This document shows, one piece after another, positions 1 to 64,000 of a stretch of DNA of 64,000 nucleotides. How positions within the stretch are numbered: position 1 is the first letter of the stretch; each line of letters starts with the position of its first letter. Location of the stretch: NCBI GenBank assembly GCA_963780225.1, contig CAWAAX010000026.1, positions 13,403-77,402 on the forward strand. Direction: 5' to 3'. The position numbers and the translations under genes were made by a program. The DNA comes from an uncultured bacterium (GTDB taxonomy: Bacteria; Edwardsbacteria; AC1; EtOH8). The notes beneath the pieces were generated by a model. That model worked only from the letters and a program-made list of their open reading frames with translations, was not told the origin of the DNA and ran no database searches.

Positions 1-2
1 AG

Positions 3-992
3 CGGGGCCTGCCGGCCTATGTCTTCATCCCGGACCGTCAGAAGCTGAGCGCGGCCGGGCTGAACCCCCTGATCCTGGCCCAGCTGCTGCGGGCCGGCAA
101 AAGCGGCCAGGTGGCCACCACCCTGCGTCAGGGGGACCTGGACATCGACCTGGAGATCTCATTCCTGGGCGCCGAGACCGCCGGGCTGGCCCAGATGGAG
201 AGCTATCCCGTGGCCACCCCCTTCGGCGGGACGGTTCCCCTTAAGGCCCTGGGCACATTCCGGGAGGGCGAGTCTCCGGCCGAGATCAACCGCATCAACC
301 AGCGCCGCACCGCCAGCGTTACCGGGGAGTTCGCCCCCGGCTCCGGCAAGCGAAAACTGACGGCCCGGCTGGACCGGATAGTTTCGGAACTGAACCTGCC
401 CCGGGAGTACCAGGCCGAAAAGCGCGGGGCCCAGAAGGCCATCGCCCAAAGTTTCGGGACCCTGGGGATCGCCCTGCTGATCTCGGTGTTCCTGGTTTAC
501 ATAGTGATCGGGGTCCAGTTCAACAGCTTCATCATCCCCTTCATCATCACCCTTTCCATCCCCTTCTCCTTTCCGGGGGCGGTGGCCGGCCTGCTGGCCT
601 CGGGACAGGCCCTTAACCTTCCGTCATTCCTGGGGATCATCATGCTGGGCGGGATAGTGGTCAACAACGGCATCATCCTGCTGGACTTCATAATCGAAAA
701 CCGCCGCCGGGGCCGGGAGCGCAACAGCTCCATCCTGGAAGCGGTCCGGGTGCGGTTCCGGCCCATCCTGATGACCACCCTGACCACCATCCTGGGCATG
801 CTGTTCCTGGCCCTGGATATCGGCGGCGGGGGCGAGGCCCTTTCGCCCCTGGCCAACGCGGTGATGGGCGGACTGTCCTACAGCCTGCTGGTCTCGCTGA
901 TCCTGGTGCCGGTGGTCTACACCTTGTTTGACGACCTGATGTGCCGGTTCAACAAGGCCTGCCTGCCATCCCGGGCGGGGGAGGGAAACTGA
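3..992 (+). CDS. RND efflux transporter permease (AcrB/CzcA family), C-terminal part; the 5' end lies upstream of the window
   Basis: The reading frame is open from the window start. It encodes hydrophobic RND-type C-terminal TM helices (..FIIPFIITLSIPFSFPGAVAGLLASGQALNL..LVPVVYTLFDD), and the high-GC codon usage matches the neighbouring genes. Confidence 0.75.
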   Translation, partial: RGLPAYVFIPDRQKLSAAGLNPLILAQLLRAGKSGQVATTLRQGDLDIDLEISFLGAETAGLAQMESYPVATPFGGTVPLKALGTFREGESPAEINRINQRRTASVTGEFAPGSGKRKLTARLDRIVSELNLPREYQAEKRGAQKAIAQSFGTLGIALLISVFLVYIVIGVQFNSFIIPFIITLSIPFSFPGAVAGLLASGQALNLPSFLGIIMLGGIVVNNGIILLDFIIENRRRGRERNSSILEAVRVRFRPILMTTLTTILGMLFLALDIGGGGEALSPLANAVMGGLSYSLLVSLILVPVVYTLFDDLMCRFNKACLPSRAGEGN

Positions 993-1119
993 GCCGGGTT
1001 ATTTTAACCTGAGGCTTTCCCGGAGCAGACAGGAGCGCCTCCGCTGAAGCTCTGGCGCTTGAAGAAGTCTGGCATTGAAGCGTAAGCGGATCAACATGAT
1101 TTAAATATTAATACTTGAG

Positions 1120-1491
1120 CAAATGATTATCCCATCAGCTTCGGAGACAGGGAGAACGCTAGGTGCCAACCCCGGTTGTCGCGTTAAGAACCATCAGTGA
1201 GCATCGCAGTTGATGGCGGTTAATAGCTTGTCTGCGCCTGTTTGAGGGCTTGGCAAAAGACCGAGTTCAGACAAGCCCGCCGTCAGCGAGAAGCGCAGCG
1301 CCCGGATGGTTCTTTGCGACGAGCTTTCCTTCGATTAGTTAAGCACGATGTCATCTCAGGACATGTTTAAGTTCTTTTTCTGGGAGCCTGCCCTGAGTAT
1401 GCCTACTTGCCATGCAAACGAAAGGGGCGGTACAAAAAAGAAACGTCGTGCTGAGATGGGTGCTGTGCTTTACTGACGAAGTAAAGAACAT
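1120..1491. repeat. Copy A of a ~370-bp inverted repeat pair; noncoding, with several internal stem-loops. Its reverse complement is at 30713-31115
   Basis: I aligned 1120-1491 by eye against the reverse complement of 30713-31115. The core is about 90% identical, with a ~30-nt indel and divergent outer ends. Neither strand has a long ORF. Internal hairpins include GCTTGTCTG...CAGACAAGC and GGGCTTttgccAAGCCC. Confidence 0.85.
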
Positions 1492-1591
1492 ATATGAGAC
1501 AATATCGGTATTTTTACCTAACCAGCCATATTCCTTCTACTTTTCCGGAACAAGTCATAGTTACCCCAAATATAATTTAACAGACAACTCA

Positions 1592-2422
1592 ATGAACGAA
1601 ACCAGACAGACATCAACTTCCTCCTGCGGCTCCTGCTGCACCAAGCTGGTGCGGGTGGGCGTTAAACTGGGCAATAATGTGGTGCTGGAGGACATCAACC
1701 TGCACCTGCACTGCGGACAGCTGACGGCCATCGTCGGCCCCAACGGGGCCGGCAAGAGCACCCTGCTCAGGACCATTTTGGGCGAAGTTCCGCACACCGG
1801 GCATGTCCATTTTCTTGATTCGGGCCAGCAGCGCCGGGACAAGCCCTTCATCGGCTACGTGCCCCAGCGGCTGGAGTTCGACCCCTCGGCCCCGCTGACG
1901 GTGTCCGACCTGTTCGGCGCGGCCCTGCAAAAACGCCCGGCCTGGATGGGCCTGTCCCGCGGCCAGCGCAATATTGTAGAGGAGGCCCTGAACACCGCCG
2001 GGGCCGGGCACCTGCTGAACCGCAAGCTGGGACAGCTTTCGGGCGGCGAGCTGCAGCGGGTGATGCTGGCTTTGGCCTTGACCCCGCTGCCCGACCTGCT
2101 GCTTTTGGACGAGCCGGTCTCCGGGGTGGACATGGCCGGGGTGGACGCCTTCTATGAAATGGTCTCGCAGCTTCGGAAACGCTACCATCTGTCCATCATC
2201 CTGGTCACCCACGACCTGGCGGCGGTGGCCGGCTTCGCCGACCGGATGATATTCCTGAATAAAAAAATAATCGCCCAGGGCCCGCCGGCCCAGGTGCTGG
2301 GTCATCCCCTGGTCCAGCAGATCTTCGGGCGGCTGAAACCGGAGCCGAAGCAGGAAATCCCGGAAAATGCCGAACCGGTACCCCATGACTGCATCGCCTG
2401 CGAACTGGAGGCCAAGCCATGA
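1592..2422 (+). CDS. Metal (Zn/Mn-type) ABC transporter ATP-binding protein (ZnuC/MntB-like, ABC-3 system)
   Basis: Walker A GPNGAGKST, ABC signature LSGGELQRV and Walker B LLLLDEP are present. The N-terminus is Cys-rich (SSCGSCC). The stop overlaps the next gene by 4 bp. I place the start at ATG 1592, because the ORF-track start at 1412 falls inside the repeat. Confidence 0.85.
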   Translation: MNETRQTSTSSCGSCCTKLVRVGVKLGNNVVLEDINLHLHCGQLTAIVGPNGAGKSTLLRTILGEVPHTGHVHFLDSGQQRRDKPFIGYVPQRLEFDPSAPLTVSDLFGAALQKRPAWMGLSRGQRNIVEEALNTAGAGHLLNRKLGQLSGGELQRVMLALALTPLPDLLLLDEPVSGVDMAGVDAFYEMVSQLRKRYHLSIILVTHDLAAVAGFADRMIFLNKKIIAQGPPAQVLGHPLVQQIFGRLKPEPKQEIPENAEPVPHDCIACELEAKP

Positions 2423-3252
2423 TGAATTTTTGGCAGCAAATGATAGGGCTGCTGCCCTTTGAATGGGCAAAATTCGCCTTCATGCAGAACGCCCTGCTGG
2501 CGGCCCTGCTGGCCTCGCTGCTTTTGGGGGTGCTGGGCACCATGGTCATCAGCCGGCAGATGGCCTTCTTCTCCGATGCCATCGGGCACGCGGCCCTGAC
2601 CGGGGTGGCCATCGGCGCGCTGTTGGGGCTGGGCGACCCGCTGTGGGCCATGCTGATCTTCTCCGCCCTGCTGGCCCTGTCCTTCAGCTTCTTAAGGCAG
2701 CGCACCAAGGCCTCGGCCGACACCGTGATCGGGCTGATCATGTCCTTTGCCGTGGCTTTGGGCATAGTAATCCTTTCCCGGAGGGGCGGGTTCAGCCGTT
2801 ACTCCCAGTACCTGATCGGCGACATCCTGAGCGTGGGCCCGGCCGACATCGTCAAACTGCTGGTACTGCTTCTGGCGGTGGCTGGATTCTGGGTGTTCTA
2901 TTTCAACCAGATAATGCTGCTGAGCCTCAGCCCCTCGCTGGCCAAAAGCCGCCGGATCAACACCGGCCTGGCCGAGGCGGCCTTCTCGGTGATGACCGCT
3001 CTGGTGGTGACCGTGGCCATCCAGTGGGTGGGCCTGCTGGTGATCAACGCCCTGCTGATACTGCCGGCGGCCGCCGCCCGCAACCTGGCCGGCAACATGA
3101 GGCAGTACCTGTGGCTCTCGGCGGGTTTCGGCCTGGCGGCCGCGCTGACCGGGCTGATCGCCTCGTACTACTGGGCCACCGCCTCCGGCGCCACCATGGT
3201 GCTGGCGGCCATGGCGATCTACCTGGCGACCCTGGCGTTCAAAAGGAAGTAG
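2419..3252 (+). CDS. Metal ABC transporter permease (ZnuB/MntC-like, ABC-3 family)
   Basis: It is 277 aa and polytopic, is coupled to the upstream ATPase through an ATGA overlap, and has typical ABC-3 permease length and hydrophobicity. Confidence 0.8.
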   Translation: MMNFWQQMIGLLPFEWAKFAFMQNALLAALLASLLLGVLGTMVISRQMAFFSDAIGHAALTGVAIGALLGLGDPLWAMLIFSALLALSFSFLRQRTKASADTVIGLIMSFAVALGIVILSRRGGFSRYSQYLIGDILSVGPADIVKLLVLLLAVAGFWVFYFNQIMLLSLSPSLAKSRRINTGLAEAAFSVMTALVVTVAIQWVGLLVINALLILPAAAARNLAGNMRQYLWLSAGFGLAAALTGLIASYYWATASGATMVLAAMAIYLATLAFKRK

Positions 3253-3387
3253 CGTTCGGTTCATCTGAAAACACCACCGGATTAACCACGGAAGCACGGA
3301 ACAACTGAAGCCACGGAATAACTGAAATATTCCTCATTCAGTGTTTCAGTGGTAAAGGGAATATCATAAATATAATATTGGTAAACA

Positions 3388-4509
3388 ATGAAAAAAACAT
3401 TTTTCTCATTACTGGTCTTACTGCCGTTGCTCTGGTCCTCCGTCGCCCTGGCCACCCTTTAATGCGCCCAATGCCGGAAATGGATCACCGCCAAGGACAG
3501 TTACATCGAGCACGAGGGTAAGGTCTACTGCTCCCAAAAGTGCTTCGCCCAGGCCATGCCCAAGTGCGCCACCTGCGGAAAATCAATCGCCGACTGGCAA
3601 GGGACTGGCGGGCGGCTATGTCTATACCAAGGATAAATATTACTGTTCCGATGAATGCTTCCAAAAATCCCTGCCACTCTGCGCGTTCTGTAAAAAACCA
3701 ACCAAAGGCGGGCTGCGGTCTAACGAGGACCCCTCTAAAATCTACTGCTCCCAGGAATGTTATCAGACCACCCTGCCCAAATGCGCATTGTGCGGGACGG
3801 TCATGCAGTCCTGGACCGAGATCGAAGGCGCAAGAAATTCTGCGAAAGCTGCAAAAAACTTCCGGAATGCTTCAACTGCCAGAGGCCCGGGGCCGGCCGG
3901 GAGTCCAAGGACGGCCGCCGCTGGTGCGATTCCTGCATGGCGTTGGCGGTAATGGATAAAGCTGCGGCCCAGCAAATGTTCGAACAGATGCGCCAGGACA
4001 TCAAACAGCAGCTGGGAGTTCATACCGGAGACACCATCGCCTTTCATATGGTGGACGCCGACAGCCTGGCCCTTTTATTGGGGCACAAGAATTTTGCCGA
4101 GAGGGGTTTTTACCGTTATAATGTCCAATACACGGTGACAAAGAAGAAAGTAAAAAAAGTGACCCGGGAAATATTTGACATTTTCATCCTTTCCGGTCTC
4201 TCGCCTGCGAATTTCAGGGACGTGGCGGCCCATGAGCTGGCCCACGACATCAACTATCGTTATTTCCCCAAGGTCCAAGTCCAAAGGGAGGTGGAGGGCT
4301 TTGCCGAATATGTTTCAGCTTTGATGAACAAATACTGGGGCCAGGCCAAGGTCAACGAAAGCAAGATCCACAACCAGCAAAAGGAATACGCCGAGGCCTA
4401 CAAGTATTTTTTAAAGCTGGGAGAAAAGGGCGGACTGAATGCGGTGTGGGAACACATGGAACGGCAAAATCAAAATAAAAAAGCAAAAACAAAAAAAGAT
4501 CAAATGTGA
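3388..4509 (+). pseudogene. Disrupted gene: signal peptide, then four FCS/TRASH-like zinc-ribbon repeats (CxxC...YCSxxCF), then a C-terminal HExxH domain
   Basis: The signal peptide MKKTFFSLLVLLPLLWSSVALATL is followed by an in-frame TAA at 3460-3462. Repeat units KVYCSQKCF, KYYCSDECF, KIYCSQECY and KKFCESC follow. The frame goes from +1 to +2 near 3605 (a G-run) and back to +1 near 3830. The intact C-terminal ORF 3757-4509 carries AAHELAHD. Confidence 0.55.
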
Positions 4510-4522
4510 TCTAAAGAGCGTG

Positions 4523-5194
4523 ATGGTGCAAAACAATACTCGCTTAATTCTTGCATCCGCAGTTTGCTGTCTGCTGCTATCCTGCGGCAAGCCTGCCCAA
4601 CCCAAGGTATCCATGTGGGATAACTATGTTGATAGCGTTAAATACCGGATCCCGGAGAATGATTCCCTGGGCTACTTCAGCCTTTCTCCCGAGGGAAACA
4701 GGATCTGTGTGCTTTTCAAAAAAGGATCTCAATGGCACGTCATCATCAATGACAGACAATACGATACTTTTAAGGCAACCTTTAACGACAGTTTTGATCA
4801 AAAGCCAAAGGTGACAGTCAGCCCCGGAGGCCAAAGAGTAGGCCTGAGCTTTATCCGGAAAAAATCATGGCAGACCCGGTCCGAACTTCAGAAAAAAAGC
4901 AGTTCTTCTGTTGCCTCAACAGACACCAGCCAGTGGTATGTGCAGATAGACCAGAATATATTTGGCGGCTACGATGGCGATTTTGCCCCAAATATTATTT
5001 TCTCCCAAAGCGGCAGCACTTTCGGCTTCGTCTACAAGAAGGACGGCAAGTATTACGTGCAGGTGGGTGATACAACCTTCGGGCCTTATTTAAGGGCCGA
5101 TCTGGCGATCAACGAGAAAGAAGAAATTTACATTGCCTACATCAAAGAAGGTTATGCCAGCATCGAAAGGGTGGAGCAACTACCGGGCAGGTAA
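4523..5194 (+). CDS. Hypothetical lipoprotein
   Basis: ATG at 4523 followed by the lipobox-like LLLSCGK. No recognisable family. Confidence 0.55.
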   Translation: MVQNNTRLILASAVCCLLLSCGKPAQPKVSMWDNYVDSVKYRIPENDSLGYFSLSPEGNRICVLFKKGSQWHVIINDRQYDTFKATFNDSFDQKPKVTVSPGGQRVGLSFIRKKSWQTRSELQKKSSSSVASTDTSQWYVQIDQNIFGGYDGDFAPNIIFSQSGSTFGFVYKKDGKYYVQVGDTTFGPYLRADLAINEKEEIYIAYIKEGYASIERVEQLPGR

Positions 5195-5214
5195 ATCTCC
5201 AAGATAAGAAAACA

Positions 5215-5246
5215 GAAGAGCCCCGCCGTTGGCGGGGCTCTTCTGT
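5215..5246 (+). terminator. Rho-independent terminator for the 4523-5194 gene
   Basis: GC hairpin AGAGCCCCGCCgttgGCGGGGCTCT followed by a T-run. Confidence 0.6.
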
Positions 5247-5276
5247 TTGGGGGACAGGCCTCTATCTGTAAAAAAC

Positions 5277-5312
5277 AAAAGCCCCGCCATCGGCGGGACT
5301 TTTGAAACTGTG
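5277..5312 (-). terminator. Rho-independent terminator for the minus-strand micro-ORFs
   Basis: On the minus strand the hairpin AAAAGTCCCGCCGATGGCGGGGCTTTT is followed by a T-run. Confidence 0.5.
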
Positions 5313-5326
5313 TTAAGAAAACTCAG

Positions 5327-5368
5327 TTATTTCTTTTTCTTCTTGGCGGCTTTCTTCTTGGCTGGCAT
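5327..5368 (-). CDS. 13-aa lysine-rich micro-ORF (MPAKKKAAKKKKK)
   Basis: A GGAGGT Shine-Dalgarno sits 5 nt upstream of the ATG. I translated it by hand. Confidence 0.3.
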   Translation of the reverse strand: MPAKKKAAKKKKK

Positions 5369-5454
5369 GATTAAACCTCCTTTCTTACCGGAATTCCTCC
5401 GGTACTTAAAATTGTGGTTTGTTCTGTTAGCAAGCCAGATAATTTATGCCGATC

Positions 5455-5529
5455 TTACTTCTTTTTCTTTGCAACCTTCTTGACAGCCTTCTTCACGACC
5501 TTCTTGGCGGGTTTTTTTGCGCAAGCCAT
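5455..5529 (-). CDS. 24-aa lysine/alanine-rich micro-ORF (MACAKKPAKKVVKKAVKKVAKKKK)
   Basis: A GGAGGTG Shine-Dalgarno sits 6 nt upstream of the ATG. The composition matches the C-terminal tail of leuC at 48640-48807. Confidence 0.35.
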   Translation of the reverse strand: MACAKKPAKKVVKKAVKKVAKKKK

Positions 5530-5619
5530 TATTTTCACCTCCTTAAATTTAAAATATTAGAATCTTGTACTAATTGTGTATAAATATACAATATATTGTA
5601 TATTTGTCAAGAAAAAAAA

Positions 5620-5780
5620 TAAAAATATTTTTTGGTGGATAACTTTTATTACATTGCATAAAAATGGAATTATTGCAAAACCCTTTAAAATCAATAGTCT
5701 TAGAGTGTTTACAGATTATTTGTTTGCTGTAGATAAAAAAATATCCACAACACAATAGGTAGTGTTGTGGATAACTAAAT
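5620..5780. promoter_or_regulatory. AT-rich intergenic region with three DnaA-box-like 9-mers, one of them a perfect TTATCCACA
   Basis: GGTGGATAAC (~5633), ATATCCACA (~5744) and TGTGGATAA (~5768, perfect on the other strand) lie in a ~300-bp spacer of under 30% GC. Confidence 0.4.
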
Positions 5781-6007
5781 TTTGATTTTTCCAAAGATTT
5801 TTTTCAAAAAGTCCCAAGATCTTCAAGGGACAAGGGTTTTCAGGGAGGAGCTTCTAAAATATATTGTACAACCCGCATAAATACTATGGTTTTCAAAATT
5901 AAGCAAAAGAATTAAAATAAAAAACTTAAACGGCAAACATCATCGGTGCAAAAAATAAAACAGCCAAGAACCTGACGGGTCGAAAAGGATCTCCTGATTT
6001 TAAAGCA

Positions 6008-6802
6008 TCAATTATTATTGATGATCTCACGATGGGGGTAGGCCTGTCTTATTCCCCGTTCCAGCAGCAATTTTAAAATGTTTTCGTTCAGGTCGGAAAG
6101 GCTTTGCAGGTAAGCCTCTCCTTTGACCCATAAAAAAAGATCCAGTTTGGTGCCGCTTTCCCCGAAACCCTGTACTACCGTGAATGGATGAGGATCAGGC
6201 AAGGTGTGCTGATAACTGCGGGCTTCAGTTAAAATTATTTTCTTGACCGAAGCTAAATCAACGTCCGATCCCAGCCTAAAACTAAGACTAAGCCGCCGGG
6301 TCTTGTAGCGGGTAAGGTTTACTATTTTATTCTTGATCAGGTTTTCGTTGGGTATCCGGACGTAGAGGTTGTCGAAGGTCCGCAGCTTGGTGGACAGCAG
6401 GTCGATGGAGGTGACCGTGCCCTGTTGGCCCTCGAAGTCTATCACATCATCGATCTCGAAGGGCCGGTCCATCAGCAGGAAGAAGCCGGAGACGATGTTG
6501 GCCACCGAGGTCTGGGCGGCGAAACCCAAAGCCACCGACATGATGCCGGCCGCCGCCAGGATGGCGGTCAGCTTGACGTCAAAGATGTCCAGCACCGCCA
6601 CCAGCACCAGTATAATCACAGCATAATATACTACCTTGCCGATCATCATGGCGGTGTGCTTCTCCGATTTTTGGGCGGCGGCCTTCTCGGCCATCTTGGC
6701 CAGGGCCTTGGCGATGAAGAAACCGATGGCCATTGTGATCAGGCCTTTGACGGCCATGCCGGACTTGAGCCACTCGGGTAGTTGTTGGATGAATTCTTTC
6801 AT
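6008..6802 (-). CDS. Small-conductance mechanosensitive channel (MscS family)
   Basis: N-terminal TM helices and an MscS beta-domain (IDDVIDFEGQQGTVTSIDLLSTKLRTFDNLYVRIPN). I chose the start at internal Met 12, which has an AAGGAG RBS; the ORF track extends it to 6838. Confidence 0.8.
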   Translation of the reverse strand: MKEFIQQLPEWLKSGMAVKGLITMAIGFFIAKALAKMAEKAAAQKSEKHTAMMIGKVVYYAVIILVLVAVLDIFDVKLTAILAAAGIMSVALGFAAQTSVANIVSGFFLLMDRPFEIDDVIDFEGQQGTVTSIDLLSTKLRTFDNLYVRIPNENLIKNKIVNLTRYKTRRLSLSFRLGSDVDLASVKKIILTEARSYQHTLPDPHPFTVVQGFGESGTKLDLFLWVKGEAYLQSLSDLNENILKLLLERGIRQAYPHREIINNN

Positions 6803-6989
6803 GGGGGCTCCTTTTTTGCCACTAAGGCACAAAGGCACAAAGTGTAAATTATGTTGTTCGAAAGGAAATGTATTGTATGAGGCTATGGTTTCTTGTCACA
6901 AAAAATACTTTGAATTGAGCTGAAGGAATGCTAAGTTCCGCAGATTATTTCCCATTTCCCAGTTCCTATTTCCAATTTATTTATTTAGT

Positions 6990-7868
6990 CTACCGATGCA
7001 GTACCCTCTTGGCCAGGGCCGTGCCGCCGGCGCACCAATTCACCAGCCGGCTCCACAGGTCCTGCAGCCAGAACCAGGGGGAATCATGGTCGATTTTGTG
7101 CTTCAGGTCCCACAGGATGTCCGTAACATAGACCCCGCAGCGGCGCAGGGCGAAAAAGTCCGTTAGGTTGTTTTTTATGGGGGGCGAAAAACTGCAGGCC
7201 GAGAGATACCCGGCGTCAAGTGCTGCCTGCTTTACCGCTTCATTGTAAAGCCCGAAGGGGTAGGACAGGGTGGTCACCGGCAGGCCCAGGTTCTGTTCCA
7301 TCACTTTACGTGATCCCGCCAGCTCTTCTCTCAACTGCTCCGGACTTAAAGAACGCAGGTCCCGGTGGTTTTGGGTGTGGGAGCCGAACTCGATCCCGCA
7401 GGCCTGCATCTCCTTCATCTGTTCCCAGCTTAGGTGCCCAAACTTCAATCCGCCCCAGTTGATGTCCCAGTCATTCATTTTTCCTACGTAATCCGTGACC
7501 ACAAAGACGGTGGCGGTGAAGCCGTATTCCTTGAGCAATGGAAAGGCGTGCTGGTAAAGCCCGGCATAAGCGTCGTCAAAGGTCAGACAGAGGTATTTCT
7601 TCCCGCCGCAGTCTCCTTGTCGCATTAGTTCCACGGCCCGGGACAGGGTAACACTTTGGTAACCGTTCCGCTTGAAATAATCCAGATGCCCGGCAAAACG
7701 CTTGGGGGAGATCATGGTTCCGCCCAGCTCCAGCCGGGTATCCACCTTATGATAGGTCAGGATGGGAATGGATCCTTTGGCTGGCGGGCCGAAGCGCGCC
7801 TGCCAGAAAAAGTAGAGCAAAGCCCCGGCCAGGGCGAGTGACATTAGGAATATCATAAATATCTGCAT
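6990..7868 (-). CDS. Polysaccharide deacetylase family protein (NodB homology domain) with an N-terminal TM anchor
   Basis: NodB motif YLCLTFDDAYAGLY plus His-rich downstream motifs, and an N-terminal hydrophobic helix. Confidence 0.75.
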   Translation of the reverse strand: MQIFMIFLMSLALAGALLYFFWQARFGPPAKGSIPILTYHKVDTRLELGGTMISPKRFAGHLDYFKRNGYQSVTLSRAVELMRQGDCGGKKYLCLTFDDAYAGLYQHAFPLLKEYGFTATVFVVTDYVGKMNDWDINWGGLKFGHLSWEQMKEMQACGIEFGSHTQNHRDLRSLSPEQLREELAGSRKVMEQNLGLPVTTLSYPFGLYNEAVKQAALDAGYLSACSFSPPIKNNLTDFFALRRCGVYVTDILWDLKHKIDHDSPWFWLQDLWSRLVNWCAGGTALAKRVLHR

Positions 7869-8069
7869 TGTCTGAATTTTACCGCCTAAAGGCTCAGGTT
7901 GTCAACCAAAATATGATCTTGTTTTTTTGGTAAAACTCTTGACTTTTTATGCTCTTTGTGAAATAATTCACTTTCTGTGCTCCAAATATACCAATGGTCA
8001 TTATTTTTATTCTGACCGCGGTATTTAAGGGGCCATTCGTTCATTCTATCAAAGATACTATTTTATTTT

Positions 8070-8135
8070 GCCACAAAAAGCACAAGGGACACAAAATCGG
8101 AAAGAATATTTGTGTCTTGGTGTCTTTGTGGCACG
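8070..8135. promoter_or_regulatory. Imperfect palindrome upstream of the hydrogenase cluster; a second copy lies at 27176-27238
   Basis: GCCACAAAAAGCACAAGGGACACAAA, a 14-nt centre, then TTTGTGTCTTGGTGTCTTTGTGGC. A candidate -35 TTGACT is at 7943. Confidence 0.4.
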
Positions 8136-8169
8136 CAATCATTTCAATCATACTTAAGGCAATAAAAAT

Positions 8170-9255
8170 ATGCCGGAAAAGACGGTTTATTCGCTGGCCA
8201 AGGTCCAGGTGCCGGAGCTGATCGCCAAACTGCTGAAGTCCCAGAACGAGGTCTGGGCTCCGGTGAAGGGCGAGGGAGGCGACACCTTTTTGTCGCAGAT
8301 CGACTCGGCCAAGCAGATAGCCCCTGAATACGTCAACGGATTCCTGGGGGCCAAGCGCTATGTGTTTCCGCAGCTGGAGGAGCTGTTCCGCTTCAAGAAG
8401 GGCAAGAACGGCACTACTCTGGAAACGGAATCCGGCCAACCCCGGGCGGTGATCTGGGGGATAAGGCCCTGCGACATGTCGGCGGTTAACTATTTCGACA
8501 GCTTCTTTGGTCAGGGCGCCAAGTCCGGCCCGGACTGGAAATCGGGCGATCCTCTGCCGGACCCGTTATACGAAAAGAGGCGGGAGCGGGCGGTGTTCAT
8601 CACCCTGGCCTGCAACCAGGCCGGGCCGAAATGCTTCTGCGTCTGCACCGATTCCGGTCCGTTCCTCTCCAAGGGTTTTGACATCCAGTTGACCGACCTG
8701 GGCACCTATTATCTGGTTGAGGTGGGGAGCCCCAAGGGAGATGAGTTCGTCAAGGAGTTCAAGACCCTGTTCGGCACCGGGAACGAGAACGATGTCAAGC
8801 TCCGCCGGAAGCTGGAAACTGAGGCCGAGAAGACTTTCCAGCAGCCGGTAAGTTTCTTTGCCAAGGCCATGCGCAAGCTGGACGGCGGCAAGGTGGACCA
8901 GAAGTTCTGGGAGAAGGTGGCCGGATACTGCATCGGCTGCGGCGGCTGCATCTACGTCTGCCCCATGTGCAGCTGCTTTGACGTGGACGACAAGATGGAT
9001 TCCGATACCGAGGGCCTGCGCTACCGGGCTTGGGACACCTGCGACTTTGCCGGGTTCACCCGCGAGGTCTCGGGACACAACCCCCGGGCCTCAAGGGCCG
9101 ACCGCCGGAAACGCTGGTTCTACCACAAGCTGTCCATGGACTATCTGGAAAAGAACCCGGTGATCGGCTGCGTGGGCTGCGGCCGCTGCGTGGTCACCTG
9201 CCCCGGCGAGGTGGACATGGCCACGGTGGTGAGGTGGATGCGGAAGGTCGAGTGA
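8170..9255 (+). CDS. 4Fe-4S cluster protein, sulfhydrogenase beta (HydB) / anaerobic sulfite reductase AsrA-like
   Basis: Three Cys clusters (CNQAGPKCFCVC, CIGCGGCIYVCPMCSCFD, CVGCGRCVVTCPG). It pairs with the downstream PyrK-like flavoprotein. Confidence 0.7.
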   Translation: MPEKTVYSLAKVQVPELIAKLLKSQNEVWAPVKGEGGDTFLSQIDSAKQIAPEYVNGFLGAKRYVFPQLEELFRFKKGKNGTTLETESGQPRAVIWGIRPCDMSAVNYFDSFFGQGAKSGPDWKSGDPLPDPLYEKRRERAVFITLACNQAGPKCFCVCTDSGPFLSKGFDIQLTDLGTYYLVEVGSPKGDEFVKEFKTLFGTGNENDVKLRRKLETEAEKTFQQPVSFFAKAMRKLDGGKVDQKFWEKVAGYCIGCGGCIYVCPMCSCFDVDDKMDSDTEGLRYRAWDTCDFAGFTREVSGHNPRASRADRRKRWFYHKLSMDYLEKNPVIGCVGCGRCVVTCPGEVDMATVVRWMRKVE

Positions 9256-9258
9256 CCT

Positions 9259-9866
9259 GGGTTGCCCACTAAAACCCACGAAAAGGACGAAAAATAATTC
9301 ATGGTTTCGATCGGGGTTGCCCACTAAAACCCACGAAAACATTTACCATTTAAAATTCAAGGTTGCCCACGAAAAACACTAAAAGGCACGGAACATTTAA
9401 ATTTTACGATGGCTTGAAAAAACGCGGATAAAGTATATGAAGGTCGAATTATTATATAAAGATGAGAGCTATGCCATAATAGGCGCATGTTTCAATGTGT
9501 ATAAAAATATGGGGAGCGGATTTTTAGAGCCAGTTTATCAGGAATGCCTGGAAATTGAATTCGAAAGACAAAAAATTCCATTTGAGCCGCAGAAAGAACT
9601 TGCCTTAAAATACCAGGATAGAACATTAAAGCAAAAGTATAAGCCGGACTTTGTTTGTTACGGCAAAATAGTGGTGGAGATAAAAGCGGTAGAAAAGATC
9701 ATTGATGATCACAGGTCACAAATGTTGAATTATCTTAACGCCACCGGTTTTAAATTGGGCTTGCTGGTAAATTTTGGCCACCACCCCAGGATGGAAAACG
9801 AAAGATTTATCCTTTAAATAAAAATCCCGCTGAGCAGAAAAAATATTTTTTCGTGTATTTAGTGGG
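9259..9866. mobile_element. Small low-GC cassette carrying a GxxExxY gene, bounded by inverted TTGCCCACTAAA motifs
   Basis: GGTTGCCCACTAAAACCCACGAAAA occurs as direct repeats at 9260 and 9314, with a variant at 9361. The inverted copy TTTAGTGGGCAA is at ~9853. The cassette is about 40% GC between ~62% GC genes. Confidence 0.4.
9437..9817 (+). CDS. GxxExxY family protein (PD-(D/E)XK-like small protein)
   Basis: 126 aa with ...GSGFLEPVYQECLEIEF... and KPDFVCYGKIVVEIKAVEKI, the typical GxxExxY architecture. Low GC. Confidence 0.75.
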   Translation: MKVELLYKDESYAIIGACFNVYKNMGSGFLEPVYQECLEIEFERQKIPFEPQKELALKYQDRTLKQKYKPDFVCYGKIVVEIKAVEKIIDDHRSQMLNYLNATGFKLGLLVNFGHHPRMENERFIL

Positions 9867-9887
9867 CAAAACCAAAAGTAAGAGCCT

Positions 9888-10724
9888 ATGAACCCCAATA
9901 TCTACCTACCATACATAGCCGAGATCACCGACATCAAGCAGGAGACCGGCGATACCCGGACCTACGATGTCAAAATAAAGAACAAGGACGAGGCCAAGCT
10001 GTTCGTCTCCCGGCCCGGCCAGTTCGTGGAGGCCTCGGTGTTCGGGGCCGGCGAGGCACCCTTCGGGCTGACCACTTCGCCCAGGGAGCCCGGGGTGATG
10101 ACCTTTACCGTGCGGGCTTGCGGCAAGGTGACCAACGCCCTAGCCGAAATGAAGAAGGGCGAAGAGATAGGCATCAAGGGTCCCCTGGGCAACAGCTTTT
10201 TGGACAAGATAGACTCCAAGGGCAAGGACATTCTGGTGATCGGGGGCGGCATCGGGCTTCCGCCGCTGCGCTCCATGATAGACCACATCTTCAACAACCG
10301 TTCGGACTACCGGGAGTTCACCATCCTCTACGGCGCCAGGACCCCGGCCGACCGGGTCTACAAATATCAGCTTACCGACTGGGAAAAGAAGACCGACCTC
10401 AAGCTGATCCAGACGGTGGACGTGGCCGACAAGGACTGGACCGGCAACGTGGGGGTGGTCACCACTTTGTTCCCCAAGCTGAAACTGGACATCCCCAACA
10501 CCGTGGTCTACACCTGCGGTCCGCCCATCATGATCAAGTTCGTGATAATCGAACTGCTCAAGCTGGGTCTGCCGGAGAAGCAGATCGTGTCCACCTTGGA
10601 GCGCTACATGAAGTGCGGGGTGGGGAAATGCGGGCACTGCTGCATCGGGAACAAGTACGTCTGCACCGACGGGCCGGTGTTCGATTATACCGAGATCAAG
10701 GGGCTGGCCGAAGAGGCGTTCTAA
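9888..10724 (+). CDS. FAD/NAD(P)-binding oxidoreductase with a C-terminal [2Fe-2S] (sulfhydrogenase gamma HydG / AsrB / PyrK-like)
   Basis: FNR-like fold (RPGQFVEASVFGAGEAPF, ILVIGGGIGLPPLRSM) and the C-terminal cluster motif CGVGKCGHCCIGNKYVC. Confidence 0.75.
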   Translation: MNPNIYLPYIAEITDIKQETGDTRTYDVKIKNKDEAKLFVSRPGQFVEASVFGAGEAPFGLTTSPREPGVMTFTVRACGKVTNALAEMKKGEEIGIKGPLGNSFLDKIDSKGKDILVIGGGIGLPPLRSMIDHIFNNRSDYREFTILYGARTPADRVYKYQLTDWEKKTDLKLIQTVDVADKDWTGNVGVVTTLFPKLKLDIPNTVVYTCGPPIMIKFVIIELLKLGLPEKQIVSTLERYMKCGVGKCGHCCIGNKYVCTDGPVFDYTEIKGLAEEAF

Positions 10725-10817
10725 CGATAGGGATTACGATAGGCCATACAATGGGGATTCGATAGCGATACAATTGCAGTCTCAATGTATAACCATCGTA
10801 TAGCAAAGGAAGCTATC

Positions 10818-11384
10818 GTGCTTGACCTGATAGAGTATCTCCGCTCCCTGAACCAAAACTCCCTGATCATCGGGGTGGGCAATCCCCTGAGGGGCGACGA
10901 CGGGTTCGGACCGGCATTGATAGCAGGGCTTAACGGACGGACCGGCATCAGGCTGATGGACGCCGAGGAGATCCCGGAAGCCTTTCTGGATCAGGCGGTC
11001 CAAATGGCCCCGGACAAACTGCTGATCGCCGACGCGGTGGCCCTGGGCGGCCTGCCGGGGGAAGCGGCCCTGATGCCGCCGGAATCGCTGGGGCAGAAGA
11101 TAGCCATCTCCACCCACAACCTGCCGCTGCTGATGTTCATCAAGTTCTTCCGGGAACAAAGCCCCAACACCGAGGTGATGCTGCTGGGGGTTCAGCCCAA
11201 GGGGATAGAGTTCGGGAAGGAGCTGAGCCCGGAGATAAGGAAGACCATAGACAGTTTGGTGGCAATCATACTGACAAGAAACCTAACAGAAGGGCAATTC
11301 TTAACGGTTCAAATGCATAATCATAATACCAAACAGTTTTTCTTTAAAAATTGTTATTCGAATGAGGGTTTGATATACAGTTAG
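10818..11384 (+). CDS. Hydrogenase maturation endopeptidase (HycI/HybD family)
   Basis: Signature LIIGVGNPLRGDDGFGPALI. I chose the GTG start at 10818, which has an AAAGGAAG RBS; the ORF track starts at 10785. Confidence 0.75.
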   Translation: MLDLIEYLRSLNQNSLIIGVGNPLRGDDGFGPALIAGLNGRTGIRLMDAEEIPEAFLDQAVQMAPDKLLIADAVALGGLPGEAALMPPESLGQKIAISTHNLPLLMFIKFFREQSPNTEVMLLGVQPKGIEFGKELSPEIRKTIDSLVAIILTRNLTEGQFLTVQMHNHNTKQFFFKNCYSNEGLIYS

Positions 11385-11427
11385 AATTTAAAATAATAAA
11401 ATAAACTCAATGATATAAGAAATATAT

Positions 11428-12882
11428 GTGTTACCAATTTTACTATTCACCATGCTGTTGCTGCCCTTTGCCGGGGCGCTGGTCTCGCAGTGGCTGCCGG
11501 AGAAGAGGCAGGACGGCTTTGCCGCAGTCATCGTCAGCCTGGTGACCGCGGCCTCGCTGTGGGCGGTATTCCTGGGGCTGGGCAAAAGCGTTCATTCCAA
11601 CGTCCTGCCTTGGTGGCCGTGGCTGCCTGAGGGCACTGAAGTGATGGGCCTCCATCTGGACCCGCTGTCCATAGTCCTGCTGCTGGTGACCACCATCATC
11701 GGACTGGCGGTGACCTTCTACGCCCGGGACTACCTTACCCCCCAGAACAAGTATCATCCCATTACAGGCGGCAAGAAACGCTTTTACCTGTGGCACCTGT
11801 TGTTCGTGGGCGCCATGGTGGGGGTGGCCCTGTCCCCCAACTTCCTCCAGATGTTCATCTTCTGGGAGCTGACCACCATCTGCTCCTGGGCCCTGATCTC
11901 CTACTACCACGACAGCGAGTCGCTGGAGGCCGGGTTCGAGGCGCTGATCAAGACCTTCTTCGGGGGCATCTTCTTCCTGATCGCCCTGATAGTGCTGTTC
12001 GTCAACACCGGCAGTTTCGGCTTCGACGCCATCAATCTTTTGACCCCCCAGCTGAAGACGGTGGTCTTCATCCTGTTCCTGATAGCGGCCTGGGCCAAGT
12101 CATCCCAGATAGTCTTCTTCGCCTGGCTGCCCAACGCCATGGCCGCGCCCACCCCGGTCTCCTGCTACCTGCACGCGGCCGCCATGGTCAAGGCCGGAGT
12201 TTATCTGATGGCCCGGGTGGCCATCTCCACCGTGGGCTTCTCCTACGGGCTGGGTCTTTTGGTGGCGGTGTTTGCGGTGTTCACCATGCTGGCCGCGCTG
12301 TTCCTGTTCTTCTTCCAGACCGATCTTAAAAAATTCCTGGCCTATTCCACCATCGCCCACCTGGGATACATCTTCCTGGGCATAGGGCTGGGGGTGATGG
12401 GCAGCTACTACGGCTACCAGGGGGCCATCCTTCACATCATCTGCCACGCCCCGGCCAAGGCCCTGCTGTTCATCTGCGTGGGGAACATAGCCTACGCCAC
12501 CGGCACCCGCAACATGGACGAACTGGGCGGCCTGACCAAGACCATGCCGCTGACCTCGATCGCCTTCATCGTGGGAACTTTGGGCGTCACCGGCATCGCC
12601 CCGCTTTCCTGCTACTGGTCAAAACTTTTCCTGATGGAGGGCGTGATAGAGATGGGCGGCAAGACGGCCGTCTTCCTGATCATCCCCTTCGTGGCCGAGA
12701 TCATCATCGCCTTCGCCTGGTATTTCTTCATCGCCCACAAGGTGTTCTTCGGCGAGGCCTCGCCCCGGGTGAACCAGGCCCTTAAACTGCCCATGAACAC
12801 CAAGGTCATCCTGATCGTGCTGATGGTGCTGACCGTGATCGCCCCGCTGGTGGGTTTGCCGCTGGTGAAGTTGATACGGTAA
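11428..12882 (+). CDS. Complex I / Mrp antiporter-like membrane subunit (NuoM/N, MrpD, HyfD-like)
   Basis: 484 aa and polytopic, with the conserved proton-pumping core (WLPNAMAAPTPVSCYLHAAAMVKAGVYL). Confidence 0.8.
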   Translation: MLPILLFTMLLLPFAGALVSQWLPEKRQDGFAAVIVSLVTAASLWAVFLGLGKSVHSNVLPWWPWLPEGTEVMGLHLDPLSIVLLLVTTIIGLAVTFYARDYLTPQNKYHPITGGKKRFYLWHLLFVGAMVGVALSPNFLQMFIFWELTTICSWALISYYHDSESLEAGFEALIKTFFGGIFFLIALIVLFVNTGSFGFDAINLLTPQLKTVVFILFLIAAWAKSSQIVFFAWLPNAMAAPTPVSCYLHAAAMVKAGVYLMARVAISTVGFSYGLGLLVAVFAVFTMLAALFLFFFQTDLKKFLAYSTIAHLGYIFLGIGLGVMGSYYGYQGAILHIICHAPAKALLFICVGNIAYATGTRNMDELGGLTKTMPLTSIAFIVGTLGVTGIAPLSCYWSKLFLMEGVIEMGGKTAVFLIIPFVAEIIIAFAWYFFIAHKVFFGEASPRVNQALKLPMNTKVILIVLMVLTVIAPLVGLPLVKLIR

Positions 12883-12961
12883 GCCCGACCCCTCCCTTGA
12901 TCCCTCCCCGTTGCGGAGAGGGATAAGTTAGTTCGGTAAGGTAAACAAAAGAGGAGAGAGT

Positions 12962-13981
12962 ATGCATCCTCGTCACTATGTTTTGGGCATGTTCGCGGTT
13001 TTGTTGGCTGTTTGTATGGCATGCCCGCTTAATGCACAAGTAAAACAGCAAGGGACAAAGCAAACTGTTACGGCCAAGCCGGAAACGGTTTACGTGCAGG
13101 CAATCCAGCCAGAAAATACGAAGCAATTGGATAGAACAATAAGTGTTCTTAATATAATTATAACTGCAATTGGTGTTTTAGGTACAATCGTTACGTTGGC
13201 CTTTATGGTTGCAATTGCTCTAGGTTTTTTTGAAATAAACAAGTGGAGGGAGATTAGAGTACAAGCGGAGCAGCATAAAAAAGATGTGCAACAATGCCTT
13301 GAAGATATAAAAAAATATCTAGCTGTTGCAAAACAAGACAAAGACGAAATTAAAAAGACAAAGGAAGAAGCCGACGCTCTAATTGTGGGAATAAAACAAC
13401 TTTCGTTAAAGGAAAAACCATCGAAAGAAGTCAAGGCAAAGCTTGATGAATATGGGAAAAAGATAGAAATGCTTGAAGCCTTGGGTAGCCCATTGACGCC
13501 GGAAAATTATTATAACAAGGGAATTGACTTTTACTACAAAAGCAAATATGAGGTAGCTCTGAGTGCCTTTGAGAAAGCCATAGAACTTAAACCTGTATTT
13601 GCTCAAGCTTGGTGCAACAAAGGTGTCGTACTCAGTGAACTTGGGAATAACGAAGAAGCACTCAAAGCCCATGAGAAGGCCATAGAACTAAATCCAAATT
13701 ATGCCAACGCCTGGGACAATAAGGGCATTGTACTAAGCAAGCTGAAACGATATGGAGATGCACTTAAAGCACATGAGAAAGCAATAGTGATAAAGCCAGA
13801 TTTTGTAAATGCCTGGTTTAATAAGGCTTGTGTTTATTCATTAATGGGCGATAAGCAAAATTCCCTTATAAGTTTAAGCAAAACAATAAAGTTGGATTCT
13901 ACACGCAAAGAAGACGCAAAAAGTGACGAAGATTTTAAGACCCTATGGACAGACCCTGATTTTATAAAACTTGTAAGTTAA
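12962..13981 (+). CDS. TPR-repeat protein with an N-terminal signal/TM and a coiled coil; a low-GC insertion inside the hydrogenase operon
   Basis: Four or five TPR units (AWCNKGVVLSELGNNEEALKAHEKAIELNP, etc.). About 40% GC. Confidence 0.75.
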   Translation: MHPRHYVLGMFAVLLAVCMACPLNAQVKQQGTKQTVTAKPETVYVQAIQPENTKQLDRTISVLNIIITAIGVLGTIVTLAFMVAIALGFFEINKWREIRVQAEQHKKDVQQCLEDIKKYLAVAKQDKDEIKKTKEEADALIVGIKQLSLKEKPSKEVKAKLDEYGKKIEMLEALGSPLTPENYYNKGIDFYYKSKYEVALSAFEKAIELKPVFAQAWCNKGVVLSELGNNEEALKAHEKAIELNPNYANAWDNKGIVLSKLKRYGDALKAHEKAIVIKPDFVNAWFNKACVYSLMGDKQNSLISLSKTIKLDSTRKEDAKSDEDFKTLWTDPDFIKLVS

Positions 13982-13994
13982 ATTAAAGATACAT

Positions 13995-16043
13995 ATGAGC
14001 CTTCAATTCATCATACTCCTTTCCATGGGCTGGCTGCTGGCCGGCGCGGCCATTACCCTGGCCATGCCCTACTCCCGGCGCACCATCGGCTGGGTCTCGC
14101 TCTTCTTCCAGACCCTGGCGGCGGGCGGGTTCGGCTACGTGGCCGTCCAGGTGCTGGCCAACGGGACCTTCAGCCTGGACAAGCCGCTGTTCTCGGTGGC
14201 GGGGCTGGGGGCGGCCTTCCTGCTTAAGGTGGACGCGCTGTCGGCCATATTCCTGCTGGCCATCACCATCGTCTCCTGGGCGGCCGGGCTGTACTCGGTG
14301 CAGTACATCAAGCACTACAAGGAATCGCTGGGCCGCTACTATCCGCTGTTCCTGCTGTTCCTGTTGGGGATGTACGGGGTGGTGGTGGTGCGCGACCTGT
14401 TCTTCTTCATAGTCTTCTGGGAATTCATGACCCTGACCAGCTACGGCCTGGTGGTGTTCGAATGGGGCAACAAGCAGAGCGTCAACGCCGGCTTCAAGTA
14501 TTTCCTGATGACCCACATCGGCACCGCCGGCATCATCATCGCCGCCAACACCCTGTACCACTATTCGCAATCCTTTGACTTTGAGGCCCTGCGCCCGGTG
14601 ATGGCCCTGTTGAGCAGCGAGAACCCGGCCCTGCTGCACACAATCTTATTATTGTTCTTCGTGGGCTTTGCCACCAAGGCCGGCGTCTTCCCCTTCGGCG
14701 ACTGGCTGCCCGACGCCCACCCGGCGGCCCCGGCCCCGGTCAGCGCCATCCTTTCCGGGGTGATGATCAAGATGGGGATCTACGGGATCCTGAGGGTCTT
14801 TTGGGGGATGCTCCCGGTCTCCGACTTCTCCTATGTCTGGGGCACGGTGATGGCGGTGTTCGGCACGGTCTCGCTGTTCATCGGCACCATGACCATCATG
14901 TACCAGACCGACAGCAAGAGGTTCCTGGCCTTCAGCTCGGTGGGCCAGATCGGATACATCCTGCTGGCCGTCGGGGCCGGCCTGATGCTGACCCGGATCT
15001 CCCCGGCTTTGGCCACGGTGGCCCTGGTGGCCGGGCTGTTCCACCTGATCAACCACGCGGCCTTCAAGTCGCTGCTGTTCCTGACCGCCGGCTCGCTCCA
15101 GTATAGGACCGGAACCCGGGACCTGGACAAGATGGGCGGGCTGGCCAAATACATGCCCTGGACCGCCGCGGTGGCCATCATCGCCGCCCTGGGCATCTCC
15201 GGCATTCCTCCCCTCAACGGCTTCGCCAGCAAGTGGCTGATCTACCAGTCCACCATCAACGCCGGTTTCAACACGCCGATACTTCTGCTCTGCGGGCTGA
15301 TCGCCCTGTTCACCAGCCTTCTGACCCTGGCCAGCGTGATGGTAAAATACATCGGCCTGGCCTTTCTGGGCCAGCGCCTGCCCAGTAATAAAGATGTCAA
15401 CAGCGACGTGCCCCGCTCCATGATCTGGGCCCAGGGGATCCTGGCGGCTGTGGTCATCCTGGAGGGCGTGCTGGCCGGGTTCATCGTCCGCGGCCTGTAC
15501 AACGCCGCCAGCGGGCTCTTGACCCCGGACTACTGGCCCCAGTTCGGTTCGTTGTTCCACACGGCCTTCCTGGGCCTGCGCCTCAATTTCGGCGAGGGGC
15601 TGGTGGGCTTCTATAATCCCCTGTTCCTGCTGATCATCCTGGCCGGGCTGGCCTTGATCGCCGTGCTGTTCTGGTGGTCGGGCGGGGCCAAGCGCAGGGT
15701 GGTCTCCGAACTTTGGTACTCGGGCGAACGGCAGTCCCCGGCCTCGGTGCGCTATTCCTCCAGCAGCTACTTCAAGACCTTCAAGCAGAATTTCAACATC
15801 CGGATCGGCAAGTACACCCTGGAAGGCGTTTACCCCAAGTGGCCGTCGGTAAAGTTCAAGAAATCATTCAAACTCAAATACCTGCTGGACGTGGACAGCT
15901 GGCTGTACCGGCCCCTGGCCTTTTTGGGCCACAAGGCGCTGGAGATCTTCGCCGGCACACACAGCGGGTTCCCGCAGTGGTATCTGCTGTGGATGGTTAT
16001 CGGCGCGGCGGCGGCCATGCTGGTGATGTTTTTGGTGAGGTAG
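13995..16043 (+). CDS. NuoL/MrpA/HyfB-like large antiporter-type membrane subunit
   Basis: 682 aa (E. coli HyfB is 672 aa). Conserved core FPFGDWLPDAHPAAPAPVSAILSGVMIKMGIYG. Confidence 0.8.
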   Translation: MSLQFIILLSMGWLLAGAAITLAMPYSRRTIGWVSLFFQTLAAGGFGYVAVQVLANGTFSLDKPLFSVAGLGAAFLLKVDALSAIFLLAITIVSWAAGLYSVQYIKHYKESLGRYYPLFLLFLLGMYGVVVVRDLFFFIVFWEFMTLTSYGLVVFEWGNKQSVNAGFKYFLMTHIGTAGIIIAANTLYHYSQSFDFEALRPVMALLSSENPALLHTILLLFFVGFATKAGVFPFGDWLPDAHPAAPAPVSAILSGVMIKMGIYGILRVFWGMLPVSDFSYVWGTVMAVFGTVSLFIGTMTIMYQTDSKRFLAFSSVGQIGYILLAVGAGLMLTRISPALATVALVAGLFHLINHAAFKSLLFLTAGSLQYRTGTRDLDKMGGLAKYMPWTAAVAIIAALGISGIPPLNGFASKWLIYQSTINAGFNTPILLLCGLIALFTSLLTLASVMVKYIGLAFLGQRLPSNKDVNSDVPRSMIWAQGILAAVVILEGVLAGFIVRGLYNAASGLLTPDYWPQFGSLFHTAFLGLRLNFGEGLVGFYNPLFLLIILAGLALIAVLFWWSGGAKRRVVSELWYSGERQSPASVRYSSSSYFKTFKQNFNIRIGKYTLEGVYPKWPSVKFKKSFKLKYLLDVDSWLYRPLAFLGHKALEIFAGTHSGFPQWYLLWMVIGAAAAMLVMFLVR

Positions 16044-16133
16044 AACCTTAGACGGGATTAACATGATTTTCAAAACTTGGAGGTTAACTTCGACAGAAGA
16101 TCATCAATCAACAAGATTCTTTGGAGAAACATA

Positions 16134-16397
16134 ATGAAACTCCGGCTGGCATTAGTGGTCTTAGCGATGATGTTTACCAGTGCCTACGCTGATTTTGCGG
16201 AAGATTCTACAGCAGCACAACCGGTCGTACAGAAAACCACCGATTCATTACGGCAGTCGAATACTTGGCCCGGCACATATCATATTTGCTCTGTTGGACT
16301 GGGGAAGTACAGCCCGCGTCCGTACTTTTCGTATACGCCAGTCGGGATAAAGAACTGCTCAATGTCTTGCCGGAATCCAGTATTCGTCTGGTTTTAG
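16134..16397 (+). CDS. Small secreted hypothetical protein
   Basis: GGAG RBS and the signal peptide MKLRLALVVLAMMFTSAYA. No homology is recognisable. Confidence 0.3.
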   Translation: MKLRLALVVLAMMFTSAYADFAEDSTAAQPVVQKTTDSLRQSNTWPGTYHICSVGLGKYSPRPYFSYTPVGIKNCSMSCRNPVFVWF

Positions 16398-16891
16398 GTA
16401 TGGCCGTGACCGACAGGGTAGACCTGCTGGCGAACATTGACGGAGGGTATTTGCAGTGTGGGACTAAGCACCGGGTACGTTTCACCGCACAATTTCAGGC
16501 TCAGGCCTTGGGATCCGGTATAATTTTGGATCACGACAGGTGGATGTTTCCATACATTGCGCCTAATGTTGCCGAGGCGATTCTGAGATGAGGTACAGCA
16601 ACTAAGAATTATTCATTCATGTTTATTGCAAATAGGATTCGTACGGAGAACTGAGAAGCCACCTGGTATTAGCTGCGGATCGAGATACGCGGGGACTGAT
16701 ATCCGGCCGTGCACAATCATTTTACGCAAGCCGGATGAAATGGCTGTTAGGGATTTCTACGAATGGCGGTATAATTCATCATATATTGCAAGATACTTAT
16801 AATGAAGGGCAAGAGGTTCCAATAATGCTTTGCAGACAGTTAACCTTTCAACAATGGCAACATAAAGCAACATCTTAAACAAAGGGATACA

Positions 16892-18208
16892 ATGACCAAA
16901 CAGGAAATACTCTCTTTACTAAAGGCCAAGCTGGGCACCGGATTCATCGCCCACAGCGAGCCTATTCCCGACCAGCTGTGGGTGGAGGTCAAGCCCCAGG
17001 CCTCGGTCCAGGCCGTGGAGATACTGCACCGCACCACCAAGGCCCGCTATCTGGTGAGCGTGGGCTCGGACGAGCGGGAGCTAAAGAAGCGCTTCGGGGT
17101 CTACCACCTGTTCAGCTTTGACAAAGAACACTTCTTCGTCACCATCGACGTCTCGGCCGACCCCCACAAGCCGGTGCTGCCCTCCATCACCAACGTCATC
17201 GCCGGGGCCAACTGGTCGGAGCGGGAGATCCGCGATCTGTTGGGCGTGCAGTTCGAGGGCCATCCCGATCCCCGGAGATTAGTTCTGGCCGATGACTGGC
17301 CGAACGAGGTCTATCCGCTGCGCCGGGACTTCGACTACAGTTCCAAGCCGCCCTCCAACCCGGAGAACGCCTATCCCTTCAAGGACAACCCGCCCAACAC
17401 CACGGTGGTGGCCATGGGGCCGTATTTCCCGGTGTTCGAGGAAGCCACCTATTTCCGGCTGTACGTCGAGGGCGAAAAGGTGGTGGACGTGGACTACCGC
17501 GGATTTTACGCCCACCGGGGCATAGAAAAACTGGGCGACGCTTCGCTGACCTACAACCAGATACCCTTCATCGCCGAGCGGATCTGCGGTATCTGCGGCT
17601 TCGTCCACAACGTCTCCTTCTGCAAATTAGTGGAACACGCGGCCGGGATCAAGGTCCCGCGCCGGGCCGACTACATAAGAACCATCATGCTGGAGCTGGA
17701 GCGCATCCATTCCCACGCCCTGTGGCTGGGGGTGGCCGGGCACATCATCGGCTTTGACACCGTGCTGATGCAGACCTGGCGGATGCGGGAGCCCATCATG
17801 TGGCTGTGCGAAAAGCTGACCGGCAACCGCAAGACCTACGGCATGAACCTGATCGGCGGGGTGCGCCGGGACATCACCAAGGCCCAGGTGCCCGAGGTCC
17901 GCAAAAAGATCGACGCCATGGACAAGGAATGGCAGGCGGTGCTGGACGCCGTCAAGGACGACACCACATTAAGAATGAGATTAGAGAAGGTGGGGATCCT
18001 CAACCGCGAGCAGAGCCACGAGTGGGCGGCAGTGGGCCCGGTGGCCCGGGCGGCCGACATCGACATGGACTCCCGCAAGGACCATCCCTACTGCGCCTAC
18101 GACGCGGTGGATTTCAAGGTGATCACCGCCGACACCAACGACGTCTGGGGCCGGACCGTGGTCCGGATCCTGGAAACAATCGAATCGTTCAAGATCGTCC
18201 GCCAATGA
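16892..18208 (+). pseudogene. Truncated tandem duplicate of the 5' 1.3 kb of the hydrogenase large-subunit gene
   Basis: 16892-18205 is near-identical to 18205-19518, with a few synonymous or conservative differences. The junction ..GTCCGCCA|ATGACCAAACAGG creates a TGA, so the copy ends before the C-terminal Ni-binding motif. Confidence 0.7.
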
Positions 18209-19884
18209 CCAAACAGGAAATCCTCTCTTTACTAAAGGCCAAGCTGGGCACCGGATTCATCGCCCACACCGAGCCTATTCCCGACCAGCTGTGGGTGGAG
18301 GTCAAGCCCCAGGCCTCGGTCCAGGCCGTGGAGATACTGCACCGCACCACCAAGGCCCGCTACTTAGTGAGCGTGGGCTCGGACGAGCGGGAGCTAAAGA
18401 AGCGCTTCGGGGTCTACCACCTGTTCAGCTTTGACAAAGAACACTTCTTCGTCACCATCGACGTCTCGGCCGATCCCCACAAGCCGGTGCTGCCCTCCAT
18501 CACCAACGTCATCGCCGGGGCCAACTGGTCGGAGCGGGAGATCCGCGATCTGCTGGGCGTGCAGTTCGAGGGCCATCCCGATCCCCGGAGATTAGTTCTG
18601 GCCGATGACTGGCCGAACGAGGTCTATCCGCTGCGACGGGACTTTGACTACAGCTCCAAACCGCCCTCCAACCCGGAGAACGCCTATCCCTTCAAGGACA
18701 ACCCGCCCAACACCACGGTGGTGGCCATGGGGCCGTATTTCCCGGTCTTTGAAGAGGCCACTTACTTCCGGCTGTACGTCGAGGGCGAGAAGGTGGTGGA
18801 CGTGGACTACCGCGGATTTTACGCCCACCGGGGGATAGAAAAACTGGGCGACGCTTCGCTGACCTACAACCAGATACCCTTCATCGCCGAGCGGATCTGC
18901 GGCATCTGCGGCTTCGTCCACAACGTCTCCTTCTGCAAGCTGGTGGAGCACGCGGCCGGGATCAAGGTCCCGCGCCGGGCCGATTACATCCGGACCATCA
19001 TGCTGGAGCTGGAGCGCATCCATTCCCACGCCCTGTGGCTGGGGGTGGCCGGGCACATCATCGGCTTCGACACCGTGCTGATGCAGACCTGGCGGATGCG
19101 GGAGCCCATCATGTGGCTGTGCGAAAAACTGACCGGCAACCGCAAGACCTACGGCATGAACCTGATCGGCGGGGTGCGCCGGGATATCACCAAAGCCCAG
19201 GTGCCCGAGGTCCGCAAAAAGATCGACGCCATGGACAAGGAATGGCAGGCGGTGCTGGACGCCGTCAAGGATGATACCACATTAAGAATGAGGCTGGAGA
19301 AGGTGGGGATCCTCAACCGCGAGCAGAGCCACGAGTGGGCGGCGGTGGGCCCGGTGGCCCGGGCGGCCGACATCGACATGGACTCCCGCAAGGACCATCC
19401 CTACTGCGCCTACGACGCGGTGGACTTCAAGGTGATCACCGCCGACACCAACGATGTCTGGGGCCGGACCGTGGTCCGGATCCTGGAGACCATCGAATCG
19501 TTCAAGATCGTCCGCCAGTGTCTGGACGCTTTAATGGAACTGCCGGAGGGCGACATCATCACCGAGATCCGGGACGAGATCCCGGCCGGGCGGATAGCCA
19601 TCTCGGCTGTCGAAGCGCCCCGGGGCGAGGACGTCCACTTCCTGCTGACCGGCGGAGACAACCGGCCCTACCGCTGGCGGGTGCGGTGCCCAACATATCC
19701 CAACTTGCCCACCGTGCAGGTGATGGTCAAGGGCGAGCAGGTGGCCGACGTGCCGATCATCCTGGGCTCCATCGATCCCTGCTTCAGCTGCACCGAGCGG
19801 ATGGAGGTCTGCGACCTGTCAACAGGCAAGGTCAGGATCTACAGCCAGGAGGAACTGTTTAACTGGACCGCCAAGCGCAGTTAG
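18205..19884 (+). CDS. hyfG: [NiFe]-hydrogenase large subunit, group 4, with fused NuoC-NuoD domains (HyfG/HycE-like)
   Basis: 559 aa. The N-terminus is NuoC-like (WSEREIRDLLGVQFEGHPD). It carries the proximal Ni-binding motif RICGICGFVH and the distal motif DPCFSCTERMEV. Confidence 0.85.
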   Translation: MTKQEILSLLKAKLGTGFIAHTEPIPDQLWVEVKPQASVQAVEILHRTTKARYLVSVGSDERELKKRFGVYHLFSFDKEHFFVTIDVSADPHKPVLPSITNVIAGANWSEREIRDLLGVQFEGHPDPRRLVLADDWPNEVYPLRRDFDYSSKPPSNPENAYPFKDNPPNTTVVAMGPYFPVFEEATYFRLYVEGEKVVDVDYRGFYAHRGIEKLGDASLTYNQIPFIAERICGICGFVHNVSFCKLVEHAAGIKVPRRADYIRTIMLELERIHSHALWLGVAGHIIGFDTVLMQTWRMREPIMWLCEKLTGNRKTYGMNLIGGVRRDITKAQVPEVRKKIDAMDKEWQAVLDAVKDDTTLRMRLEKVGILNREQSHEWAAVGPVARAADIDMDSRKDHPYCAYDAVDFKVITADTNDVWGRTVVRILETIESFKIVRQCLDALMELPEGDIITEIRDEIPAGRIAISAVEAPRGEDVHFLLTGGDNRPYRWRVRCPTYPNLPTVQVMVKGEQVADVPIILGSIDPCFSCTERMEVCDLSTGKVRIYSQEELFNWTAKRS

Positions 19885-19942
19885 AAACGGTTTGAAACTG
19901 TTGGAAATGGTTTGAAATGTTTACAATTTACGAAGGGGTGGA

Positions 19943-20329
19943 GTGATGACGATAAAGAATTTTGAAGATCTAAAAATATGGCAAGTAGCCAAACAGTTAA
20001 CAAAACAGGTTTATTCGGCAGTCAACTTACAGAAATATAACCGGGATTATTCACTGGTTGACCAGACAAGGCGGGCATCGGTTTCAATCATGGCCAATAT
20101 CGCTGAAGGTTTTGAAAGGGAGAACAACAAGGAGTTCATTCAATACTTGTATATTGCCAAAGGATCTTGCGGGGAGTTGAGGAGCCATTTGTGGATCGCT
20201 CAGGAATTGATGTTTCTGACCGAGGTTGAAGGTAAAACTTTAAGAGAAGAAGCTGCCGGGCTATCAATCATGATTGCAAAGTTGATAATGTACCTAAAAA
20301 CCTCGCCCATTAAGGGATTCAAACAGTAA
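19943..20329 (+). CDS. Four-helix-bundle protein (23S rRNA intervening-sequence protein / Avd-like family), copy 1
   Basis: 128 aa with ..RDYSLVDQTRRASVSIMANIAEGFER..EFIQYLYIAKGSCGELRSHL... About 40% GC. It lies in the spacer between hyfG and the NuoH-like gene. Confidence 0.85.
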   Translation: MMTIKNFEDLKIWQVAKQLTKQVYSAVNLQKYNRDYSLVDQTRRASVSIMANIAEGFERENNKEFIQYLYIAKGSCGELRSHLWIAQELMFLTEVEGKTLREEAAGLSIMIAKLIMYLKTSPIKGFKQ

Positions 20330-20339
20330 GGGTGGTTTA

Positions 20340-21230
20340 ATGATCAGAATAGCAATAATGATATTTGTCCTATTGTTCGTCTCGCCGCTGCTGGAAGGCA
20401 TCCTGCGCAAGTTCAAGGCGCTGGTGCACTCCCGGATCGGGCCGCCGCTGCTGCAGCCGTACTGGGACATCCTTAAGCTTTTGGGCAAGGACGACGTTCG
20501 TTCGCCCCACGCTTTCCTGGGGCCGCTGCCGGCCTTTTTGGGCCTGGCCGCCATTCTGGCCGCCGGCCTGCTGGTGCCGCTGGGAAACAGCGCGCCCTTC
20601 GCCAGCGGAGATCTCTTCCTGTTCCTCTACCTGATCAGCTTCGCCTCGGTCTGCGTGATGCTGGCCGGCATGGACTCCGGCTCGCCCTACGGCTTTTTGG
20701 GCACCGCCCGGGAGATGATGACCTCGTTCGTGGTGGAACCGGTGCTGTTCATCGCCCTGATCACCGTGGCCATCAAGACCCGCAACTTCCGCTTCTCCGA
20801 CATGGCGGCCTACCAGCAGATCTCCGGAACCTCGCTTTCCACCATAATTTCAGGGCTGGCGCTGTTCCTGGGGATCCAGGCCCAGCTTTCCAAACTGCCA
20901 TTCGACATCCCCGAGGCCGAGGGAGAGTTGATGGGCGGCACCTTCGCCGAGATGTCCGGCCCGACCTTCGCCCTGTACCGCTGGGGCTTCATCGCCAAGC
21001 AGGTGATATTCTCCATGATCCTGGCCCAGTTGTTCTTCCCCTGGCCTTTGGGCTTGGTTGGCCTGTGGGCGGTGGTAGCCCAGATAGCCAAAGTGATCCT
21101 GATCGTGGTGCTGGTGGGGCTGATCGACGTGGTCAACCCCCGGCTGAGGATCGATCAGGCTATCGTCTACTATTTTGGGGTGATATTGATGGCTATCGTG
21201 GGGTTGGTCTTCGCACTGGTGGGAGCCTGA
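20340..21230 (+). CDS. NuoH/HyfC/HycD-like membrane subunit
   Basis: 296 aa and polytopic (E. coli HyfC is 315 aa). Its position and hydrophobicity fit a NuoH-type subunit. Confidence 0.75.
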   Translation: MIRIAIMIFVLLFVSPLLEGILRKFKALVHSRIGPPLLQPYWDILKLLGKDDVRSPHAFLGPLPAFLGLAAILAAGLLVPLGNSAPFASGDLFLFLYLISFASVCVMLAGMDSGSPYGFLGTAREMMTSFVVEPVLFIALITVAIKTRNFRFSDMAAYQQISGTSLSTIISGLALFLGIQAQLSKLPFDIPEAEGELMGGTFAEMSGPTFALYRWGFIAKQVIFSMILAQLFFPWPLGLVGLWAVVAQIAKVILIVVLVGLIDVVNPRLRIDQAIVYYFGVILMAIVGLVFALVGA

Positions 21231-21242
21231 TATTAAACAGAT

Positions 21243-21715
21243 AGTTTACAATTTACAGTTTAAAAGTTTGTTTGAATAACGCAAGGAGGTTTGTATGGGT
21301 ACGTTCAGAAAGTTTGAGGACATTACCGCTTGGCAAAAAGCGCGCGAGTTGACAAAGTTGGTTTACGAAATCACTAAGGACGGAAGTTTTTCAAAGGATT
21401 TTGGCCTGCGAGATCAAATAAGAAGAGCCGCTGTTTCTATGATGTCCAACATTGCAGAAGGGTTTGACAGGGGCGGCAGAAAAGAATTTATTCAGTTTTT
21501 ATCAATAGCCAAAGGCTCCACTGGCGAGGTCAAAAGCCAATTGTATATCGCATTGGACCAAAATTACATTACCAAAGATTTATTCGATAAAACATTTTCC
21601 TTGGCAGAGGAAGTCAATCGTTTGATCTTTAGTTTGATAAAGTACCTGGGAAATACTGAAATTAAGGGAATAAAATATAAAGTTAACTGATTACAATAAC
21701 TGTAAATTGTAAACA
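21243..21715. mobile_element. Four-helix-bundle gene cassette (copy 2), flanked by inverted repeats
   Basis: AGTTTACAATTTACAG at 21243-21258 and its inverse CTGTAAATTGTAAAC at 21701-21715 bracket the 4HB ORF. A related GTTTACAATTTACG lies upstream of copy 1 at 19921. Confidence 0.4.
21295..21690 (+). CDS. Four-helix-bundle protein (23S rRNA IVS/Avd-like), copy 2
   Basis: 131 aa with ..KDFGLRDQIRRAAVSMMSNIAEGFDR..EFIQFLSIAKGSTGEVKSQL.., a paralogue of copy 1. Confidence 0.85.
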   Translation: MGTFRKFEDITAWQKARELTKLVYEITKDGSFSKDFGLRDQIRRAAVSMMSNIAEGFDRGGRKEFIQFLSIAKGSTGEVKSQLYIALDQNYITKDLFDKTFSLAEEVNRLIFSLIKYLGNTEIKGIKYKVN

Positions 21716-21733
21716 ATACAACTGTAAACCGAT

Positions 21734-22201
21734 ATGATACTATCAAAGATAAAAGAAGCCATCATCTGCTTCAAGAACCTGAGGGTCACCTTTCCCTATC
21801 CCCTGAAGCGGAACATCGAGGCCCTGCCGGTGGAGGGATTCCGGGGCAAGCTGACCATTGACGTGTCCAAGTGCATTGGCTGCGCCGGCTGCGCCAACGT
21901 CTGCCCCTCGCGGCTGATCATCGTCACCGACAAGAAGGCGGTGCGCCGGCTGGACTTTTACCTGGAGCGCTGCACCTACTGCGGGCGCTGCGCCGACGTC
22001 TGCCCGGAGAAGGCCATTACCATGACCCAGGAGTTCGAGACCGCGACCAACGACGTCCACAACGACATGCACATCAGCGCCGAGGTCTACATGGGAACCT
22101 GCCAGCGCTGCGGAAGATGCTTCGAAACCCAGACCATTCTGGACAAGATGATGACCGTGGGGTTCAGGAATGGCGGGCAGGGAGAGGTGCTTAACGATTG
22201 A
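21734..22201 (+). CDS. 2x[4Fe-4S] ferredoxin-type subunit (NuoI/HyfH/HycF-like)
   Basis: CIGCAGCANVCP and CTYCGRCADVCP motifs. 155 aa. Confidence 0.8.
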   Translation: MILSKIKEAIICFKNLRVTFPYPLKRNIEALPVEGFRGKLTIDVSKCIGCAGCANVCPSRLIIVTDKKAVRRLDFYLERCTYCGRCADVCPEKAITMTQEFETATNDVHNDMHISAEVYMGTCQRCGRCFETQTILDKMMTVGFRNGGQGEVLND

Positions 22202-22360
22202 GGAGCTCGAAATAGGGCAAGGCGATGATGGAACTGCTGGGCAAGAGAGCGATACTATACGATAGAGGAGGCCGAAACAGGGGCAAGGCGATGATGGAGT
22301 TGTCAGACAAGTATGCGACAATATACGATGGGGTAAGTACGAAATAGGGCTGGACAAGGT
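22199..22360. repeat. About 2.5 tandem copies of a ~66-bp unit
   Basis: GAGGAGCTCGAAATAGGGCAAGGCGATGATGGAACTG...ATACGATA is followed by GAGGAGGCCGAAACAGGGGCAAGGCGATGATGGAGTTG...ATACGATG and a partial third copy. Confidence 0.55.
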
Positions 22361-22387
22361 TTAAAACGATGAAAACAATAAGATGAG

Positions 22388-22750
22388 GTGAGTATGGAAT
22401 TGAAATTCGAGAAACTGGAAGTATGGCGGATATCGCTGGAATGCATAGATAAGGTCTATGCGCTTTTGGAAAAATATCCCCGGTCCGAAGAATATATCCT
22501 AAAACAGCAAGGCAAGCGCTCCATAACCTCGGTCTCTCTGAACATTGCCGAAGGCAGCTGCAAGCACACCCAAAGGGAATTTGCCTATTTTGTAAATATT
22601 TCCATAGGCTCCCTGGTGGAAACCCTGGCCAATCTGAAAATAGGTCTGCAAAGAAAATACATCACTGACGCAGACTTTAAAGGCATTGAGCCCTTGCTGG
22701 ATAAAATGTATTTCAAGCTGATGGCTCTGGAAAAGGCCCTGCGGAAATAG
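22388..22750 (+). CDS. Four-helix-bundle protein (23S rRNA IVS/Avd-like), copy 3 (more diverged)
   Basis: 120 aa with ..KRSITSVSLNIAEGSCKHTQREFAYFVNISIGSLVETLANL... Low GC. Confidence 0.8.
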   Translation: MSMELKFEKLEVWRISLECIDKVYALLEKYPRSEEYILKQQGKRSITSVSLNIAEGSCKHTQREFAYFVNISIGSLVETLANLKIGLQRKYITDADFKGIEPLLDKMYFKLMALEKALRK

Positions 22751-22970
22751 TTTCCAAACTATCGGTGCGCCGCTTTTATCATTGCATCTCCAACGTTAAT
22801 CATTGCCGAACATTCATGACGGGCTTCTCAAACGTGAAAACGTTGCCGGGCTTAAATGGCTGGCATCTCAAACACCGCGCGGCGTTTAGTAAGGGCATCT
22901 CAATCGTTGCATTGCTTTTAGTTTTGCTTCTCAAACATCAAACCCAATTTATTAGCTTATAGGTCAAAGT

Positions 22971-23633
22971 ATGGGTGATCTAATCACAACCTTAATGGTC
23001 TGCCACTTCATAGCCTCGGTGGGCGCGGCCGAGATCAGGAACCTCAAGACCTCCACCATATTCCTGATGCTGCAGTCCCTGCTGTTGGCCCTGATCATTG
23101 CGGCCTTTGCCGGGCGCAGCCAGAACTACTCGCTTTACTGGTGGGTGGCTTTGACCGTGGCCACCAAGGTCATCATCATCCCCTGGCTGCTGTGGGTCCA
23201 CATCAAGAAGACCCAGGTGATGGAGATCAAGCCCCTGGTCAGCTTCGTGGTCTCGTTCATAGTGCTGGCCATCTTCCTGGTGGCCTTCTACCAGATGATC
23301 CACACCTACGCCAACTTCGTGGCCCCCACCGCGGCGGCGGCGGCGGAACCGGCCCGTTCGGCCCTGGCCCTTTCCTTCACCATCTTTGTGCTGGGGCTTT
23401 ACGTGCTGGTGATCCACCGGGACGCGGTCAAGATAATCATCGGCCTGCACCTGATAGAGAACGGCGTGCACCTGGCCCTGGTGACCCTGGTTCCCCAGCT
23501 GCCGGTGACCACCATCCTGGGCATCGTCTCCAACGTGGTGGTGGCCGCGGTGATGCTGCTGTTTTTAACCGACAGCATCTACAAGGCCTTCGGATCTTCC
23601 GATACCTTAAAACTCTCCAGCCTGAAGGGCTGA
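22971..23633 (+). CDS. HyfE-like (hydrogenase-4 component E) / NuoK-like membrane subunit
   Basis: 220 aa with six TM helices (E. coli HyfE is 216 aa). Assigned by context within the Hyf cluster. Confidence 0.55.
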   Translation: MGDLITTLMVCHFIASVGAAEIRNLKTSTIFLMLQSLLLALIIAAFAGRSQNYSLYWWVALTVATKVIIIPWLLWVHIKKTQVMEIKPLVSFVVSFIVLAIFLVAFYQMIHTYANFVAPTAAAAAEPARSALALSFTIFVLGLYVLVIHRDAVKIIIGLHLIENGVHLALVTLVPQLPVTTILGIVSNVVVAAVMLLFLTDSIYKAFGSSDTLKLSSLKG

Positions 23634-23701
23634 TGCTGTTCCTGCCGTATAGACCGGCCCGAGTCAGTAAAAACGTTTAACGTTTGAAAGGAACCAGGTA
23701 A

Positions 23702-24178
23702 ATGATAGATAAAAACATCCTTAAAAGCATCTCGCTGTTTTCCGATTTTTCGGACAAGGAGATCGGGAAAATTGCAGCCCTTTTTTCCGAGCGGTCCTTC
23801 AAGGAAAACGAGGTGCTGATACCGGAGCAGTCCGAGAACCGGGAGCTGATGATACTCTTGGAGGGCAGCGTGGCGGTGGAGGTGGGATTGAGCCTTTCGG
23901 CCAGCGCCGAAAAACTGATGCTGACCTCGGAGGACAATCCCGGGCGGATCATCGAATGGTCCTCGGCCATCGACACCACCAAAAGCGGCGGCACCGCCTC
24001 GGCCCGGGCCTTAAAGCCCACCAAAGTGCTGGTGGCCGACGGGCAGGCTTTGGTCAGCCTTTTTAAATCCGAGAAGGAACTGGGTTACAAAATGATGCAC
24101 AAGATCCTGCTGGTGATAGCCTCCCGGCTGAAGGACACCCGGCTGCAGCTGATCAGCATGGCGGCGCAGTGTCGGTAA
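23702..24178 (+). CDS. Stand-alone cyclic-nucleotide-binding (CAP effector-like) domain protein
   Basis: 158 aa with ..LFSDFSDKEIGKIAALFSERSFKENEVLIPEQSENRELMILLEGSVAV.., as expected for a cNMP-binding beta-roll. No HTH. Confidence 0.6.
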   Translation: MIDKNILKSISLFSDFSDKEIGKIAALFSERSFKENEVLIPEQSENRELMILLEGSVAVEVGLSLSASAEKLMLTSEDNPGRIIEWSSAIDTTKSGGTASARALKPTKVLVADGQALVSLFKSEKELGYKMMHKILLVIASRLKDTRLQLISMAAQCR

Positions 24179-24370
24179 CTGCGCACAGTCAGATTGCTTC
24201 ACTTCAACCGCAAAGCATGGGGCAATTCTCAGTGCAGGCGTCTGTAATGCAAGGGGTGCAGATCCCTTCGTCTGCAAAACATGGGGTACTTCTCGGGACA
24301 AGCCTCGCAATGACGGGGCAATGATAATAGTTTTGAAAACAGTACAAAAGCAATAAAATAGAGATATCAT

Positions 24371-25897
24371 ATGGTCGTTACTATCAATCCCACCGCGGTC
24401 TCGATCCTGCCGTTCCTGGTGTTCATGGTTCCCCTGTTCTTCGGGGGCCTGATCTTCGCCCTGGGCCGGTACGGCAAGTTCTTCCGGCAGGGTTTGGCCC
24501 TGATCGGGATCTTCGCCACCCTGGCCATCTCGGTGATGATGACCGGCCGGGTGCTGGGCGGCGAGGTGCTGACCTGGTGGAACAACAATTTCTACATCGA
24601 CGGCCTGGCCACCCTGATGGAACTGGCGGCCAGCGGGCTGGGGGCCATCGTGGTGGTCTACTCCATCTACTATTTCTCGGAGAAGACCGAGGCCGCCGAG
24701 GCCCACCCCTACACCAGCATGACCAGCTATTACGGGCAGATCATGGTCTTTTTGGGGCTGATGAACTGGACCTGCGCCACCAACAACATCATCATGATGT
24801 ACGTCTCGCTGGAGTTCACCACCCTGGCCACGGTGTTCCTGGTGACCTTTCACTGGAACAAACAGGCCTTGGAGGCCGGTTACAAGTATCTTCTCCTGGT
24901 CACGGTGGGCGTGATCTTCGCCCTGCTGGGCTCGGTCCTGCTCTACGCTGCGGCCATTCCCTACCTGCCGGTGTCAAGGGTCCTGCTTTTGACCGAGCTG
25001 GGGACCATTGCCACCAAGATACCAACTAACATCGTGCTTTTGGCCTCGGCCTTCCTGGTGGTCGGCTTCGGCACCAAAGCCGGGCTGGTGCCCTTCCACG
25101 CCTGGCTGCCGGACGCCCACGCCGAGGCCCCGGCCCCGGTAAGCGCTCTGCTTTCCGGCATCGTCATCAAAGTGGGGGCCTACGCCCTGGCCCGCACCAT
25201 CTCGGTCTTTGCCCCGCACTACGGCACCATCCCGCTGTTCATCGCCATTCTCTGCTCCATCTCCATGATCGTGGGAATGATGATGGCCATGATCCAGGAC
25301 GACCTGAAGCGGATGCTGGCCTACTCGTCAGTCGCTCAGATCGCCTACGTCATCGAGGGCCTGGGAATGGGAACCTACCTGGGTATCTACGGCGGCCTGA
25401 TGCACCTGCTGAACCATTCCATCGTCAAGGGCCTGCTGTTCCTGGCGGTGGGGGCGCTGATCTACGCCACCGGCAAGCGCAAGGTGTCCGAGTTGTCAAA
25501 GATCAAATTGAACATGCCCATCACCGCCTTCGCCTTTTTCGTGGGCATCTTCGCCCTGTCCGGGATGCCGCCCTTCAACGGCTTCGTCTCAAAATTCACC
25601 CTGTTCCTGGCGGTGGGACAGGCCAATCTTTTGTGGGCGGCTATCATCGGCATCATCACCTCGCTGTTCACTTTGGTCTGCTTCTTCAGGGCCGGGTACA
25701 AAATATTCTGGTCGCCCAAGGAAGTGCATGCTGTCGGCGCCGAAGCCACCACCGCCACCGAGGTCCCGGCCGGGATGTGGGTGGGCATGGTGATACTGGC
25801 CGTGGCGGCCATAGTGCTGGGGGTGTTCCCCCAGATAGTGCACCCGCTGTTGGACAGTGCCACCAAGTGCATTTTGAGGATCCTGATCGGAGGGTAA
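24371..25897 (+). CDS. NuoN/MrpD/HyfF-like antiporter-type membrane subunit
   Basis: 508 aa with FHAWLPDAHAEAPAPVSALLSGIVIKVGAYA. Confidence 0.8.
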   Translation: MVVTINPTAVSILPFLVFMVPLFFGGLIFALGRYGKFFRQGLALIGIFATLAISVMMTGRVLGGEVLTWWNNNFYIDGLATLMELAASGLGAIVVVYSIYYFSEKTEAAEAHPYTSMTSYYGQIMVFLGLMNWTCATNNIIMMYVSLEFTTLATVFLVTFHWNKQALEAGYKYLLLVTVGVIFALLGSVLLYAAAIPYLPVSRVLLLTELGTIATKIPTNIVLLASAFLVVGFGTKAGLVPFHAWLPDAHAEAPAPVSALLSGIVIKVGAYALARTISVFAPHYGTIPLFIAILCSISMIVGMMMAMIQDDLKRMLAYSSVAQIAYVIEGLGMGTYLGIYGGLMHLLNHSIVKGLLFLAVGALIYATGKRKVSELSKIKLNMPITAFAFFVGIFALSGMPPFNGFVSKFTLFLAVGQANLLWAAIIGIITSLFTLVCFFRAGYKIFWSPKEVHAVGAEATTATEVPAGMWVGMVILAVAAIVLGVFPQIVHPLLDSATKCILRILIGG

Positions 25898-26015
25898 CTA
25901 CGGCAAGGTGGACCCCTCCCTTGATCCCTCCCCGAAACGGAGAGGGAAAAGGTGTGAAATGGCCCGGTAGCACGAAATAAATCCAAATAAAACCAATATA
26001 CAATGGACAGATGAT

Positions 26016-27176
26016 ATGAAGAAGATAACGGCAATTCTCTTAATGGCAGGTGCCCTGGCAACCATGGTGTTCTCGGGCTGCGGGCCGGGCGGCCAGCAGA
26101 TCAAGATCGGGGTGGCCGGGCCGCTGACCGGCGAGCAGGGCAAGGCCGGCCAGGACCTGCTGCACGGGGTGCAGCTGGCGGTCTCCGAGTGCAATGCCCG
26201 GGGCGGGGTGCTGGGCAAGCGGGTGGTGATCATCGCCGGGGACGACCGGGCCGATGAAAAGGAGGCCAATGCCATAGCCCAGCGACTGTGCGACCAGGGG
26301 GTGGCCGGAGTGGTGGGGCACTACAACAGCCACTGCTCCATCGCCGGCAGCCGGATCTACAACCAGAGGATGATCCCCCAGATCACGCCTTCGTCCACCA
26401 ACCCCAGGTTCACCCAGCAGGGGTTTGACAACGTGTTCCGGACCTGCGGCCGCGACGACCAGCAGGGCAGGATAGCCGCCGACTACGCCTTCAACGTCAT
26501 GAAGGTCAAGAAAGTGGCCATCTTCTCCGACGGCACCACCTATGGGCTGGGGCTGGCCGAAGAGTTCAAAAAATCAATTCTCCTTTACAACAAACCCAAG
26601 GCGGTGGAAGTGACCATAGTGGCCGACGCCCAGATCCAGATGATCACCGAAGGCAAGGCCCCGGACTACGGCCCGCTGCTGGATCCCTTGATCAGCTACC
26701 AGCCCGACCTTATCTATTTCGGCGGCAGTTACCCCGAAGGGGCCATGCTGATCCGGCAGATCAAGGAACGCCGGCTGGCGGCGGCCTTCATGTCCGGCGA
26801 CGCCATCGCCAATTCGGAGCTGATCAAGCGGGGCGGAGTGGCCACCGAGGGAATATACTTCACCTTCGGCCCGGCGGTGGAGGACATGCCCCAGGCCGGC
26901 AGGTTCTACGATTCCTTCAAGGCCCGCTACGGCGAGCTGGGGCCCTACTCGGTCTACGCCTACGATGCGGCCACCGTGCTGCTGAAGAGCATAGAACTGG
27001 CCGGGACCACTAGCGGGGATTCCCTGGTCAAGGTGATTCATTCCGCCAAGTTCGCCGGAGCCATGGGCGAGCTGGAGTTTGACGGGAACGGGGACATCAA
27101 GGCCGCACCCTACGTGCTGTGGACGGTGAAGGGCGGGGAGTTCAAACCGGTCAAGGCGGAGACCCCGTTACAATAG
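26016..27176 (+). CDS. Periplasmic substrate-binding protein, branched-chain amino acid ABC transporter (LivJ/LivK-like, type I PBP); a lipoprotein
   Basis: Signal peptide with Cys (MVFSGCGPG). GVAGPLTGEQGKAGQDLLHGVQLAVSECNARGGVLGKRVVIIAGDD is typical of type I PBPs. Confidence 0.75.
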   Translation: MKKITAILLMAGALATMVFSGCGPGGQQIKIGVAGPLTGEQGKAGQDLLHGVQLAVSECNARGGVLGKRVVIIAGDDRADEKEANAIAQRLCDQGVAGVVGHYNSHCSIAGSRIYNQRMIPQITPSSTNPRFTQQGFDNVFRTCGRDDQQGRIAADYAFNVMKVKKVAIFSDGTTYGLGLAEEFKKSILLYNKPKAVEVTIVADAQIQMITEGKAPDYGPLLDPLISYQPDLIYFGGSYPEGAMLIRQIKERRLAAAFMSGDAIANSELIKRGGVATEGIYFTFGPAVEDMPQAGRFYDSFKARYGELGPYSVYAYDAATVLLKSIELAGTTSGDSLVKVIHSAKFAGAMGELEFDGNGDIKAAPYVLWTVKGGEFKPVKAETPLQ

Positions 27177-27238
27177 CCACAAAGACACAAAAGCACCAAG
27201 GGTTAATTAATTTGTGTCTTGGTGTCTTAGTGGCAAAC
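27176..27238. promoter_or_regulatory. Second copy of the GCCACAAAGACAC...GTGTCTTAGTGGC palindrome, upstream of the NuoB-like gene
   Basis: GCCACAAAGACACAAAAGCACCAAGGGttaattaaTTTGTGTCTTGGTGTCTTAGTGGC. Confidence 0.4.
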
Positions 27239-27270
27239 TATTTTGATATTATAAGATTAAGAGTAAAAAG

Positions 27271-27753
27271 ATGTTCCTGAAAAAACTTTGCGCCAAGGCC
27301 TTCCCCAAGTCGCTGTGGATCTATCACGTCAACACCGGGTCCTGCAACGGCTGTGACATCGAGATCGTGGACGTGATCACCCCCTATTACGACGCCGAGC
27401 GCTTCGGGATCAAGCTGGCCGGAAGCCCCCGCCACGCCGACATCATGCTGGTGTCCGGGCCGGTGACCAGGCAGGCCCTGCCGTCCTTAAAGCGGGCCTA
27501 CGAGGCCATCCCCGACCCCAAGATCGTGATCGTGGTGGGCTCCTGCGGGGCCGGCGGCAACCTGTGGTTTGACACCTATAACGTCACCGGCGGGGTGGAC
27601 AAGGTGATCCCGGTCAACTACTACATCCCGGGCTGCCCGCCCCGGCCCGAGGCCATCCTCTACGGCGTGGCAGTGGCCCTGGGGCTGGCCCCCAAGAAGG
27701 TTAAGGGCGAGGAGTCGGTGGAAGGGCCGATAAGGGAGGGAATGTGGAAATGA
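27271..27753 (+). CDS. hyfI: [NiFe]-hydrogenase small subunit, NuoB-like (HyfI/HycG/EchC-type)
   Basis: Four Cys for the proximal 4Fe-4S cluster (SCNGCD, GSCGAGG, GCPPRP). 160 aa. Confidence 0.85.
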   Translation: MFLKKLCAKAFPKSLWIYHVNTGSCNGCDIEIVDVITPYYDAERFGIKLAGSPRHADIMLVSGPVTRQALPSLKRAYEAIPDPKIVIVVGSCGAGGNLWFDTYNVTGGVDKVIPVNYYIPGCPPRPEAILYGVAVALGLAPKKVKGEESVEGPIREGMWK

Positions 27754-28667
27754 AACAACTGAATGCAAAATGCAAAATGCAAATAGCAAAAGGCCAAGGG
27801 ATCCATTTTGGTAAATTTGCAATTTACACTTTAATATTTTCACTTTGCATTGTCGGCTTTGCCGGTTGCGGAAACATCTCCCGGGGCAGCCTCAGCCAGG
27901 AAGCGGTGAAGATGGCGGTGCTGCCGGCCTATTCCACCGCTTTGACCGGCCAAAAATACCTGCCGCTGCTTAACTATCTCTCCCGGGAGACCGGTTACGA
28001 GGTCCAGTACATCTGGGGGCAGAGTTACGCCGGGCTGGGCGCAGCCATCGAGACCTCGGGGGCGGACTTCGTGATCTGCGATCCCTTGTCCTATCTGACC
28101 CTGCAGAAGACCCACCGGGCCAGACCGCTGGTGATCAGCGCTGTGTCCCTTGGCCGGACCGAAACGCAGGGCCTGATCTTCGTCCCGCAGGGTTCGGACA
28201 TCGCCGGTCCTTCAGCCCTTAAAGGCAAATTAGTGGCCATAGCGTCCATGCAGTCCTCCGATGGTTTTTTATCCCAGGCCTGCTACCTTAGATCTCTGGG
28301 CCTTTTGCCGGGAAGGGATTACCGGCTGTTGATCTGCGGCACCATGGATGAAGTGGTCAAAAAAGTGGCCGAAGGCAAGGCCCAGGCAGGTTTCGGCGGA
28401 ACAGGAATTCTGGACCAGTTGATGGCCGAAAAGCTGGTCTCCCTGGCCAGCACCGATCCGGTGCCGGGCTGGCTGTGCCTGAGCCTGAAGGGCGATAATT
28501 ACGAGGTGGAGGAAAAACTGACCCAGGCTTTCCTGCGGCTCAGTCAGGAGAATCCTGAACAGAAAAAGATACTGGACGGGCTGGGGTATTACGGTTTTGC
28601 CAGCCCGCAAGGTGCAGATATCAACGGTCTGGCGGAAAAGGCCCGGAGTCTGAACGTTCCATTCTAA
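27744..28667 (+). CDS. Periplasmic binding protein, PhnD/SsuA-like (type II PBP) lipoprotein
   Basis: Signal peptide ending ..FAGCGN, then ..MAVLPAYSTALTGQKYLPLLNYLSRETGYEVQYIWGQSYAGLGAAIETSGADFVICDP.. Confidence 0.55.
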   Translation: MEMKQLNAKCKMQIAKGQGIHFGKFAIYTLIFSLCIVGFAGCGNISRGSLSQEAVKMAVLPAYSTALTGQKYLPLLNYLSRETGYEVQYIWGQSYAGLGAAIETSGADFVICDPLSYLTLQKTHRARPLVISAVSLGRTETQGLIFVPQGSDIAGPSALKGKLVAIASMQSSDGFLSQACYLRSLGLLPGRDYRLLICGTMDEVVKKVAEGKAQAGFGGTGILDQLMAEKLVSLASTDPVPGWLCLSLKGDNYEVEEKLTQAFLRLSQENPEQKKILDGLGYYGFASPQGADINGLAEKARSLNVPF

Positions 28668-28705
28668 AGTGATCCTAATATCCCGACCAATAACATAAAG
28701 ATGAT

Positions 28706-30493
28706 ATGAAACAGACCTTTACCATTTGCCCCCATTGCGGCTGCGGCTGCGGCCTTTATCTGGTTCAGCAGGATGGCCGGACCGGAGGAGTGACCGCCAG
28801 CCAGGAACACTATTTTTCGGCCGGGCAGCTTTGCGCCCGGGGCTGGACCGGTTATCAGTTGTTATGGTCGCCGCTCCGGATAAAGACCCCGCTCTACAAG
28901 AAGAACGGCGGGCTGGCTCCCATCGGCTACGACAAGGGGCTGGAGGCCGCGGCCAAGAAGCTCAGATCCATCAAGGAAAAGCACGGCCCCCAGAGCATCG
29001 GGGTCATCGCCTCCTCCCGGCTGACGGTGGAGGAAGCCCAGGCCCTGCGCTCGTTCGCCAAAGACATTCTGGAAACCCCGAATTGCGACAGCGCCGCCCG
29101 GCTTGGGTACCTGCCGATGGAATTCCCGAAAACAGCCGCCACCACTGACATTGCCGGAGCCGACCTGATCCTGGTGCTGGGCGCAAACCTGATGGAAGAG
29201 AACCCCATGCTGGGGGCCAGGGTGGTCTCGGCCTGCAAGCCTGAGGCCGACCGGCCCTATCAGTCGGCCGACCTGAACCACGTCATCGCCGGCAAGCCGG
29301 CCCGGCTGGCGGTGATGGACAGCCGCAAAAGCGCGCTGGCCGGTGCGGCGGAATTGTTCCTGAAGACCGTTCCCGGCAATGAGGCCGGGGCGCTGCTGGC
29401 CCTGCTTAAAGTATTGATCGAAAAATACCAGATGGAATCCAAGGATCCGGCCTTCCGCAAGGTCAAGGAAGCCTTGGCCAAGATGACCTGGGAGAACCTG
29501 CTGTCCAACACCGGGCTGGTGCTGCCGGGCCTGGAGCAGCTGGGGGCCATGATCGCCTCCGCCAAGGCTCCGATGTTGATCTTCGGCCGCAGCCTGTTCA
29601 CCGGCCACGATGCGGCGGCGGCCCGCTCGGCCCTGGCCGGCCTGTCGCTGCTTCTGCCGGAAAAACTTTCGGTGCTTCAGGCCGCCGCCGCCGCCAACGA
29701 CTGGGGGTGCGCCCGGATCCTGCATCCGGACAAGGGCCAAGGCTATCTGGAGATGATGGAATCATTAACCTCCGGGAAACTAAAAGCCCTGGTGCTGGTG
29801 GGCGAGGACCCCCTGAAGACGCTGGGCGGAAAAGAGGGGGTTTCCCAGGCCCTGGCCCAGGCCGAGCTGGTGGTGGCCTTCGATCATTTTGTCTCCGAGA
29901 GCCATCAGTACGCCGAAGCGGTATTCCCGCTGGCCCTGTCCTTTGAAAAGGAAGGCTCGTTCTGCAACCTGGACGGTAAAAGGCAGAAATTCGAGCAGGC
30001 GCTCAAGCCGGAATTTGAGATCAAATCCCTGGAGGATTCCTTGAAGGCCATGGCATCAGTGATCGGCGGAAAACTGGATCCCAAGGATGAACTTACCCAG
30101 CCGGCCAAGGCCGGGTGGGATGCGGCCTTCGATCTGTCCAAAGCGGCTCCCCAGGGCTTTGTGCTGGAACTGGGCACGGCCTATCCCCATCTTTACGGGG
30201 ACGACCAGCTGACCTTCAACAGCTATCACCTGACCCGCGAATTTGCAGGCAACTACGTGGAACTGCATCCCGATGACATCAAGGAACTGGGGGTCAGGGC
30301 GGGATGGAAGATCAATGTCACTTCAGCTGCCGGAAGCCTGGTGGCCACGGCCCGGGCCAATCCCGATCTGGTGAAAAAGACCGCCTTCATGCCGGTCCAC
30401 TTCGGCGGCAACCTGCTGGCCCCGGCCAAGCCCAACCACCACCTGAAGACCCCGCAGCTGAGGGGCATCGCGGTCAAGATAGAGAAGACCTGA
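28706..30493 (+). CDS. Molybdopterin-oxidoreductase family protein, FdhF (formate dehydrogenase H)-like, apparently without the catalytic Cys/Sec
   Basis: The N-terminal 4Fe-4S motif (CPHCGCGCG...LCARGW) aligns with FdhF as far as KTPL and IKEKHGPQSIG. At the position of FdhF's VCH/VUH the sequence reads NCDSAARLGY. At 595 aa it is shorter than FdhF (715 aa). Confidence 0.7.
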   Translation: MKQTFTICPHCGCGCGLYLVQQDGRTGGVTASQEHYFSAGQLCARGWTGYQLLWSPLRIKTPLYKKNGGLAPIGYDKGLEAAAKKLRSIKEKHGPQSIGVIASSRLTVEEAQALRSFAKDILETPNCDSAARLGYLPMEFPKTAATTDIAGADLILVLGANLMEENPMLGARVVSACKPEADRPYQSADLNHVIAGKPARLAVMDSRKSALAGAAELFLKTVPGNEAGALLALLKVLIEKYQMESKDPAFRKVKEALAKMTWENLLSNTGLVLPGLEQLGAMIASAKAPMLIFGRSLFTGHDAAAARSALAGLSLLLPEKLSVLQAAAAANDWGCARILHPDKGQGYLEMMESLTSGKLKALVLVGEDPLKTLGGKEGVSQALAQAELVVAFDHFVSESHQYAEAVFPLALSFEKEGSFCNLDGKRQKFEQALKPEFEIKSLEDSLKAMASVIGGKLDPKDELTQPAKAGWDAAFDLSKAAPQGFVLELGTAYPHLYGDDQLTFNSYHLTREFAGNYVELHPDDIKELGVRAGWKINVTSAAGSLVATARANPDLVKKTAFMPVHFGGNLLAPAKPNHHLKTPQLRGIAVKIEKT

Positions 30494-30712
30494 GAGATAG
30501 TTTGAAACTGACTTCCGGTAACGGACAATAATCATCCCAACCATCGTTCGATCATGGTGCGGGCAGCTGCAAAGGCAGGCCTGTTCGCACCGTTTCTATA
30601 CCCCAAAGGGAACCAGGTATTTTTCCTGGTTGACATGAGGGCTTATTTGTATTATCCTTATGGGTCGTAACGATAAGATGGTGTACCAAGGAAACATGGA
30701 TTTCACCCAGGT

Positions 30713-31115
30713 ATGTTCTTTACTTCGTCAGTAAAGCACAGCACCCATCTCAGCACGGCGTTTCTTTTTTGTGCCGCCCCTTTCGTTTGCATGGCAAGGA
30801 GGCATACTCAGGGCAGGCTCCCAGAAAAAGAACTTAAACATGTCCTGAGATGACATCGTGCTTAGCTAATCGAAGGAAAGCTCGTCGCAAAATACTATCC
30901 GGGCCACGCTTACGCTAAAGCTTCAGCGGGCCCGCGTTGCGCTTCTCGCTGACGGCGGGCTTGTCTGAACTCGGGCTTTTGCCAAGCCCTCAAACAGGCG
31001 CAGACAAGCTTTTAACCGCCGTCAACTGCGATGCTCACTGATAGTATTTAACGCGACAACCAGGGTTGGTCCCGGTTGATCAACGAATTCCCCGAGATAA
31101 TTGGATAATCATTTG
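30713..31115. repeat. Copy B of the ~370-bp inverted repeat (reverse complement of 1120-1491), with a ~30-nt insertion
   Basis: See copy A. It ends 41 bp upstream of gatE. Confidence 0.85.
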
Positions 31116-31155
31116 GGTCATCTATAAATCATCATTAAGCTAAATAAACATTTTC

Positions 31156-33120
31156 ATGAGTTCAAAGTTAAATCCGCAGGATAACTACCGGGCCACCCTG
31201 GCCTCCACCGGATATGTTCCGATCAAAGAGGCCACCCAGGCCACCTACGACGCCATCGGCTTCATGTCGGGGCTGGAGGTGCACCAGCAGCTGCTGACCG
31301 ACCAGAAGCTGTTCTGCCGCTGCCCGGCCGGACGTTTTCAGAAGTCAGACGACTACGACGCCGAGATCGTCCGCCACATGCGGCCCACCCTTTCGGAGCT
31401 GGGGGAATACGACGGCACCGCTTTGATGGAGTTCCGGACCCGGAAGAACATCGTCTACCGCATCAAGAGCCCCACCGCCTGCACCTACGAGGTGGACGAC
31501 ACCCCGCCCTTCCCCCTGAACCGCCAGGCGCTGGAGATCGCCATCGAGATAGCCCTGCTCTCCAAGCTGAACCTGGTGGGCGAGGTCCACATCGCCCGCA
31601 AGCAGTACCTGGACGGCAGCATCCCCACCGGGTTCCAGCGCACCGCCATCATCGGGGTGGAGGGCTCGATCCCGCTGAAGCACAAGAAGGTCCGCCTGAT
31701 CCAGCTGTCGCTGGAGGAGGACTCCTGCCGCGAGGTCTCGGACATCGGCCACCTCCGGATCTACCGCACCGACCGGCTGGGCATGCCGCTGATAGAGACC
31801 GTGACCTATCCCGACATGAAAAACCCGGACGAGGTGAAGGAGGCCTGCGACTACATCCGCTTTTTGAACCGCAGCACCGGCAAGGTCCGCACCGGCATCG
31901 GGGCGGCCCGCCAGGACGTCAACGTCTCCTGCACCGGCGGCACCCGGGTGGAACTGAAGGGGGTCTCCCACACCAAGTGGATACCGCTTTTGACCCACAA
32001 TGAATGCTTCCGCCAGTGGGCTTTGCTGAAGATCCGCGATCTGCTCAAGAATAAGGTGAAACAGCCCAAGGACTGGAAGATGGTTTCCGAGCCGCTGAAA
32101 TCCCTATCCGGGAAGCTGGAGAGCCCGCGGGCCAGGGAACTTTTCAGCAACGGGAACAAGGTGATGGCGGTGAACCTGCCGGGATTTCATGGCATCCTGT
32201 CGCATTTTACCCAGCCGGGTAAATGCTTCGCCGACGATTTCTCGGAACGGCTGAAGGTGATCGCCTGCATCGAGAGACCGAACATGACCAGCTCCGAGGC
32301 ACTGGAGCCGGTGCTTTCGGACAAAGACTGGGACCAGGTCCGGACCCTGCTCCGCTCCTCTGATGGCGACGCCCAGATAGTCTTCTGGGGGCCGGAGGCG
32401 GACATCAAGACCGGACTGGAGACCATCGACGAGCGATGCCGGCTGGCCTTTGCTGGGGTGCCCAACGAGACCAGAAAAACATTTGAGGACGGGACCACCA
32501 TCTTCGAACGGGTGCTGCCCGGGGCCGACCGGATGTACCCCGACACCGATTCCAAGCCCATCCCGCTGGAGGACTCCCGGATCGAGGAGATCAGGAAGAT
32601 GGTGCCCAGCGAGGTGGCCGACCGCTACCGGCAGTTGAAGGACTGGGGCGTGCCGGAGGATTGCTATACCTACATCTTTGTCCGGAACCTGTATCCGGTG
32701 ATCGAGAAGATAGTCAAAGAACTGGGACAGGATCCCAAGACCGTAGGGGGTGTTTTCGGGCATCTTTTGAAGAACATCGAGGGACACTACCAGAGGTCGC
32801 CGGATTTCTCGTACGACCGCATCTATGACCTGTACAAATACGTAAAGGATAGCAAGCTGGATACCGAGATAGTCAAAACCATGCTGCCGGTGGTGTACCA
32901 GTATCCCAAGATGGACTTTGATTCGGTGCTGGTGAACCTTGAATTCAAGCGGTTCTCCAAGGATGAAGTAGTTTCCAAGATCCCGTTCCTGAAAGATAAA
33001 TACAAGAGCATCAAGACATCTAAACTTCCTGTGGCCGAGAAACACTGGGTCATGGGACAACTGAGAAAAATGGCAGTAGGGAATATTCCTCTGAAAGAAT
33101 TGATGGGAAGCATTGGTTAG
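31156..33120 (+). CDS. gatE: Glutamyl-tRNA(Gln) amidotransferase subunit E (archaeal-type GatE)
   Basis: The N-terminus has ..GLEVHQQLLTDQKLFCRCPA.. and the GatB/E core, and the protein is 654 aa. The final ~50 codons are low GC, and an alternative C-terminus remnant lies at 34258-34413. Confidence 0.8.
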   Translation: MSSKLNPQDNYRATLASTGYVPIKEATQATYDAIGFMSGLEVHQQLLTDQKLFCRCPAGRFQKSDDYDAEIVRHMRPTLSELGEYDGTALMEFRTRKNIVYRIKSPTACTYEVDDTPPFPLNRQALEIAIEIALLSKLNLVGEVHIARKQYLDGSIPTGFQRTAIIGVEGSIPLKHKKVRLIQLSLEEDSCREVSDIGHLRIYRTDRLGMPLIETVTYPDMKNPDEVKEACDYIRFLNRSTGKVRTGIGAARQDVNVSCTGGTRVELKGVSHTKWIPLLTHNECFRQWALLKIRDLLKNKVKQPKDWKMVSEPLKSLSGKLESPRARELFSNGNKVMAVNLPGFHGILSHFTQPGKCFADDFSERLKVIACIERPNMTSSEALEPVLSDKDWDQVRTLLRSSDGDAQIVFWGPEADIKTGLETIDERCRLAFAGVPNETRKTFEDGTTIFERVLPGADRMYPDTDSKPIPLEDSRIEEIRKMVPSEVADRYRQLKDWGVPEDCYTYIFVRNLYPVIEKIVKELGQDPKTVGGVFGHLLKNIEGHYQRSPDFSYDRIYDLYKYVKDSKLDTEIVKTMLPVVYQYPKMDFDSVLVNLEFKRFSKDEVVSKIPFLKDKYKSIKTSKLPVAEKHWVMGQLRKMAVGNIPLKELMGSIG

Positions 33121-33152
33121 GGGTTAGCCGCCATTAAGATTGATAGATGAAC

Positions 33153-34220
33153 ATGAAAGATCAGCAAATCAAGGACAGGGGTTTGATTAAAACGCGCCAA
33201 CCCGAGAAAAACCTTTATGCCAAGATTCGAGCGATCATTGAGAAGGCGCGCGGCAATGTGGCGAGGGCTGTCAACACGGAAATGCTGGCGGCGTATTGAC
33301 AGGTTGGGAGAGAAATTGTGGAAGAGGAACAGCGCGGGAAGGTTCGCGCCGGTTACGGTGAAAAGGCATTAAGACGGATATCGGAAAAGCTGATGGCTGA
33401 TTTTGGAAAAGGCTTTGATGAGTCAAACCTGCGCAACATAAGGCAATTCTATCTGGCCTATCCAAAACGTGACGCACTGCGTCACGAATTAAGCTGGACA
33501 CATTACCGCATTCTAATGCGGGTGGAGAACCCCGGGGCGAGGTCTTTCTATGAAATTGAATGCGTTAAAAATAGCTGGTCTGCCCGTGAACTGGAACGTC
33601 AAAAAGGTTCTCTTTTGTTTGATCGGCTGGCTTTGAGCAAAGACAAAAAGGGCCTTATAAAACTGGCGCAAAAGGGGCAGGAGATCCAGAGCTACGCCGA
33701 CATGATAAAAGACCCCTATGTCTTGGAATTCACCGGGCTTTCCCCGCAGTCGAAGCTTTATGAAAGCTCCCTGGAACAAGCCCTGATAGATAACCTTTCC
33801 AGATTTTTGCTTGAATTGGGCAAGGGATTCACCGTTGTCGCCCGGCAAAAGAGGATTTCGCTGGATGGGGACCACTTCCATATCGATCTTGTTTTCTACA
33901 ACACCATTCTGAAATGCTATGTGATCATTGACTTAAAGATCGGCAAGCTGGCGCATCAGGATATCGGACAGATGCAGATGTATGTTAATTATTATGACAG
34001 GGAAGTCAGGCAAAACGACGACAATCCCACGGTGGGGCTTATTTTATGCGAGGATAAAAAAGACGCGGTTGTTCGTTACACTCTTTCCAAAGACAATAGG
34101 CAAATATTCGCATCGCGGTATAAATTGTATTTACCCAGCGAGAAGGAATTGCTGTGCGAATTAAGAAAGGACCGCCGCTTGCTGGAAGAATCCGGGCGGA
34201 CAGACAAACGGGTAAAATAA
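33153..34220 (+). pseudogene. DUF1016/YhcG-like PD-(D/E)XK nuclease-domain protein with an in-frame TGA at codon 49
   Basis: MKDQQIKDRG...NTEMLAAY then TGA (33297-33299) then QVGREIVEEEQRGK... The stop falls where family members have a conserved Trp (AAYWQVG). An alternative GTG start is at 33318. About 45% GC. Confidence 0.6.
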
Positions 34221-34257
34221 CAAACGGAATTGGATGGAAGCAATTCTCTAAGGGAAT

Positions 34258-34413
34258 ATACTTTACCAGATGCCGGGCCTGAATGAGAAGCACATGGGCA
34301 TCAGAACATCAAACCTACCGGAAGCCGAGAAACACTGGGTCATAGGGCAATTGATGAAGCCGGCGTTGGGGAACATTAAACTGGCAGATCTTTGGAACCT
34401 GATCAAAGCCTAA
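34258..34413 (+). other. Displaced duplicate of the gatE 3' end (last ~50 codons)
   Basis: It translates to ILYQMPGLNEKHMGIRTSNLPEAEKHWVIGQLMKPALGNIKLADLWNLIKA*, which aligns with the GatE C-terminus KIPFLKDKYKSIKTSKLPVAEKHWVMGQLRKMAVGNIPLKELMGSIG*. Confidence 0.65.
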
Positions 34414-34453
34414 TACGGTCAACCTGAAAACAGCAATTGAGAACCAGACGATA

Positions 34454-35839
34454 ATGAACGACGATTTCTTCCAAGGCTACAAAGGCGGGGGGCTGGAGGT
34501 CCTCAAGAAATTCAACGTCCGGGTGTGGGGACAGGCCGAGGTGCTTACCAGCCGCGGGCATTTCAAGGGCACGGTACTGCCCCGGTCGGAGAGCGACGAC
34601 GACCAGCACATAGTGCTGAAGATAGCCACCGGCTACAATGTGGGCATAGACATCGCCACCATCACCGGGATGACCGAGACCGGCTACAAGAAGGCCAACT
34701 ACAAGATCCCGGAGAAGGAGTTCCCCATCACCCCCGGCCTGCCCAAGGTAAAACTGCTGGGGACCGGGGGCACCATCGCCAGCCGGCTTGATTACCGCAC
34801 CGGCGCGGTGATCCCGGCCTTCACTCCGGGCGAGCTCTATGGCGCGGTGCCGGAGCTGGCCGACATCTGCAATTTGTCCACCGAAAAACTGTTCGCCGTC
34901 TTTAGTGAAAACATGGGGCCGGAGCAGTACAAGAAGCTGGCGGTGGCCATCGGCAAGGAGATCGAGAACGGGATCGACGGCATCGTGATCGGCCACGGCA
35001 CCGACACCCTGCATTACACCGCGGCCGCCCTGACCTACATGGTCCAGAACCCGCCGGTGCCCATCGTTTTGGTAGGCTCCCAGCGCTCCTCCGACCGCCC
35101 CAGCTCCGACGCCGCCCTGAACCTGATGCACGCCACTACCGCCGCCGGGCACGGGGACATCGCCGAGGTGATGGTCTGCATGTTCGGGCCCACCTCCGAC
35201 GAATACGGCTTTCTGCACCGGGGCACCCGGGTCCGCAAGATGCACTCCTCCTACCGTTCCACCTTCCGCACCATCGGGGACACCCCGCTGGCCACAGTTA
35301 CCCGCCAGGGGGTCAAGCCCATCAAGCAGGATTACCATCCCCGGCGCAAGGACCGCCAGGTCAAGATCATGCCCTACTTTGAGGAGAAGATAGGAATGAT
35401 CTACTATTACACCAACATGCAACCGGACATGATAGACTCCATGGTGGACAGCGGCTACAAGGGGATCATCATCATCGGCACCGGATTGGGGCACGTCAAC
35501 AAGCCGCTGTACCCGGCCATCGAACGGGCGGTGGCCAAGGGGGTCCACATCTTCATGACAGTGCAGACACTGTGGGGCTACGTCCACATGTTCGTCTATG
35601 ACACCGGGCGCGATCTGATGGCCAAGGGAGTGGTGCCGCTGGAGAACATGCTTCCCGAAGCCGCCTACATCAAGCTGGGCTGGGTGCTGGGACAGACCCA
35701 GGACCGGGAGGAAGTAAACCGGATGATGCTGGCGCCGGTCAGCGACGAGATTACCCCCCGGGAGCCCTATAACGGGTATCTGATCTATCAGGGCGGGGTA
35801 CCCGAGGTGGAGGAGTTCATCAGGAAGGTGCATAAGTAA
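34454..35839 (+). CDS. gatD: Glutamyl-tRNA(Gln) amidotransferase subunit D (archaeal-type GatD; asparaginase-like domain)
   Basis: Asparaginase-fold signature KLLGTGGTIASR, IVIGHGTDTLHYTAAAL, and 461 aa. Confidence 0.8.
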   Translation: MNDDFFQGYKGGGLEVLKKFNVRVWGQAEVLTSRGHFKGTVLPRSESDDDQHIVLKIATGYNVGIDIATITGMTETGYKKANYKIPEKEFPITPGLPKVKLLGTGGTIASRLDYRTGAVIPAFTPGELYGAVPELADICNLSTEKLFAVFSENMGPEQYKKLAVAIGKEIENGIDGIVIGHGTDTLHYTAAALTYMVQNPPVPIVLVGSQRSSDRPSSDAALNLMHATTAAGHGDIAEVMVCMFGPTSDEYGFLHRGTRVRKMHSSYRSTFRTIGDTPLATVTRQGVKPIKQDYHPRRKDRQVKIMPYFEEKIGMIYYYTNMQPDMIDSMVDSGYKGIIIIGTGLGHVNKPLYPAIERAVAKGVHIFMTVQTLWGYVHMFVYDTGRDLMAKGVVPLENMLPEAAYIKLGWVLGQTQDREEVNRMMLAPVSDEITPREPYNGYLIYQGGVPEVEEFIRKVHK

Positions 35840-35847
35840 ATAATGAT

Positions 35848-35878
35848 TAAAGCCCCGTTAACGCGGGGCTTTTTTCTT
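35848..35878 (+). terminator. Rho-independent terminator after gatD
   Basis: AAAGCCCCGttaaCGCGGGGCTTTTTTC. Confidence 0.6.
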
Positions 35879-36021
35879 TTCCCAAAACCGCCCTAAAATA
35901 TCTTTAATAAATTGCTTGCTTTAAACGGCTTATTGGTATAAAATATACTGTTATACTCCATAGCTATGCCTGCCCATAAAATTCCATAAGTAGCCATTAC
36001 TGGCGCAAGGAGCACGATATA

Positions 36022-38667
36022 ATGAAACTGACAAGATTCCAATGGTACCGGGCCGGGTTGATATTTTTGCTGGCGGTGCTGATCGCCGCCGGGCTGGTAC
36101 TGTTTAAGACCACCCGGCAGCTTGCGCTGACTGTGGATAACGGATCATCCAAACTGGAGATCCTGTCGGCCATAGGCCGGGTGCGCCTGCTGGCGCGGGA
36201 GATGGAAATGACCCGGCCGGCGCCCGGTACGCCGCAGGACGATCCGGCGGCCGTCCGCTACGGGAACACGGTCGAAAATGCCAGGGCGGAGATAACCGCA
36301 TTGGCCAGGCAGACGGCCGACTGGCCGGTGCAGTTGGAACGGGTCGCCTTGCTTAATACCCTGGTCCAGGATCAGGTCTATAAGATGACCCCAGTACTGC
36401 CTAAACCGGCGGCAGGCAAGGGAAAGGGTCTCGCCGGGATAAAGCCGGAAACGGTCCCCGGGCCGGATTTCAGCGGCATCAAGACCATTCTCAACCGCAT
36501 GGAGGAGGATGAGGGAAAGGTCGTTGCTTCATGGCGCAATAACCTGTGGAACTCTCTCCGGATGCTGGCTGTTGCGGTAGTAGTGATAGTGATCGCCGCC
36601 GGCATCGTCGCCGTGGTGGCCTATCTTCTGATGTTGATCGAATTCTCCCGGCGCCGGTCGACCGAGCGGCTGTTGCGGGAGAGCCAGCTTCGCTTCGGCC
36701 TGCTGATTGACGAAGCCATGGACTTCTCCCTGGTTGTGCTTGACGCCTCCGGCCGGATGGTCGACTGGAACCTGGGGGCGAAGCGGATGTTTGGATACAG
36801 CGCCGGCGAGGTCAGGCGCAAGCACTTCTCCAAACTCTTTCCTCAGGAGCAGGTTCAGCAGGGCCTCCCGGAAAGGCATCTGAAAGCGGCGATTAACAGC
36901 GGACAGGACCGCGACGAGGGGATTCTGATCCGCCACGATTCCGGATCTTTTCCGGTCCGGAAAGCGGTCTATGCTCTGCGGGATGACGCCGGCAGGCTGA
37001 GCGGCTTTGCCGCGGTGATCCAGGATATAACCGAAGAACAACATTCCCGGGAAGAAGTGGCCAAGCTCGGCCTGTCGCTGGAGAACTCGACCGATCTGGT
37101 AGCCATCACCACGGCCGATGGGATCATAGAACAAGTCAACCGGGCGCTGCTGGCGGCGACCGGATACGCCCTGGAGGAACTGTTGGGAAAGCCGCTGGAC
37201 TCTCTGCGGCCGGCCGGCTCCAAACCCAAGCCCCAAGATACGGAAGGACAGGCCTCGTTCATCCGCAAGAAGAACGGAGATCAGCTGCAGGTGTCGCAGA
37301 CCACGGCCCCGGTCATTGACAAAGCCGGGCGTACCACCCATCTGGTAGTCACGTCAAAGGATGTCACCGCCCAGAAACAGCTGGAGGTTAAATTATCTTT
37401 CCTGCATCAGCACGATCCGCTGACCGGCCTGTTCAACCGGAACTATTTCCAGGCCCAGGCCAAAGAGGAAATAGACCGGAGGACCGGCGGGAGCGCAATG
37501 CTGATCATCTGTATCGACCGCTTCCGGCAGATCAATGACGTTTTCGGCATCAATGCCGGAAACCTGGTGCTGATGCAGCTGGCCGAATGCCTGCGAAAAG
37601 AAGTGGGCCACCGGGGCGTGATAGGGCGCATGGGCAGCGACGAGTTCGGCATCGTCCTCCGGGACGTGCACGATCCAGAAGACGTGACCGCCATAGTTAT
37701 GGCCGTCAAGAAGCACGCCGCCCGGCGGGTGGCAGTCAACGGCCGCAAGCTGTTTCTGACCTTGTCAGCCGGCGCCTCGCTTCATCCCGACGACGGCATC
37801 GATTCCGAGACACTGCTGAAGAACGCCGATGTGGCTTTGGTCCATGCCAAATCCAGCGGATTGAACCAGTTCCGCATGTACTCGAACGAGATCAATAACC
37901 GGATGTCGGCCCTGATGTCCATGGAACAACAGCTGTTCGGCGCCCTTCAGAATAACGAATATACCGTCAGTTATCAGCCTTATTTCGAGCTGAACCACCG
38001 GCGGATCGCCGGGGCCGAGGCCCTGATCCGATGGGTCAACAGCGAACTGGGCACGGTCTCCCCCGACCGGTTCATCAAGGCCCTGGAGACCACCGGCCTG
38101 ATCATAGACGTCGGCAACTGGGTGCTTAAGGCGGCCTGCCTTCAGGCCAAGAAGATGGAAAGCACCAAGCACAGATTCCCGCTGTCGGTAAACCTGTCGC
38201 CGTCGCAGTTCCGTTACGACGGTTTGGTGGACACGGTCAAAGAAATAATAGGCGAAACCAACATCGACCCCCGGCTGCTGACCATGGAGGTTACCGAGAG
38301 CGTCTTTGTAGAGGACCTGGGTTTCGCCCAGTCGGTGCTGAAACAGCTGAAAAAAGTCGGAGTGGCCATATCCATAGACGACTTCGGCACCGGCTATTCA
38401 TCGCTGAGCTACCTCAAGAAGTTGCCGGTGGACGTTGTAAAAATAGACCAAACCTTTGTGCACGACGTTACCAGCGATCCCGACACCGCCTCCATCGTCA
38501 CTTCGATCACCAACATGGCCAAGAGCCTGGGCCTGAAGACCATCGCCGAAGGGGTGGAAACCGAGGAGCAGTGCAAGGTGCTGCGCCTGCTGCGATGCGA
38601 CATGGGGCAGGGGTATTTCTTCAGCCCGGCCATGAATGCGGTGGACTTTGAGAGGTCGTTGGTCTAA
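36022..38667 (+). CDS. Membrane sensor protein with PAS domains, a degenerate GGDEF (GSDEF) and an EAL domain (predicted c-di-GMP phosphodiesterase)
   Basis: N-terminal TM helices and two PAS domains. The GGDEF site reads RMGSDEFGIVL. The EAL motif AEALIRW and the downstream EAL-domain residues are intact. Confidence 0.85.
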   Translation: MKLTRFQWYRAGLIFLLAVLIAAGLVLFKTTRQLALTVDNGSSKLEILSAIGRVRLLAREMEMTRPAPGTPQDDPAAVRYGNTVENARAEITALARQTADWPVQLERVALLNTLVQDQVYKMTPVLPKPAAGKGKGLAGIKPETVPGPDFSGIKTILNRMEEDEGKVVASWRNNLWNSLRMLAVAVVVIVIAAGIVAVVAYLLMLIEFSRRRSTERLLRESQLRFGLLIDEAMDFSLVVLDASGRMVDWNLGAKRMFGYSAGEVRRKHFSKLFPQEQVQQGLPERHLKAAINSGQDRDEGILIRHDSGSFPVRKAVYALRDDAGRLSGFAAVIQDITEEQHSREEVAKLGLSLENSTDLVAITTADGIIEQVNRALLAATGYALEELLGKPLDSLRPAGSKPKPQDTEGQASFIRKKNGDQLQVSQTTAPVIDKAGRTTHLVVTSKDVTAQKQLEVKLSFLHQHDPLTGLFNRNYFQAQAKEEIDRRTGGSAMLIICIDRFRQINDVFGINAGNLVLMQLAECLRKEVGHRGVIGRMGSDEFGIVLRDVHDPEDVTAIVMAVKKHAARRVAVNGRKLFLTLSAGASLHPDDGIDSETLLKNADVALVHAKSSGLNQFRMYSNEINNRMSALMSMEQQLFGALQNNEYTVSYQPYFELNHRRIAGAEALIRWVNSELGTVSPDRFIKALETTGLIIDVGNWVLKAACLQAKKMESTKHRFPLSVNLSPSQFRYDGLVDTVKEIIGETNIDPRLLTMEVTESVFVEDLGFAQSVLKQLKKVGVAISIDDFGTGYSSLSYLKKLPVDVVKIDQTFVHDVTSDPDTASIVTSITNMAKSLGLKTIAEGVETEEQCKVLRLLRCDMGQGYFFSPAMNAVDFERSLV

Positions 38668-38739
38668 AACTGTCTGGTTGCATTGCTCATCTCCACTAAT
38701 GAAGTCATCTATATCAAGCTGGGCGGGATGATGTGGTTG

Positions 38740-38982
38740 GAGGAGTTCATAGAGAAGTTTCATCCGCCTACGCAGGACACCACGAGCTATGCCCGTGGGG
38801 CTCCATAAATGTACAAAGCCTCGTTAGCACGGGGCTTTTTTTATTTCCCTGAAGTCGTTTTAAAATATCTCCAATAAAGTGCTTGCTTAAAACAACTTAT
38901 TGATATAAAATATACTGTCAAACTCCATTACTACGTCTGCATAAAAAATCTTATAAAAATACCCCAAACGAGGAGGTATCTT
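38740..38982. repeat. Duplicate of the gatD 3' end, terminator and 5' leader module (compare 35790-36020)
   Basis: ..GGAGGAGTTCATAGAGAAGTTTCAT.., the terminator AGCCTCGTTAGCACGGGGCTTTTTTT and the AAAATATCTCCAATAAAGTGCTTGCTTAAAACAACTTATTGATATAAAATATACTGT segment parallel 35790-36020. Confidence 0.6.
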
Positions 38983-40653
38983 ATGCCGTCAGCCAGAAAA
39001 AAATCAGGGCTTTCGCCCGTCCGGCCCGCCAGGACGGCCTTGCTGCCCACCGCCAAGAGCGAGCTTTCCAGCCTTAAGATGAAACTCAAGGTGCTTCAGC
39101 GGGTCAACGAGATCGCCGCCAGCACCTTCGACGTCCAGCCACTGCTGGACCGGGCCATGGATTTGGTGACCGAGATCGCGCCCTCCGAGGCCGGGTCGCT
39201 GCTGCTGTTGTCCTCCGACCGCACCTACCTGAAATTCTCCATCGTCAAGGGGCCGGCCGCTCACAAGCTGGAGGGGCTGGAGATACCCATTGGGCAGGGC
39301 ATTGCCGGCTGGGTGGCCAAGACCGGGATCCCGCTGACCGTCAACGACGTTCAGAGCGAGCCCAAGTGGAAGAAGGAGATCGCCGATAACGTGGACTTTC
39401 CCACCCGCAGCATCCTTTGCGTCCCGCTAAAATCGAGGGCCGAGGTGATCGGCGTGGTGGAGCTGATCAATAAACTGCGGGACGAGGATTACAACGATGA
39501 CGACCTGGAGATCATAGAACTGTTAGGCGCCCATCTTTCCACCCTGATCGAGAACAGCCGGCTCTATTCCGAGGCCCGGGAGAAGGTGGAGAGGATCACC
39601 GCCATGGCCGAGACCAGCGCCCTGATCTCCTCCTCGCTGGATGTCAAGCGGGTGCTGGAGACGGTGATGAACGTGGCCAAGGACGTGATAGATGCCGAGG
39701 CCTCATCCATCTTCCTGTACGATGAGGAGAGGCACGAGTTCTTCTTTGAGATCGCCACCGGCGACGCCGGCGACGCGGTCAAGCAGATCCGAGTTCCCTG
39801 GGGCAAGGGGATGGTGGGCTGGGCGGCCGAGCACATGCAAACCCTTTTGATCCCTGACGTCACCAAGGACCCCCGGTTCTATTCCAAGGTAGACGAGAAA
39901 TCGAAATTTATCACCCGCAACGCCATCACCGTTCCGCTGAAACCCAAGAACAAACTGATCGGGGTGGCCCAGGTGCTCAATAAGAAAGGCGGGCTGTTCA
40001 CCCGCGAGGACGTGGAGCTGTTCGAGACCCTGGCCCGCCAGGCGGCGGTGGCCATCGAGAACGCCAGCCTTTATACCGACCTTCAGGAGCTGTTCCTTAA
40101 CTCCATCCGGACCGTGGTCAGCCTGATCGACGCCAAAGACGACTACACCGCCGGCCATTCCTCCCGGGTCACCAAGTATTCCATGATGATTGCCGACCAG
40201 CTGGGCTTTTCACCCGAGGACCGCAAGCGGCTGGAGCTGGCGGCCCTGCTCCACGACGTGGGCAAGATCGGGATGCCGGACGCCATCTTAAAGAAACCGT
40301 CGGGGCTGACCCCCGAGGAGTTCGCCATCGTCAAGGACCACCCCAACAAGGGGGCCGAGGCCCTGGAGCCGATCAAGCAAATGAAGGACATCATCCCCGG
40401 GGTGCGCCACCACCACGAGAAGCTGGACGGACGGGGCTACCCGGCCGGGCTGGCCGGCGACCAGGTGCCGATGGATGCCCAGATCATCTGCGTGGGGGAT
40501 TCCTACGACGCCATGAACTCCGACCGTCCCTACCGCAAGGGTTTGGGGATGGAGGAATCGGTCAGACGCCTGCGCCAGGATGCTGGCACCCAGTTCAATC
40601 CGGCCCTGGTGGAAGCATTTGTCAAAGCGCTGGAGAAGGAGAACAAAAAATGA
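38983..40653 (+). CDS. GAF-GAF-HD-GYP domain protein (c-di-GMP phosphodiesterase class)
   Basis: Two GAF domains, then the HD domain with HDVGKIG and HHEKLDGRGYPAGL (HD-GYP signature). Confidence 0.85.
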   Translation: MPSARKKSGLSPVRPARTALLPTAKSELSSLKMKLKVLQRVNEIAASTFDVQPLLDRAMDLVTEIAPSEAGSLLLLSSDRTYLKFSIVKGPAAHKLEGLEIPIGQGIAGWVAKTGIPLTVNDVQSEPKWKKEIADNVDFPTRSILCVPLKSRAEVIGVVELINKLRDEDYNDDDLEIIELLGAHLSTLIENSRLYSEAREKVERITAMAETSALISSSLDVKRVLETVMNVAKDVIDAEASSIFLYDEERHEFFFEIATGDAGDAVKQIRVPWGKGMVGWAAEHMQTLLIPDVTKDPRFYSKVDEKSKFITRNAITVPLKPKNKLIGVAQVLNKKGGLFTREDVELFETLARQAAVAIENASLYTDLQELFLNSIRTVVSLIDAKDDYTAGHSSRVTKYSMMIADQLGFSPEDRKRLELAALLHDVGKIGMPDAILKKPSGLTPEEFAIVKDHPNKGAEALEPIKQMKDIIPGVRHHHEKLDGRGYPAGLAGDQVPMDAQIICVGDSYDAMNSDRPYRKGLGMEESVRRLRQDAGTQFNPALVEAFVKALEKENKK

Positions 40654-42929
40654 GCAATGCAATGAGAAGCAAAAAGACCACCGGCGCATTGGTAGGAATC
40701 GGAGTTGTGTTCGCAGTGATTTTGTTGTCGAGGCTTTTGAATTTCTTTAACACAATGGAAAACAAGGCCTACGACCTACGGTGCAATCTCATGGTCGGTC
40801 CGGTTGGCGAACAGAACATCGACGACGTGGTAATTGTGGATATCGACGATGCATCACTGGCTCAGCTGGGGAGGTTCCAAAACTGGCCAAGGCTTTACCA
40901 CGCTAAGGTGGCGGATTATCTTGCTCAAGGCGGGGCAAAGGCGATCACTTTTGATATATATTTCACGGAAAGCGACAGCCTGAAACCCGAGATGGTGGAT
41001 TTTTTCGTGCAAACCAAAAAGGAAAATGTTGACGCCAGTCTGGCACAACTGCCGTCTCTCAAAATATCTTCAAACAGAACTTCTGAAGTAATATCAACGG
41101 TGCTTAACAATTGGGGATATGACAAAGAATTCAGTGAGGTCGCCCAGGCTGCGGGGAAAGTGTATTTCCCGTTAATATTCGTTACCTCTGGAACCGGTGA
41201 CACCATTGGAAAAGCAGATACGTCGATAATACAACACGGTTTCAAGTTCGAACCTGCAATAAGCCGGATATTTTCGGCTCTGGACTTTCAAGGAAACCCA
41301 ATTAATCCCGATTTGTTGCTGCCTGTCAGCCAACTAATGAGTGCGGCTAAAGGTACTGGCTATTATAATATCATGCCAGATATTGATGGTGTCACAAGGC
41401 GGCAAATGCTATTTATTACTTATGCCGGGACCTCATATCCTTCGCTTGATTTGCGCATTGTTATGGATGCCCTCGGGGTAAAACAGAATGAGGTAACAGT
41501 AGAACCCGGAAAATTTATTCGGCTGGGCGATAAACGAACCATACCGATTGACGATGACAATTGGATGCGCATCACTTATTTCGGATCATTCAAGAAATTC
41601 CGTTATATTTCATATGCTGACGTGTTGACTGAAAACGTGCCGGCCGAATATTTCAAAAACAAAATTGTACTTATCGGTACATCCGCGGCTGGCTTGATGG
41701 ACTTGCGGGTAGTGCCATTTTCCAATCAGTTTCCCGGACCGGAGATACATGCCAATATTATGGAGACATTGCTTACCGGCCGGTTTATCAACGCACTGCC
41801 GGAGTGGGTTAATCTCGCGATCCTTGTAATTACCGGTCTGTTAACAGTATTTATCTCCCTGCGATTCAAGCCGGTAAATGCCAGCCTGGTGCTGTTCGGG
41901 CTGGTAATTATATATTTTGCAGCCGCCATCATGCTATTCAACAAGGCACTTTTGTGGATAGAGGTTGTCCGGCCGCTGACCGTAATCCTGTTCACCAACA
42001 TGGCCATTTTGGGCTACCGCTACCTGACCGAGGAAAAACAGAAGGTCTGGATCAAGAACATGTTCCAGGGCTACATGTCCAAGGACCTGGTGGACAAGAT
42101 CATGGCCAACCCCGAGATGCTGCTGATGGGCGGCGACAAGAAGGAGGTCACCGTCTTCTTCTCCGACATCAAGGGCTTCTCCAGCTTCTCCGAGAAGCTG
42201 GGAACCCCGGAACGGCTGATCGCCCTGATCAACGAGTACCTGGGGGCCATGTCCGACGTGGTGCTGGAATACGGCGGCTACATCAGCAAATACGAGGGCG
42301 ACGCCATCATGGCCTTCTGGGGCGCACCCACCGACGATCCCAAGCATGCCGAGACCGCCATCAAGTGCGTCTGGGCCATGAACCAGCGCCTGCAGACGCT
42401 TAACGCCGACCTGGCCAAGCGCAGCATGCCCAATCTTTTCACCCGGTTCGGGCTTAACACCGGCCTGGTGACCGTGGGCAACGTGGGCTCGGAAAAGAAG
42501 AAGAGCTATACCGCCATGGGCGACTCCATCAACCTGGGCTCGCGGCTGGAGGGGGCCAACAAGGAATACGGCACGGCCATCATGATGTCGGAATTCACCT
42601 ACGCCAAGGTACAGGGCCTGTACCCGGTGCGGGAGCTGGACATGCTGAGGGTGGTGGGCAAGGAACAGCCGGTAAGGGTCTACGAACTACTGGGAATTTC
42701 CGAGGCCGACGTCAGCGAAAAGAAAAAGAAGGCGGTGGAGATATACCTGAAGGGCCTGGAGCTCTATCGTTCCAAGCAGTGGGACCAGGCCGAGGCCGTG
42801 TTCCGGCAGGCTTTGGAAGTGGATCCCGACGACGGGCCAAGCAAGACGTATATCGACCGCTGCGAGGACTTCAAGGTCCTGCCGCCGCCGGAGAACTGGG
42901 ACGGCGTGTTCGTTATGAAGACGAAATAG
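40650..42929 (+). CDS. CHASE2-domain class III adenylate/guanylate cyclase with C-terminal TPR
   Basis: Periplasmic CHASE2-like region bounded by TM helices. The cyclase core has FSDIKGFSSFSEKL and ...GDAIMAFWGAP.. Confidence 0.8.
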   Translation: MSNAMRSKKTTGALVGIGVVFAVILLSRLLNFFNTMENKAYDLRCNLMVGPVGEQNIDDVVIVDIDDASLAQLGRFQNWPRLYHAKVADYLAQGGAKAITFDIYFTESDSLKPEMVDFFVQTKKENVDASLAQLPSLKISSNRTSEVISTVLNNWGYDKEFSEVAQAAGKVYFPLIFVTSGTGDTIGKADTSIIQHGFKFEPAISRIFSALDFQGNPINPDLLLPVSQLMSAAKGTGYYNIMPDIDGVTRRQMLFITYAGTSYPSLDLRIVMDALGVKQNEVTVEPGKFIRLGDKRTIPIDDDNWMRITYFGSFKKFRYISYADVLTENVPAEYFKNKIVLIGTSAAGLMDLRVVPFSNQFPGPEIHANIMETLLTGRFINALPEWVNLAILVITGLLTVFISLRFKPVNASLVLFGLVIIYFAAAIMLFNKALLWIEVVRPLTVILFTNMAILGYRYLTEEKQKVWIKNMFQGYMSKDLVDKIMANPEMLLMGGDKKEVTVFFSDIKGFSSFSEKLGTPERLIALINEYLGAMSDVVLEYGGYISKYEGDAIMAFWGAPTDDPKHAETAIKCVWAMNQRLQTLNADLAKRSMPNLFTRFGLNTGLVTVGNVGSEKKKSYTAMGDSINLGSRLEGANKEYGTAIMMSEFTYAKVQGLYPVRELDMLRVVGKEQPVRVYELLGISEADVSEKKKKAVEIYLKGLELYRSKQWDQAEAVFRQALEVDPDDGPSKTYIDRCEDFKVLPPPENWDGVFVMKTK

Positions 42930-42990
42930 GCATTATATTTTAGCCACGCCCTTAAGGACGTGGCTAAATAAAACAAAAATCATAAATTTA

Positions 42991-44244
42991 ATGACCAACA
43001 ACGCCCGGGCCTACGACGTCCTTAAAATAGCCGACTTCCGGAAATTCATGGCCGGCCGGTTCTTTGTGGTCGTCTCCATCCAGATGGTGTCGGTGATCGT
43101 TGGCTGGCAGGTCTACGAGCTGACCCGCGACCCGCTGGCCCTGGGGATGATAGGTCTGGCCGAGGCCCTGGCCTTCTTTTCGGTGGCCTTGTTCGGCGGG
43201 CACTACGCCGACAGCCACGACCGCCAGCGGACCATGGCCGTTACCTCCGCCCTGTTGACCCTGTGCGCCGGGACCCTGCTGTGGCTCTCCTGGTGCTGCG
43301 GGGTCCTTCTTACCAGAACAACCCTTCCGATCTACGGCGTGATAGCCCTGATGGGTTTGATCCGGGCCTACCTGGCGCCTTCCACCATGGCCCTGTCGGC
43401 CCAGATAGTGCCCCGCGAGCTGTACGCCCGGATGTCGGCTTACAACAGCCTGGTGTTCCAGATCGGGGCGGTGGGCGGTCCGGCGGTGGCGGGGTTGATC
43501 TACGGTTTTTTCGGGGTTCGGGCGGCCTACGCCACAGCCCTGGCCATGGGGATCATCGGCTCGGCCGCGGTATTCCTGATCAAGTCGCAGGGGGTGCCCC
43601 GCCGCAACATGGAAGAGCCGGTGCTGGCAAGCCTGGCCAGCGGGGTGAAGTTCGTGTTCGGTAACCCAATAGTTCTGCCGGCCATGAGCCTGGATATGTT
43701 CGCTGTGCTGTTCGGCGGGGCCACCGCCATGCTGCCGATGGTGGCCGATACCATTTTGCACGTCGGGCCCAAGGGGCTGGGCTTCTTAAGGGCGGCCCCG
43801 GCCGCCGGGGCGGCGGTGATGGCCCTGGCTTTGGCCCACAGGCCTCCGCTACATAATGCGGGGAAGAAACTGCTGTGGGTGGTAGCCGGCTTCGGGGCCT
43901 GCATGATGATCTTCGCCCTGTCCCGCAATTTCTGGCTGTCGATGGCGGCCCTGGCCCTCTCCGGTGCGGTGGACAACATCAGCGTGGTGATCCGCCAGAC
44001 CATCGTCCAGCTTTACACCCCGGATGAGATGCGGGGCCGGGTGTCGGCGGTCAACAGCGTGTTCATAGGCTCCTCCAACGAGATCGGGTCCTTTGAGTCC
44101 GGGGTGGTGGCCAAGCTGATGGGTTTGGTGCCGTCGCTGGTGTTCAACAGCGGGATGACATTTGTCGTCGCGGGCGCGGTGGCCTGGGCGGCGCCCAAGC
44201 TGAGGAGGCTGGATCTGAGGGAACACATGGGACAGAAAGAATAA
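42991..44244 (+). CDS. MFS transporter
   Basis: 417 aa with 12 predicted TM helices and the MFS-like motif region GLIRAYLAPSTMAL. Confidence 0.75.
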   Translation: MTNNARAYDVLKIADFRKFMAGRFFVVVSIQMVSVIVGWQVYELTRDPLALGMIGLAEALAFFSVALFGGHYADSHDRQRTMAVTSALLTLCAGTLLWLSWCCGVLLTRTTLPIYGVIALMGLIRAYLAPSTMALSAQIVPRELYARMSAYNSLVFQIGAVGGPAVAGLIYGFFGVRAAYATALAMGIIGSAAVFLIKSQGVPRRNMEEPVLASLASGVKFVFGNPIVLPAMSLDMFAVLFGGATAMLPMVADTILHVGPKGLGFLRAAPAAGAAVMALALAHRPPLHNAGKKLLWVVAGFGACMMIFALSRNFWLSMAALALSGAVDNISVVIRQTIVQLYTPDEMRGRVSAVNSVFIGSSNEIGSFESGVVAKLMGLVPSLVFNSGMTFVVAGAVAWAAPKLRRLDLREHMGQKE

Positions 44245-44254
44245 TTCTGCCACG

Positions 44255-44571
44255 GAGGCACAGAGACACTGAGCATACCAATATTGTTTAGCACAAGGGA
44301 ATAGTTGTATTATTAACCAGGTCACTTAATTTGAAGCATAGCACTCTAAGGAAAACGAATATATACATTCGGTAGCAAAGCCAGTGGCATATCTCAGTAC
44401 AAGTCCTATAAGGAAGCCAGGAAAGCAGGAATCAATCCTGGTTCCCACAGTTTAGTACTCATGGTTCGACAGACTCACCACAAGTGGCTTCATGGATTCC
44501 TAATAAAAAATGTTAATTATTTATTGACCCCATTAATATTGATCCCTCTGTGCCTCTGAGTCTCTGTGGCG
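44255..44571. repeat. Structured intergenic element bounded by inverted GCCACGGAGGCACAGAGACAC / GTCTCTGTGGC motifs; shares a ~120-bp module with 63850-63990
   Basis: Terminal inverted motifs are at 44258 and 44545. The internal ..TAAGGAAGCCAGGAAAGCAGGAAT..CATGGATTCCTAATAAAAAA..TATTTATTGACCCCATTAATA recurs at the window end. Confidence 0.4.
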
Positions 44572-44615
44572 ATCTATGGTAAAATCCAAATACCAAAAGG
44601 AGCAGATATACTTAA

Positions 44616-45365
<750 letters not shown>

Positions 45366-45438
45366 GGAGCGCGGCATTACATGATGAAGGTCCCGGTTTG
45401 GGAAGATCAGGATATTTCAGGGAAGCATTTGTGATCTG

Positions 45439-46623
45439 ATGAACTTCGGACGAACCAAACATATCATTCTTATCCTGGCCTTGCTCTGGTCCGGCCTCTT
45501 TTCTCCGGCCTTAAGCCAGGAGACGGACTCCCAGGAGGGCCAGCTCAAGGCCATCCGGCAGAAGCTAGCCGAGGCCCGGGAACGGGCCCAGGAACTGAAG
45601 GGCCAGGAGAAGAACATTTTGGGCCAGATGGAACGGATGGCCGAGCAGATAAACCTGACCCGTCAGGTGCTGAACGCCCTCAGGGAAAAGGAGGCCAGGC
45701 TTAATTCCGAGATCAAGAAACTGGACGGCCAGATGCTGAGGGCCGAATCCCAAATGGTCCGGCGCCAGGCCCTGATGGAGACCCGGATCCGGCAAATGTA
45801 CAAGCGGGGCCGGCTGTACGAATGGGAGGTGCTGGTGACCCGGGCCAGTTTTGCCGACATCGTCAGGCGCTATAAATATCTCCGGCTCTTTTCCCTTCAG
45901 GACCGGAGGCTCTATGACACCATCAAGGAAGAGAGGACCCAGATATCCCGGGACAAGGCCGACCGCCAGGAACGGCTGATCACCCTGGCCCAGGTCAAGG
46001 GCGAGACCGAGCGGGAGATGGCCAATTTAAAGGATGACGAGCAACAGCAAAAAAAACTGCTGGACCGGGTCCGCCAGGAGAAGGTCTCCAAGGAAGCGCT
46101 GGTAAAAGAACTGGCGGCGGCCGCCAAAAAACTGCAGAACCTGATAGACGATCTGGAGCGGCAGCGCAAGGCCGAGCTGCAGAAGCGCCGGAAGACGGTC
46201 CCGGCTCCCGGCACCACCGTGCTGGAGCGCAAGCAGGGCGGCCTGTTATGGCCGGCCGAGGGGAAGCTGTATTCTAGTTTCGGGCTGAAGAAGCATTCCA
46301 AGTACAACACCTATATCCAGAACAACGGCATCGACATCTATTCCTCCTACGGCTCGACGGTGGTGGCGGTGGCCCCGGGCAAGGTGGTCTATGCCGAGCG
46401 CTTTCTGGGATACGGCAATGTTATCCTGGTAGACCACGACGGCGGTTATTACACCCTGTACGGCAATCTGACCGACATGCTGGTCTTCACCGGTTCGTCC
46501 GTGGCCGAAGGTCAGGTGATAGCCAAGGTGGGGGGCAACGTGGATGGGCCGATCATGCACTTCGAGGTCCGCAAGAGCGGCAAGCCGGTGGACCCGGTCC
46601 AATGGCTTAAAAGAAAAAGGTAA
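45439..46623 (+). CDS. M23 family peptidase (EnvC-like: coiled coil plus LytM domain)
   Basis: Signal peptide, a long coiled coil, and the C-terminal LytM fold (GIDIYSSYGSTVVAVAPGKVVYAE..VDHDGGYYTLYGNL). Confidence 0.8.
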   Translation: MNFGRTKHIILILALLWSGLFSPALSQETDSQEGQLKAIRQKLAEARERAQELKGQEKNILGQMERMAEQINLTRQVLNALREKEARLNSEIKKLDGQMLRAESQMVRRQALMETRIRQMYKRGRLYEWEVLVTRASFADIVRRYKYLRLFSLQDRRLYDTIKEERTQISRDKADRQERLITLAQVKGETEREMANLKDDEQQQKKLLDRVRQEKVSKEALVKELAAAAKKLQNLIDDLERQRKAELQKRRKTVPAPGTTVLERKQGGLLWPAEGKLYSSFGLKKHSKYNTYIQNNGIDIYSSYGSTVVAVAPGKVVYAERFLGYGNVILVDHDGGYYTLYGNLTDMLVFTGSSVAEGQVIAKVGGNVDGPIMHFEVRKSGKPVDPVQWLKRKR

Positions 46624-46717
46624 GGGGGTAAAATAGCCCAGGCATTAATGCCTGGGCTGTTTTTATTCATACGATAAAGGCCATTAGAATCAGAATTAAC
46701 CGAACCTTTCTGGTTTA

Positions 46718-47977
46718 TTGGTGTTTATGTTTGTAACTAAAGGAGAAACCGGTTTGATAAAAGACCGCACGAATGAAGAGTTGGTCTTAGAAGCTCAGAA
46801 CGGAAGTGTTTTAGCCTTTGCCGAGCTGGTTAGACGCCATCAAAAAGCTGTAAAGAAAGACCTGTCATATTCCTTCGGTATGGCCGGCGAGGCGGACGAT
46901 ATAGCTCAGGAGGCCTTTTTGAGAGCCTACCAAAAGCTGTATCTGCTGAAACCACCCCACAATTTCCTGGCCTGGGTGCAAAAGATCGCCGCCAACATGG
47001 CCCGCAACCAGCTGATCAGGGGCCCCCGTTTTGTTACCCTCGAACAATCCGAAGCATTTGAGACGGCCGTTCCGGAAGAGGATGATGGGGAAAGCGATCT
47101 GACGGCCAGGCTCGGTCCGGTGCTGCAGGCTCTGGCCGGTCTTTCCGCACCGCTGCGGGAGACCACCAGGCTATTTTACCTGAGCCGGTTTTCCCAAACA
47201 CAAATAGCCCAACGGCTGGATGTCCCCTTGGGTACAGTCAAGCGCAGACTTTGGGACAGCCGCCTGCAAATCAGAAAGGAGATCAAAATGAACGGAAAAG
47301 GCAGAACTGCGGAAGCATTGGCCGCCGCTCCAAAAATAACTATCCGGGAACTGCCGGGGGAAATTCTGGAAATAAAGACCAAAGGGCCGGGCCTGTACTT
47401 CGGGTCGGTCCTGGAAGAAGGCCACTCGGAGAGCTGTGCCTTTTTTGACTATCCCGGCGGCATTCCCACATCAACCGTGCAAACCAAGGTGGTCAGAAAG
47501 GTGGAGATGCTGGGCCGGAAATGTTATGAAGTGTTGCTGGAGCATTCCAACTGCGAGCCGCCGGAGTCCAATGAGTTGAATTATTTTGAGGATGCCGGAA
47601 AAGACTTTCGCTGGCTGATGAGCATAGGCGCAGATGGATCATATCCCGGGGTCAGGTTTTTAAAGGAGGATGAGGAGGCCTTCCCCAGGATATTCAGAAC
47701 CGGTGAGAACGAAAGTTATTCGGCCCGGGTGGTGGATCTGACGGTGGGAGAGGTTAAATACGGTAAGTGCCTGGCCGTGTTATGGTCGTGGCAGGACGGC
47801 ACCCCGGCCGAAAATATCTATACTGCGGAAGGACGGGAGGTGCTGCACCGGCGGTATGTCGGTCCCCAGGCCAAACCGTCGCGCAATTATGATCATTCCA
47901 AATTGAATGGGGATTCCTCAAAAGTATTCCGGGGACAGGAATACCGGCTGTGGTATGATACGGTCTTGATGAACTAA
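46718..47977 (+). CDS. ECF-type sigma-70 factor with a ~220-aa C-terminal extension
   Basis: Region 2 (DIAQEAFLRAYQKL) and region 4 (TQIAQRLDVPLGTVKRRL), then an unrelated C-terminal domain. Confidence 0.65.
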   Translation: MVFMFVTKGETGLIKDRTNEELVLEAQNGSVLAFAELVRRHQKAVKKDLSYSFGMAGEADDIAQEAFLRAYQKLYLLKPPHNFLAWVQKIAANMARNQLIRGPRFVTLEQSEAFETAVPEEDDGESDLTARLGPVLQALAGLSAPLRETTRLFYLSRFSQTQIAQRLDVPLGTVKRRLWDSRLQIRKEIKMNGKGRTAEALAAAPKITIRELPGEILEIKTKGPGLYFGSVLEEGHSESCAFFDYPGGIPTSTVQTKVVRKVEMLGRKCYEVLLEHSNCEPPESNELNYFEDAGKDFRWLMSIGADGSYPGVRFLKEDEEAFPRIFRTGENESYSARVVDLTVGEVKYGKCLAVLWSWQDGTPAENIYTAEGREVLHRRYVGPQAKPSRNYDHSKLNGDSSKVFRGQEYRLWYDTVLMN

Positions 47978-48035
47978 CGTCTCCATTATTAACCCAGCCT
48001 TTAAGGCTGGGTCAATAATGCCCATAAGAAAGCCC

Positions 48036-48100
48036 CCCGCCACACTTCGACTAAGCTCAGTGTCCGGCGGGGGGCTTTCTTGTTTTTTTTAATTACCTAA
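48036..48100 (+). terminator. Rho-independent terminator
   Basis: GCCCCCCGCC...GGCGGGGGGC followed by a T8 run. Confidence 0.6.
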
Positions 48101-48142
48101 ATGTTTTCGCGACTTTTAGTGCCCTTTAGTGGGAAAGCTATC

Positions 48143-48637
48143 CTATTTTTTACCGTCCATGATCATCTTCCTGGTATAAGGTATCAGCCCCCCGGCGTCG
48201 ATGATGGCCTGGCGGGCTTTTGGCAGGGGTACTATGTCGAAGCTCTTGCCGGTGGTCTTGTTGATCACCTTGCCGTTCTCGATCTCCAGCTCGTCGCCTT
48301 CGCCGGCCTCGATGTTGGGACAGATCACCATGTACAAACCGACGTTGATGGAGTTCTGCAGGAAGATCCGGGAGAAGTTCTTGGCGATCACCTTCAATCC
48401 CCAGCCCACCAGGCAGGAGGCGGCCTGTTCCCGGGAGGAGCCGCAGCCGAAGTTCTTGTCGGCCACGATGAAACTGCCGGGCTCGATCTGCTTGGCCTTG
48501 AGTTTTTTGTTGAACTCTACATCGTCCACGAAGGCGAACTGGGGGGTCTCGGTGGGGAGCACCGTGGCCATGAAGCGGCCGGGATAAATGATATCGGTGG
48601 AGATATCGGCGCCCAATTTCAATACTACTTTACCCAT
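48143..48637 (-). CDS. leuD: 3-isopropylmalate (or homoaconitate) dehydratase small subunit
   Basis: ..IIYPGRFMATV...GCGSSREQAA.. aconitase swivel domain. 164 aa. Confidence 0.85.
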   Translation of the reverse strand: MGKVVLKLGADISTDIIYPGRFMATVLPTETPQFAFVDDVEFNKKLKAKQIEPGSFIVADKNFGCGSSREQAASCLVGWGLKVIAKNFSRIFLQNSINVGLYMVICPNIEAGEGDELEIENGKVINKTTGKSFDIVPLPKARQAIIDAGGLIPYTRKMIMDGKK

Positions 48638-48639
48638 GA

Positions 48640-50079
48640 TTATTTCCTCCCTTTCTTGGTGACACCCCGAGCCTGTCGAGGGGCAGTTTTCTTGGCTATT
48701 TTCACGGCCTTCTTGGCTGGCTTCTTGGCGGGCTTGGCGGTTCGTTTGACGTTTGACGTTTTACGTTTAACGTTCTTGGCTTTCGGCGCCGGGCTCACGG
48801 TGCGGGGATCGGTGATCTCTCCCGTTATGGCCGAAGCCGCGGCGGTGGCCGCCGAGCACAGGTAGACCTCGGCGTTGGGGTTTCCCATCCGTCCCTTGAA
48901 GTTCCGGTTGGTGGTGGCCAAAGCCTTGTCGCCGTCGGCCAAAGCGCCCTGGTGCACGCCCAGGCAGGGGCCGCAGCCGGAGTTCATCACCACCGCGCCG
49001 GCCGTCATGAATATCTCCACGTAACCCTTCTTCAAAGCCTGCTGATAGATCCTGGTCGAAGCCGGGAACACCAGCATCCGGACGCTGCGGGCCACTTTCT
49101 TGCCCTTAAGAATGCCGGCTGCTATCGCCAGGTCATCCAGCCGGCCGTTGGTGCAGGAGCCGATCACGATCTGCTGGACCTTGATGCCGCGGGCTGCGCC
49201 CACCGGCTTGACGTTGTCCACGGTATGGGGGAAGGCGATCTGGGGCTCCAGCTTGGAGGCGTCGATCTCCACCACCTGTTCGTAGACCGCGTCCGGGTCC
49301 GGCCCGAACAGTTCGGGGATATTCTTGACCCCGGCTTCCTGCTTCAGGTAGCGGACGGTCTCGGCGTCCGGCGGGACGATGCCGCCGGTGGCCCCGGCCT
49401 CCACCGTCATGTTGCAGAGCACCAGGCGGCCGGAGGTGGACATCTTTTTTATGGTCTCGCCGTGGAACTCGATCACCTTGAAGTTGGCGCCCTCGGCGGA
49501 CAGCTTGCCGATCAGGTTCAAAATTATATCCTTGGGCTCGACGTATTTCGGCAGTATTCCGTTGACCACCACCTTGATGGTGCCCGGCACTTCCACGTTC
49601 AGGATCTTTCCCAAAGCCCAGACTGCTGCCATTTCGGTGGCCCCGATGCCGAAGGAGAAGGCCCCCAGCGCTCCGTGGCTGGTGGTGTGACTGTCGGTGC
49701 CCACGATGACCGAGCCCGGCAGGTCGTAACCGTTCTCGGGCAGGATCTGATGGCAGATGCCGCCCTCGTCGCCGCGGATGTCGTGGAATTTGGTGATGCC
49801 CTGTTTGGCCACGAACTCGCGGATCTTCTTCTGGTTCCCGGCGGTCTTGGAGCTCTCGGCCGGCACCCGGTGGTCAAAGATGATGGCGATCTTGGAAGGA
49901 TCCCATATCTTGGCCTCGATACCGGTGTCCTTGTAGATCTCGTTGAACTGGTTGATCACCAGCGCGCCGTTCTCGTGGGACATGGCCAGGTCTACCTTGG
50001 GCTCGACCACGTCGTTCACCTTGACGGATGCCTGGCCGGTGGCCTTGGCCAGGATTTTTTGGACCATTGTCATTCCCAT
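48640..50079 (-). CDS. leuC: 3-isopropylmalate (or homoaconitate) dehydratase large subunit with a ~55-aa Lys/Ala/Pro-rich C-terminal tail
   Basis: Aconitase-family motifs (VGTDSHTTSHG, GSCTNGR, NSGCGPCLG). The tail PAPKAKNVKRKTSNVKRTAKPAKKPAKKAVKIAKKTAPRQARGVTKKGRK is in frame with no stop. Confidence 0.85.
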   Translation of the reverse strand: MGMTMVQKILAKATGQASVKVNDVVEPKVDLAMSHENGALVINQFNEIYKDTGIEAKIWDPSKIAIIFDHRVPAESSKTAGNQKKIREFVAKQGITKFHDIRGDEGGICHQILPENGYDLPGSVIVGTDSHTTSHGALGAFSFGIGATEMAAVWALGKILNVEVPGTIKVVVNGILPKYVEPKDIILNLIGKLSAEGANFKVIEFHGETIKKMSTSGRLVLCNMTVEAGATGGIVPPDAETVRYLKQEAGVKNIPELFGPDPDAVYEQVVEIDASKLEPQIAFPHTVDNVKPVGAARGIKVQQIVIGSCTNGRLDDLAIAAGILKGKKVARSVRMLVFPASTRIYQQALKKGYVEIFMTAGAVVMNSGCGPCLGVHQGALADGDKALATTNRNFKGRMGNPNAEVYLCSAATAAASAITGEITDPRTVSPAPKAKNVKRKTSNVKRTAKPAKKPAKKAVKIAKKTAPRQARGVTKKGRK

Positions 50080-50273
50080 TCGGGCTCTCCTTATATTACC
50101 GTTTATGATGAAATATTTTATCCGCAGACTGTGTAGCGAGCGATGGCCGAACTGTTACCGCAGATTATGTTTTAATAACTCTCTGTGCCGGAAGCCTGCC
50201 CTGAGCAAGACAAGTGACTTAGCGAGCGAAGGGTTTACCCTGAGTTTATCGAAGGGTGGCTCTGTGGCTAATC

Positions 50274-50906
50274 TTAGATCTCCCGCGCCGGGGTCAGCAC
50301 CTGCTCAAAGTAAAACTTGATGGCGCTCATGGCCTGGTTCCTATAACTCCCGGACACTCCCTTCTCGCCGCTCAGGTATTCCAGGTAAGCCTTGATCTCC
50401 GCCGGGCCCAGCTCCTGGGGCGGCCGGTGCCCGGTATGGGCCAGCAACAAATTAAAATGAGACACATAGACCCGGACGGTGGCCTCGCTGTAATTGCGCT
50501 GGCGGAGTTGTTCCAGGTACTCCGGCGGCAGGGCCGGGCTTTGGGAAGATGAACGCCTTCTTTTCCGCCCGTCCGTCCGGGGCCCGTCAGCGCTCCGTTT
50601 GGCCCGCCGGCTGGGCGGGGGCGCGCCGGTGACCTCGGCCAGGCCGTCCAGCTTGGCTTGGAGGTAGGCCAGCCAGTTCTCCCGCCAGGGCATCAGCCCC
50701 TCATGGGATCCGGCCCGCCAGTGCAAGCTGGGCAGTCTCTTTTTGATCTCGGCCACTGGGATCTCATCGCCGATATCCAGCTTGATCCATTTCCGGCCCA
50801 GATGGGTGATGGGTTCACAGTAGATGGTCATCCGGCCCGCCGCTGGGTCTGGTTGGGTTCCGGGAATGTCGTGAGTTCCGTCATTCATTATCTTCTTCGT
50901 ATCCAC
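50274..50906 (-). CDS. Orphan protein whose C-terminus is a phage-integrase N-terminal SAM-like (core-binding) domain; no catalytic domain
   Basis: ..YSEATVRVYVSHFNLLLAHTG..LGPAEIKAYLEYL..VSGSYRNQAMSAIKFYFEQVL is typical of XerD/integrase CB domains. There is an Arg/Ser-rich linker. It lies 5 bp downstream of the fusion gene. Confidence 0.5.
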   Translation of the reverse strand: MDTKKIMNDGTHDIPGTQPDPAAGRMTIYCEPITHLGRKWIKLDIGDEIPVAEIKKRLPSLHWRAGSHEGLMPWRENWLAYLQAKLDGLAEVTGAPPPSRRAKRSADGPRTDGRKRRRSSSQSPALPPEYLEQLRQRNYSEATVRVYVSHFNLLLAHTGHRPPQELGPAEIKAYLEYLSGEKGVSGSYRNQAMSAIKFYFEQVLTPAREI

Positions 50907-50911
50907 CGCTT

Positions 50912-53017
50912 TTATATCGCCTGTTTTTCCTTCATGGCCTTGATCTCTTCGGCGGTGTAGCCCAGCTGGGTCAGGATCTCCTGCTGGTGCTGGCCCAATG
51001 TCGGCGGCGGGGCGTCGATGCTGGCTGGGGTGGCCGAGAACTTGGCCGACAGGTTGAACAGCTTAAGCTCGCCCAGATCCTTATCCTGGATGGTCTCGAT
51101 GGTCTTGCGGTACTTTACCTGCCCGGCGGCCAGGGCCTTCTCCAGGCTAAAGATGTCGCCGGTGGGGATGCCCTTGGCGTTCAGCGCCTCCACCCAGTAA
51201 TCGGTGGTCTGTATTTTCAATTTTTCTTCCAGCAGGGGGGTCAGCGCCTTGCGGTTCTTCTTGCGGGTGTCCCGCTCCTGGAACCGGGGATCGGTCAAAA
51301 GTTCCGGCACGCCCAGCACGGTGGCCAGGTCCTCCCACTGTTTCTGCTGGTTGGCGGCGATGTTGACGAAGCCGTCCTTGGTGACGAAGGTCCCGGAGGG
51401 GGCGGCGGTGAAGTTGTCGTTGCCCATGGCCACCGGCTGCTGTCCTCCGATCAGCAGGTTGGCCGCCACCCAGCCCATCAGGGGCATGATGGAGTCCAGC
51501 AGGGCGATGTCTATGAACTGGCCCTCGCCAGTCTTCTCCCGGTAATACAGGGCGGCCATGATGGCGAAGGCGGCGTTAAGCCCGCCCACCGTGTCGCAGA
51601 CCGGGAAGCCGGCCCGCAAGGGATGCAGGCGCTCGTCGCCGTTGACGTCCATCACCCCGGACAGGCCCTGGATGATCTGGTCGTAGGCCGGCTTAAAGGC
51701 GTCTGGCCCGGCCTGGCCGAACCCGGAGATGGCGCAGTAAACTATCTTGGGATTGATCTTCTTGATCTCGGCGTAGGAAAAGCCCAGCCGGTCCATCACC
51801 CCGGGGCGGAAATTCTCCACCACCACGTCGGCGGTCTTCAGCAGCTTGCGGAAGATCTCCTTGGCCTCCTCGGCCTTCAGGTTCAGGGTGATGGACTTCT
51901 TGTTGGCGTTCTGGGCCAGAAAGGAGGTGCCCATCAGCTTCTGGTTCAGGGCAGGAACTGCCCCCAGCTTGCGGGCAAGGTCGCCGCCCTCGGGGTTCTC
52001 GATCTTGATCACCTCGGCCCCCAAAAGAGCCAGGTGCATGGTGGAAAAGGGCCCGGACAGGACGTTGGTCATGTCCAGCACCCGGATGTTCTGCATCATT
52101 TTTTTAGGCCTCGGTTTTATCAGTGAGCCGGACCTGAGCACGGCGCCCGGCAGTTCGCGGTTAAAGAATACGGAGACTTCCTGGGCCACATCCAGCAGAC
52201 GGAACAGGTCGATGTCGGTCCTAAGCTCTGCCCGCTGCAGGGAGTGGACAAAATCCTCGGTGCTGACGTTGCCGGCCGCCACCTTGGTGAAGGGGCATCC
52301 GCCCAGGCCGCCCACCGCCGTCTCGATGTATTTCACCCCGGAGTTCAGGGCCGCGTAGCAGTTGGCCATCCCCAGCCCGTAGGTGTTGTGGAAATGGCAG
52401 GCCAGTTCCACGTTCGGGTCCATCTTCCGGATGGCTGAAAACAGCCGTTCCACCTGCTGGGGGTTGGCATGCCCGGCGGTGTCGGCCAGGCTGATGTTTT
52501 TGATCCCGGCCTCCAGGTACTTCTTGACCATGGCCAGCACCTTGTCCTCCGGTATGGGGCCGTCGAAGCCGCAGCCGAAGGCCGACTGGACCGAGGCCTG
52601 GACCTTTTTGCCGGCGTCCTGGGCCTTTTTGGCCATTGACAGGATCTGTTCCATGGCTTTTTCAGGGCTCATCCCGGTGTTCTTCTGGCTGTGGGTCTCG
52701 CTGGCCGAGACGCCCATGCAGAACATCTCCACCCCGCAGGCCAGCCCCCGCTCAAAACCCTTTTCGTTCAGCACCAGTCCGGAGAGGATGGTCTTGGGGT
52801 TCGGCTTGCCGTTCTTGGCGTAATGCTCGAACAGGGAGTCGGTGTCGGCCATCTGGGGCACCTTCACCTGGTGGACAAAGGAGCCCACCTGGATGATGTC
52901 CACCCCGGAACCCATCAGGGCGTCGATCCATTTGATCTTGAGGTCCGTGGGAACCGGCTGTTTTTCTATCTGCAGGCCGTCCCGCAGGCCTACTTCGTGA
53001 ATGAAGATTTCAGGCAT
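50912..53017 (-). CDS. Fusion protein: an HMG-CoA lyase-like (DRE-TIM metallolyase) N-terminal domain plus a family III CoA-transferase (CaiB/BaiF) C-terminal domain
   Basis: The N-terminus EVGLRDGLQIEKQPVPTDLKIKWIDALMGSGVDIIQVGSFVHQVKVPQM aligns with HMGCL. The C-terminal half has NIRVLDMTNVLSGPFSTMHLALLGAEVIKIENPEGGD. Confidence 0.75.
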   Translation of the reverse strand: MPEIFIHEVGLRDGLQIEKQPVPTDLKIKWIDALMGSGVDIIQVGSFVHQVKVPQMADTDSLFEHYAKNGKPNPKTILSGLVLNEKGFERGLACGVEMFCMGVSASETHSQKNTGMSPEKAMEQILSMAKKAQDAGKKVQASVQSAFGCGFDGPIPEDKVLAMVKKYLEAGIKNISLADTAGHANPQQVERLFSAIRKMDPNVELACHFHNTYGLGMANCYAALNSGVKYIETAVGGLGGCPFTKVAAGNVSTEDFVHSLQRAELRTDIDLFRLLDVAQEVSVFFNRELPGAVLRSGSLIKPRPKKMMQNIRVLDMTNVLSGPFSTMHLALLGAEVIKIENPEGGDLARKLGAVPALNQKLMGTSFLAQNANKKSITLNLKAEEAKEIFRKLLKTADVVVENFRPGVMDRLGFSYAEIKKINPKIVYCAISGFGQAGPDAFKPAYDQIIQGLSGVMDVNGDERLHPLRAGFPVCDTVGGLNAAFAIMAALYYREKTGEGQFIDIALLDSIMPLMGWVAANLLIGGQQPVAMGNDNFTAAPSGTFVTKDGFVNIAANQQKQWEDLATVLGVPELLTDPRFQERDTRKKNRKALTPLLEEKLKIQTTDYWVEALNAKGIPTGDIFSLEKALAAGQVKYRKTIETIQDKDLGELKLFNLSAKFSATPASIDAPPPTLGQHQQEILTQLGYTAEEIKAMKEKQAI

Positions 53018-53039
53018 GTTTGTCTGATATAAGGTTTGT

Positions 53040-53135
53040 GGTTAATAACCAGGAGGAGTGTCATTCCTGCGAAAGCAGGAATCCATTTATTTTCTGGATT
53101 CCCGCCTGCGCGGGAATGACAATGAAAAGCACGAA
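53040..53135. repeat. Nested hairpins of ATTCC(C)-N8-(G)GGAAT type between the leuB-like and fusion genes
   Basis: GTCATTCCtgcgaaagcaGGAATC...GATTCCCgcctgcgcGGGAATGAC. Confidence 0.4.
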
Positions 53136-53138
53136 AGG

Positions 53139-54257
53139 TTACAGTTTCTTGGCGATGGCCTCGGCCATTTCCAGGGTCTTGGCGCTGCCGCCCATGTCGT
53201 AGGTCCGGACCTTGCCTTCCAGGATGACGGCGGCGGTGGCCTTCTCTATCTTGTCGGCCTTTTCGGTCTCGCCCAGCCAGGTCAGCATCATCTTGGCGGC
53301 CAGAATGGTGGCGATGGGGTTGGCCTTGTACATGCCGGCGTATTTGGGGGCCGAGCCGTGGGTGGGCTCGAACACCGCCAGTTTCTGGCCGATGTTCCCG
53401 GAACAGCCGAAGCCCAGGCCGCCCACCATCTGGGCGCACAGGTCGGAAATGATGTCGCCGAACAGGTTGGTGGCCACCAGCACCTCGTAGTTCATGGGGT
53501 TCTTTAACAGCCACATGCAGATGGCGTCCACGTTGGCGTCGTCGCACTGGATGCCGGGATAATCCTTGGCCACTTCCTTGCCGATCTCCAGGAACAGGCC
53601 CTCGGTGGCCCGCACCACGTTGGCCTTGTGGACGATGGTCACCTTCTTGCGGTTGTACTTCTTGGCGTATTCAAAGGCCGCCCGGACGATCCGCTCCGAG
53701 CCTTTCCTGGTGTTGATCTTGCAGGTCATGGCGTACTGGTCCAGGGCCACGTCCTTGAAGGCGGAGAAAGGTTTGGATATCTTGGCCAGCACATCCCTCA
53801 GTTCCTGGGGCACTGGGTTGAACTCCACCCCGGAGTACAGCCCCTCGGTATTCTCCCGGAACACCACCAGGTCTATCCCCTCCTTAAAATTGATGGGGCT
53901 TCCCGGGTAGGCCTTGCAGGGACGCAGGCAGGTGTAGAGGTCGAACAGCTGGCGCATCCGGACGATGGGCGAGCGGTAGACCATTCCCTTGCCCTGAAGC
54001 TCGGGGATGAGTTCCTTCTCGGCGGCCTTGACTGGCTTGGAGGTGATGGCTCCGAACATGGCGGCATCCACCTTGCCTAAAAGATCTATGGTCCGCTGGG
54101 GGAAGGCTTCGCCCTCCTTGCACCAGAATTCCCAGCCGATGTCTCCGTGGGTGTATTCGGCGTCAAACTTGACTGCGTCCAGCACTATCTTGGCGGCTTC
54201 CATAACTTCGATTCCGATGCCGTCTCCCGGCAGCCAGGCTATCTTGTACTTGGCCAT
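53139..54257 (-). CDS. Isopropylmalate/isocitrate dehydrogenase family enzyme (LeuB-like)
   Basis: 372 aa with ..LPGDGIGIEV.. and ..NLFGDIISDLCAQMVGGLG.. (beta-decarboxylating dehydrogenase signature). Confidence 0.75.
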   Translation of the reverse strand: MAKYKIAWLPGDGIGIEVMEAAKIVLDAVKFDAEYTHGDIGWEFWCKEGEAFPQRTIDLLGKVDAAMFGAITSKPVKAAEKELIPELQGKGMVYRSPIVRMRQLFDLYTCLRPCKAYPGSPINFKEGIDLVVFRENTEGLYSGVEFNPVPQELRDVLAKISKPFSAFKDVALDQYAMTCKINTRKGSERIVRAAFEYAKKYNRKKVTIVHKANVVRATEGLFLEIGKEVAKDYPGIQCDDANVDAICMWLLKNPMNYEVLVATNLFGDIISDLCAQMVGGLGFGCSGNIGQKLAVFEPTHGSAPKYAGMYKANPIATILAAKMMLTWLGETEKADKIEKATAAVILEGKVRTYDMGGSAKTLEMAEAIAKKL

Positions 54258-54394
54258 GAGGGTCTCCTTGTGGATATTGTTAAATGTTTAATAATCTTAT
54301 GGTAAGATTATCATTTTACCTTAAATAAATGCATTATGTCAAGGGAAACGGGGCAAGGGAAACTACCGCCGGGGGCTGGTCCGCAGCCCGGCTG

Positions 54395-54742
54395 TCACTG
54401 CGATCTCTTGATCTTCCGGTGGTCAGCTTTTTTCATTTTTTTATGGTCATCGCTGACCATGCTGTCCTGGTTGGCCCACTGGGTGATGTGCCTTAGCAAG
54501 ATCGGAACATATTGATTGGCGGCCGCCGAGGAGAGCCGGTAATTGACCCATAGAGTATCCCGCTTATCCTCCACCAAGCCGGCATTTTTAAGCTGATGGA
54601 GGTGCCGGGAGACGCAGGGCTGGGAAATGCCCAGGATCGAGGTTAACTCGTTCACGTTCATGGGCTTTTCCTGCAGCATCTTCAGGATTCTGATCCGGTT
54701 CTGGTCGCTCAGGGCCTTGAAAACTTTTACCAAGTTTTTCAT
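54395..54742 (-). CDS. ArsR/SmtB family transcriptional regulator
   Basis: HTH core LSDQNRIRILKMLQEKPMNVNELTSILGISQPCVSRHLHQL. Confidence 0.8.
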   Translation of the reverse strand: MKNLVKVFKALSDQNRIRILKMLQEKPMNVNELTSILGISQPCVSRHLHQLKNAGLVEDKRDTLWVNYRLSSAAANQYVPILLRHITQWANQDSMVSDDHKKMKKADHRKIKRSQ

Positions 54743-55130
54743 GTGCTCCGTCTCAATATGCTTATATAGCTATATGGATATATGAATGATATCAAAAATC
54801 ACGGCAGGTTGTCAAGGATGTTTTTTATTGCCACGAGCTTTAGCTCGAGGTTAAAAGGTCCATCAAACGGATTGGGGTTTTAACCCCTTGTTGTTATTGG
54901 CCAGCGATTCGATTTAATTTTCTGGGGCTGAAGCCCTTTGGGTTTTAAAACATTGCCTGACACGACCTAAAGGTCGTGGCAACATAATAAGAACAATCAA
55001 CAAATACATCATCCCTTGATGCCGGAAAAACAAAAAACGCCTGTCAAAACTCCGGTTTTCGGCTTGCACAAACGGGCATATTTGTGATATCATAATAGGT
55101 TGAACCCGTAAGCTAACCCAAACTCCGGCA

Positions 55131-55874
55131 TTGGTTATGAACAAAAAAGACAGATCTCCGGTGATCGGGCTAAGCGCCCTGCGCAGCCCGGACCAGACCA
55201 GCTACCACCATATCCTGACCGGGCCCTATGTCCGGTGCATCACGGCGGCCGGGGGGTATCCGATCGTCCTGCCGGCGATAGTTGACCGCTGTGAGGAAGC
55301 CCTGTCAATGGTGGACGGACTGCTGCTGATCGGGGGCGGCGACATAGAAGGGAAGCACCTTGGCGCCGAGAACCATCCCAAGGCAAAATTCTTCAACCCT
55401 TTGCGGGACGAGTTCGAGCTGGCCCTCATCAAACTGGCGGCCCAAAGGAAGATGCCGATGCTGGGGGTCTGCCGGGGAATGCAGATGATGAATGTGGCCC
55501 TGGGCGGCTCGCTGTACCAGGACATAAACGACGAGCAGGGCACGGACTTTGACCACCAGCGGGAGAAGACCCCGGACCTGCCGGTGCATGCGGTCAGCAT
55601 TGCCTCCGAGAGCTGTCTGGCCTCCATCCTGGGGACCACCTCGCTCCCGGTCAACAGCGTCCATCACCAGGCGATAAAGGATGTTTCCTCCAAACTCAAG
55701 GCCGTGGCCTGGGCCCCGGACGGGGTGATAGAGGCGGCCGAGGCCTGCGGGGAGTCTGGTTTCATGCTGGGAGTGCAGTGGCACCCGGAGCGGATCGCGG
55801 AAAAACAGCCGGAGCAGCTGAGGCTGTTTGAAAGATTTGTCGGGGCGGCGGGAAACTATGCGCAAAGGAAATAG
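55131..55874 (+). CDS. Class I glutamine amidotransferase, peptidase C26 (PuuD / gamma-glutamyl hydrolase-like)
   Basis: Catalytic Cys motif GVCRGMQMM and HH in HPER. Confidence 0.75.
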   Translation: MVMNKKDRSPVIGLSALRSPDQTSYHHILTGPYVRCITAAGGYPIVLPAIVDRCEEALSMVDGLLLIGGGDIEGKHLGAENHPKAKFFNPLRDEFELALIKLAAQRKMPMLGVCRGMQMMNVALGGSLYQDINDEQGTDFDHQREKTPDLPVHAVSIASESCLASILGTTSLPVNSVHHQAIKDVSSKLKAVAWAPDGVIEAAEACGESGFMLGVQWHPERIAEKQPEQLRLFERFVGAAGNYAQRK

Positions 55875-56048
55875 TGGCCACAGGATACTAACTACTGACT
55901 ACCGTATACACTATCCAGTAGCCAGTAGCCAGTAGGTCACAAGTATAGTGTGGAAAATTGACGGGATACACAGGAATTGCTATAAATAAAATTCGCGATT
56001 CGCGAATCGCGAATTTAAACTTAGGACCAATTTAATGGTGAGGGTAAA

Positions 56049-56561
56049 ATGAAAAAGCATAGTGGGATGAGACCCCATGACATTGTAGTATTACTAAAAA
56101 TATCCTCAAAAAAAGAACAACCATGGCTGATGAAAGATTTGGCCATGGAGCTTGATATTAGCGCTAGCGAAGTAAGCGAAAGCCTTAATCGTTCCATGTT
56201 GGCGGGATTGCTGGCCTCCGATAAGAAAAAAATAATGCAGTCCGCCTTGCTGGAGTTCTTAAAATACGGTATTCGTTATGTATATCCGCAAAAACCAGGT
56301 TCAATAGTAAGAGGTGTTCCAACGGCACTTTCATATTTGCCATTGAAAAAGTATATCATTAGCAATGATGCATTTGTTTGGGCGTATGCAGAAGGTAACG
56401 TAAGGGGGCAAAGTATTGAACCCTTGCATCCATCAGTACCCAAAGCATGTATGCGGGATAATAAATTGCATGAGCTTTTAGCACTTGTAGATGCTCTGCG
56501 CGTGGGTAAAATCCGGGAGCAAAATATTGCTATTGAGGAACTTGAAAGAAGACTTTTGTGA
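56049..56561 (+). CDS. Hypothetical winged-helix-like protein (possible AbiEi-like antitoxin); low GC
   Basis: It overlaps the downstream nucleotidyltransferase gene by 4 bp and is about 38% GC. Confidence 0.3.
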   Translation: MKKHSGMRPHDIVVLLKISSKKEQPWLMKDLAMELDISASEVSESLNRSMLAGLLASDKKKIMQSALLEFLKYGIRYVYPQKPGSIVRGVPTALSYLPLKKYIISNDAFVWAYAEGNVRGQSIEPLHPSVPKACMRDNKLHELLALVDALRVGKIREQNIAIEELERRLL

Positions 56562-57259
56562 TAAATAAAAGTAGTAATCTAAAAGCAATTGTTAAAATCG
56601 CAGAAGCGCTCGAAGAGTTAAAGGAAGAAGTAGTATTTGTTGGTGGGGCTGTCGTTGGTCTGTATGCTAACGATTCTGCAGCTGAAGATGTTAGACCAAC
56701 AAAAGATGTTGATATTATTGTGCATATCGTTTCTACTGTTGAATTGGAGAAGCTTAGATTGAAGCTTGTGGGAAAAGGCTTTAAACAAAGTCCTGAAGAA
56801 AAGGTTATTTGTCGGTTTTTATACCAAGGCATTAAATTGGATGTAATGAGCACTAAGGAAGTGGGGTGGGCACCTTCTAATTCATGGTTTGGTCCTGGTT
56901 TTAAACATTTAGAAAACCATAAAATTGGTGCTATAACCGTTAATCTATTACCATTGTCTTATTATTTAGCGACGAAATTTGCAGCTTTTCATGATAGAGT
57001 TGGTACTGACCCTCGCTTTAGCAAGGACTTTGAAGACATAACATATTTACTAGACAATAGGACTGATTTAGTTGAATCATTAACACGTGCGCCCGAAGAT
57101 GTAAAAAAATATTTGCATGTTGAATTTAAAAGAATACTATCAGATAAAATCCTGCAAGAAGCACTTATGGCAAATATGAGTCACCTAATACAAACAAAAC
57201 GTTATAAAATGGTAGAGTCAAAGTTAAAGGAAATTGTAAAGGATTTTAAACAAGGTTAA
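56558..57259 (+). CDS. Pol-beta-superfamily nucleotidyltransferase (AbiEii/MNT-like); low GC
   Basis: FVGGAVVGLY...RPTKDVDIIV matches hG[GS]...DhD. About 36% GC. Confidence 0.45.
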   Translation: MINKSSNLKAIVKIAEALEELKEEVVFVGGAVVGLYANDSAAEDVRPTKDVDIIVHIVSTVELEKLRLKLVGKGFKQSPEEKVICRFLYQGIKLDVMSTKEVGWAPSNSWFGPGFKHLENHKIGAITVNLLPLSYYLATKFAAFHDRVGTDPRFSKDFEDITYLLDNRTDLVESLTRAPEDVKKYLHVEFKRILSDKILQEALMANMSHLIQTKRYKMVESKLKEIVKDFKQG

Positions 57260-57282
57260 TATTACCTTAGGAGCAAAATCAA

Positions 57283-59094
57283 TTGTCCCAAGATCACATC
57301 CGTAATTTCTGCATCATCGCCCATATAGACCACGGGAAATCCACCCTGGCCGACCGCCTGCTGGAGGTCACCGGCACCATCATGAAGAAGGACATGCAGG
57401 AGCAGGTGCTGGACAGCATGGACCTGGAGCGGGAGCGGGGCATCACCATCAAGATGCATCCCATCCGGATGAACTACCGGGCCAAATCCGGGGAAGAATA
57501 CGTCTTTAACCTGATAGACACCCCGGGCCACGTGGACTTCGGCTACGAGGTCTCCCGTTCGCTGGCCGCCTGCGAGGGCGCCATCCTGGTGGTTGACGCC
57601 ACCCAGGGGGTGGAGGCCCAGACTGTGGCCAACCTTTACCAGGCGGTCAATCACAACCTGACCATCATTCCGGTGATCAACAAGATAGACCTGCCCTCGG
57701 CCGAGGTGGAAAGATGCCGGGTCCAGATAGTGGAGCTTTTGGGCTGTGACCCCTCCGAGATCATTCTGGCCAGCGCCAAGACCGGCCAGGGCATTCAGGA
57801 ACTGCTGGAGGAGATCATCGTCCGGGTGCCGGCGCCCAAGGGCCAGGCCCTGGCCCCGCTCAAGGCCCTGATCTTCGACTGCATCTTCGACGTCTACCGG
57901 GGCGCGGTGCCCTACATCCGGATCGTGGAGGGCCGGCTGGAAAAGGGGATGCGGATCAGGCTTTTCTCCAATCAAAAAGAATTCGAGGTCACCGAGGTGG
58001 GCACCCTGGGAATGGGGATGCACCCCAAGGCTTCGCTGGAACAGGGCGAGGTGGGCTACGTGGTGGGCGGGATCAAGACCGTCTCCGAAGCCCGGGTGGG
58101 CGACACCGTCACCGACGCCCGGAACCCGGCCCCGGAGGCCCTGCCGGGCTACAAGCAGGTGAAGCCAATGGTCTACGCCGGGCTGTACCCCACCGAGAAC
58201 CAGCAGTATCCCGACCTGCGGGTGGCTTTGGAAAAACTGGTCTTGAACGACTCAGCCCTGCATTACCAGCCCGAGACCTCCAGCGCATTGGGCTTCGGCT
58301 TCCGCTGCGGGTTTTTGGGAATGCTCCACATGGAGATAGTCCAGGAGCGGCTGGAGCGGGAATACAACCTGTCGTTGATCAACACCGTGCCCAACGTGGA
58401 ATACCGGGTGATCCAGACCGACGGCCAGGTGCTGGTGATAGACAACCCCTCGGACCTGCCCAACGAGGTCAAGGTGGAGCAGATCGAGGAGCCGTTCGTC
58501 AACGCCGAGATAGTGGTGCCGGCAGAGTTCATCGGCAACATAATGAAGCTGGGCCAGGACCGGCGGGGCATCTACCAGAAGCTGGAATACCTGGACCCCA
58601 CCCGGGCTTTGCTGTTCTACCAGTTCCCGTTGTCCGAGATCATCTTCGATTTTTACGACAAGCTGAAGAGCCTGTCCAAGGGCTATGCCTCGCTGGATTA
58701 TGAGTTCCTGGAATACCGCCAGTCCGACCTGGTGAAGCTGGACATCCTGATCAACGGCGACCCGCTGGACGCGCTCTCCGCCATCATCCACAAGGACCAC
58801 GCCCAGGAGTGGGGCAAGCGCCTGGCGGTGAAGCTGCGCAAGATCATCCACCGCCAGCAGTACGAGGTGGCCATCCAGGCGGCCATCGGCAGCCGGATCA
58901 TCGCCCGGGAGAGCGTCAAGCCCTACCGCAAGAACGTGATCGCCAAGTGCTACGGCGGCGACATCAGCCGCAAGCGCAAATTGCTGGAGAAGCAGAAGGA
59001 GGGCAAGAAGCGGATGAAGCAGGTGGGCAACGTGGAGATCCCGCAGGAGGCTTTCTTGGCGGTGCTCAAAGTGGGGGATGAGGAGAGCGAATAG
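57283..59094 (+). CDS. lepA: Elongation factor 4
   Basis: [32 protein letters not shown] and the LepA-specific C-terminus. 603 aa. Confidence 0.9.
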
Positions 59095-59256
59095 ATGCCA
59101 TTGCAAATCAATGGAAATTCTAAATATCAATATCGAAACTCTAAACAAACTCAAAATCATCAAATCTCAAATACTTCAAACTGTTTAGTGATTTAAACAT
59201 TTGAAATTAGTATTTGTTTAGGTTTTAGAGTTTTGAGTTTAGAAATTTGCAAAATT

Positions 59257-59550
59257 ATGTTCCAAAATTTGTTCTCCGACAAGTTCAAGCTGGCCTTTCT
59301 TGTGGCCGCGGTACTGCTGGCCTGGGTGGCGGTGCTGGAGTTCATGTTCATCACCCAGCAATCTATGGATATAGAAAGGCTGAAGACCAGGAACGGCGAA
59401 CTGGAGTCCGACCTGGCCGGGCTGGCGGCCCTGGTGCCCAATAAACTGACCAAGGCCGAGGCCGAAAAGCAGGGATTCAAGAACATCTTCATCATGTACA
59501 ACGACGAGGGCCGGGCGGTGGAAGTGAAGTTTGACAGGAACAAGTTTTAG
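59257..59550 (+). CDS. Small membrane coiled-coil protein (FtsB/DivIC-like?)
   Basis: A TM helix (LAFLVAAVLLAWVAVLEFMFI) followed by a short coiled coil. Weak assignment. Confidence 0.3.
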   Translation: MFQNLFSDKFKLAFLVAAVLLAWVAVLEFMFITQQSMDIERLKTRNGELESDLAGLAALVPNKLTKAEAEKQGFKNIFIMYNDEGRAVEVKFDRNKF

Positions 59551-59608
59551 GAACAAAATAGTCAGGGCATCCGTAGTATACTAATCAAAGATAACAGGGG
59601 ATCCCTCT

Positions 59609-60901
59609 TTGAACGCTGCAAATAACGCCACTACCTTGATAAGAGAAGGCAGACTTTTTAACACGTTAAAGAAGTATTCGCAAGCTAAAACGTGCTTTAT
59701 AAAAGCTGCAGAACTGCATTACTCGTGTCATAACGATGAGAGCGCGAATTGGGCTTATGCGGCAGCTGCATATATGGCGATCATGAACAAGCAAATTGAT
59801 GAAGGTCTTGCCCTTTTGAACAAAGCCGCCCAGTTGGGTTATACAGATTTAGAGAAAATCAATGATTTGGCCAAAGTAAAGAACGGGACCAAATATTTAG
59901 GGGACCTGAAAACGTTCAGAAAAATCCACAAGAGAGTAAACTCTAACGCCAAGCCCATAGCCATTGTAAAATATGAGAATCAAAACATTGACAATTGGAA
60001 ATGGATGAGGTTTTGCGAAAAGACAGATTTGGACCGCTTCATGAAACGGTTGCCGCAGTTTAAGGCGTCAAGTGAATGGGATCTATTTATAAAGTGTCTT
60101 GATTGGGTAAATCAAAGTTTTTCCCATGACCCGGCAAACAAACCAAGTAATTCAAGTCCGGTGACCATTCTTAACGAGGCCCGGCAAAAGAAAATGTTTA
60201 CTTGCCAGGAGTATGCAATTCTTTTTGCCGCTGTAATGCAAACTCATCGCTATCCGGCACGGGTGATCGCTCTTCTGAAGGAAGATTATAGTTACGGTTC
60301 CGGAAAAGGGCATTGGGCAACGGAAGTGTGGAGCAATACACTGGATAAATGGGTGTTATTTGATCCGCAGAATAATTGTTATTGGAAAAGCGGCAAAGAA
60401 GCCTTGAATGCCATTGAAATAAGGGATTTTGTTTTAAAAAAGAAACAACGTCTTATGGCAGCTTATTCTAAAGGTAAACATTTGAGCGCCATGAAATCCT
60501 GGCTGGATCAATTCGCTGTTATTTGGTACTATAGAAATCAGAACTATTTTAAAAACTGGTCTTCTTTGTCCACGGTGGAAGAGTTGAGCAAATCCCCGGC
60601 CCTGCTTTTCCAAATGAAACCACGTTCAATGTTTAAGCAGCACACTGAACGTGATCATCTTTATCCAAAAATGAATAAAATAAACCATGAATGTCAAGTA
60701 ATCAAAGATAGGTTGTCATTCATTCTCGACAATTCATTTGCTTATTTTGAAGGTTACGAATTTAGCGTTACTGGCACATCCTGGGGAGATTGTCAAAGCA
60801 AATTATCGCTGTCTTTAAAACCGGGGAAAAACCAAATATTATTTAGGGCAAAAAATCAGGTTTCAAAACCAGTGGGTTTGTCTGTAGTTTTGGAAAAATA
60901 A
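59609..60901 (+). CDS. Transglutaminase-like cysteine-protease-domain protein with N-terminal TPR-like repeats; low GC
   Basis: Cys-His-Asp core: FTCQEYAILFAAVMQ..GHWATEVWSN..WVLFDPQNN. Confidence 0.55.
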   Translation: MNAANNATTLIREGRLFNTLKKYSQAKTCFIKAAELHYSCHNDESANWAYAAAAYMAIMNKQIDEGLALLNKAAQLGYTDLEKINDLAKVKNGTKYLGDLKTFRKIHKRVNSNAKPIAIVKYENQNIDNWKWMRFCEKTDLDRFMKRLPQFKASSEWDLFIKCLDWVNQSFSHDPANKPSNSSPVTILNEARQKKMFTCQEYAILFAAVMQTHRYPARVIALLKEDYSYGSGKGHWATEVWSNTLDKWVLFDPQNNCYWKSGKEALNAIEIRDFVLKKKQRLMAAYSKGKHLSAMKSWLDQFAVIWYYRNQNYFKNWSSLSTVEELSKSPALLFQMKPRSMFKQHTERDHLYPKMNKINHECQVIKDRLSFILDNSFAYFEGYEFSVTGTSWGDCQSKLSLSLKPGKNQILFRAKNQVSKPVGLSVVLEK

Positions 60902-60935
60902 ATTTACCAACACATAATTTCAAGCGAGCATACTA

Positions 60936-61643
60936 ATGTCCGAAAAATACACCTTCAAGAAACTCTGGCACGACTGGCTGTGGCCCCTGATCTGGGCGGT
61001 GCTGGTGGTCAAATTAGTGATCAATCCCTTCATCCTGGAAGCCTACGAAGTACCGACCGGTTCGATGGAAAACACCATCCTGCCGGGCGACCGCTTGATT
61101 GTGGAAAAATTCAGCTACGGTCTGCACATTCCCTTCACCAAGATATCCATCCTGCCCCTGACCTCGCCTAAGTCCGGTCAGGTGGTGGTCTTCAAAAGCC
61201 CGCTGGAGAAGTTGAATCTGGTTAAACGGTGCATTGCAGTGGCCGGGGACACGGTAGAGGTGAGGGACAAAAAACTTTACGTCAACGGAAAAGAGCGGCC
61301 GGAACCTTTTGTCATTCACCGGGACAGTTTTGCAGTGCCGGTGATGAACCCGCCCATGACCCAGGGGCAGTTCCAGAAGGAATGGGAACACCGTCAGCTG
61401 CTGCAGACCTACGCGGTGCGGGACAATTTCGGCCCAATAGTGGTGCCCAAGGACTGCTTCTTTATGATGGGCGACAACCGCGACGAGTCCTTCGACTCCC
61501 GCTTCTGGGGGCCGCTGCCGCGCAATCTTATCCGGGGCCGGGCCCTGTTCGTCTACTGGTCGTTCGACCGTTTTTCGGAATTGCCATTAACCAGCCTTTG
61601 GCGGCGCTTCCGGTTGCTGCGGATAGGACGGAAGCTCTGGTAG
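60936..61643 (+). CDS. lepB: Signal peptidase I
   Basis: Ser box VPTGSMENTI and Lys box ..MMGDNRDESFDSRFWGPLP.. Confidence 0.85.
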   Translation: MSEKYTFKKLWHDWLWPLIWAVLVVKLVINPFILEAYEVPTGSMENTILPGDRLIVEKFSYGLHIPFTKISILPLTSPKSGQVVVFKSPLEKLNLVKRCIAVAGDTVEVRDKKLYVNGKERPEPFVIHRDSFAVPVMNPPMTQGQFQKEWEHRQLLQTYAVRDNFGPIVVPKDCFFMMGDNRDESFDSRFWGPLPRNLIRGRALFVYWSFDRFSELPLTSLWRRFRLLRIGRKLW

Positions 61644-61804
61644 TCGGGTTACTAAAACTTTACCACGGAAGCACGGAACATCCGAATCACGGAACTAAAA
61701 TCAAATACTCTAGTTTTATTTAATCTTCATCTTTCCGTGTTTCGGTGGTTAGCTCCGGTTAATATCATTTTCATCATTCAAACAACTCCTTCTAAGGAAA
61801 CAGT

Positions 61805-62527
61805 ATGGCTGTTCGGCAAAACAACGTAAAAAAATCCTGGTACCGGGACTGGGGCGAATCCATAATCTGGGCGGTGGTGATGGCCCTGATCATCCGGGCC
61901 CTGGTCATCCAGGCCTTCAAGATCCCCTCCGGCTCCATGGAGGACACCCTGCTGGTGGGCGACTTTTTGATGGTCAACAAGTTCATCTACGGGGTGAACA
62001 TACCGTTCACCAATCAAACCATACTGCCGGGGATCAGACAGCCCAAGGCCGGGGACATCATCGTCTTCAAATACCCATTGGACAAGAGGGACTTTATCAA
62101 GCGCTGCGTGGCGGTGGAGGGCGATACGGTGGAGGTGCGGAACAAGAAGCTCTACGTCAATGGTCAAAGGCCGGACGAGCCCTATGCAGTGAACAAGGCC
62201 TGGGGGGAAAGCATTACCCTGCCCCAGATGCTGTCGGCGGAGCTCTGGCGCAATGATTATCAGCGGGACTGGGAACAGCGCAAGTTCCTGAACCTGCCGA
62301 TGCGGGATAATTTCGGCCCGGTGGTAGTGCCCAAGGACTGCGTCTTTGCCATGGGCGACAACCGGGACAATTCGCTGGACTCCCGTTTCTGGGGGCCGCT
62401 GCCCAAAAGTCTGATCCTGGGCAAGGCGGTTTTCATCTACTGGTCCTGGGATTCCGAGAACGGAGAGCCGTTCTGGAAGGTTTGGGAGAATATCAGGTTC
62501 AACCGGCTGGGCGACATGATCAGGTAA
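61805..62527 (+). CDS. lepB: Signal peptidase I, second tandem paralogue
   Basis: IPSGSMEDTL and AMGDNRDNSLDSRFWGPLP. Confidence 0.85.
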   Translation: MAVRQNNVKKSWYRDWGESIIWAVVMALIIRALVIQAFKIPSGSMEDTLLVGDFLMVNKFIYGVNIPFTNQTILPGIRQPKAGDIIVFKYPLDKRDFIKRCVAVEGDTVEVRNKKLYVNGQRPDEPYAVNKAWGESITLPQMLSAELWRNDYQRDWEQRKFLNLPMRDNFGPVVVPKDCVFAMGDNRDNSLDSRFWGPLPKSLILGKAVFIYWSWDSENGEPFWKVWENIRFNRLGDMIR

Positions 62528-62671
62528 GCGGACCGGGGTGCAATCCGCAGATTGAACAGATTTACGCAGATTATTCCATAGGACTTCTTTTATATTCATT
62601 TAGACTAACCGGGGCACTTAGGATAATTGTCTTTTGGCCGAGAATCACACAGCAACTGATGGAGACAACTG

Positions 62672-63787
62672 ATGTCCGATATTCTGGTCAAGGCCGTAGA
62701 ATCGAAAAAGGAACTGGAGCAATTCATAAAACTGCCCTGGACGATATACCGGAACGACCCCAGCTGGGTGCCGCCACTGATTGCCGAGCAGAAGAAAATG
62801 CTGGATGCCGGGCACAACCCGTTCTTTCAGCATGCCCGGGCCGCCTATTTCCTGGCCAGCCGGAACGGGGAAGTTTTGGGGCGGGTCAGCGCCCACATAG
62901 ACGACAACAGCAACAAGTTCCATAACGAGAAATGCTGCTTCTTCGGCTTCTTTGAATCGGTAGACGATCCAAACGTGGCCAAGGCTCTATTCGCCGCAGC
63001 GGAAAAATGGGCCCGGGAGAACGGCATGGAGACGGTGCGGGGGCCGTTCAATTTCACCACCAACGACACCGCAGGCCTGCTGATAGACGCCTTCGACCGC
63101 CCCCCGGTGATAGAGATGACCTACAACCCGCCGTACTATGCGGCCCTGGTCGAAGCCTGCGGGTACGCCAAGGCCATGGACCTGTTGGCATATTTCCTGG
63201 ACGTCCAGCACATCGACCGCGACAGGATCAAGATGCTGGCCCGGCGGTGCGAACAAAAGGGAATAACCTTCCGCTCCATCAATAAGAAGGCGTTCGAGCA
63301 GGAGGTCAAGATATTCAAGGAGGTCTATAACCAGGCCTGGAGCCAGAACTGGGGCTTCGTTCCGCTGACCGAGGCCGAGATCGACCATTACGCCAAAAGC
63401 TTCAAGGACATCGTGGAACCCGAGTACGTGATCTTTGCCTTTGACGGCGAGAAGCCGGTGGGATCGCTGTGGGCTTTGCCGGATTACAATCATTCCATCA
63501 AGCGGCTCAACGGCAAAATGGGCCCGCTGGAGATAATGAAATTCCTCTGGCACAACCGCAGCATCACCCATGCCCGAGTGATGACCGCCGGGGTGATAAA
63601 GGATTACCAGAAGAGGGGCATCGAGGCCGGGCTGGTAAGCCGGGTGATCGAGAACGCCGTTAAAAAGGGCACCAAGACCGGGGAGCTTTCCTGGGTGCTG
63701 GAGAACAACCTGATGATGAACCGGCTGGGCGAAGCGGTGGGGGCCAGGGTCTATAAGACCTACAGAGTGTATGAGAAAAAGATCTGA
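62672..63787 (+). CDS. Hypothetical protein (possible acyl-CoA N-acyltransferase fold)
   Basis: An intact 371-aa ORF with host-like GC. I recognise no motif with confidence. Confidence 0.35.
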   Translation: MSDILVKAVESKKELEQFIKLPWTIYRNDPSWVPPLIAEQKKMLDAGHNPFFQHARAAYFLASRNGEVLGRVSAHIDDNSNKFHNEKCCFFGFFESVDDPNVAKALFAAAEKWARENGMETVRGPFNFTTNDTAGLLIDAFDRPPVIEMTYNPPYYAALVEACGYAKAMDLLAYFLDVQHIDRDRIKMLARRCEQKGITFRSINKKAFEQEVKIFKEVYNQAWSQNWGFVPLTEAEIDHYAKSFKDIVEPEYVIFAFDGEKPVGSLWALPDYNHSIKRLNGKMGPLEIMKFLWHNRSITHARVMTAGVIKDYQKRGIEAGLVSRVIENAVKKGTKTGELSWVLENNLMMNRLGEAVGARVYKTYRVYEKKI

Positions 63788-63849
63788 AAATATTAATCAG
63801 AGTATTTTATTGATTGCATAACGTCAGGAAATAACCGAATTGACTTTAT

Positions 63850-63990
63850 AAGGAAACCCTGCCTTCGCTAAAGCTACGGCGGGCAGGCAGGAAGGCAGGA
63901 ATTAACCAGGGTTTTCTAATGGTTAGGATTCATGGTTTCATGGATTCCTAATAAAAAACAATCTATTTACTGATCCTATTAATAAAAAAA
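63850..63990. repeat. Second copy of the intergenic module seen at 44400-44540
   Basis: ..TAAGGAAACCCTGCC..GGCAGGAAGGCAGGAAT..CATGGTTTCATGGATTCCTAATAAAAAA..TATTTACTGATCCTATTAATA. Confidence 0.4.
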
Positions 63991-64000
63991 GCCGCCCCTG

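Follow-up and report, generated by a model that had tools for sequence, protein, structure and literature searches.

The stretch of DNA analysed here (64,000 nucleotides, hereafter the window) probably carries the locus of a working tRNA-dependent amidotransferase of the heterodimer type, GatDE, in a bacterium labelled candidate division TA06 / UBP2, and this enzyme probably belongs to an old, bacteria-only branch with no recent import. According to the textbook view, GatDE is found in archaea only. It is presented as an archaeal signature in reviews up to 2022 (PMC2330236, PMC8762117, PMC9499178, PMC8007984).

Identification of gatE and gatD

The gatE gene (31156-33120, + strand, 654 aa) is predicted to encode the tRNA-dependent kinase/amidotransferase subunit. 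Its product matches Pfam GatB_N (E = 5e-45), residues 38-476 spanning the 277-position profile with a long insertion included, and it passes both NCBIfam GatE equivalogs, TIGR00134 (402.7, cutoff 319.55) and PRK04028 (456.8, cutoff 456, a borderline pass). Assignment to GatB was rejected, as the GatB equivalogs score 49-114 for cutoffs of 315-680, the highest score being 113.8 for a cutoff of 338. The gatD gene (34454-35839, + strand, 461 aa) encodes a predicted asparaginase-type glutaminase subunit that exhibits GatD_N (E = 3e-11), Asparaginase and Asparaginase_C, and passes TIGR02153 (496.9, cutoff 324) and PRK04183 (498.4, cutoff 310). As the asparaginase models failed and the GatD equivalogs passed, an ordinary asparaginase was also rejected. 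In trees of GatD and GatE, the genes fall outside GatB and the asparaginases. An earlier note on this DNA had considered the two genes to be true GatE and GatD, with exactly these boundaries, which is confirmed. That GatE barely clears PRK04028, one of its two cutoffs, counts against a working GatDE.

Catalytic residues and structural models

The best solved structures are those of M. thermautotrophicus and P. abyssi GatDE, for both GatE (2d6f_C, 8e-88; 1zq1_C, 5e-83) and GatD (1zq1_A, 4e-118; 2d6f_A, 6e-113). The window shares with these archaeal enzymes (2D6F and 1ZQ1) the two subunits, all GatD Pfam domains, a GatE core with a long insertion and a short basic loop, the predicted fold, and identical catalytic residues in GatE and GatD. 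In GatE, H43, E187, and E214 align with H15, E157, and E184 of the Mg2+-binding kinase site of M. thermautotrophicus and are invariant in 72 bacterial sequences. In GatD, the Thr nucleophile T107 and the Thr-Asp-Lys residues T183, D184, and K262 are kept in 60/60 bacterial copies and correspond to T101, T177, D178, and K254 in M. thermautotrophicus, with the numbering of the latter derived from the alignment. The roles of the residues of both subunits are those given in PMC2330236. Both genes are under purifying selection: measured against two relatives, dN/dS is 0.17-0.19 for gatE and 0.13 for gatD.

The AF2 model of GatE (pLDDT 84) best matches 1zq1_C and 2d6f_C/D, with 512-542 columns aligned with the GatE structures, and weak AspRS matches rank next. 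Its TM scores, relative to the target, are 0.77-0.78 against GatE crystal structures and 0.55-0.70 against GatB. In the model, residues ~300-455 form an alpha/beta domain, in keeping with the AspRS-like insertion domain that GatB lacks, and relatives show Pfam GAD matches. Differences from the archaeal enzymes include the bacterial host, the identity, which is ~30-38% for GatE and ~45-49% for GatD, and an extra C-terminal tail of ~18 residues in GatD, which is common to other bacteria and one Heimdallarchaeota copy.

Bacterial GatCAB does in bacteria the same job as that proposed here for GatDE, and its GatB subunit (3IP4, 3AL0) is a paralogue of GatE with the same cradle-domain chemistry and an aligned His/Glu/Glu site. 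In contrast, only the window protein has the AspRS-like insertion of ~150 residues, only GatB has the 3-10-turn insert and the second loop insert, and the partner is an asparaginase-type GatD for GatE, whereas GatB is associated with the amidase-type GatA and with GatC. Similarly, GatD shares its core fold and the catalytic Thr/Thr-Asp-Lys residues with type I L-asparaginases, but it adds GatD_N, passes the GatD equivalogs and is encoded beside gatE.

By analogy with the archaeal enzymes, GatD, as an asparaginase-type amidase, would free ammonia from glutamine or asparagine. A non-discriminating GluRS would make Glu-tRNAGln, and GatE would bind it, phosphorylate the glutamate side chain with ATP and Mg2+, and then amidate it to yield Gln-tRNAGln. 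The same analogy would imply that the host possesses such a GluRS as partner and may need GatDE.

Bacterial host, distribution and phylogeny

The window contains lepA and lepB (signal peptidase I), an ECF sigma factor (sigma-70), ScpA, AcrB, MscS and GGDEF-EAL genes. Its synteny extends to L001, a UBP2/TA06 assembly made independently. The genome had been described in the earlier note as bacterial-looking, and this holds: the contig is bacterial and does not bin to an archaeon. A misbinned archaeal contig or a chimeric assembly, which could be suspected as the carriers are nearly all metagenome-assembled genomes, is extremely improbable and is contradicted by linkage: bacterial marker genes flank the operon on both sides of the same contig, the gene order is repeated in L001, single-contig chromosomes of 4.1, 4.9, and 6.0 Mb are among the carriers, and the archaeal homologues are found in clearly archaeal contexts (PolD, fibrillarin, Nop5). 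At least 86 related loci have bacterial gene contexts, some including SecA, DnaA, LolA, RodA, and PBP2. The window and these loci are at odds with an occurrence of GatDE only in archaea (PMC2330236, PMC8762117).

Species-representative bacterial genomes give at least 584 matches to close relatives, the majority of them from Bacteroidales. The idea of GatDE as an archaeal hallmark, on which the earlier note relied, thus reflects the published view faithfully but not the actual occurrence. All named relatives above ~40% identity are bacterial, from more than 10 phyla, and all those at 31-38% are archaeal. The other bacterial GatDEs, found in Calditrichia, KSB1, Latescibacteria, Krumholzibacteria, Aminicenantes, and Desulfobacterota MAGs, form one clade with the window (200/200), share its gatE-gatD order and catalytic residues, and are 42-46% identical to its GatE and 65-69% to its GatD.

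Rough NJ trees with 200 bootstraps were obtained for both subunits. The bacterial clade, which includes Bacteroidales, other FCB-group phyla, Aminicenantes, and Desulfobacterota, was split from the archaeal sequences in 200/200 bootstraps for GatE and GatD alike, and its nearest archaeal neighbours were Asgard-labelled (GatD 199/200, GatE 170/200). Among archaeal enzymes, those of the Asgard type probably stand closest to this branch. Within it, the GatE of the window belongs to a subclade comprising TA06/UBP2, Edwardsbacteria, Bacteroidales, and Ignavibacteriaceae.

One could propose that the host lineage recently acquired the genes from an archaeon, on the grounds that the family has otherwise been described in archaea (PMC2330236) and that Asgard archaea are the closest non-bacterial relatives. 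However, archaeal identity reaches at most ~38% for GatE and 49% for GatD, as compared with 42-69% for relatives from other bacterial phyla, and a recent import is therefore contradicted and very improbable. The bootstrap split of both subunits and the synteny conserved within Bacteroidales also argue against it. The earlier note had offered horizontal acquisition or an unusual lineage as an explanation particular to this organism. Its interpretation holds only in part, since neither a special event in this organism nor a recent import from archaea fits a large bacterial clade that extends over more than 10 phyla.

Organization of the gatE-gatD unit

In ~63/80 bacterial loci, gatD lies directly 3' of gatE, and in L081, L082, and L089 the end of one gene runs 4-8 nt into the other. 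In the window, they are not adjacent but separated by 1,333 bases, which the earlier note overlooked. An insertion of 1.2 kb with a stop-interrupted yhcG splits the two genes and has left the old 3' end of gatE behind in the interval as a decayed copy. The inserted YhcG/DUF1016 PDDEXK nuclease gene (33147-34220, + strand, 357 codons) matches Pfam YhcG_C (1e-58) and DUF1016_N (7e-31) and contains one in-frame TGA at 33297-33299 (...MLAAY*QVGREIVEEEQ), which could mark a pseudogene or else stem from an error in sequencing. The decayed original gatE 3' end (34259-34412, + strand) comprises repeat copy B and the old stop, reading ...GIRTSNLPEAEKHWVIGQLMKPALGNIKLADLWNLIKA*, and is followed by the native gatE-gatD spacer (34413-34453, + strand), which includes the ribosome-binding region of gatD.

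This spacer is near-identical to that of the 94%-identical relative L001, which lacks the yhcG insertion and in which gatE and gatD are 55 nt apart. Copy A of the direct repeat (family D3, 32969-33098, + strand, 130 nt) lies in the 3' region of the working gatE; copies A and B are 72% identical, and positions 11784-11928 of L001 match both. The last codons of the remnant are closer to the native gatE end of L001 than is the end of the working gatE, of which the final ~10 codons (about 33089-33120) are unlike L001 and are sourced from the inserted DNA. Terminator prediction gives none on the + strand between the two genes, and the unit is closed by a terminator-like hairpin and T-run (35849-35872, + strand) with a 10-bp stem that includes 6 G-C pairs, followed by TTTCTTTT. 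The 1.33-kb separation and the replaced gatE codons count against a working GatDE.

Insertions in the gatE-gatD spacer are found in several genomes, and gatE occurs without gatD within 10 kb in L003, L020, L022, L023, L061, and L083. Both observations would suit a redundant or non-translational enzyme, for instance one serving as a back-up pathway or as a regulated glutaminase/asparaginase where the host relies on GlnRS. In cultured Bacteroidales, GlnRS and AsnRS are present and GatCAB is missing (PMC4206432 Table S1), so that some hosts at least may not depend on GatDE. Nevertheless, this explanation appears improbable: purifying selection acts on both genes, the invariant kinase-site residues of GatE are sensible only with an aminoacyl-tRNA substrate, the glutaminase of archaeal GatD is inactive without Glu-tRNAGln (PMC2330236), and the gatE-gatD pair is kept in more than 10 phyla.

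Recognition of tRNA

Bacterial tRNAGln normally exhibits U1-A72, and this is the base pair expected in the tRNA substrate of the host, as opposed to A1-U72 for archaeal GatDE. No tRNA gene is present in the window, and no tRNA-Gln gene in 60 loci. As the archaeal enzyme reads the A1-U72 of archaeal tRNAGln (PMC2330236), recognition must differ here from that of the studied enzyme. The loop of GatE near the first base pair, which is K-V-R-T-G-I-G-A-A in the window and K-V-K-R-G-L-G-T-I in archaeal GatE, differs systematically from the latter. Nevertheless, it is a short basic loop of the GatE type and of archaeal GatE length, with the DMEKG-type insert of GatB absent, and in GatE this loop stands where bacterial GatB has a 3-10 turn (PMC2811023).

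The motif of the YqeY-like tail of GatE, GXXAXGX, is said to aid GatDE in separating Glu-tRNAGln from Asp-tRNAAsn (PMC2811023). It appears as R-G-K/R-x-D-G in archaeal GatE sequences, and the ancestral motif is retained in most other bacterial and archaeal GatEs; those of other bacteria keep R-G-R/K-x-x-G together with Pfam GatB_Yqey matches. In the subclade of the window, both are lost and this tRNA-binding motif is replaced by a derived one, [LVI]-G-N-x-x-L, in 9/9 members, with V-G-N-I-P-L in the window where archaeal GatE has R-G-K-x-D-G. The GatE of the window has no Pfam GatB_Yqey match and does not possess a YqeY-like tail with the GatE motif, and its tail is predicted to be helical and of the same length. 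The expected U1-A72 pair, the replaced motif, the missing GatB_Yqey match, and the divergent loop count against the function proposed here.

The replaced tail motif and the loop residues unlike those of archaeal GatE could instead indicate a shifted substrate range, with Asp-tRNAAsn used beside or in place of Glu-tRNAGln, or another aminoacyl-tRNA, by a general amidotransferase in hosts without GatCAB. U1-A72 is present in both bacterial tRNAGln and tRNAAsn (PMC2330236; PMC4206432 Table S1), and an enzyme retuned to it could accept both alike. We consider this shift unlikely, since the AspRS-like insertion domain, which according to PMC2330236 would probably clash with AspRS within a transamidosome, is kept and since AsnRS is already present in cultured Bacteroidales. 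Glutamine synthetase, which is encoded immediately 5' of gatE-gatD in L089 and is also linked to it in L087, fits both this shift and a GatDE specific for Glu-tRNAGln.

Implications of a bacterial GatDE clade

These proteins are already labelled GatE/GatD in public databases, and what is new is the recognition and description of the clade. Tentatively, this deep bacterial clade, related to Asgard-type enzymes, may be the sole route to Gln-tRNAGln in many uncultured Bacteroidales/FCB bacteria without GlnRS and GatCAB, its loop and tail having possibly been retuned from A1-U72 to U1-A72. If true, it would constitute a natural experiment on the co-evolution of amidotransferases and tRNA, and would shed new light on whether GatDE is older than the divergence of archaea and bacteria. 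The absence of GlnRS acquisition by archaea, the co-evolution of GatDE and archaeal tRNAGln, and the question of whether LUCA had both amidotransferases have been argued from an archaea-only GatDE (PMC2330236, PMC9499178), a premise that a widespread bacterial clade under selection alters. The clade also predicts an altered tRNA recognition, which can be tested at the bench, and raises the question of the Gln-tRNAGln route in abundant sediment and digester Bacteroidales, the cultured relatives of which use GlnRS.

With regard to the region upstream of gatE, a sigma-70-like site is predicted at 30630-30658, near a non-coding stretch (30712-31069, no strand assigned) that has no match to Rfam families and is an inverted copy of positions 1166-1492 of the window. 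The inverted repeats I1 and I2 measure 193 and 136 nt and are 96% and 94% complementary, respectively, and the 136-nt element is also present upstream of gatE in L001.

Family assignment, catalytic residues and host of GatE and GatD

According to the open reading frame listing, gatE lies at window positions 31156-33120 (+ strand, 654 aa) and gatD at 34454-35839 (+ strand, 461 aa). The earlier note had located members of these two families exactly there, and its assignments are borne out by the family models and by the best structural matches. Window GatE passes the NCBIfam GatE equivalogs TIGR00134 (402.7, cutoff 319.55) and PRK04028 (456.8, cutoff 456), and with this protein all six GatB models score far under their cutoffs. 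The Pfam GatB_N match extends across residues 38-476, which indicates a long insertion in window GatE. The gatD product comprises GatD_N, Asparaginase and Asparaginase_C domains (Pfam) and exceeds both NCBIfam GatD equivalogs by a large margin. Among solved structures, the two proteins match best to chains of 2D6F and 1ZQ1, GatE and GatD respectively. With the AlphaFold2 model of window GatE (pLDDT 84, pTM 0.82), a structure search returned 1zq1_C and 2d6f_C/D first (E ~1e-40; TM 0.77-0.78 relative to target), followed by GatB chains.

The Mg2+-binding residues H15, E157, and E184 of Methanothermobacter thermautotrophicus GatE, any one of which inactivates the archaeal enzyme when mutated (PMC2330236), correspond to H43, E187, and E214 in the window (2D6F numbering, from HMMER alignments), and these three are invariant in a bacterial alignment of 72 sequences. 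The Thr nucleophile and the Thr-Asp-Lys residues of GatD are equivalent to T107, T183, D184, and K262, and all 60 bacterial GatD copies retain them. The dN/dS values, calculated against two relatives, are 0.17-0.19 for gatE and 0.13 for gatD. A terminator-like hairpin is present 3' of gatD (35849-35872, + strand), and no + strand terminator is predicted between gatE and gatD. As no Rfam family matched anywhere in the window, no known leader RNA is found 5' of gatE. Bacterial GatD also exhibits a conserved C-terminal extension of ~18 residues (IYQGGVPEVEEFIRKVHK), at window 35780-35839 (GatD residues ~443-461); among six archaeal GatD compared, only the Heimdallarchaeota copy (locus L084, 4392-5783, - strand) has a similar one.

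The host is bacterial, as the look of the genome had suggested in the earlier note. The window has a gene for LepA, with that for signal peptidase I after it, and further genes for an ECF-type sigma factor, ScpA, an AcrB fragment, MscS, an M23 peptidase, and PAS-GGDEF-EAL, GAF-HD-GYP, and CHASE2-cyclase proteins, together with a membrane hydrogenase/Mrp-type cluster. The nearest GatE proteins bear the label candidate division TA06, and the closest genome locus among the matches listed, L001 of bacterium UBP2_UBA5202, shares synteny with the window to either side of the gatE-gatD operon, with a nucleotide identity of 86-94%. The bacterial gene content, the TA06 labels and the two-sided synteny rule out mis-binning or a chimeric assembly.

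A bacterial clade of GatDE

Reviews from 2008 to 2022 restrict GatDE to archaea (PMC2330236, PMC2811023, PMC8007984, PMC8762117, PMC9499178), and a full-text literature search found no description of bacterial GatDE. Databases already carry the right labels for bacterial GatE and GatD proteins, so the genes as such are not new. What appears to be undescribed is the bacterial clade, namely its size, its separateness from the enzymes of archaea, its affinity to Asgard, and the changes in its tRNA-reading elements.

A genome scan in which each of 185,579 species was represented by a single genome confirmed at least 584 GatE relatives. The best 80 of these share 62-94% identity with window GatE and belong nearly throughout to Bacteroidales and other Bacteroidota; the remaining labels are UBP2, Ignavibacteriaceae, and a few more, and two of the 80 lie on complete chromosomes. 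Carriers with complete or nearly complete sequences include the Bacteroidales chromosomes OY782882.1 and OY787449.1, ERZ25042269 ctg13255c (6.0 Mb), and CALMGM010000005.1; the window itself belongs to a 252-kb contig of a MAG. A search of 1.84 billion cluster representatives yielded GatE relatives continuously from 59% down to 30% identity. These GatE proteins separate into two clades. Members of clade I share 42-100% identity with window GatE, and those that bear a name are bacterial without exception (TA06, Edwardsbacteria, Bacteroidota, Calditrichia, KSB1, Latescibacteria, Krumholzibacteria, Aminicenantes, Desulfaltia/Deltaproteobacteria, and CSSED10-310). In clade II, which contains both crystallised GatE enzymes, the identity is 31-38% and all named members are archaeal (Heimdall-, Thor-, Parvarchaeota, and Thermoprotei). 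The gene contexts confirm these taxon labels, with SecA, DnaA, LolA, and sigma-70 neighbouring clade I genes, and PolD, fibrillarin/Nop5, and archaeal ribosomal genes neighbouring those of clade II.

In rough neighbour-joining trees on corrected p-distances, which are not maximum-likelihood trees, clade I GatE is separated from all other GatE in 200/200 bootstraps (623 columns), and clade I together with nine Asgard-like representatives is separated from the other archaea in 170/200. The GatD tree (19 sequences) is in agreement: bacteria are monophyletic in 200/200, and bacteria with two Asgard copies stand apart from four other archaea in 199/200. Window GatD shares 65-69% identity with GatD of other bacterial phyla and 39-49% with archaeal GatD. 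When the GatE tree was rooted with three GatB fragments, hand-copied from PDB alignments (339 columns), bacterial monophyly was recovered in 124/200, archaeal monophyly in 13/200, and the grouping of bacteria with Asgard-like sequences in 28/200. Bacterial GatDE could represent either an ancient bacterial lineage or the outcome of one old exchange between bacteria and an Asgard-like archaeon.

In ~63 of the best 80 loci, gatD directly follows gatE. Six loci of bacterial genomes (L003, L020, L022, L023, L061, and L083) have gatE without gatD within 10 kb downstream, so the pair may sometimes be split, or gatD lost. Clustering of the flanking genes of the 80 loci revealed only synteny blocks of cell-envelope genes, as is typical when inheritance within Bacteroidales is vertical, and no conserved translation-related partner gene.

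tRNA-recognition elements

Bacterial GatB reads the U1-A72 pair with a 3-10 turn, at the place of which GatE has a short basic loop, and the GatE tail carries its own motif where GatB has a Lys-rich one (PMC2811023). Window GatE lacks the GatB loop insert and has the GatE-type loop, at the same length as in archaeal GatE; it reads KVRTGIGAA, where the archaeal loop has KVKRGLGTI. Within this loop, positions 245 (K to R), 250 (T to A), and 251 (I to A/G/T) set the bacterial clade systematically apart from archaea. T takes the place of R at position 246 in the subclade of the window, which comprises TA06/UBP2, Edwardsbacteria, Bacteroidales, and Ignavibacteriaceae, and in about half of the remaining clade I. 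The archaeal tail motif is R/K-G-K/R-x-D-G, and most of clade I retains a similar R-G-R/K-x-x-G. All nine members sampled from the TA06/Bacteroidales subclade carry [LVI]-G-N-x-x-L instead (VGNIPL in the window, against archaeal RGKIDG), which fits with the absence of a Pfam GatB_Yqey match in this subclade. Judging from these sequence differences, the loop and tail changes are those that would be expected if the enzyme now reads bacterial tRNA.

Probable function and other routes to Gln-tRNAGln

Bacterial GatDE most likely has the known function, making Gln-tRNAGln from Glu-tRNAGln. In support of this, three phyla have overlapping gatE and gatD start and stop codons, and in a Deltaproteobacteria MAG (locus L089, 8584-13326) gatE-gatD is immediately preceded by a glutamine synthetase gene. 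A DPANN archaeon (locus L087, 3066-7869) likewise has a glutamine synthetase gene immediately before gatD, and this adjacency is a recurring link between amide-donor supply and the amidotransferase.

As for other routes, Table S1 of a 2014 survey (PMC4206432) lists eight cultured Bacteroidales genera with glnS and asnS and without gatCAB; Cytophagia-type Bacteroidota are listed there with gatCAB and without glnS. Given the cultured Bacteroidales, the uncultured carriers may have GatDE beside GlnRS or in place of it. No gatB-like gene was found in the window or in ~1.6 Mb of relatives' flanks, and no aminoacyl-tRNA synthetase or gat gene among the other window proteins scanned. tRNA genes are absent from the window, and tRNA-Gln from 60 related loci.

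Insertion between gatE and gatD

The gatE-gatD distance is 1,333 nt in the window and 55 nt in L001, a 94%-identical relative without the insertion. The additional sequence contains a yhcG (DUF1016/PDDEXK) gene (33147-34220, + strand), a 357-codon frame with a single in-frame TGA at 33297-33299 that may mark a pseudogene, and is bracketed by a direct repeat of 130 nt (32969-33098 and 34259-34388, 72% identical). A three-way alignment and this repeat show that the gatE 3' end occurs a second time, in decayed form, at 34259-34412 (+ strand). In the alignment, the working gatE follows L001 to ~33088 and then departs over its last ~10 codons, whereas the remnant retains the L001-like end ...LWNLIKA* and continues directly into the native spacer and gatD. 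By this pattern, a ~1.2-kb insertion (33089-34412) hit the extreme end of gatE and supplied a replacement ending, with the old ending left behind.

Widened gatE-gatD spacers elsewhere contain unrelated inserts (an M28 peptidase, small membrane proteins, and simple repeats), and yhcG is found in no other enlarged spacer inspected; the spacer is a recurrent insertion site. In two Bacteroidales loci, the M28 peptidase gene encodes a secretion-type C-terminal domain (L032, 12002-13249; L047, 11986-13224). Downstream of gatD, a direct repeat of ~125 nt (35865-35989 and 38832-38956, 76% identical) brackets the PAS-GGDEF-EAL gene (36022-38667). This gene is missing from L001, whose single repeat copy matches both window repeats. 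It is a second gene gain adjoining the first, with the same pattern of an insert between duplicated local sequence.

Other features of the window

An inverted pair of ~330-360 nt copies (94-96% identical) comprises 30712-31069, upstream of gatE, and 1166-1492, located 29 kb away and upstream of an ABC-transporter gene. Part of the 30712-31069 element is also present upstream of gatE in L001. The two arms enclose the entire hydrogenase/Mrp-type cluster and could drive its inversion. Within this cluster, two tandem NuoC/NuoD-like (hydrogenase large-subunit-like) genes at 16892-19884 are 98% identical over their first 300 nt (16890-17189 and 18203-18502), an identity that points to a recent tandem duplication. 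A 210-aa open reading frame at 50274-50906 (- strand), between a CoA-transferase/HMGL fusion gene and an aconitase-family gene, has no phage-type integrase domain other than the N-terminal SAM-like one and may represent a truncated integrase. A direct repeat of 148 nt is present near the signal peptidase gene, at 61414-61561 and 62298-62445 (80% identical, 884 nt apart).

Follow-up and report, generated by a model that had tools for sequence, protein, structure and literature searches.

The window, as we call the whole 64,000-nucleotide stretch of DNA analysed here, comes from an uncultured TA06 bacterium and carries, in this order, gatE, a gene for a DUF1016/YhcG nuclease of the PD-(D/E)XK type, a second copy of the gatE tail, and gatD. 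The encoded GatE shares 94–95% identity with GatE of relatives in candidate division TA06, and gatD is 90–98% identical to those of relatives at the nucleotide level. The features of this junction are listed below, with loci in other genomes given by L numbers.

31156–33120, + strand: gatE, Glu-tRNA(Gln) amidotransferase subunit E, intact, 654 amino acids (Pfam GatB_N, E = 5e-45)
32939–33087, + strand: left copy of the direct repeat, within functional gatE and native-like; 72% identical to 34230–34377 and 88–97% to the L083 allele
33081–33120, + strand: substituted last ~12 gatE codons and stop codon (IPLKELMGSIG, stop); identity 78% to L081/L082, 75% to L090, and only 37–50% to L001/L084/L083
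33121–33146, + strand: short leader from the gatE stop to the DUF1016 start, part of the insert; common to L090/L174 and missing in empty alleles
33147–34220, + strand: nuclease gene (DUF1016_N + YhcG_C, PD-(D/E)XK) with an in-frame TGA at 33297–33299; a recent pseudogene or a gene with a truncated product
34227–34349, + strand: 5' part of the remnant, a decayed gatE-tail fragment with a 1-nt deletion; 88–91% identical to the L090 remnant and 59–80% to every gatE allele
34350–34413, + strand: 3' part of the remnant, the native gatE end of an empty allele including the old stop codon; last 40 nt 84% identical to L001 and 42–49% to most other alleles, colinear with L001
34414–34453, + strand: native gatE–gatD spacer; the 47 nt leading into gatD match L001 exactly
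34454–35839, + strand: gatD, subunit D, intact, 461 amino acids (Pfam GatD_N, Asparaginase and Asparaginase_C)

The same arrangement recurs in three contigs from other samples and independent assemblies (L090 and L175 from JGI, L174 from ENA) and is therefore no assembly artefact. Between 33121 and 34226, the DUF1016 gene is the sole ORF with a Pfam domain, integrase and transposase being absent, and no integrase was found with Pfam among the neighbouring ORFs checked (26016–30493 and 36022–42929). Neither tRNA genes nor known RNA families were detected in the repeats or the region, except at L164, where one tRNA-Gln follows the second repeat copy after ~100 nt. A promoter scan of 32800–34600 gave no sigma-70-like site, a type of scan that is uninformative for this phylum. 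Elsewhere in the window, nuoCD contains another tandem duplication, of 1313 nt.

The first-pass annotation had placed the second gatE tail at 34258–34413. The homology is real (72% identity over 150 aligned nucleotides between 32939–33087 and 34230–34377, E about 1e-17), but the copy begins earlier, at about 34227. Extending to 34413, it is a non-functional duplicate of the last ~60 codons of gatE, with the 1-nt deletion near 34254, and its translation matches the last 50 GatE residues of L001 (60%, E = 3e-20) and of the window itself (53%, E = 2e-15). Inside the repeat, only 72% identical overall, lies an identical 20-nt core (GCCGAGAAACACTGGGTCAT, at 33036–33055 and 34326–34345) that falls on the best-conserved codons of the gatE tail. 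The remnant is chimeric: its 5' two-thirds are shared by descent with cassette-bearing sister alleles, and its 3' part is the local native end. Its junction with the DUF1016 stop codon is the same in the window as in L090/L174; in L174, the same 5' part runs into a decayed L083-type tail and then an L083-type methyltransferase gene. Over the last ~45 nt of the remnant and on through the spacer, the window is colinear with L001, a close relative with an empty allele. The remnant end (GNIKLADLWNLIKA, against GNLKLAELWNMIKD in L001) is of the type that the nearest relatives with an empty site carry, and it leads directly into the L001-like spacer and the start of gatD. The proposal that the displaced original end had been retained downstream thus holds for the 3' part, but not for the 5' part that is shared with the cassette-bearing sisters. 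Dating the insertion by remnant decay was dropped; functional gatE tails already differ by 10–30% between alleles, too much for the divergence of the 5' part to reveal its age or source.

Functional gatE still resembles the native L083 allele (88–97%) as far as about 33080, and only its last ~40 nt are of a different type. The gene ends in GNIPLKELMGSIG, a tail type resembling that of 78–81%-identical relatives, and GatE proteins that are 94–95% identical overall carry different tails. A substitute C-terminus, as first suggested, is therefore present in the working gene but confined to the last ~12 codons. Low GC over a ~150-bp tail, which had been taken as a signature of insertion, spans ~450 nt and is shared, with low GC3, by all alleles including the empty ones (GC3 of the gatE tail 0.64–0.66 versus 0.88 for the body, alike in the window, L001 and L084), and it was rejected as a sign of a foreign tail. 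Comparison with gatE of the nearest insert-free relatives finds their tail type at the end of the downstream fragment and the same low GC in their gatE tails. The flanking gatE and gatD display patchwork identity to different relatives.

The gene between them is, as originally read, a foreign PD-(D/E)XK gene of lower GC (0.47 versus 0.61 in gatD). It belongs to the DUF1016/YhcG family (PF17761 + PF06250), with Pfam matches to YhcG_C (E = 1.4e-58, profile positions 2–151 of 157) and, from the downstream ORF alone, to DUF1016_N (E = 7e-31). The catalytic D...(D/E)-x-K signature is kept (HIDLVF and IIDLK), and across 36 homologues D235, D250 and K252 do not vary. The reading frame is interrupted by the TGA, which replaces the conserved Trp of an ‘AYWxIG’ motif; L090, L174 and L175 carry TGG at this site, and an intact orthologue, P0121 (97% identical), has G at 33299. 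P0121 matches the PADLOC profile PDC-S02 (E = 2e-148), a family that is itself only a candidate within PADLOC, and by this sequence match the nuclease is a candidate member of an anti-phage/defence family. Between the window and L174, 13% of fourfold-degenerate sites differ in the DUF1016 gene and 12–16% in host genes, while the amino-acid difference in the nuclease is only 1–3%. The gene has therefore been co-inherited with the host genes and maintained by purifying selection, and its stop codon arose recently. Modelled with AlphaFold from a shallow alignment, the nuclease gave no usable structure (mean pLDDT 45), and a sequence search of solved structures gave no match.

Among close TA06 relatives (GatE 77–95% identical), the gatE–gatD junction occurs in at least six allelic states. 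It is empty in L001 and L084/85, contains a methyltransferase gene in L083, and combines the DUF1016 gene and remnant with a methyltransferase gene in L090, L174 and L175; the window has the DUF1016 gene and remnant. Other alleles hold a gene of unknown type encoding 204 amino acids (L086/87), a four-helix-bundle IVP gene (L088/89 and L171) or a GxxExxY/PDDEXK_3 gene (L081, L082 and L004). No second gatE tail copy was present in 80 GTDB loci, and none of the ten non-DUF1016 cassettes examined here (methyltransferase, IVP, PDDEXK_3 and unknown) has a flanking duplication. A search with the 110-residue GatE tail returned only fragments of a frameshift-rich assembly, one of which, L171, exposed the IVP-bearing allele. 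As at horizontal-transfer hotspots, contents vary between the same core genes, mobility genes are absent and the flanks are mosaic. In the literature, we found no description of DUF1016, GxxExxY or four-helix-bundle genes as self-mobile.

Gene-end duplications beside other YhcG-like genes, which the first-pass annotation had suggested seeking, do exist. Flanking duplicated gene ends were found at 8 of 64 DUF1016 loci and 3 of 180 control loci by DNA comparison (p = 0.0013), and at 9/64 versus 3/178 by translated comparison (p = 0.0004). Independent cases involve argS (L106), pyrE (L135, with three pyrE ends), hsdR (L136) and hsdS (L146); the flanking repeats at DUF1016 loci are 27 to 220 nt long, and young duplications are 97–100% identical. 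About 85% of DUF1016 loci have no flanking repeat, and comparing the cassette boundaries of 12 loci showed no conserved termini or motifs. The closest relatives of the window nuclease (55–79% identity) lie in unrelated loci, beside radC, hsdR, cas1, engB and others, and also on plasmids, and copies 75–84% identical are spread over several phyla. A distant DUF1016 gene (30% identical) occupies the same gatE–gatD junction in a Bacteroidetes MAG (L018), where there is neither a duplication nor a replaced gatE tail. Members of the family are more familiar as cargo of restriction-modification loci, plasmids, and integrative and conjugative elements (ICEs).

We read the locus, with a probability of roughly 0.6, as a recombination scar at a gene-exchange hotspot, in which the C-terminus of a housekeeping gene was displaced by homologous plus illegitimate recombination and no self-integrating element took part. 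The anatomy of the locus, the series of alleles, the mosaic remnant and the selection pattern are demonstrated; how the events were ordered, and what kind of illegitimate joint was made, we infer as follows. DNA of another TA06 gatE allele, bringing its last ~12 codons and the DUF1016/YhcG nuclease gene, would have joined the recipient gatE through a homologous joint on the left, within the gatE tail, and an illegitimate joint on the right, ~180 nt before the old stop codon. Given this position of the right joint, the old tail would have been pushed downstream as a non-functional remnant and gatE left intact. The cassette, now with gatE-tail sequence on either side, could then have been shuffled among alleles by ordinary homologous recombination. 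In the window lineage, a crossover just past the conserved ...EKHW(V/I)MGQ... codons would have fused the old remnant with an empty allele's tail end, spacer and gatD, whereas in sister strains that remnant would have come to lead into the methyltransferase cassette. The cargo nuclease was held under purifying selection and was recently knocked out here by a TGG-to-TGA change. In its classical form, homology-facilitated illegitimate recombination mostly removes recipient DNA and does not duplicate it, so the duplication of 140–180 nt needs an extra assumption, such as sister-chromosome repair or integration of a circle by a single crossover. It also counts against this explanation that the donor allele was not found. 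Duplications are enriched around DUF1016 genes yet missing at the ten other cassettes here, which hints that the nuclease itself may contribute.

There are precedents for both components. C-terminal displacement with orphan 3' ends is described for Rhs, CdiA and T6SS effector loci (Jackson et al. 2009, BMC Genomics 10:584, cited in PMC5361080; Kirchberger et al. 2017, PMC5361080) and explained by homology-facilitated illegitimate recombination, that is, the same homologous anchoring and illegitimate joint that we propose for gatE. As in those loci, a constant 5' part gains a new 3' coding end with a linked downstream gene, the old 3' end persists downstream with part of the conserved region retained (remnant 34227–34413), and events occur serially (two cassettes in L090/L174, three pyrE ends in L135). 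Unlike them, the gatE target is no polymorphic toxin but a single-copy housekeeping gene for tRNA-dependent glutamine formation, its new tip comprises only ~12 ordinary codons and no toxin or new functional domain, and the cargo is an unrelated DUF1016 nuclease, not an immunity gene. Many small accessory genes likewise lie between one core pair at horizontal-transfer hotspots that recombination in the adjoining core genes drives (Oliveira et al. 2017, PMC5635113) and at core defence hotspots (PMC10250203), and gatE–gatD resembles them in its lack of mobility genes, its mosaic flanks and one cargo of a candidate defence family. It differs from them in that the slot is within an operon of two genes for a single enzyme, every state consists of one small gene, and one allele has a duplicated gene end.

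Homing-like mobility is a possible, though unlikely, alternative. The DUF1016 enzyme would cut cassette-free alleles near the end of a target gene, and repair would copy the cassette in from an allele that carries it; the substituted or decayed tail copies would protect the carrier, and duplications would be left where homology is found on one side of the break only. Free-standing homing endonuclease genes include the seg and mob genes of T4, and I-Ssp6803I is a homing enzyme of the PD-(D/E)XK type. The gatE insert resembles these in being almost exactly one nuclease ORF, with invariant D...D-x-K residues, beside or within a conserved gene, and in that the carrier allele is unlike empty alleles in the sequence close by. 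The enrichment of flanking direct repeats of neighbouring gene ends, the independent duplications at argS, pyrE, hsdR and hsdS, the copies in several phyla and the occupied junction in L018 fit as well. However, duplication is not a normal outcome of homing, most DUF1016 loci have no flanking repeat, L018 has neither hallmark of the window, and the repeats range widely in length and have no common end motif. Moreover, unlike free-standing homing genes, this nuclease has no target in common with its close homologues (only the 30%-identical L018 copy shares the gatE–gatD junction), sits beside a duplicated target and belongs to a family usual as restriction-modification and plasmid cargo and as a candidate defence gene. 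A broader and rather improbable proposal is that DUF1016/YhcG nucleases are autonomous single-gene mobile cassettes that enter the ends of genes, housekeeping or defence; the target may stay intact through the long duplications (27–220 nt) of its end, which the cassette makes or carries. The gatE, argS and pyrE cases would then be footprints of a mobile element that consists of a nuclease alone and lacks both integrase and transposase.

If, instead, the repeat represented attL and attR of a small or decayed element whose recombinase is encoded elsewhere and which targets and restores the gatE 3' end, one would have, as here, direct repeats with an identical 20-nt core around an insert that provides a replacement coding end. 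Known elements do restore the 3' ends of protein-coding genes after integrating; streptococcal ICEs do so at rplL, rpsI and guaA. As in tRNA/tmRNA islands and protein-gene ICEs, a direct repeat of the target's 3' end brackets the insert and a substitute end keeps the gene intact. Unlike them, the insert is 1.1 kb with one gene and no integrase, either within it or among the neighbouring ORFs checked, and its repeats are long and diverged; the identical 20-nt stretch coincides with the most conserved part of the tail and may reflect coding conservation, not an att core. The other cassettes at the junction have no repeats, the repeats of other DUF1016 loci share no motif, and we regard site-specific integration as very improbable. 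A local origin is slightly easier to entertain but still quite improbable: the gatE tail would have been duplicated in tandem, the nuclease gene inserted between the copies, and the copies would have diverged in place with no foreign end. The native-like left copy up to about 33080, the nuoCD duplication and the near-identical young duplications at other DUF1016 loci are consistent with this. However, divergence in place predicts the reverse of what is seen: the selected copy has a tail type unlike the nearest relatives, and the unselected copy keeps theirs. In addition, the closing 12 codons of the functional copy have their homologues in the tails of more distant alleles (78% to L081/L082), and the two parts of the remnant differ strongly in affinity. 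With no integrase, no conserved termini and nuclease relatives in unrelated loci, the first analogy drawn, to integrase-type islands and homing elements, is not supported at gatE; the other small genes that fill this junction in sister genomes without duplication give it no support either.

Displacement of the gatE C-terminus by recombination at a hotspot would mean that an architecture known from polymorphic toxin loci, in which a new end plus cargo displaces the old end, also occurs at an essential translation gene, and that the space within a two-gene enzyme operon can act as a population-level slot for small accessory genes. Orphan gene-tail fragments beside DUF1016 genes should be annotated as insertion scars, not as new small genes. 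The frequency with which genes of this very common, uncharacterised nuclease family are bracketed by duplicated ends of their neighbours is unusual and provides a testable lead on the family.

The arrangement of gatE, a nuclease gene and a second gatE tail is confirmed in the window, whose source is a candidate division TA06 bacterium (nearest GatE proteins 94–95% identical, from TA06/UBP2 MAGs). The locus comprises:

31156–33120, + strand: gatE (654 aa, GatB_N)
26 nt, + strand: leader between gatE and the DUF1016 gene
33147–34220, + strand: DUF1016_N + YhcG_C PD-(D/E)XK gene
6 nt, + strand: junction between the DUF1016 gene and the gatE-tail fragment
34227–34413, + strand: gatE-tail fragment (remnant)
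40 nt, + strand: spacer from remnant to gatD
34454–35839, + strand: gatD

The two gatE-tail copies share 72% identity across 150 aligned nt (E about 1e-17), and the translated remnant matches the last 50 GatE residues of both L001, a relative lacking the inserted gene (E = 3e-20), and the window itself (E = 2e-15); the arrangement is therefore real. The second gatE end that the first-pass annotation had placed before gatD at 34258–34413 is thus present and ends at 34413, but starts earlier, at 34227. The gatE–DUF1016–remnant order recurs in contigs L090, L174 and L175, from three other samples and two sequence repositories, which rules out an assembly artefact.

The functional gatE tail is native-like until about 33080 (88–97% identity to allele L083), and sequence of a different type is confined to its last ~40 nt (IPLKELMGSIG*), which are 37–50% identical to L001, L084 and L083 and 78% identical to the more distant alleles L081/L082. 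The proposed substitute C-terminus thus holds for these ~40 nt and not for the sequence upstream. The low GC of the tail is also genuine, but spans ~450 nt rather than ~150 and is independent of the insertion, since GC3 is 0.64–0.66 in the tail versus 0.88 in the body of gatE, both in the window and in L001 and L084, two empty alleles. This low-GC3 end (window 32670–33120), compared in the window, L001, L084, L083, L086, L081 and L027, is found in every allele of the clade; long-term recombination with lower-GC alleles, or functional constraint, could account for it.

In the comparison with insertion-free relatives, ..KLAELW..IK is the C-terminus of the nearest empty alleles (L001, L084/85). 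The 3′ end of the remnant, ..IKLADLWNLIKA, and the following spacer and gatD start, including a 47-nt stretch identical to L001, follow this type; the 3′ part of the remnant is the local native gatE end. By contrast, the first ~120 nt, which carry a 1-nt deletion, show just 59–80% identity to any gatE allele and 88–91% to the L090/L174 remnant, with the same junction at the DUF1016 stop codon. The remnant is thus a chimera, and the suggestion that the displaced original end was retained downstream applies to its 3′ part only. Past the conserved codons ...EKHW(V/I)MGQ..., the window tracks L001, whereas L090, L174 and L175 track a decayed L083-type tail and then a TehB-like methyltransferase gene, the same gene that lies between gatE and gatD in L083. 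A shared 5′ part with divergent continuations argues for a homologous crossover inside the remnant separating the two arrangements.

Of the 89 loci that contain a gatE relative, 80 are from GTDB species representatives and nine from metagenome contigs of close relatives; in 47 of the 89, gatE lies directly next to gatD (gap ≤150 nt). In close relatives the junction holds differing single small genes, and no flanking repeats or second gatE tail were found at any of its non-DUF1016 cassettes.

Content of the gatE–gatD junction
Nothing: L001, L084/85
Methyltransferase: L083
DUF1016 + remnant + methyltransferase: L090, L174, L175
DUF1016 + remnant: window
Unknown 204-aa gene: L086/87
Four-helix-bundle '23S rRNA IVP' gene (TIGR02436): L088/89, L171
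GxxExxY/PDDEXK_3 gene (TIGR04256): L081, L082, L004

In L018, a Bacteroidetes MAG, this junction is likewise filled by a DUF1016 gene, of just 30% identity. Sequence identity along gatE and gatD is a patchwork, different stretches matching different relatives. Downstream of gatD, the stretch up to the GAF-HD gene (38983–40653 in the window) is gene-free in L083 and holds a PAS-GGDEF-EAL gene (36022–38667) in the window; L084 and L086 carry two or three other genes there, one with a faint Y1-transposase match.

GatD/GatE is usually taken as an archaeal amidotransferase. Among L001–L080 it is common in bacterial MAGs (Bacteroidales, Lentimicrobiaceae, Ignavibacteria and TA06/UBP2), mainly as adjacent genes in the order gatE–gatD. 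Elsewhere in the window, a GxxExxY/PDDEXK_3 gene at about 9437–9820, between 4Fe-4S (8170–9255) and FAD/NAD oxidoreductase (9888–10724) genes, is another small hitchhiker of a family also seen at the junction. Three paralogous four-helix-bundle '23S rRNA IVP'/TIGR02436-like genes (19943–20329, 21295–21690 and 22388–22750) belong to the family that fills the gatE–gatD junction of L088 and L171. Each separates two successive genes of the nuo (NADH dehydrogenase) operon (nuoCD, nuoH, nuoI, nuoJ/K), and no flanking repeats were found at these three. A gap-free tandem direct duplication (16890–18202/18203–19515; 96.8% identical), with a unit of 1313 nt that is not a multiple of three, places a shortened copy of the 5′ part of the nuoC–nuoD fusion gene (ORF 16892–18208) upstream of the full gene.

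The DUF1016 protein matches the PADLOC candidate defence family PDC-S02 (E = 2e-148) and has thousands of homologues, including some on 522 plasmids and a few phages. Copies 75–84% identical occur in Omnitrophota, Elusimicrobia, Firestonebacteria and Leptonema, and relatives at 55–79% identity lie in unrelated contexts (radC/hsdR, cas1, engB). Published work names type I restriction-modification operons, ICEs and RAGEs as carriers of the family, and describes its enrichment beside programmed-inversion targets. Between the window and L174, 13% of 4-fold sites in the gene differ (12–16% in host genes) but only 1–3% of residues; the gene was passed down together with its flanks, purifying selection acting on it until a recent stop codon arose. 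This TGA (33297–33299) replaces a family-invariant Trp (AYW-x-IG) where 97%-identical orthologues have TGG; the window gene is a recent pseudogene or, at best, yields a 300-aa truncated product.

The first-pass annotation, partly right about the outcome, had envisaged an element integrating itself into a gene 3′ end, but neither an integrase nor conserved cassette termini were found in the insert, which speaks against self-integration. Hotspot recombination is the best-supported explanation. Homology within gatE would have anchored a donor segment made up of a gatE tail end and DUF1016, and an illegitimate joint lying upstream of the former stop codon would have closed it, displacing the old tail; further homologous exchanges would later have used the gatE-derived sequence on either side of the cassette. 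The locus agrees with hotspots at which recombination in the flanking core genes is the driving force (PMC5635113). A weakness of the explanation is that a duplication, unlike a deletion, requires an extra step, which might be sister-copy repair or single-crossover entry of a circle with one hybrid repeat.

Alternatively, the nuclease itself may promote insertion. A search for gene-end duplications around other YhcG-like genes did find them: among 64 metagenome loci that carry DUF1016 relatives and could be tested, significant direct repeats flank the gene at 8, versus 3/180 control ORFs (DNA comparison, Fisher p = 0.0013), and at 9 versus 3/178 in the translated comparison (p = 0.0004). This enrichment is compatible with a role for the nuclease, but 85% of DUF1016 loci lack a repeat and no target or end motif is common to them. 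What recurs in these repeats is the end of a neighbouring gene. In L106, it is the final 100 nt of argS, repeated directly at the DUF1016 stop (89% identical, copy frameshifted), and in L136 and L146 the repeats are 5′ ends of hsdR and hsdS. L135 (2190–4530) holds three copies of the pyrE 3′ end and terminator, in the order functional end, DUF1016, orphan copy, 104-aa ORF without Pfam match, second orphan copy; identity is lower in the copy adjoining DUF1016 (85%) than in the outer copy (94%), and both orphans have a terminator variant absent from the functional end, echoing the mosaic remnant of the window. Another small accessory block bracketed by a duplicated gene end lies in L101 (1–4292), where the 5′ part of a minus-strand gene with no assigned family (N-terminus MNIR.ITSVYFSPTGTT...) is present twice, on either side of DUF1016 and a toxin-antitoxin-like small gene, with further repeats of 41 nt (98% identical) and 69 nt.

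The window locus is best regarded as a variant form of a known process, displacement driven by recombination at a hotspot, with a degraded candidate defence nuclease as cargo. It is the flanking duplications at DUF1016 genes that could prove new.

Follow-up and report, generated by a model that had tools for sequence, protein, structure and literature searches.

In the window, as we call the whole 64-kb stretch of DNA from an uncultured sediment bacterium (Candidatus Edwardsbacteria) analysed here, the leuA position of what looks like a leucine operon is occupied by a gene combining a lyase with a CoA-transferase, which raises the question of what reaction this protein catalyzes beside enzymes resembling those of leucine synthesis. 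The first-pass annotation described a single 701-aa ORF joining the two domains, and the ORF proved intact: it runs uninterrupted from ATG to stop, no internal stop or frameshift splits it into two genes, and both motifs named there, EVGLRDGLQ and VKVPQM, are present (Table 1). Pfam assigned residues 6-281 to HMGL-like (E 1.3e-45) and residues 309-678 to CoA_transf_3 (E 5.8e-123). The same fused architecture is common to 8 related Edwardsbacteria/UBP2 genomes (79-95% identity) and to a 25-member 90% cluster with members from NCBI, JGI, ENA and Logan; some members are truncated fragments, and the full-length ones are titled 'hydroxymethylglutaryl-CoA lyase [Candidatus Edwardsbacteria bacterium]'. 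Therefore, the fusion is real, and an assembly artefact is ruled out.

Table 1. Positions of the features discussed in the text, numbered from the first nucleotide of the window
Feature	Position	Strand	Remarks
ArsR/SmtB-family regulator, upstream of cluster	54395..54742	(-)	Pfam HTH_5; NCBIfam HTH_metalloreg 88 vs cut-off 55
Sigma-70-like promoter match, 11/12, ahead of dehydrogenase gene	54313..54342	(-)	consensus match only
Beta-decarboxylating dehydrogenase, Iso_dh family, LeuB-like	53139..54257	(-)	372 aa; Pfam Iso_dh 304 bits
Fused gene, HMGL-family acyl-CoA lyase domain + family III CoA-transferase domain	50912..53017	(-)	701 aa, 76 kDa; intact ORF, two Pfam domains
Lyase domain, DRE-TIM barrel	52118..53017	(-)	residues 1-300; Pfam HMGL-like 156 bits (cut-off 29)
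Fusion junction	52090..52132	(-)	residues ~296-309, ...SGSLIKPRPKK-MMQNIRV...
CoA-transferase domain, CaiB/BaiF family III	50915..52102	(-)	residues 306-701; CoA_transf_3 411 bits
Inserted ORF between fusion and leuC	50274..50906	(-)	210 aa; Phage_int_SAM_4 at residues 131-204
Aconitase-family dehydratase large subunit, LeuC/HacA-like	48640..50079	(-)	479 aa; Lys/Arg-rich C-terminal tail
Dehydratase small subunit, LeuD-like	48143..48637	(-)	164 aa; TIGR02087 LEUD_arch 111.8 vs cut-off 108.95

The lyase domain shares its fold with HMG-CoA lyase (EC 4.1.3.4). Four solved enzymes (human HMGCL 2CW6, B. subtilis YngG 1YDO, P. aeruginosa 2FTP and A. baumannii 6NDS) matched it in Foldseek with a TM of 0.90-0.93 at 34-36% identity, and it passed the NCBIfam model of the HMG-CoA-lyase subfamily, PRK05692, with 275 against a cut-off of 246. 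Inspection of the active sites, which the first-pass annotation had recommended, found every catalytic residue of HMG-CoA lyase invariant, along with the Asp of the CoA-transferase described below. The Arg-Asp pair R12 and D13, D179, the His-x-His residues H208 and H210, C241 and N250, tested as the equivalents of human R41, D42, D204, H233, H235, C266 (GGCP loop) and N275, are the same in 78 orthologues. Nevertheless, to call the domain very similar to HMG-CoA lyase was an overstatement. The position of Glu72 (human numbering; I-E-x-x-SFV strand), which is Glu in all four solved lyases, is an invariant Gln in this clade (Gln43). Likewise, Ser142 replaces Tyr167 (human numbering) and Leu83 replaces the P of P-N, both invariant or nearly so in the clade, at positions where the four solved lyases have Tyr/Thr and Pro, respectively. 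The P-K-W of the solved enzymes reads Q-V-K in the window protein, the only one in which it was read, and about 15 further fixed differences lie near strand ends. Because these clade-invariant changes fall at sites that are invariant in HMG-CoA lyases, a different acyl group is probably favoured. The identity of the fusion as a LeuA, CimA or NifV synthase was rejected, the best synthase models scoring 54-88 bits against cut-offs of 413-950; for LeuA/CimA models the scores were 60-88 bits, with cut-offs above 400. Pfam found no LeuA_dimer domain, the C-terminal half being the CoA-transferase, and a LeuA regulatory domain is likewise absent.

The transferase domain covered the CoA_transf_3 profile in full (2-366 of 366), and among its best 120 matches it was 77-81% identical to stand-alone proteins of 397-399 aa from other phyla. 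C474-D475-T476 is invariant, D475 being so in 45 sequences, and in the transferase with the closest solved structure D475 aligns with the Asp of a segment reading 'mtDiv'; it is the catalytic Asp of family III, equivalent to Asp169 of Frc, that forms the acyl anhydride. The nearest solved relatives, at 258-268 bits and approximately 33% identity, were the Brucella 'formyl-CoA transferase' (9ZAV/10UH, succinate complex) and human SUGCT (9BR6, 258 bits). Both belong to the same dicarboxylate/succinyl-CoA branch of family III as the transferase domain, but they are stand-alone enzymes whose substrates, where established, are other than those proposed below.

Separate genes are the rule in other bacteria. 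Among 79 related loci, which represent at least 8 phyla, 69 encode the lyase and the CoA-transferase as adjacent genes, commonly with a gap of 10-25 bp, at most about 150 bp, and sometimes with a 4-bp overlap. In the remaining 10, from Edwardsbacteria, one Planctomycetota MAG and one Gemmatimonadales MAG, the two are fused, with three different junctions; at least three independent fusion events took place, in Edwardsbacteria and in two other lineages. Alignment with the separate-gene loci shows that the stop codon and the spacer are gone at the Edwardsbacteria junction, where a leftover GAGG lies 9 nt upstream of the internal ATG. The functional coupling of lyase and transferase that the annotation had supposed is thus borne out by adjacency and by repeated fusion. 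The Edwardsbacteria fusion itself is a local, minor variant of one lineage; of greater interest is the module of five genes, itself widespread, to which the pair belongs.

This module consists of an IMDH, the lyase, the CoA-transferase, LeuC and LeuD, with mean identities of 65-76%. At least about 300 candidate loci were found in GTDB representative genomes, of which 80, each from a separate MAG, were inspected. LeuC/LeuD-like genes follow the pair in 54 of the 59 loci with enough sequence (92%) and a dehydrogenase gene precedes it in 53 of 69, and the pairwise distances of the five proteins are correlated (r 0.61-0.84), so that, as judged from their sequences, the five proteins co-evolve and the association of the pair with LeuB-like and LeuCD-like genes is well founded. 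Carriers include Zixibacteria, Acidobacteriota/Aminicenantes, Ignavibacteria, Bacteroidota, Gemmatimonadota, Chloroflexota, Elusimicrobia and KSB1. No neighbour beyond the five genes, leuA, ilv and liu included, is conserved among the approximately 80 loci, and the module is therefore self-contained. Clustering with leucine-catabolic (liu) genes, which the annotation had named, together with a canonical leuA elsewhere, as a finding that would speak against its proposal, occurred in none of them. Carboxylase, acyl-CoA dehydrogenase and enoyl-CoA hydratase families were absent among 222 flanking ORFs of the same loci.

In the window, the order leuB-x-leuC-leuD described in the annotation holds as an architecture, except that an extra ORF separates x from leuC and that the genes are archaeal-type members of the LeuB, HacA and LeuD families; the flanking genes do not form a canonical leucine operon. 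The NCBIfam equivalog cut-offs of leuB (TIGR00169, 216 vs 353), leuC (TIGR00170, 263 vs 560) and leuD (TIGR00171, 49 vs 116) were all missed. The dehydrogenase reached no NCBIfam equivalog or subfamily cut-off (LEU3_arch, 340 vs 410), and among solved structures it comes closest to NAD-IDH and Thermus homoisocitrate dehydrogenase. The LeuC-like protein passed PRK00402, hacA_fam and IPMI_arch (509 vs 410). The inserted ORF is present only in the window and in one other locus (L074) and thus lies outside the conserved module; Pfam recognised in it an integrase N-terminal SAM-like domain but no catalytic domain, and made no assignment for its N-terminal part. The corresponding interval is less than 250 bp in most loci and roughly 35-190 bp in four other Edwardsbacteria loci, and two more from this phylum (L002 and L006) bear inserts of their own ahead of leuC. 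The ArsR-family gene precedes the module in Edwardsbacteria loci only. There is no second DRE-TIM gene within the 64-kb window.

Substrate specificity was approached through solved relatives and through the specificity loops of the LeuD-like and dehydrogenase-like proteins. Among solved proteins, the LeuC-like and LeuD-like proteins matched best the large and small subunits of the M. jannaschii isopropylmalate/citramalate isomerase (MJ0499/MJ1277; PDB 4KP1, 3VBA), with 409 bits vs 372 for homoaconitase and 115 vs 91, respectively. The LeuD loop PGR[FY]MATVLP is invariant across orthologues except for one V to I change, and its FMAT has Ala at the position of the carboxylate-binding Arg of homoaconitase (Arg26, HacB loop YLRT). 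The loop is hydrophobic also in the M. jannaschii enzyme, which differs in having YLVY, and the Edwardsbacteria LeuC differs from its counterpart there in an extra Lys-rich tail. Of 55 informative orthologues, 53 share the exact dehydrogenase loop YRSPIVRMRQ, which starts at residue 94, and all of them have its SPIV. The loop has Val at the position of Arg85 of Thermus HICDH and Ile at that of Asn115 of IDH, and retains the equivalent of Ser113, with two extra Arg in the loop. HacB Arg26, HICDH Arg85 and IDH Asn115 are reported from mutagenesis to bind the distal carboxylate. Lacking these residues, both loops seem better suited to a malate with an alkyl substituent, for example citramalate or isopropylmalate, in line with the non-canonical citramalate or branched-acid pathway toward which the annotation leaned. 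In addition, (R)-citramalyl-CoA has the same spatial arrangement as (S)-HMG-CoA, and the substrate of LeuCD is (R)-citramalate; the stereochemistry of an HMGL-type lyase fits the LeuCD step.

That the pair lies almost always beside leucine-pathway-like enzymes, in hundreds of other bacteria, suggests that acids of the citramalate type are formed or cleaved by an undescribed route that saves energy and dispenses with the usual synthase. In the reading that we consider best, with a probability of roughly 0.45, the lyase and the transferase stand in for citramalate/isopropylmalate synthase in a hydrolysis-free, reversible route: acetyl-CoA + pyruvate ⇌ (R)-citramalyl-CoA ⇌ (R)-citramalate ⇌ 3-methylmalate ⇌ 2-oxobutyrate. 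The lyase domain would condense acetyl-CoA with a 2-oxoacid, most likely pyruvate, to a 2-alkylmalyl-CoA, most likely (R)-citramalyl-CoA, and the transferase domain would pass the CoA to a free acid, most likely succinate, and release (R)-citramalate. The LeuCD-like dehydratase would then convert this via citraconate to 3-methylmalate, which the LeuB-like dehydrogenase would oxidatively decarboxylate to 2-oxobutyrate. Because the thioester would be kept and not hydrolysed, the route would lie near equilibrium and could run either way; we favour the direction towards the elongated 2-oxoacid. At that same probability, held jointly for the whole scheme, the ORF may be a 'Rosetta-stone' fusion of two enzymes acting back to back. 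Also in favour of the scheme, a VorB-type oxidoreductase adjoins the module in a Bacteroidota lineage, and two of the loci concerned have a methionine-gamma-lyase-like gene upstream. The sequences themselves show which domains are present, that their catalytic residues are intact, that the gene order is conserved, that fusion recurred and that the proteins co-evolve; the substrate, the acid that accepts the CoA and the direction of the route are inferred from these.

In gene position and logic the module resembles the pathway from CimA or LeuA through LeuCD and LeuB, in which a DRE-TIM enzyme makes a 2-alkylmalate that an isomerase of the aconitase family and then a beta-decarboxylating dehydrogenase process further. 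It differs in having no synthase and no LeuA dimerisation/regulatory domain, and in that the thioester would be transferred instead of hydrolysed, which would make the first step reversible. The closest known pair is Ccl and Sct of Chloroflexus aurantiacus, reportedly described by Friedmann, Alber and Fuchs in 2006/2007 as products of adjacent, co-transcribed genes with subunits of about 34 and 44 kDa. They are said to have been studied in the cleavage direction, their physiological role being left open after the revision of the 3-hydroxypropionate bi-cycle. Compared by description, both systems combine an HMGL-family lyase with a family III, Asp-dependent, succinyl-CoA-type transferase; the stand-alone orthologues of the module have 33.0-33.9 and 43.5-43.8 kDa, close to those sizes, and the stereochemistry is compatible with LeuCD. 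The Edwardsbacteria pair differs in being one polypeptide, and no Chloroflexus protein was among the matches listed in the homologue searches (best 120 of each). The EC numbers of Ccl, (R)-citramalyl-CoA lyase (EC 4.1.3.46), and Sct, succinyl-CoA:(R)-citramalate CoA-transferase (EC 2.8.3.20), are confirmed (PMC8307300, PMC8085960), and a review names the two activities together as one indirect way in which citramalate might be formed (PMC8307300).

Several observations count against this reading. As noted, the lyase still passes PRK05692, and the dehydrogenase is closest to isocitrate and homoisocitrate dehydrogenases and keeps the Ser113 equivalent and two extra Arg. No feedback-regulatory domain, attenuator or T-box was found at the locus, and in some genomes the pair occurs without LeuCD or dehydrogenase genes nearby. 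The dedicated regulators vary between loci (ArsR, Rrf2, LysR), and together with the very high identity across phyla this gives the genes the look of an accessory or catabolic module that moves laterally, more than of core amino-acid synthesis.

That appearance suits the same chemistry run catabolically, in which citramalate, citraconate, 3-methylmalate or, after reductive carboxylation, 2-oxobutyrate would be activated with CoA and cleaved to acetyl-CoA and pyruvate, feeding C4/C5 compounds into central metabolism independently of B12 and ATP. A methionine-gamma-lyase-like gene, a possible producer of 2-oxobutyrate, and a VorB-type oxidoreductase lie upstream of the module in two loci (L082 and L083), and a Liv-type amino-acid uptake system, which would suit catabolism, lies downstream in one (L085). 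All of these hints come, however, from a few lineage-specific loci, and no dicarboxylate transporter is conserved beside the module in the approximately 80 loci. The reverse dehydrogenase reaction would require high CO2 and NADH, and net cleavage of the free acid would gain no extra thioester. We regard this direction as unlikely. In its favour, hydroxy-dicarboxylates are typically cleaved by a lyase working with a CoA-transferase, as in citrate/citramalate lyase, in the degradation of itaconate and in assays of Chloroflexus Sct/Ccl (PMC8307300, PMC8085960). Citrate/citramalate lyase (CitF-type and CitE-type) and the itaconate-degradation trio likewise transfer CoA onto a hydroxy-dicarboxylate before retro-Claisen cleavage to acetyl-CoA (or acetyl-ACP) and a 2-oxoacid, but they do so with unrelated families (class II transferase, CitE/malyl-CoA-lyase fold) and with the opposite (S) enantiomer of citramalyl-CoA.

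Quite unlikely is a leucine intermediate as substrate, in which acetyl-CoA and 2-oxoisovalerate would give 2-isopropylmalyl-CoA, 2-isopropylmalate and 2-oxoisocaproate, a LeuA-free route to leucine or isovaleryl-CoA, for example for iso-branched fatty-acid primers. The leuA position of the pair agrees with it, and the nearest solved LeuCD relatives take both citramalate and isopropylmalate. The hydrophobic Ile-Val pair of the dehydrogenase loop resembles Leu90-Leu91 of Thermus IPMDH, and a VorB-type aliphatic 2-oxoacid (2-oxoisovalerate-class):ferredoxin oxidoreductase adjoins the module in one Bacteroidota lineage, in two different arrangements. On the other hand, none of the three proteins reaches its leu equivalog cut-off, ilv genes are absent near the module in the approximately 80 loci, the patchy, mobile distribution is unlike that of an essential leucine pathway, and no characterised HMGL-family relative of this type is known other than one whose substrate is citramalyl-CoA.

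An ordinary HMG-CoA lyase with a SUGCT-like transferase, degrading free 3-hydroxy-3-methylglutarate or leucine to acetoacetate and acetyl-CoA beside functionally unrelated 'leu' genes, is very unlikely. It would account for the NCBI title, the PRK05692 score, the place of SUGCT among the nearest named relatives and two distant fusions (P0329 and P0346) in which the partner of a family III transferase is a canonical HMG-CoA lyase of the Glu72 type. It leaves unexplained the 92% association with LeuCD-like genes, and it conflicts with the clade-invariant substitutions at Glu72, Tyr167 and Pro and with the different genomic partners, from which liu genes are absent; moreover, HMG is implausible as an aconitase-family substrate because it has no alpha-hydroxy acid group. 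Most improbable of all is a citryl-CoA lyase and citrate CoA-transferase cleaving or making citrate, or its homocitrate equivalent, independently of ATP with aconitase-like and isocitrate-dehydrogenase-like enzymes: DRE-TIM enzymes do include Re-citrate synthase, the dehydrogenase has NAD-IDH and homoisocitrate dehydrogenase as best solved matches and LeuC passes a mixed 'aconitase/IPM dehydratase' subfamily model, but the distal-carboxylate residues are missing from both loops, LeuC and LeuD score higher against the isopropylmalate/citramalate isomerase than against homoaconitase/aconitase, the nearby oxidoreductase is VorB-type and its KorA-type identity was rejected, and a neighbour taken for 'fumarase' is aspartate ammonia-lyase.

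Returning to the citramalyl-CoA route, the wider proposal, which is tentative and somewhat doubtful, is that anaerobic bacteria of sediment and groundwater harbour a widespread, unrecognised 'thioester-conserving' shunt for elongating or shortening 2-oxoacids, in which a reversible lyase and a CoA-transferase replace an irreversible synthase. If true, acetyl-CoA + pyruvate and 2-oxobutyrate + CO2 + NADH would be interconverted without energy loss. Run forward, the shunt would spare one thioester for each isoleucine, leucine or fatty-acid primer produced; run backward together with a 2-oxoacid:ferredoxin oxidoreductase, it would convert propionyl-CoA and 2 CO2 to pyruvate and acetyl-CoA, a new CO2-incorporating route.

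The fusion gene occupies one ATG-to-TAA frame of 701 codons, in which Pfam places an HMGL-like domain (residues 6-281, E 1.3e-45) followed by a family III CoA-transferase domain that is complete (residues 309-678, E 5.8e-123). The same unbroken 701-aa architecture was found in eight related genomes labelled UBP2 or Edwardsbacteria, at 79-95% identity, and the sequence represents a 25-member 90% cluster with sources in NCBI, JGI, ENA and Logan, in which full-length members carry the name 'hydroxymethylglutaryl-CoA lyase [Candidatus Edwardsbacteria bacterium]' or '[candidate division TA06]'. Because the ORF is intact and recurs in the eight species and in this multi-source cluster, an assembly or frameshift artefact is excluded. 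The first-pass annotation had described a single ORF joining a lyase to a CoA-transferase, which a stop or frameshift would have split into two genes; no such break was found, and the observation itself was confirmed, whereas its reading as a non-canonical 2-oxoacid or citramalate pathway at the expected place of 2-isopropylmalate synthase was supported in part.

The plus-strand genes around the cluster (ScpA, M23 peptidase, sigma factor, LepA, c-di-GMP signalling proteins and an AbiEii toxin, AbiEii being a type IV toxin-antitoxin nucleotidyltransferase) are unrelated to it. Two good sigma-70-like matches are located ahead of arsR and ahead of the dehydrogenase gene, respectively, and no riboswitch, T-box or leader was found upstream of the cluster. 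A motif scan of the 64-kb window for the 'RDGxQ ... HxH' signature revealed no second DRE-TIM gene (leuA or cimA).

Positions, strands and make-up of the features of the window
Feature	Position	Strand	Remark
Low-GC stretch	4001-6000		GC 42% vs 51-62% in adjacent windows; may be a foreign island
Block of second-messenger signalling genes	36022-42929	+
PAS-GGDEF-EAL protein, 881 aa	within 36022-42929	+
556-aa protein	within 36022-42929	+	C-terminal part resembles the NosR-family response-regulator c-di-GMP phosphodiesterase model, well below cut-off
CHASE2-adenylate/guanylate cyclase-TPR protein, 759 aa	within 36022-42929	+
LeuD-like small subunit	48637-48143	-
LeuC/HacA-like large subunit	50079-48640	-
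LeuC-like C-terminal tail	48640-48790	-	about 50 residues, Lys/Arg/Ala/Pro-rich, histone-H1-like, ending KKGRK
210-aa ORF	50906-50274	-	unknown N-terminal part and only the N-terminal SAM-like domain of a tyrosine recombinase
Fusion	53017-50912	-	between dehydrogenase and 210-aa ORF
GAGG	52093-52104	-	9 nt before the internal Met306 codon (former start); conserved in Edwardsbacteria
Iso_dh-family dehydrogenase	54257-53139	-
ArsR-family regulator	54742-54395	-
AbiEii ORF pair	56049-57259	+	233-aa AbiEii-domain ORF overlapping the end of a 170-aa ORF without family match; GC 46% vs ~59% in the flanking cluster region

The lyase domain shares 34-36% identity with solved HMG-CoA lyases, at a TM score of 0.90-0.93. 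Inspection of its active site showed that the catalytic Arg-Asp, Asp, His-x-His, GGCP-loop Cys and Asn are all invariant in 78 clade members. At 16 sites, however, where the four solved lyases share one residue or show no more than two, the clade holds a different, invariant residue, and these changes include Gln43 at the site of human Glu72, Leu83 for Pro, Ser142 for Tyr and Ala181 for Ile (fusion numbering except Glu72). The Gln signature was kept in stand-alone relatives down to 50% identity. Judged by these residues, the domain appears to be a retro-Claisen lyase, competent in catalysis, whose acyl pocket has been remodelled. A synthase identity was rejected because the LeuA and CimA models, with cut-offs above 400 bits, scored 54-88. 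In structure, PDB 6NDS comes closest, an Acinetobacter 'HMG-CoA lyase' with CoA and 3-methylmalate bound, which has the RDGLQIE, HFHNT and LADT motifs in common with the clade but retains Glu72; it may be an intermediate type, useful for modelling of the acyl pocket.

The transferase domain is of full length, and the same inspection of its active site found the family nucleophile, Asp475, to be invariant. Among solved proteins it is most closely related to human SUGCT and to a Brucella enzyme that was crystallised with succinate, which puts it in the succinyl-CoA/dicarboxylate branch.

Both isomerase-like subunits scored higher with the isopropylmalate/citramalate isomerase of M. jannaschii than with homoaconitase (409 vs 372 bits for LeuC-like, 115 vs 91 bits for LeuD-like). 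The specificity loop of the LeuD-like protein, PGR[FY]MATVLP, is invariant except for one V-to-I substitution, and carries Ala at the site of the carboxylate-binding Arg of homoaconitase (YLRT), where the isomerase has Val (YLVY). The dehydrogenase reached no curated cut-off, and its nearest solved relatives are NAD-IDH and the Thermus homoisocitrate dehydrogenase (HICDH). Its loop YRSPIVRMRQ was exact in 53 of the 55 informative orthologues, with SPIV invariant, and has Val at the HICDH Arg85 site and Ile at the IDH Asn115 site, while the Ser113 equivalent is kept. Provided that the positions of both loops have the roles that we take from published mutagenesis, these determinants together would point to an alkyl, not a carboxyalkyl, substituent.

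One genome per GTDB species was scanned, and the best 80 of the 303 stretches that encode relatives (loci with L numbers) were analysed. Both parts are present in 79 loci, and in 69 of these, lyase (~306-313 aa) and transferase (397 aa) are separate neighbouring genes, commonly 10-25 bp apart or overlapping by 4 bp (up to ~150 bp). The LeuC/LeuD-like genes follow the transferase in 54 of the 59 loci with enough downstream sequence, and in 53 of 69 loci the lyase has the dehydrogenase gene ahead of it. This five-gene module occurs in Zixibacteria, Acidobacteriota (Aminicenantes, Vicinamibacteria), Ignavibacteria, Bacteroidota, Gemmatimonadota, Chloroflexota, Elusimicrobia, KSB1, Planctomycetota and others. 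For 39 complete loci, pairwise comparison of the module proteins gave mean identities of 65-76% and distances that correlate between the five proteins (r 0.61-0.84), indicating that the module is inherited, and probably transferred, as a unit.

Beyond lineage-specific synteny, no recurrent neighbour family was detected (665 flanking ORFs clustered, 222 run through Pfam), and ilv, leuA, liu, TCA or transporter genes were not a common theme among the 222. A 'fumarase' neighbour was rejected, the gene being aspartate ammonia-lyase. The sole recurrent accessory is a four-subunit VorB-type 2-oxoacid:ferredoxin oxidoreductase beside the module in one Bacteroidota lineage (L038, L042, L045, L049, L063, L082, L083), in two different arrangements and orientations; three further ORFs accompany it, one small and rubrerythrin-like and two unknown. 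Upstream, L082 and L083 have a methionine-gamma-lyase-like gene; a Liv-type ABC transporter lies downstream of the module in one locus, and LeuC and LeuD are fused into one 600-aa protein in L082. The module is widespread, self-contained and apparently uncharacterised.

Against this background, the fusion is a modest, lineage-specific event and a local variant of the module, and its value is that of a Rosetta stone pointing to it. Fused loci are those of eight Edwardsbacteria, a Planctomycetota MAG (L047, the same as P0014, 724 aa) and a Gemmatimonadales MAG (L069). Since the linkers are unlike in length (~5, 29 and 30 residues), the fusion arose at least three times. Alignment of the junction showed that the stop codon and spacer are gone in Edwardsbacteria; the GAGG before Met306 looks like a relic ribosome-binding site, and might still permit separate translation of the transferase half. 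A triple fusion in L069 was rejected because the upstream ORF extension is out of frame with the dehydrogenase. Among 1.8 billion cluster representatives only two further fusions were found, both distant (31-34% identity) and with the canonical HMG-CoA-lyase signature kept. In the AlphaFold model of the fusion (pTM 0.50), the transferase half was poorly modelled as a monomer (TM ~0.45 vs solved interlocked dimers). Members of each parent family are dimeric, so the fusion is probably a higher oligomer.

Insertions recur in the gap between fusion and leuC. The 210-aa ORF found there in the window has a counterpart of the same make-up in L074 (10110-10745), and L002, 95% identical, holds a 6.9-kb insert (10104-17001) with genes for a C5 DNA methylase, an HATPase_c_3 protein, a response-regulator-like protein and a radical-SAM/SPASM protein; inserts of 0.6-2.5 kb are present in L006, L041, L046 and L080. 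The basic LeuC tail has counterparts of like nature and variable sequence in the Edwardsbacteria loci L004, L006, L007, L072 and L074; L003 lacks it, as do all the loci examined outside Edwardsbacteria (L001, L011, L016, L017, L062).

Most likely, the module runs citramalyl-CoA-type chemistry in place of a synthase. The lyase would join acetyl-CoA and pyruvate to (R)-citramalyl-CoA, the transferase would exchange this with succinate to give (R)-citramalate and succinyl-CoA, the LeuCD-like proteins would convert (R)-citramalate through citraconate to (2R,3S)-3-methylmalate, and the dehydrogenase would yield 2-oxobutyrate, CO2 and NAD(P)H from 3-methylmalate and NAD(P)+, each step being reversible. 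This series would use all four activities and be stereochemically consistent; the groups of (S)-HMG-CoA and (R)-citramalyl-CoA are arranged alike in space, and of the two citramalate enantiomers LeuCD uses the (R) form. Unlike with citramalate or isopropylmalate synthase, the thioester would be handed on rather than hydrolysed, so that the first step would be reversible and the whole route, by approximate textbook free energies, close to equilibrium. The acyl-CoA intermediate would then be scarce, which offers a rationale for the tight coupling and repeated fusion.

We infer the substrate, the CoA partner and the direction of the reactions. The elongation direction is weakly preferred because the final oxidative decarboxylation would pull the route, and it is possible, though tentative, that the module serves as a reversible thioester-conserving 2-oxoacid shunt, perhaps usable for propionyl-CoA/CO2 assimilation. 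A catabolic role, in which the module cleaves hydroxy-dicarboxylates, is a little more doubtful; a lyase with a CoA-transferase is the classical design for such cleavage, and a module that is mobile and variably regulated would fit such a role. The 2-isopropylmalate version of the chemistry (leucine, isovaleryl-CoA) is improbable.

The genes of the Chloroflexus aurantiacus pair, succinyl-CoA:(R)-citramalate CoA-transferase and (R)-citramalyl-CoA lyase, are reportedly side by side in a co-transcribed cluster, and their role is said to have been left open at the revision of the 3-hydroxypropionate bi-cycle. In size, the stand-alone module proteins match this pair (33-34 and 43.5-43.8 kDa). Two reviews confirm its EC entries (2.8.3.20 and 4.1.3.46) and reactions (PMC8307300, PMC8085960); according to one of them, the pair could provide (R)-citramalate indirectly (PMC8307300). 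In homologue searches, whose queries included a protein of a 'Chloroflexia' MAG and a divergent clade member, the matches listed were only unnamed or metagenomic proteins, and the literature searched for the gene combination yielded no description of the five-gene module or the fusion. An acetone-induced 'HMGL-like' protein of Desulfotomaculum was dropped as a counterpart because of its different gene context.

Public annotation names the parts as HMG-CoA lyase, formyl-CoA/oxalate CoA-transferase and isopropylmalate enzymes. If citramalyl-CoA chemistry is correct, the labels 'HMG-CoA lyase', 'formyl-CoA/oxalate CoA-transferase' and '3-isopropylmalate dehydrogenase/dehydratase' would be wrong for thousands of metagenomic proteins that belong to one pathway. 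There would also be a natural fusion enzyme that forms citramalate reversibly, of interest for engineering routes to 2-oxobutyrate, propanol and methacrylate without a wasted thioester. Leucine catabolism, ketogenesis and leucine biosynthesis would be misassigned in metabolic reconstructions of Zixibacteria, Aminicenantes, Ignavibacteria, Bacteroidota, Gemmatimonadota and others, and the Chloroflexus R-citramalyl-CoA lyase/transferase pair would gain a physiological context.
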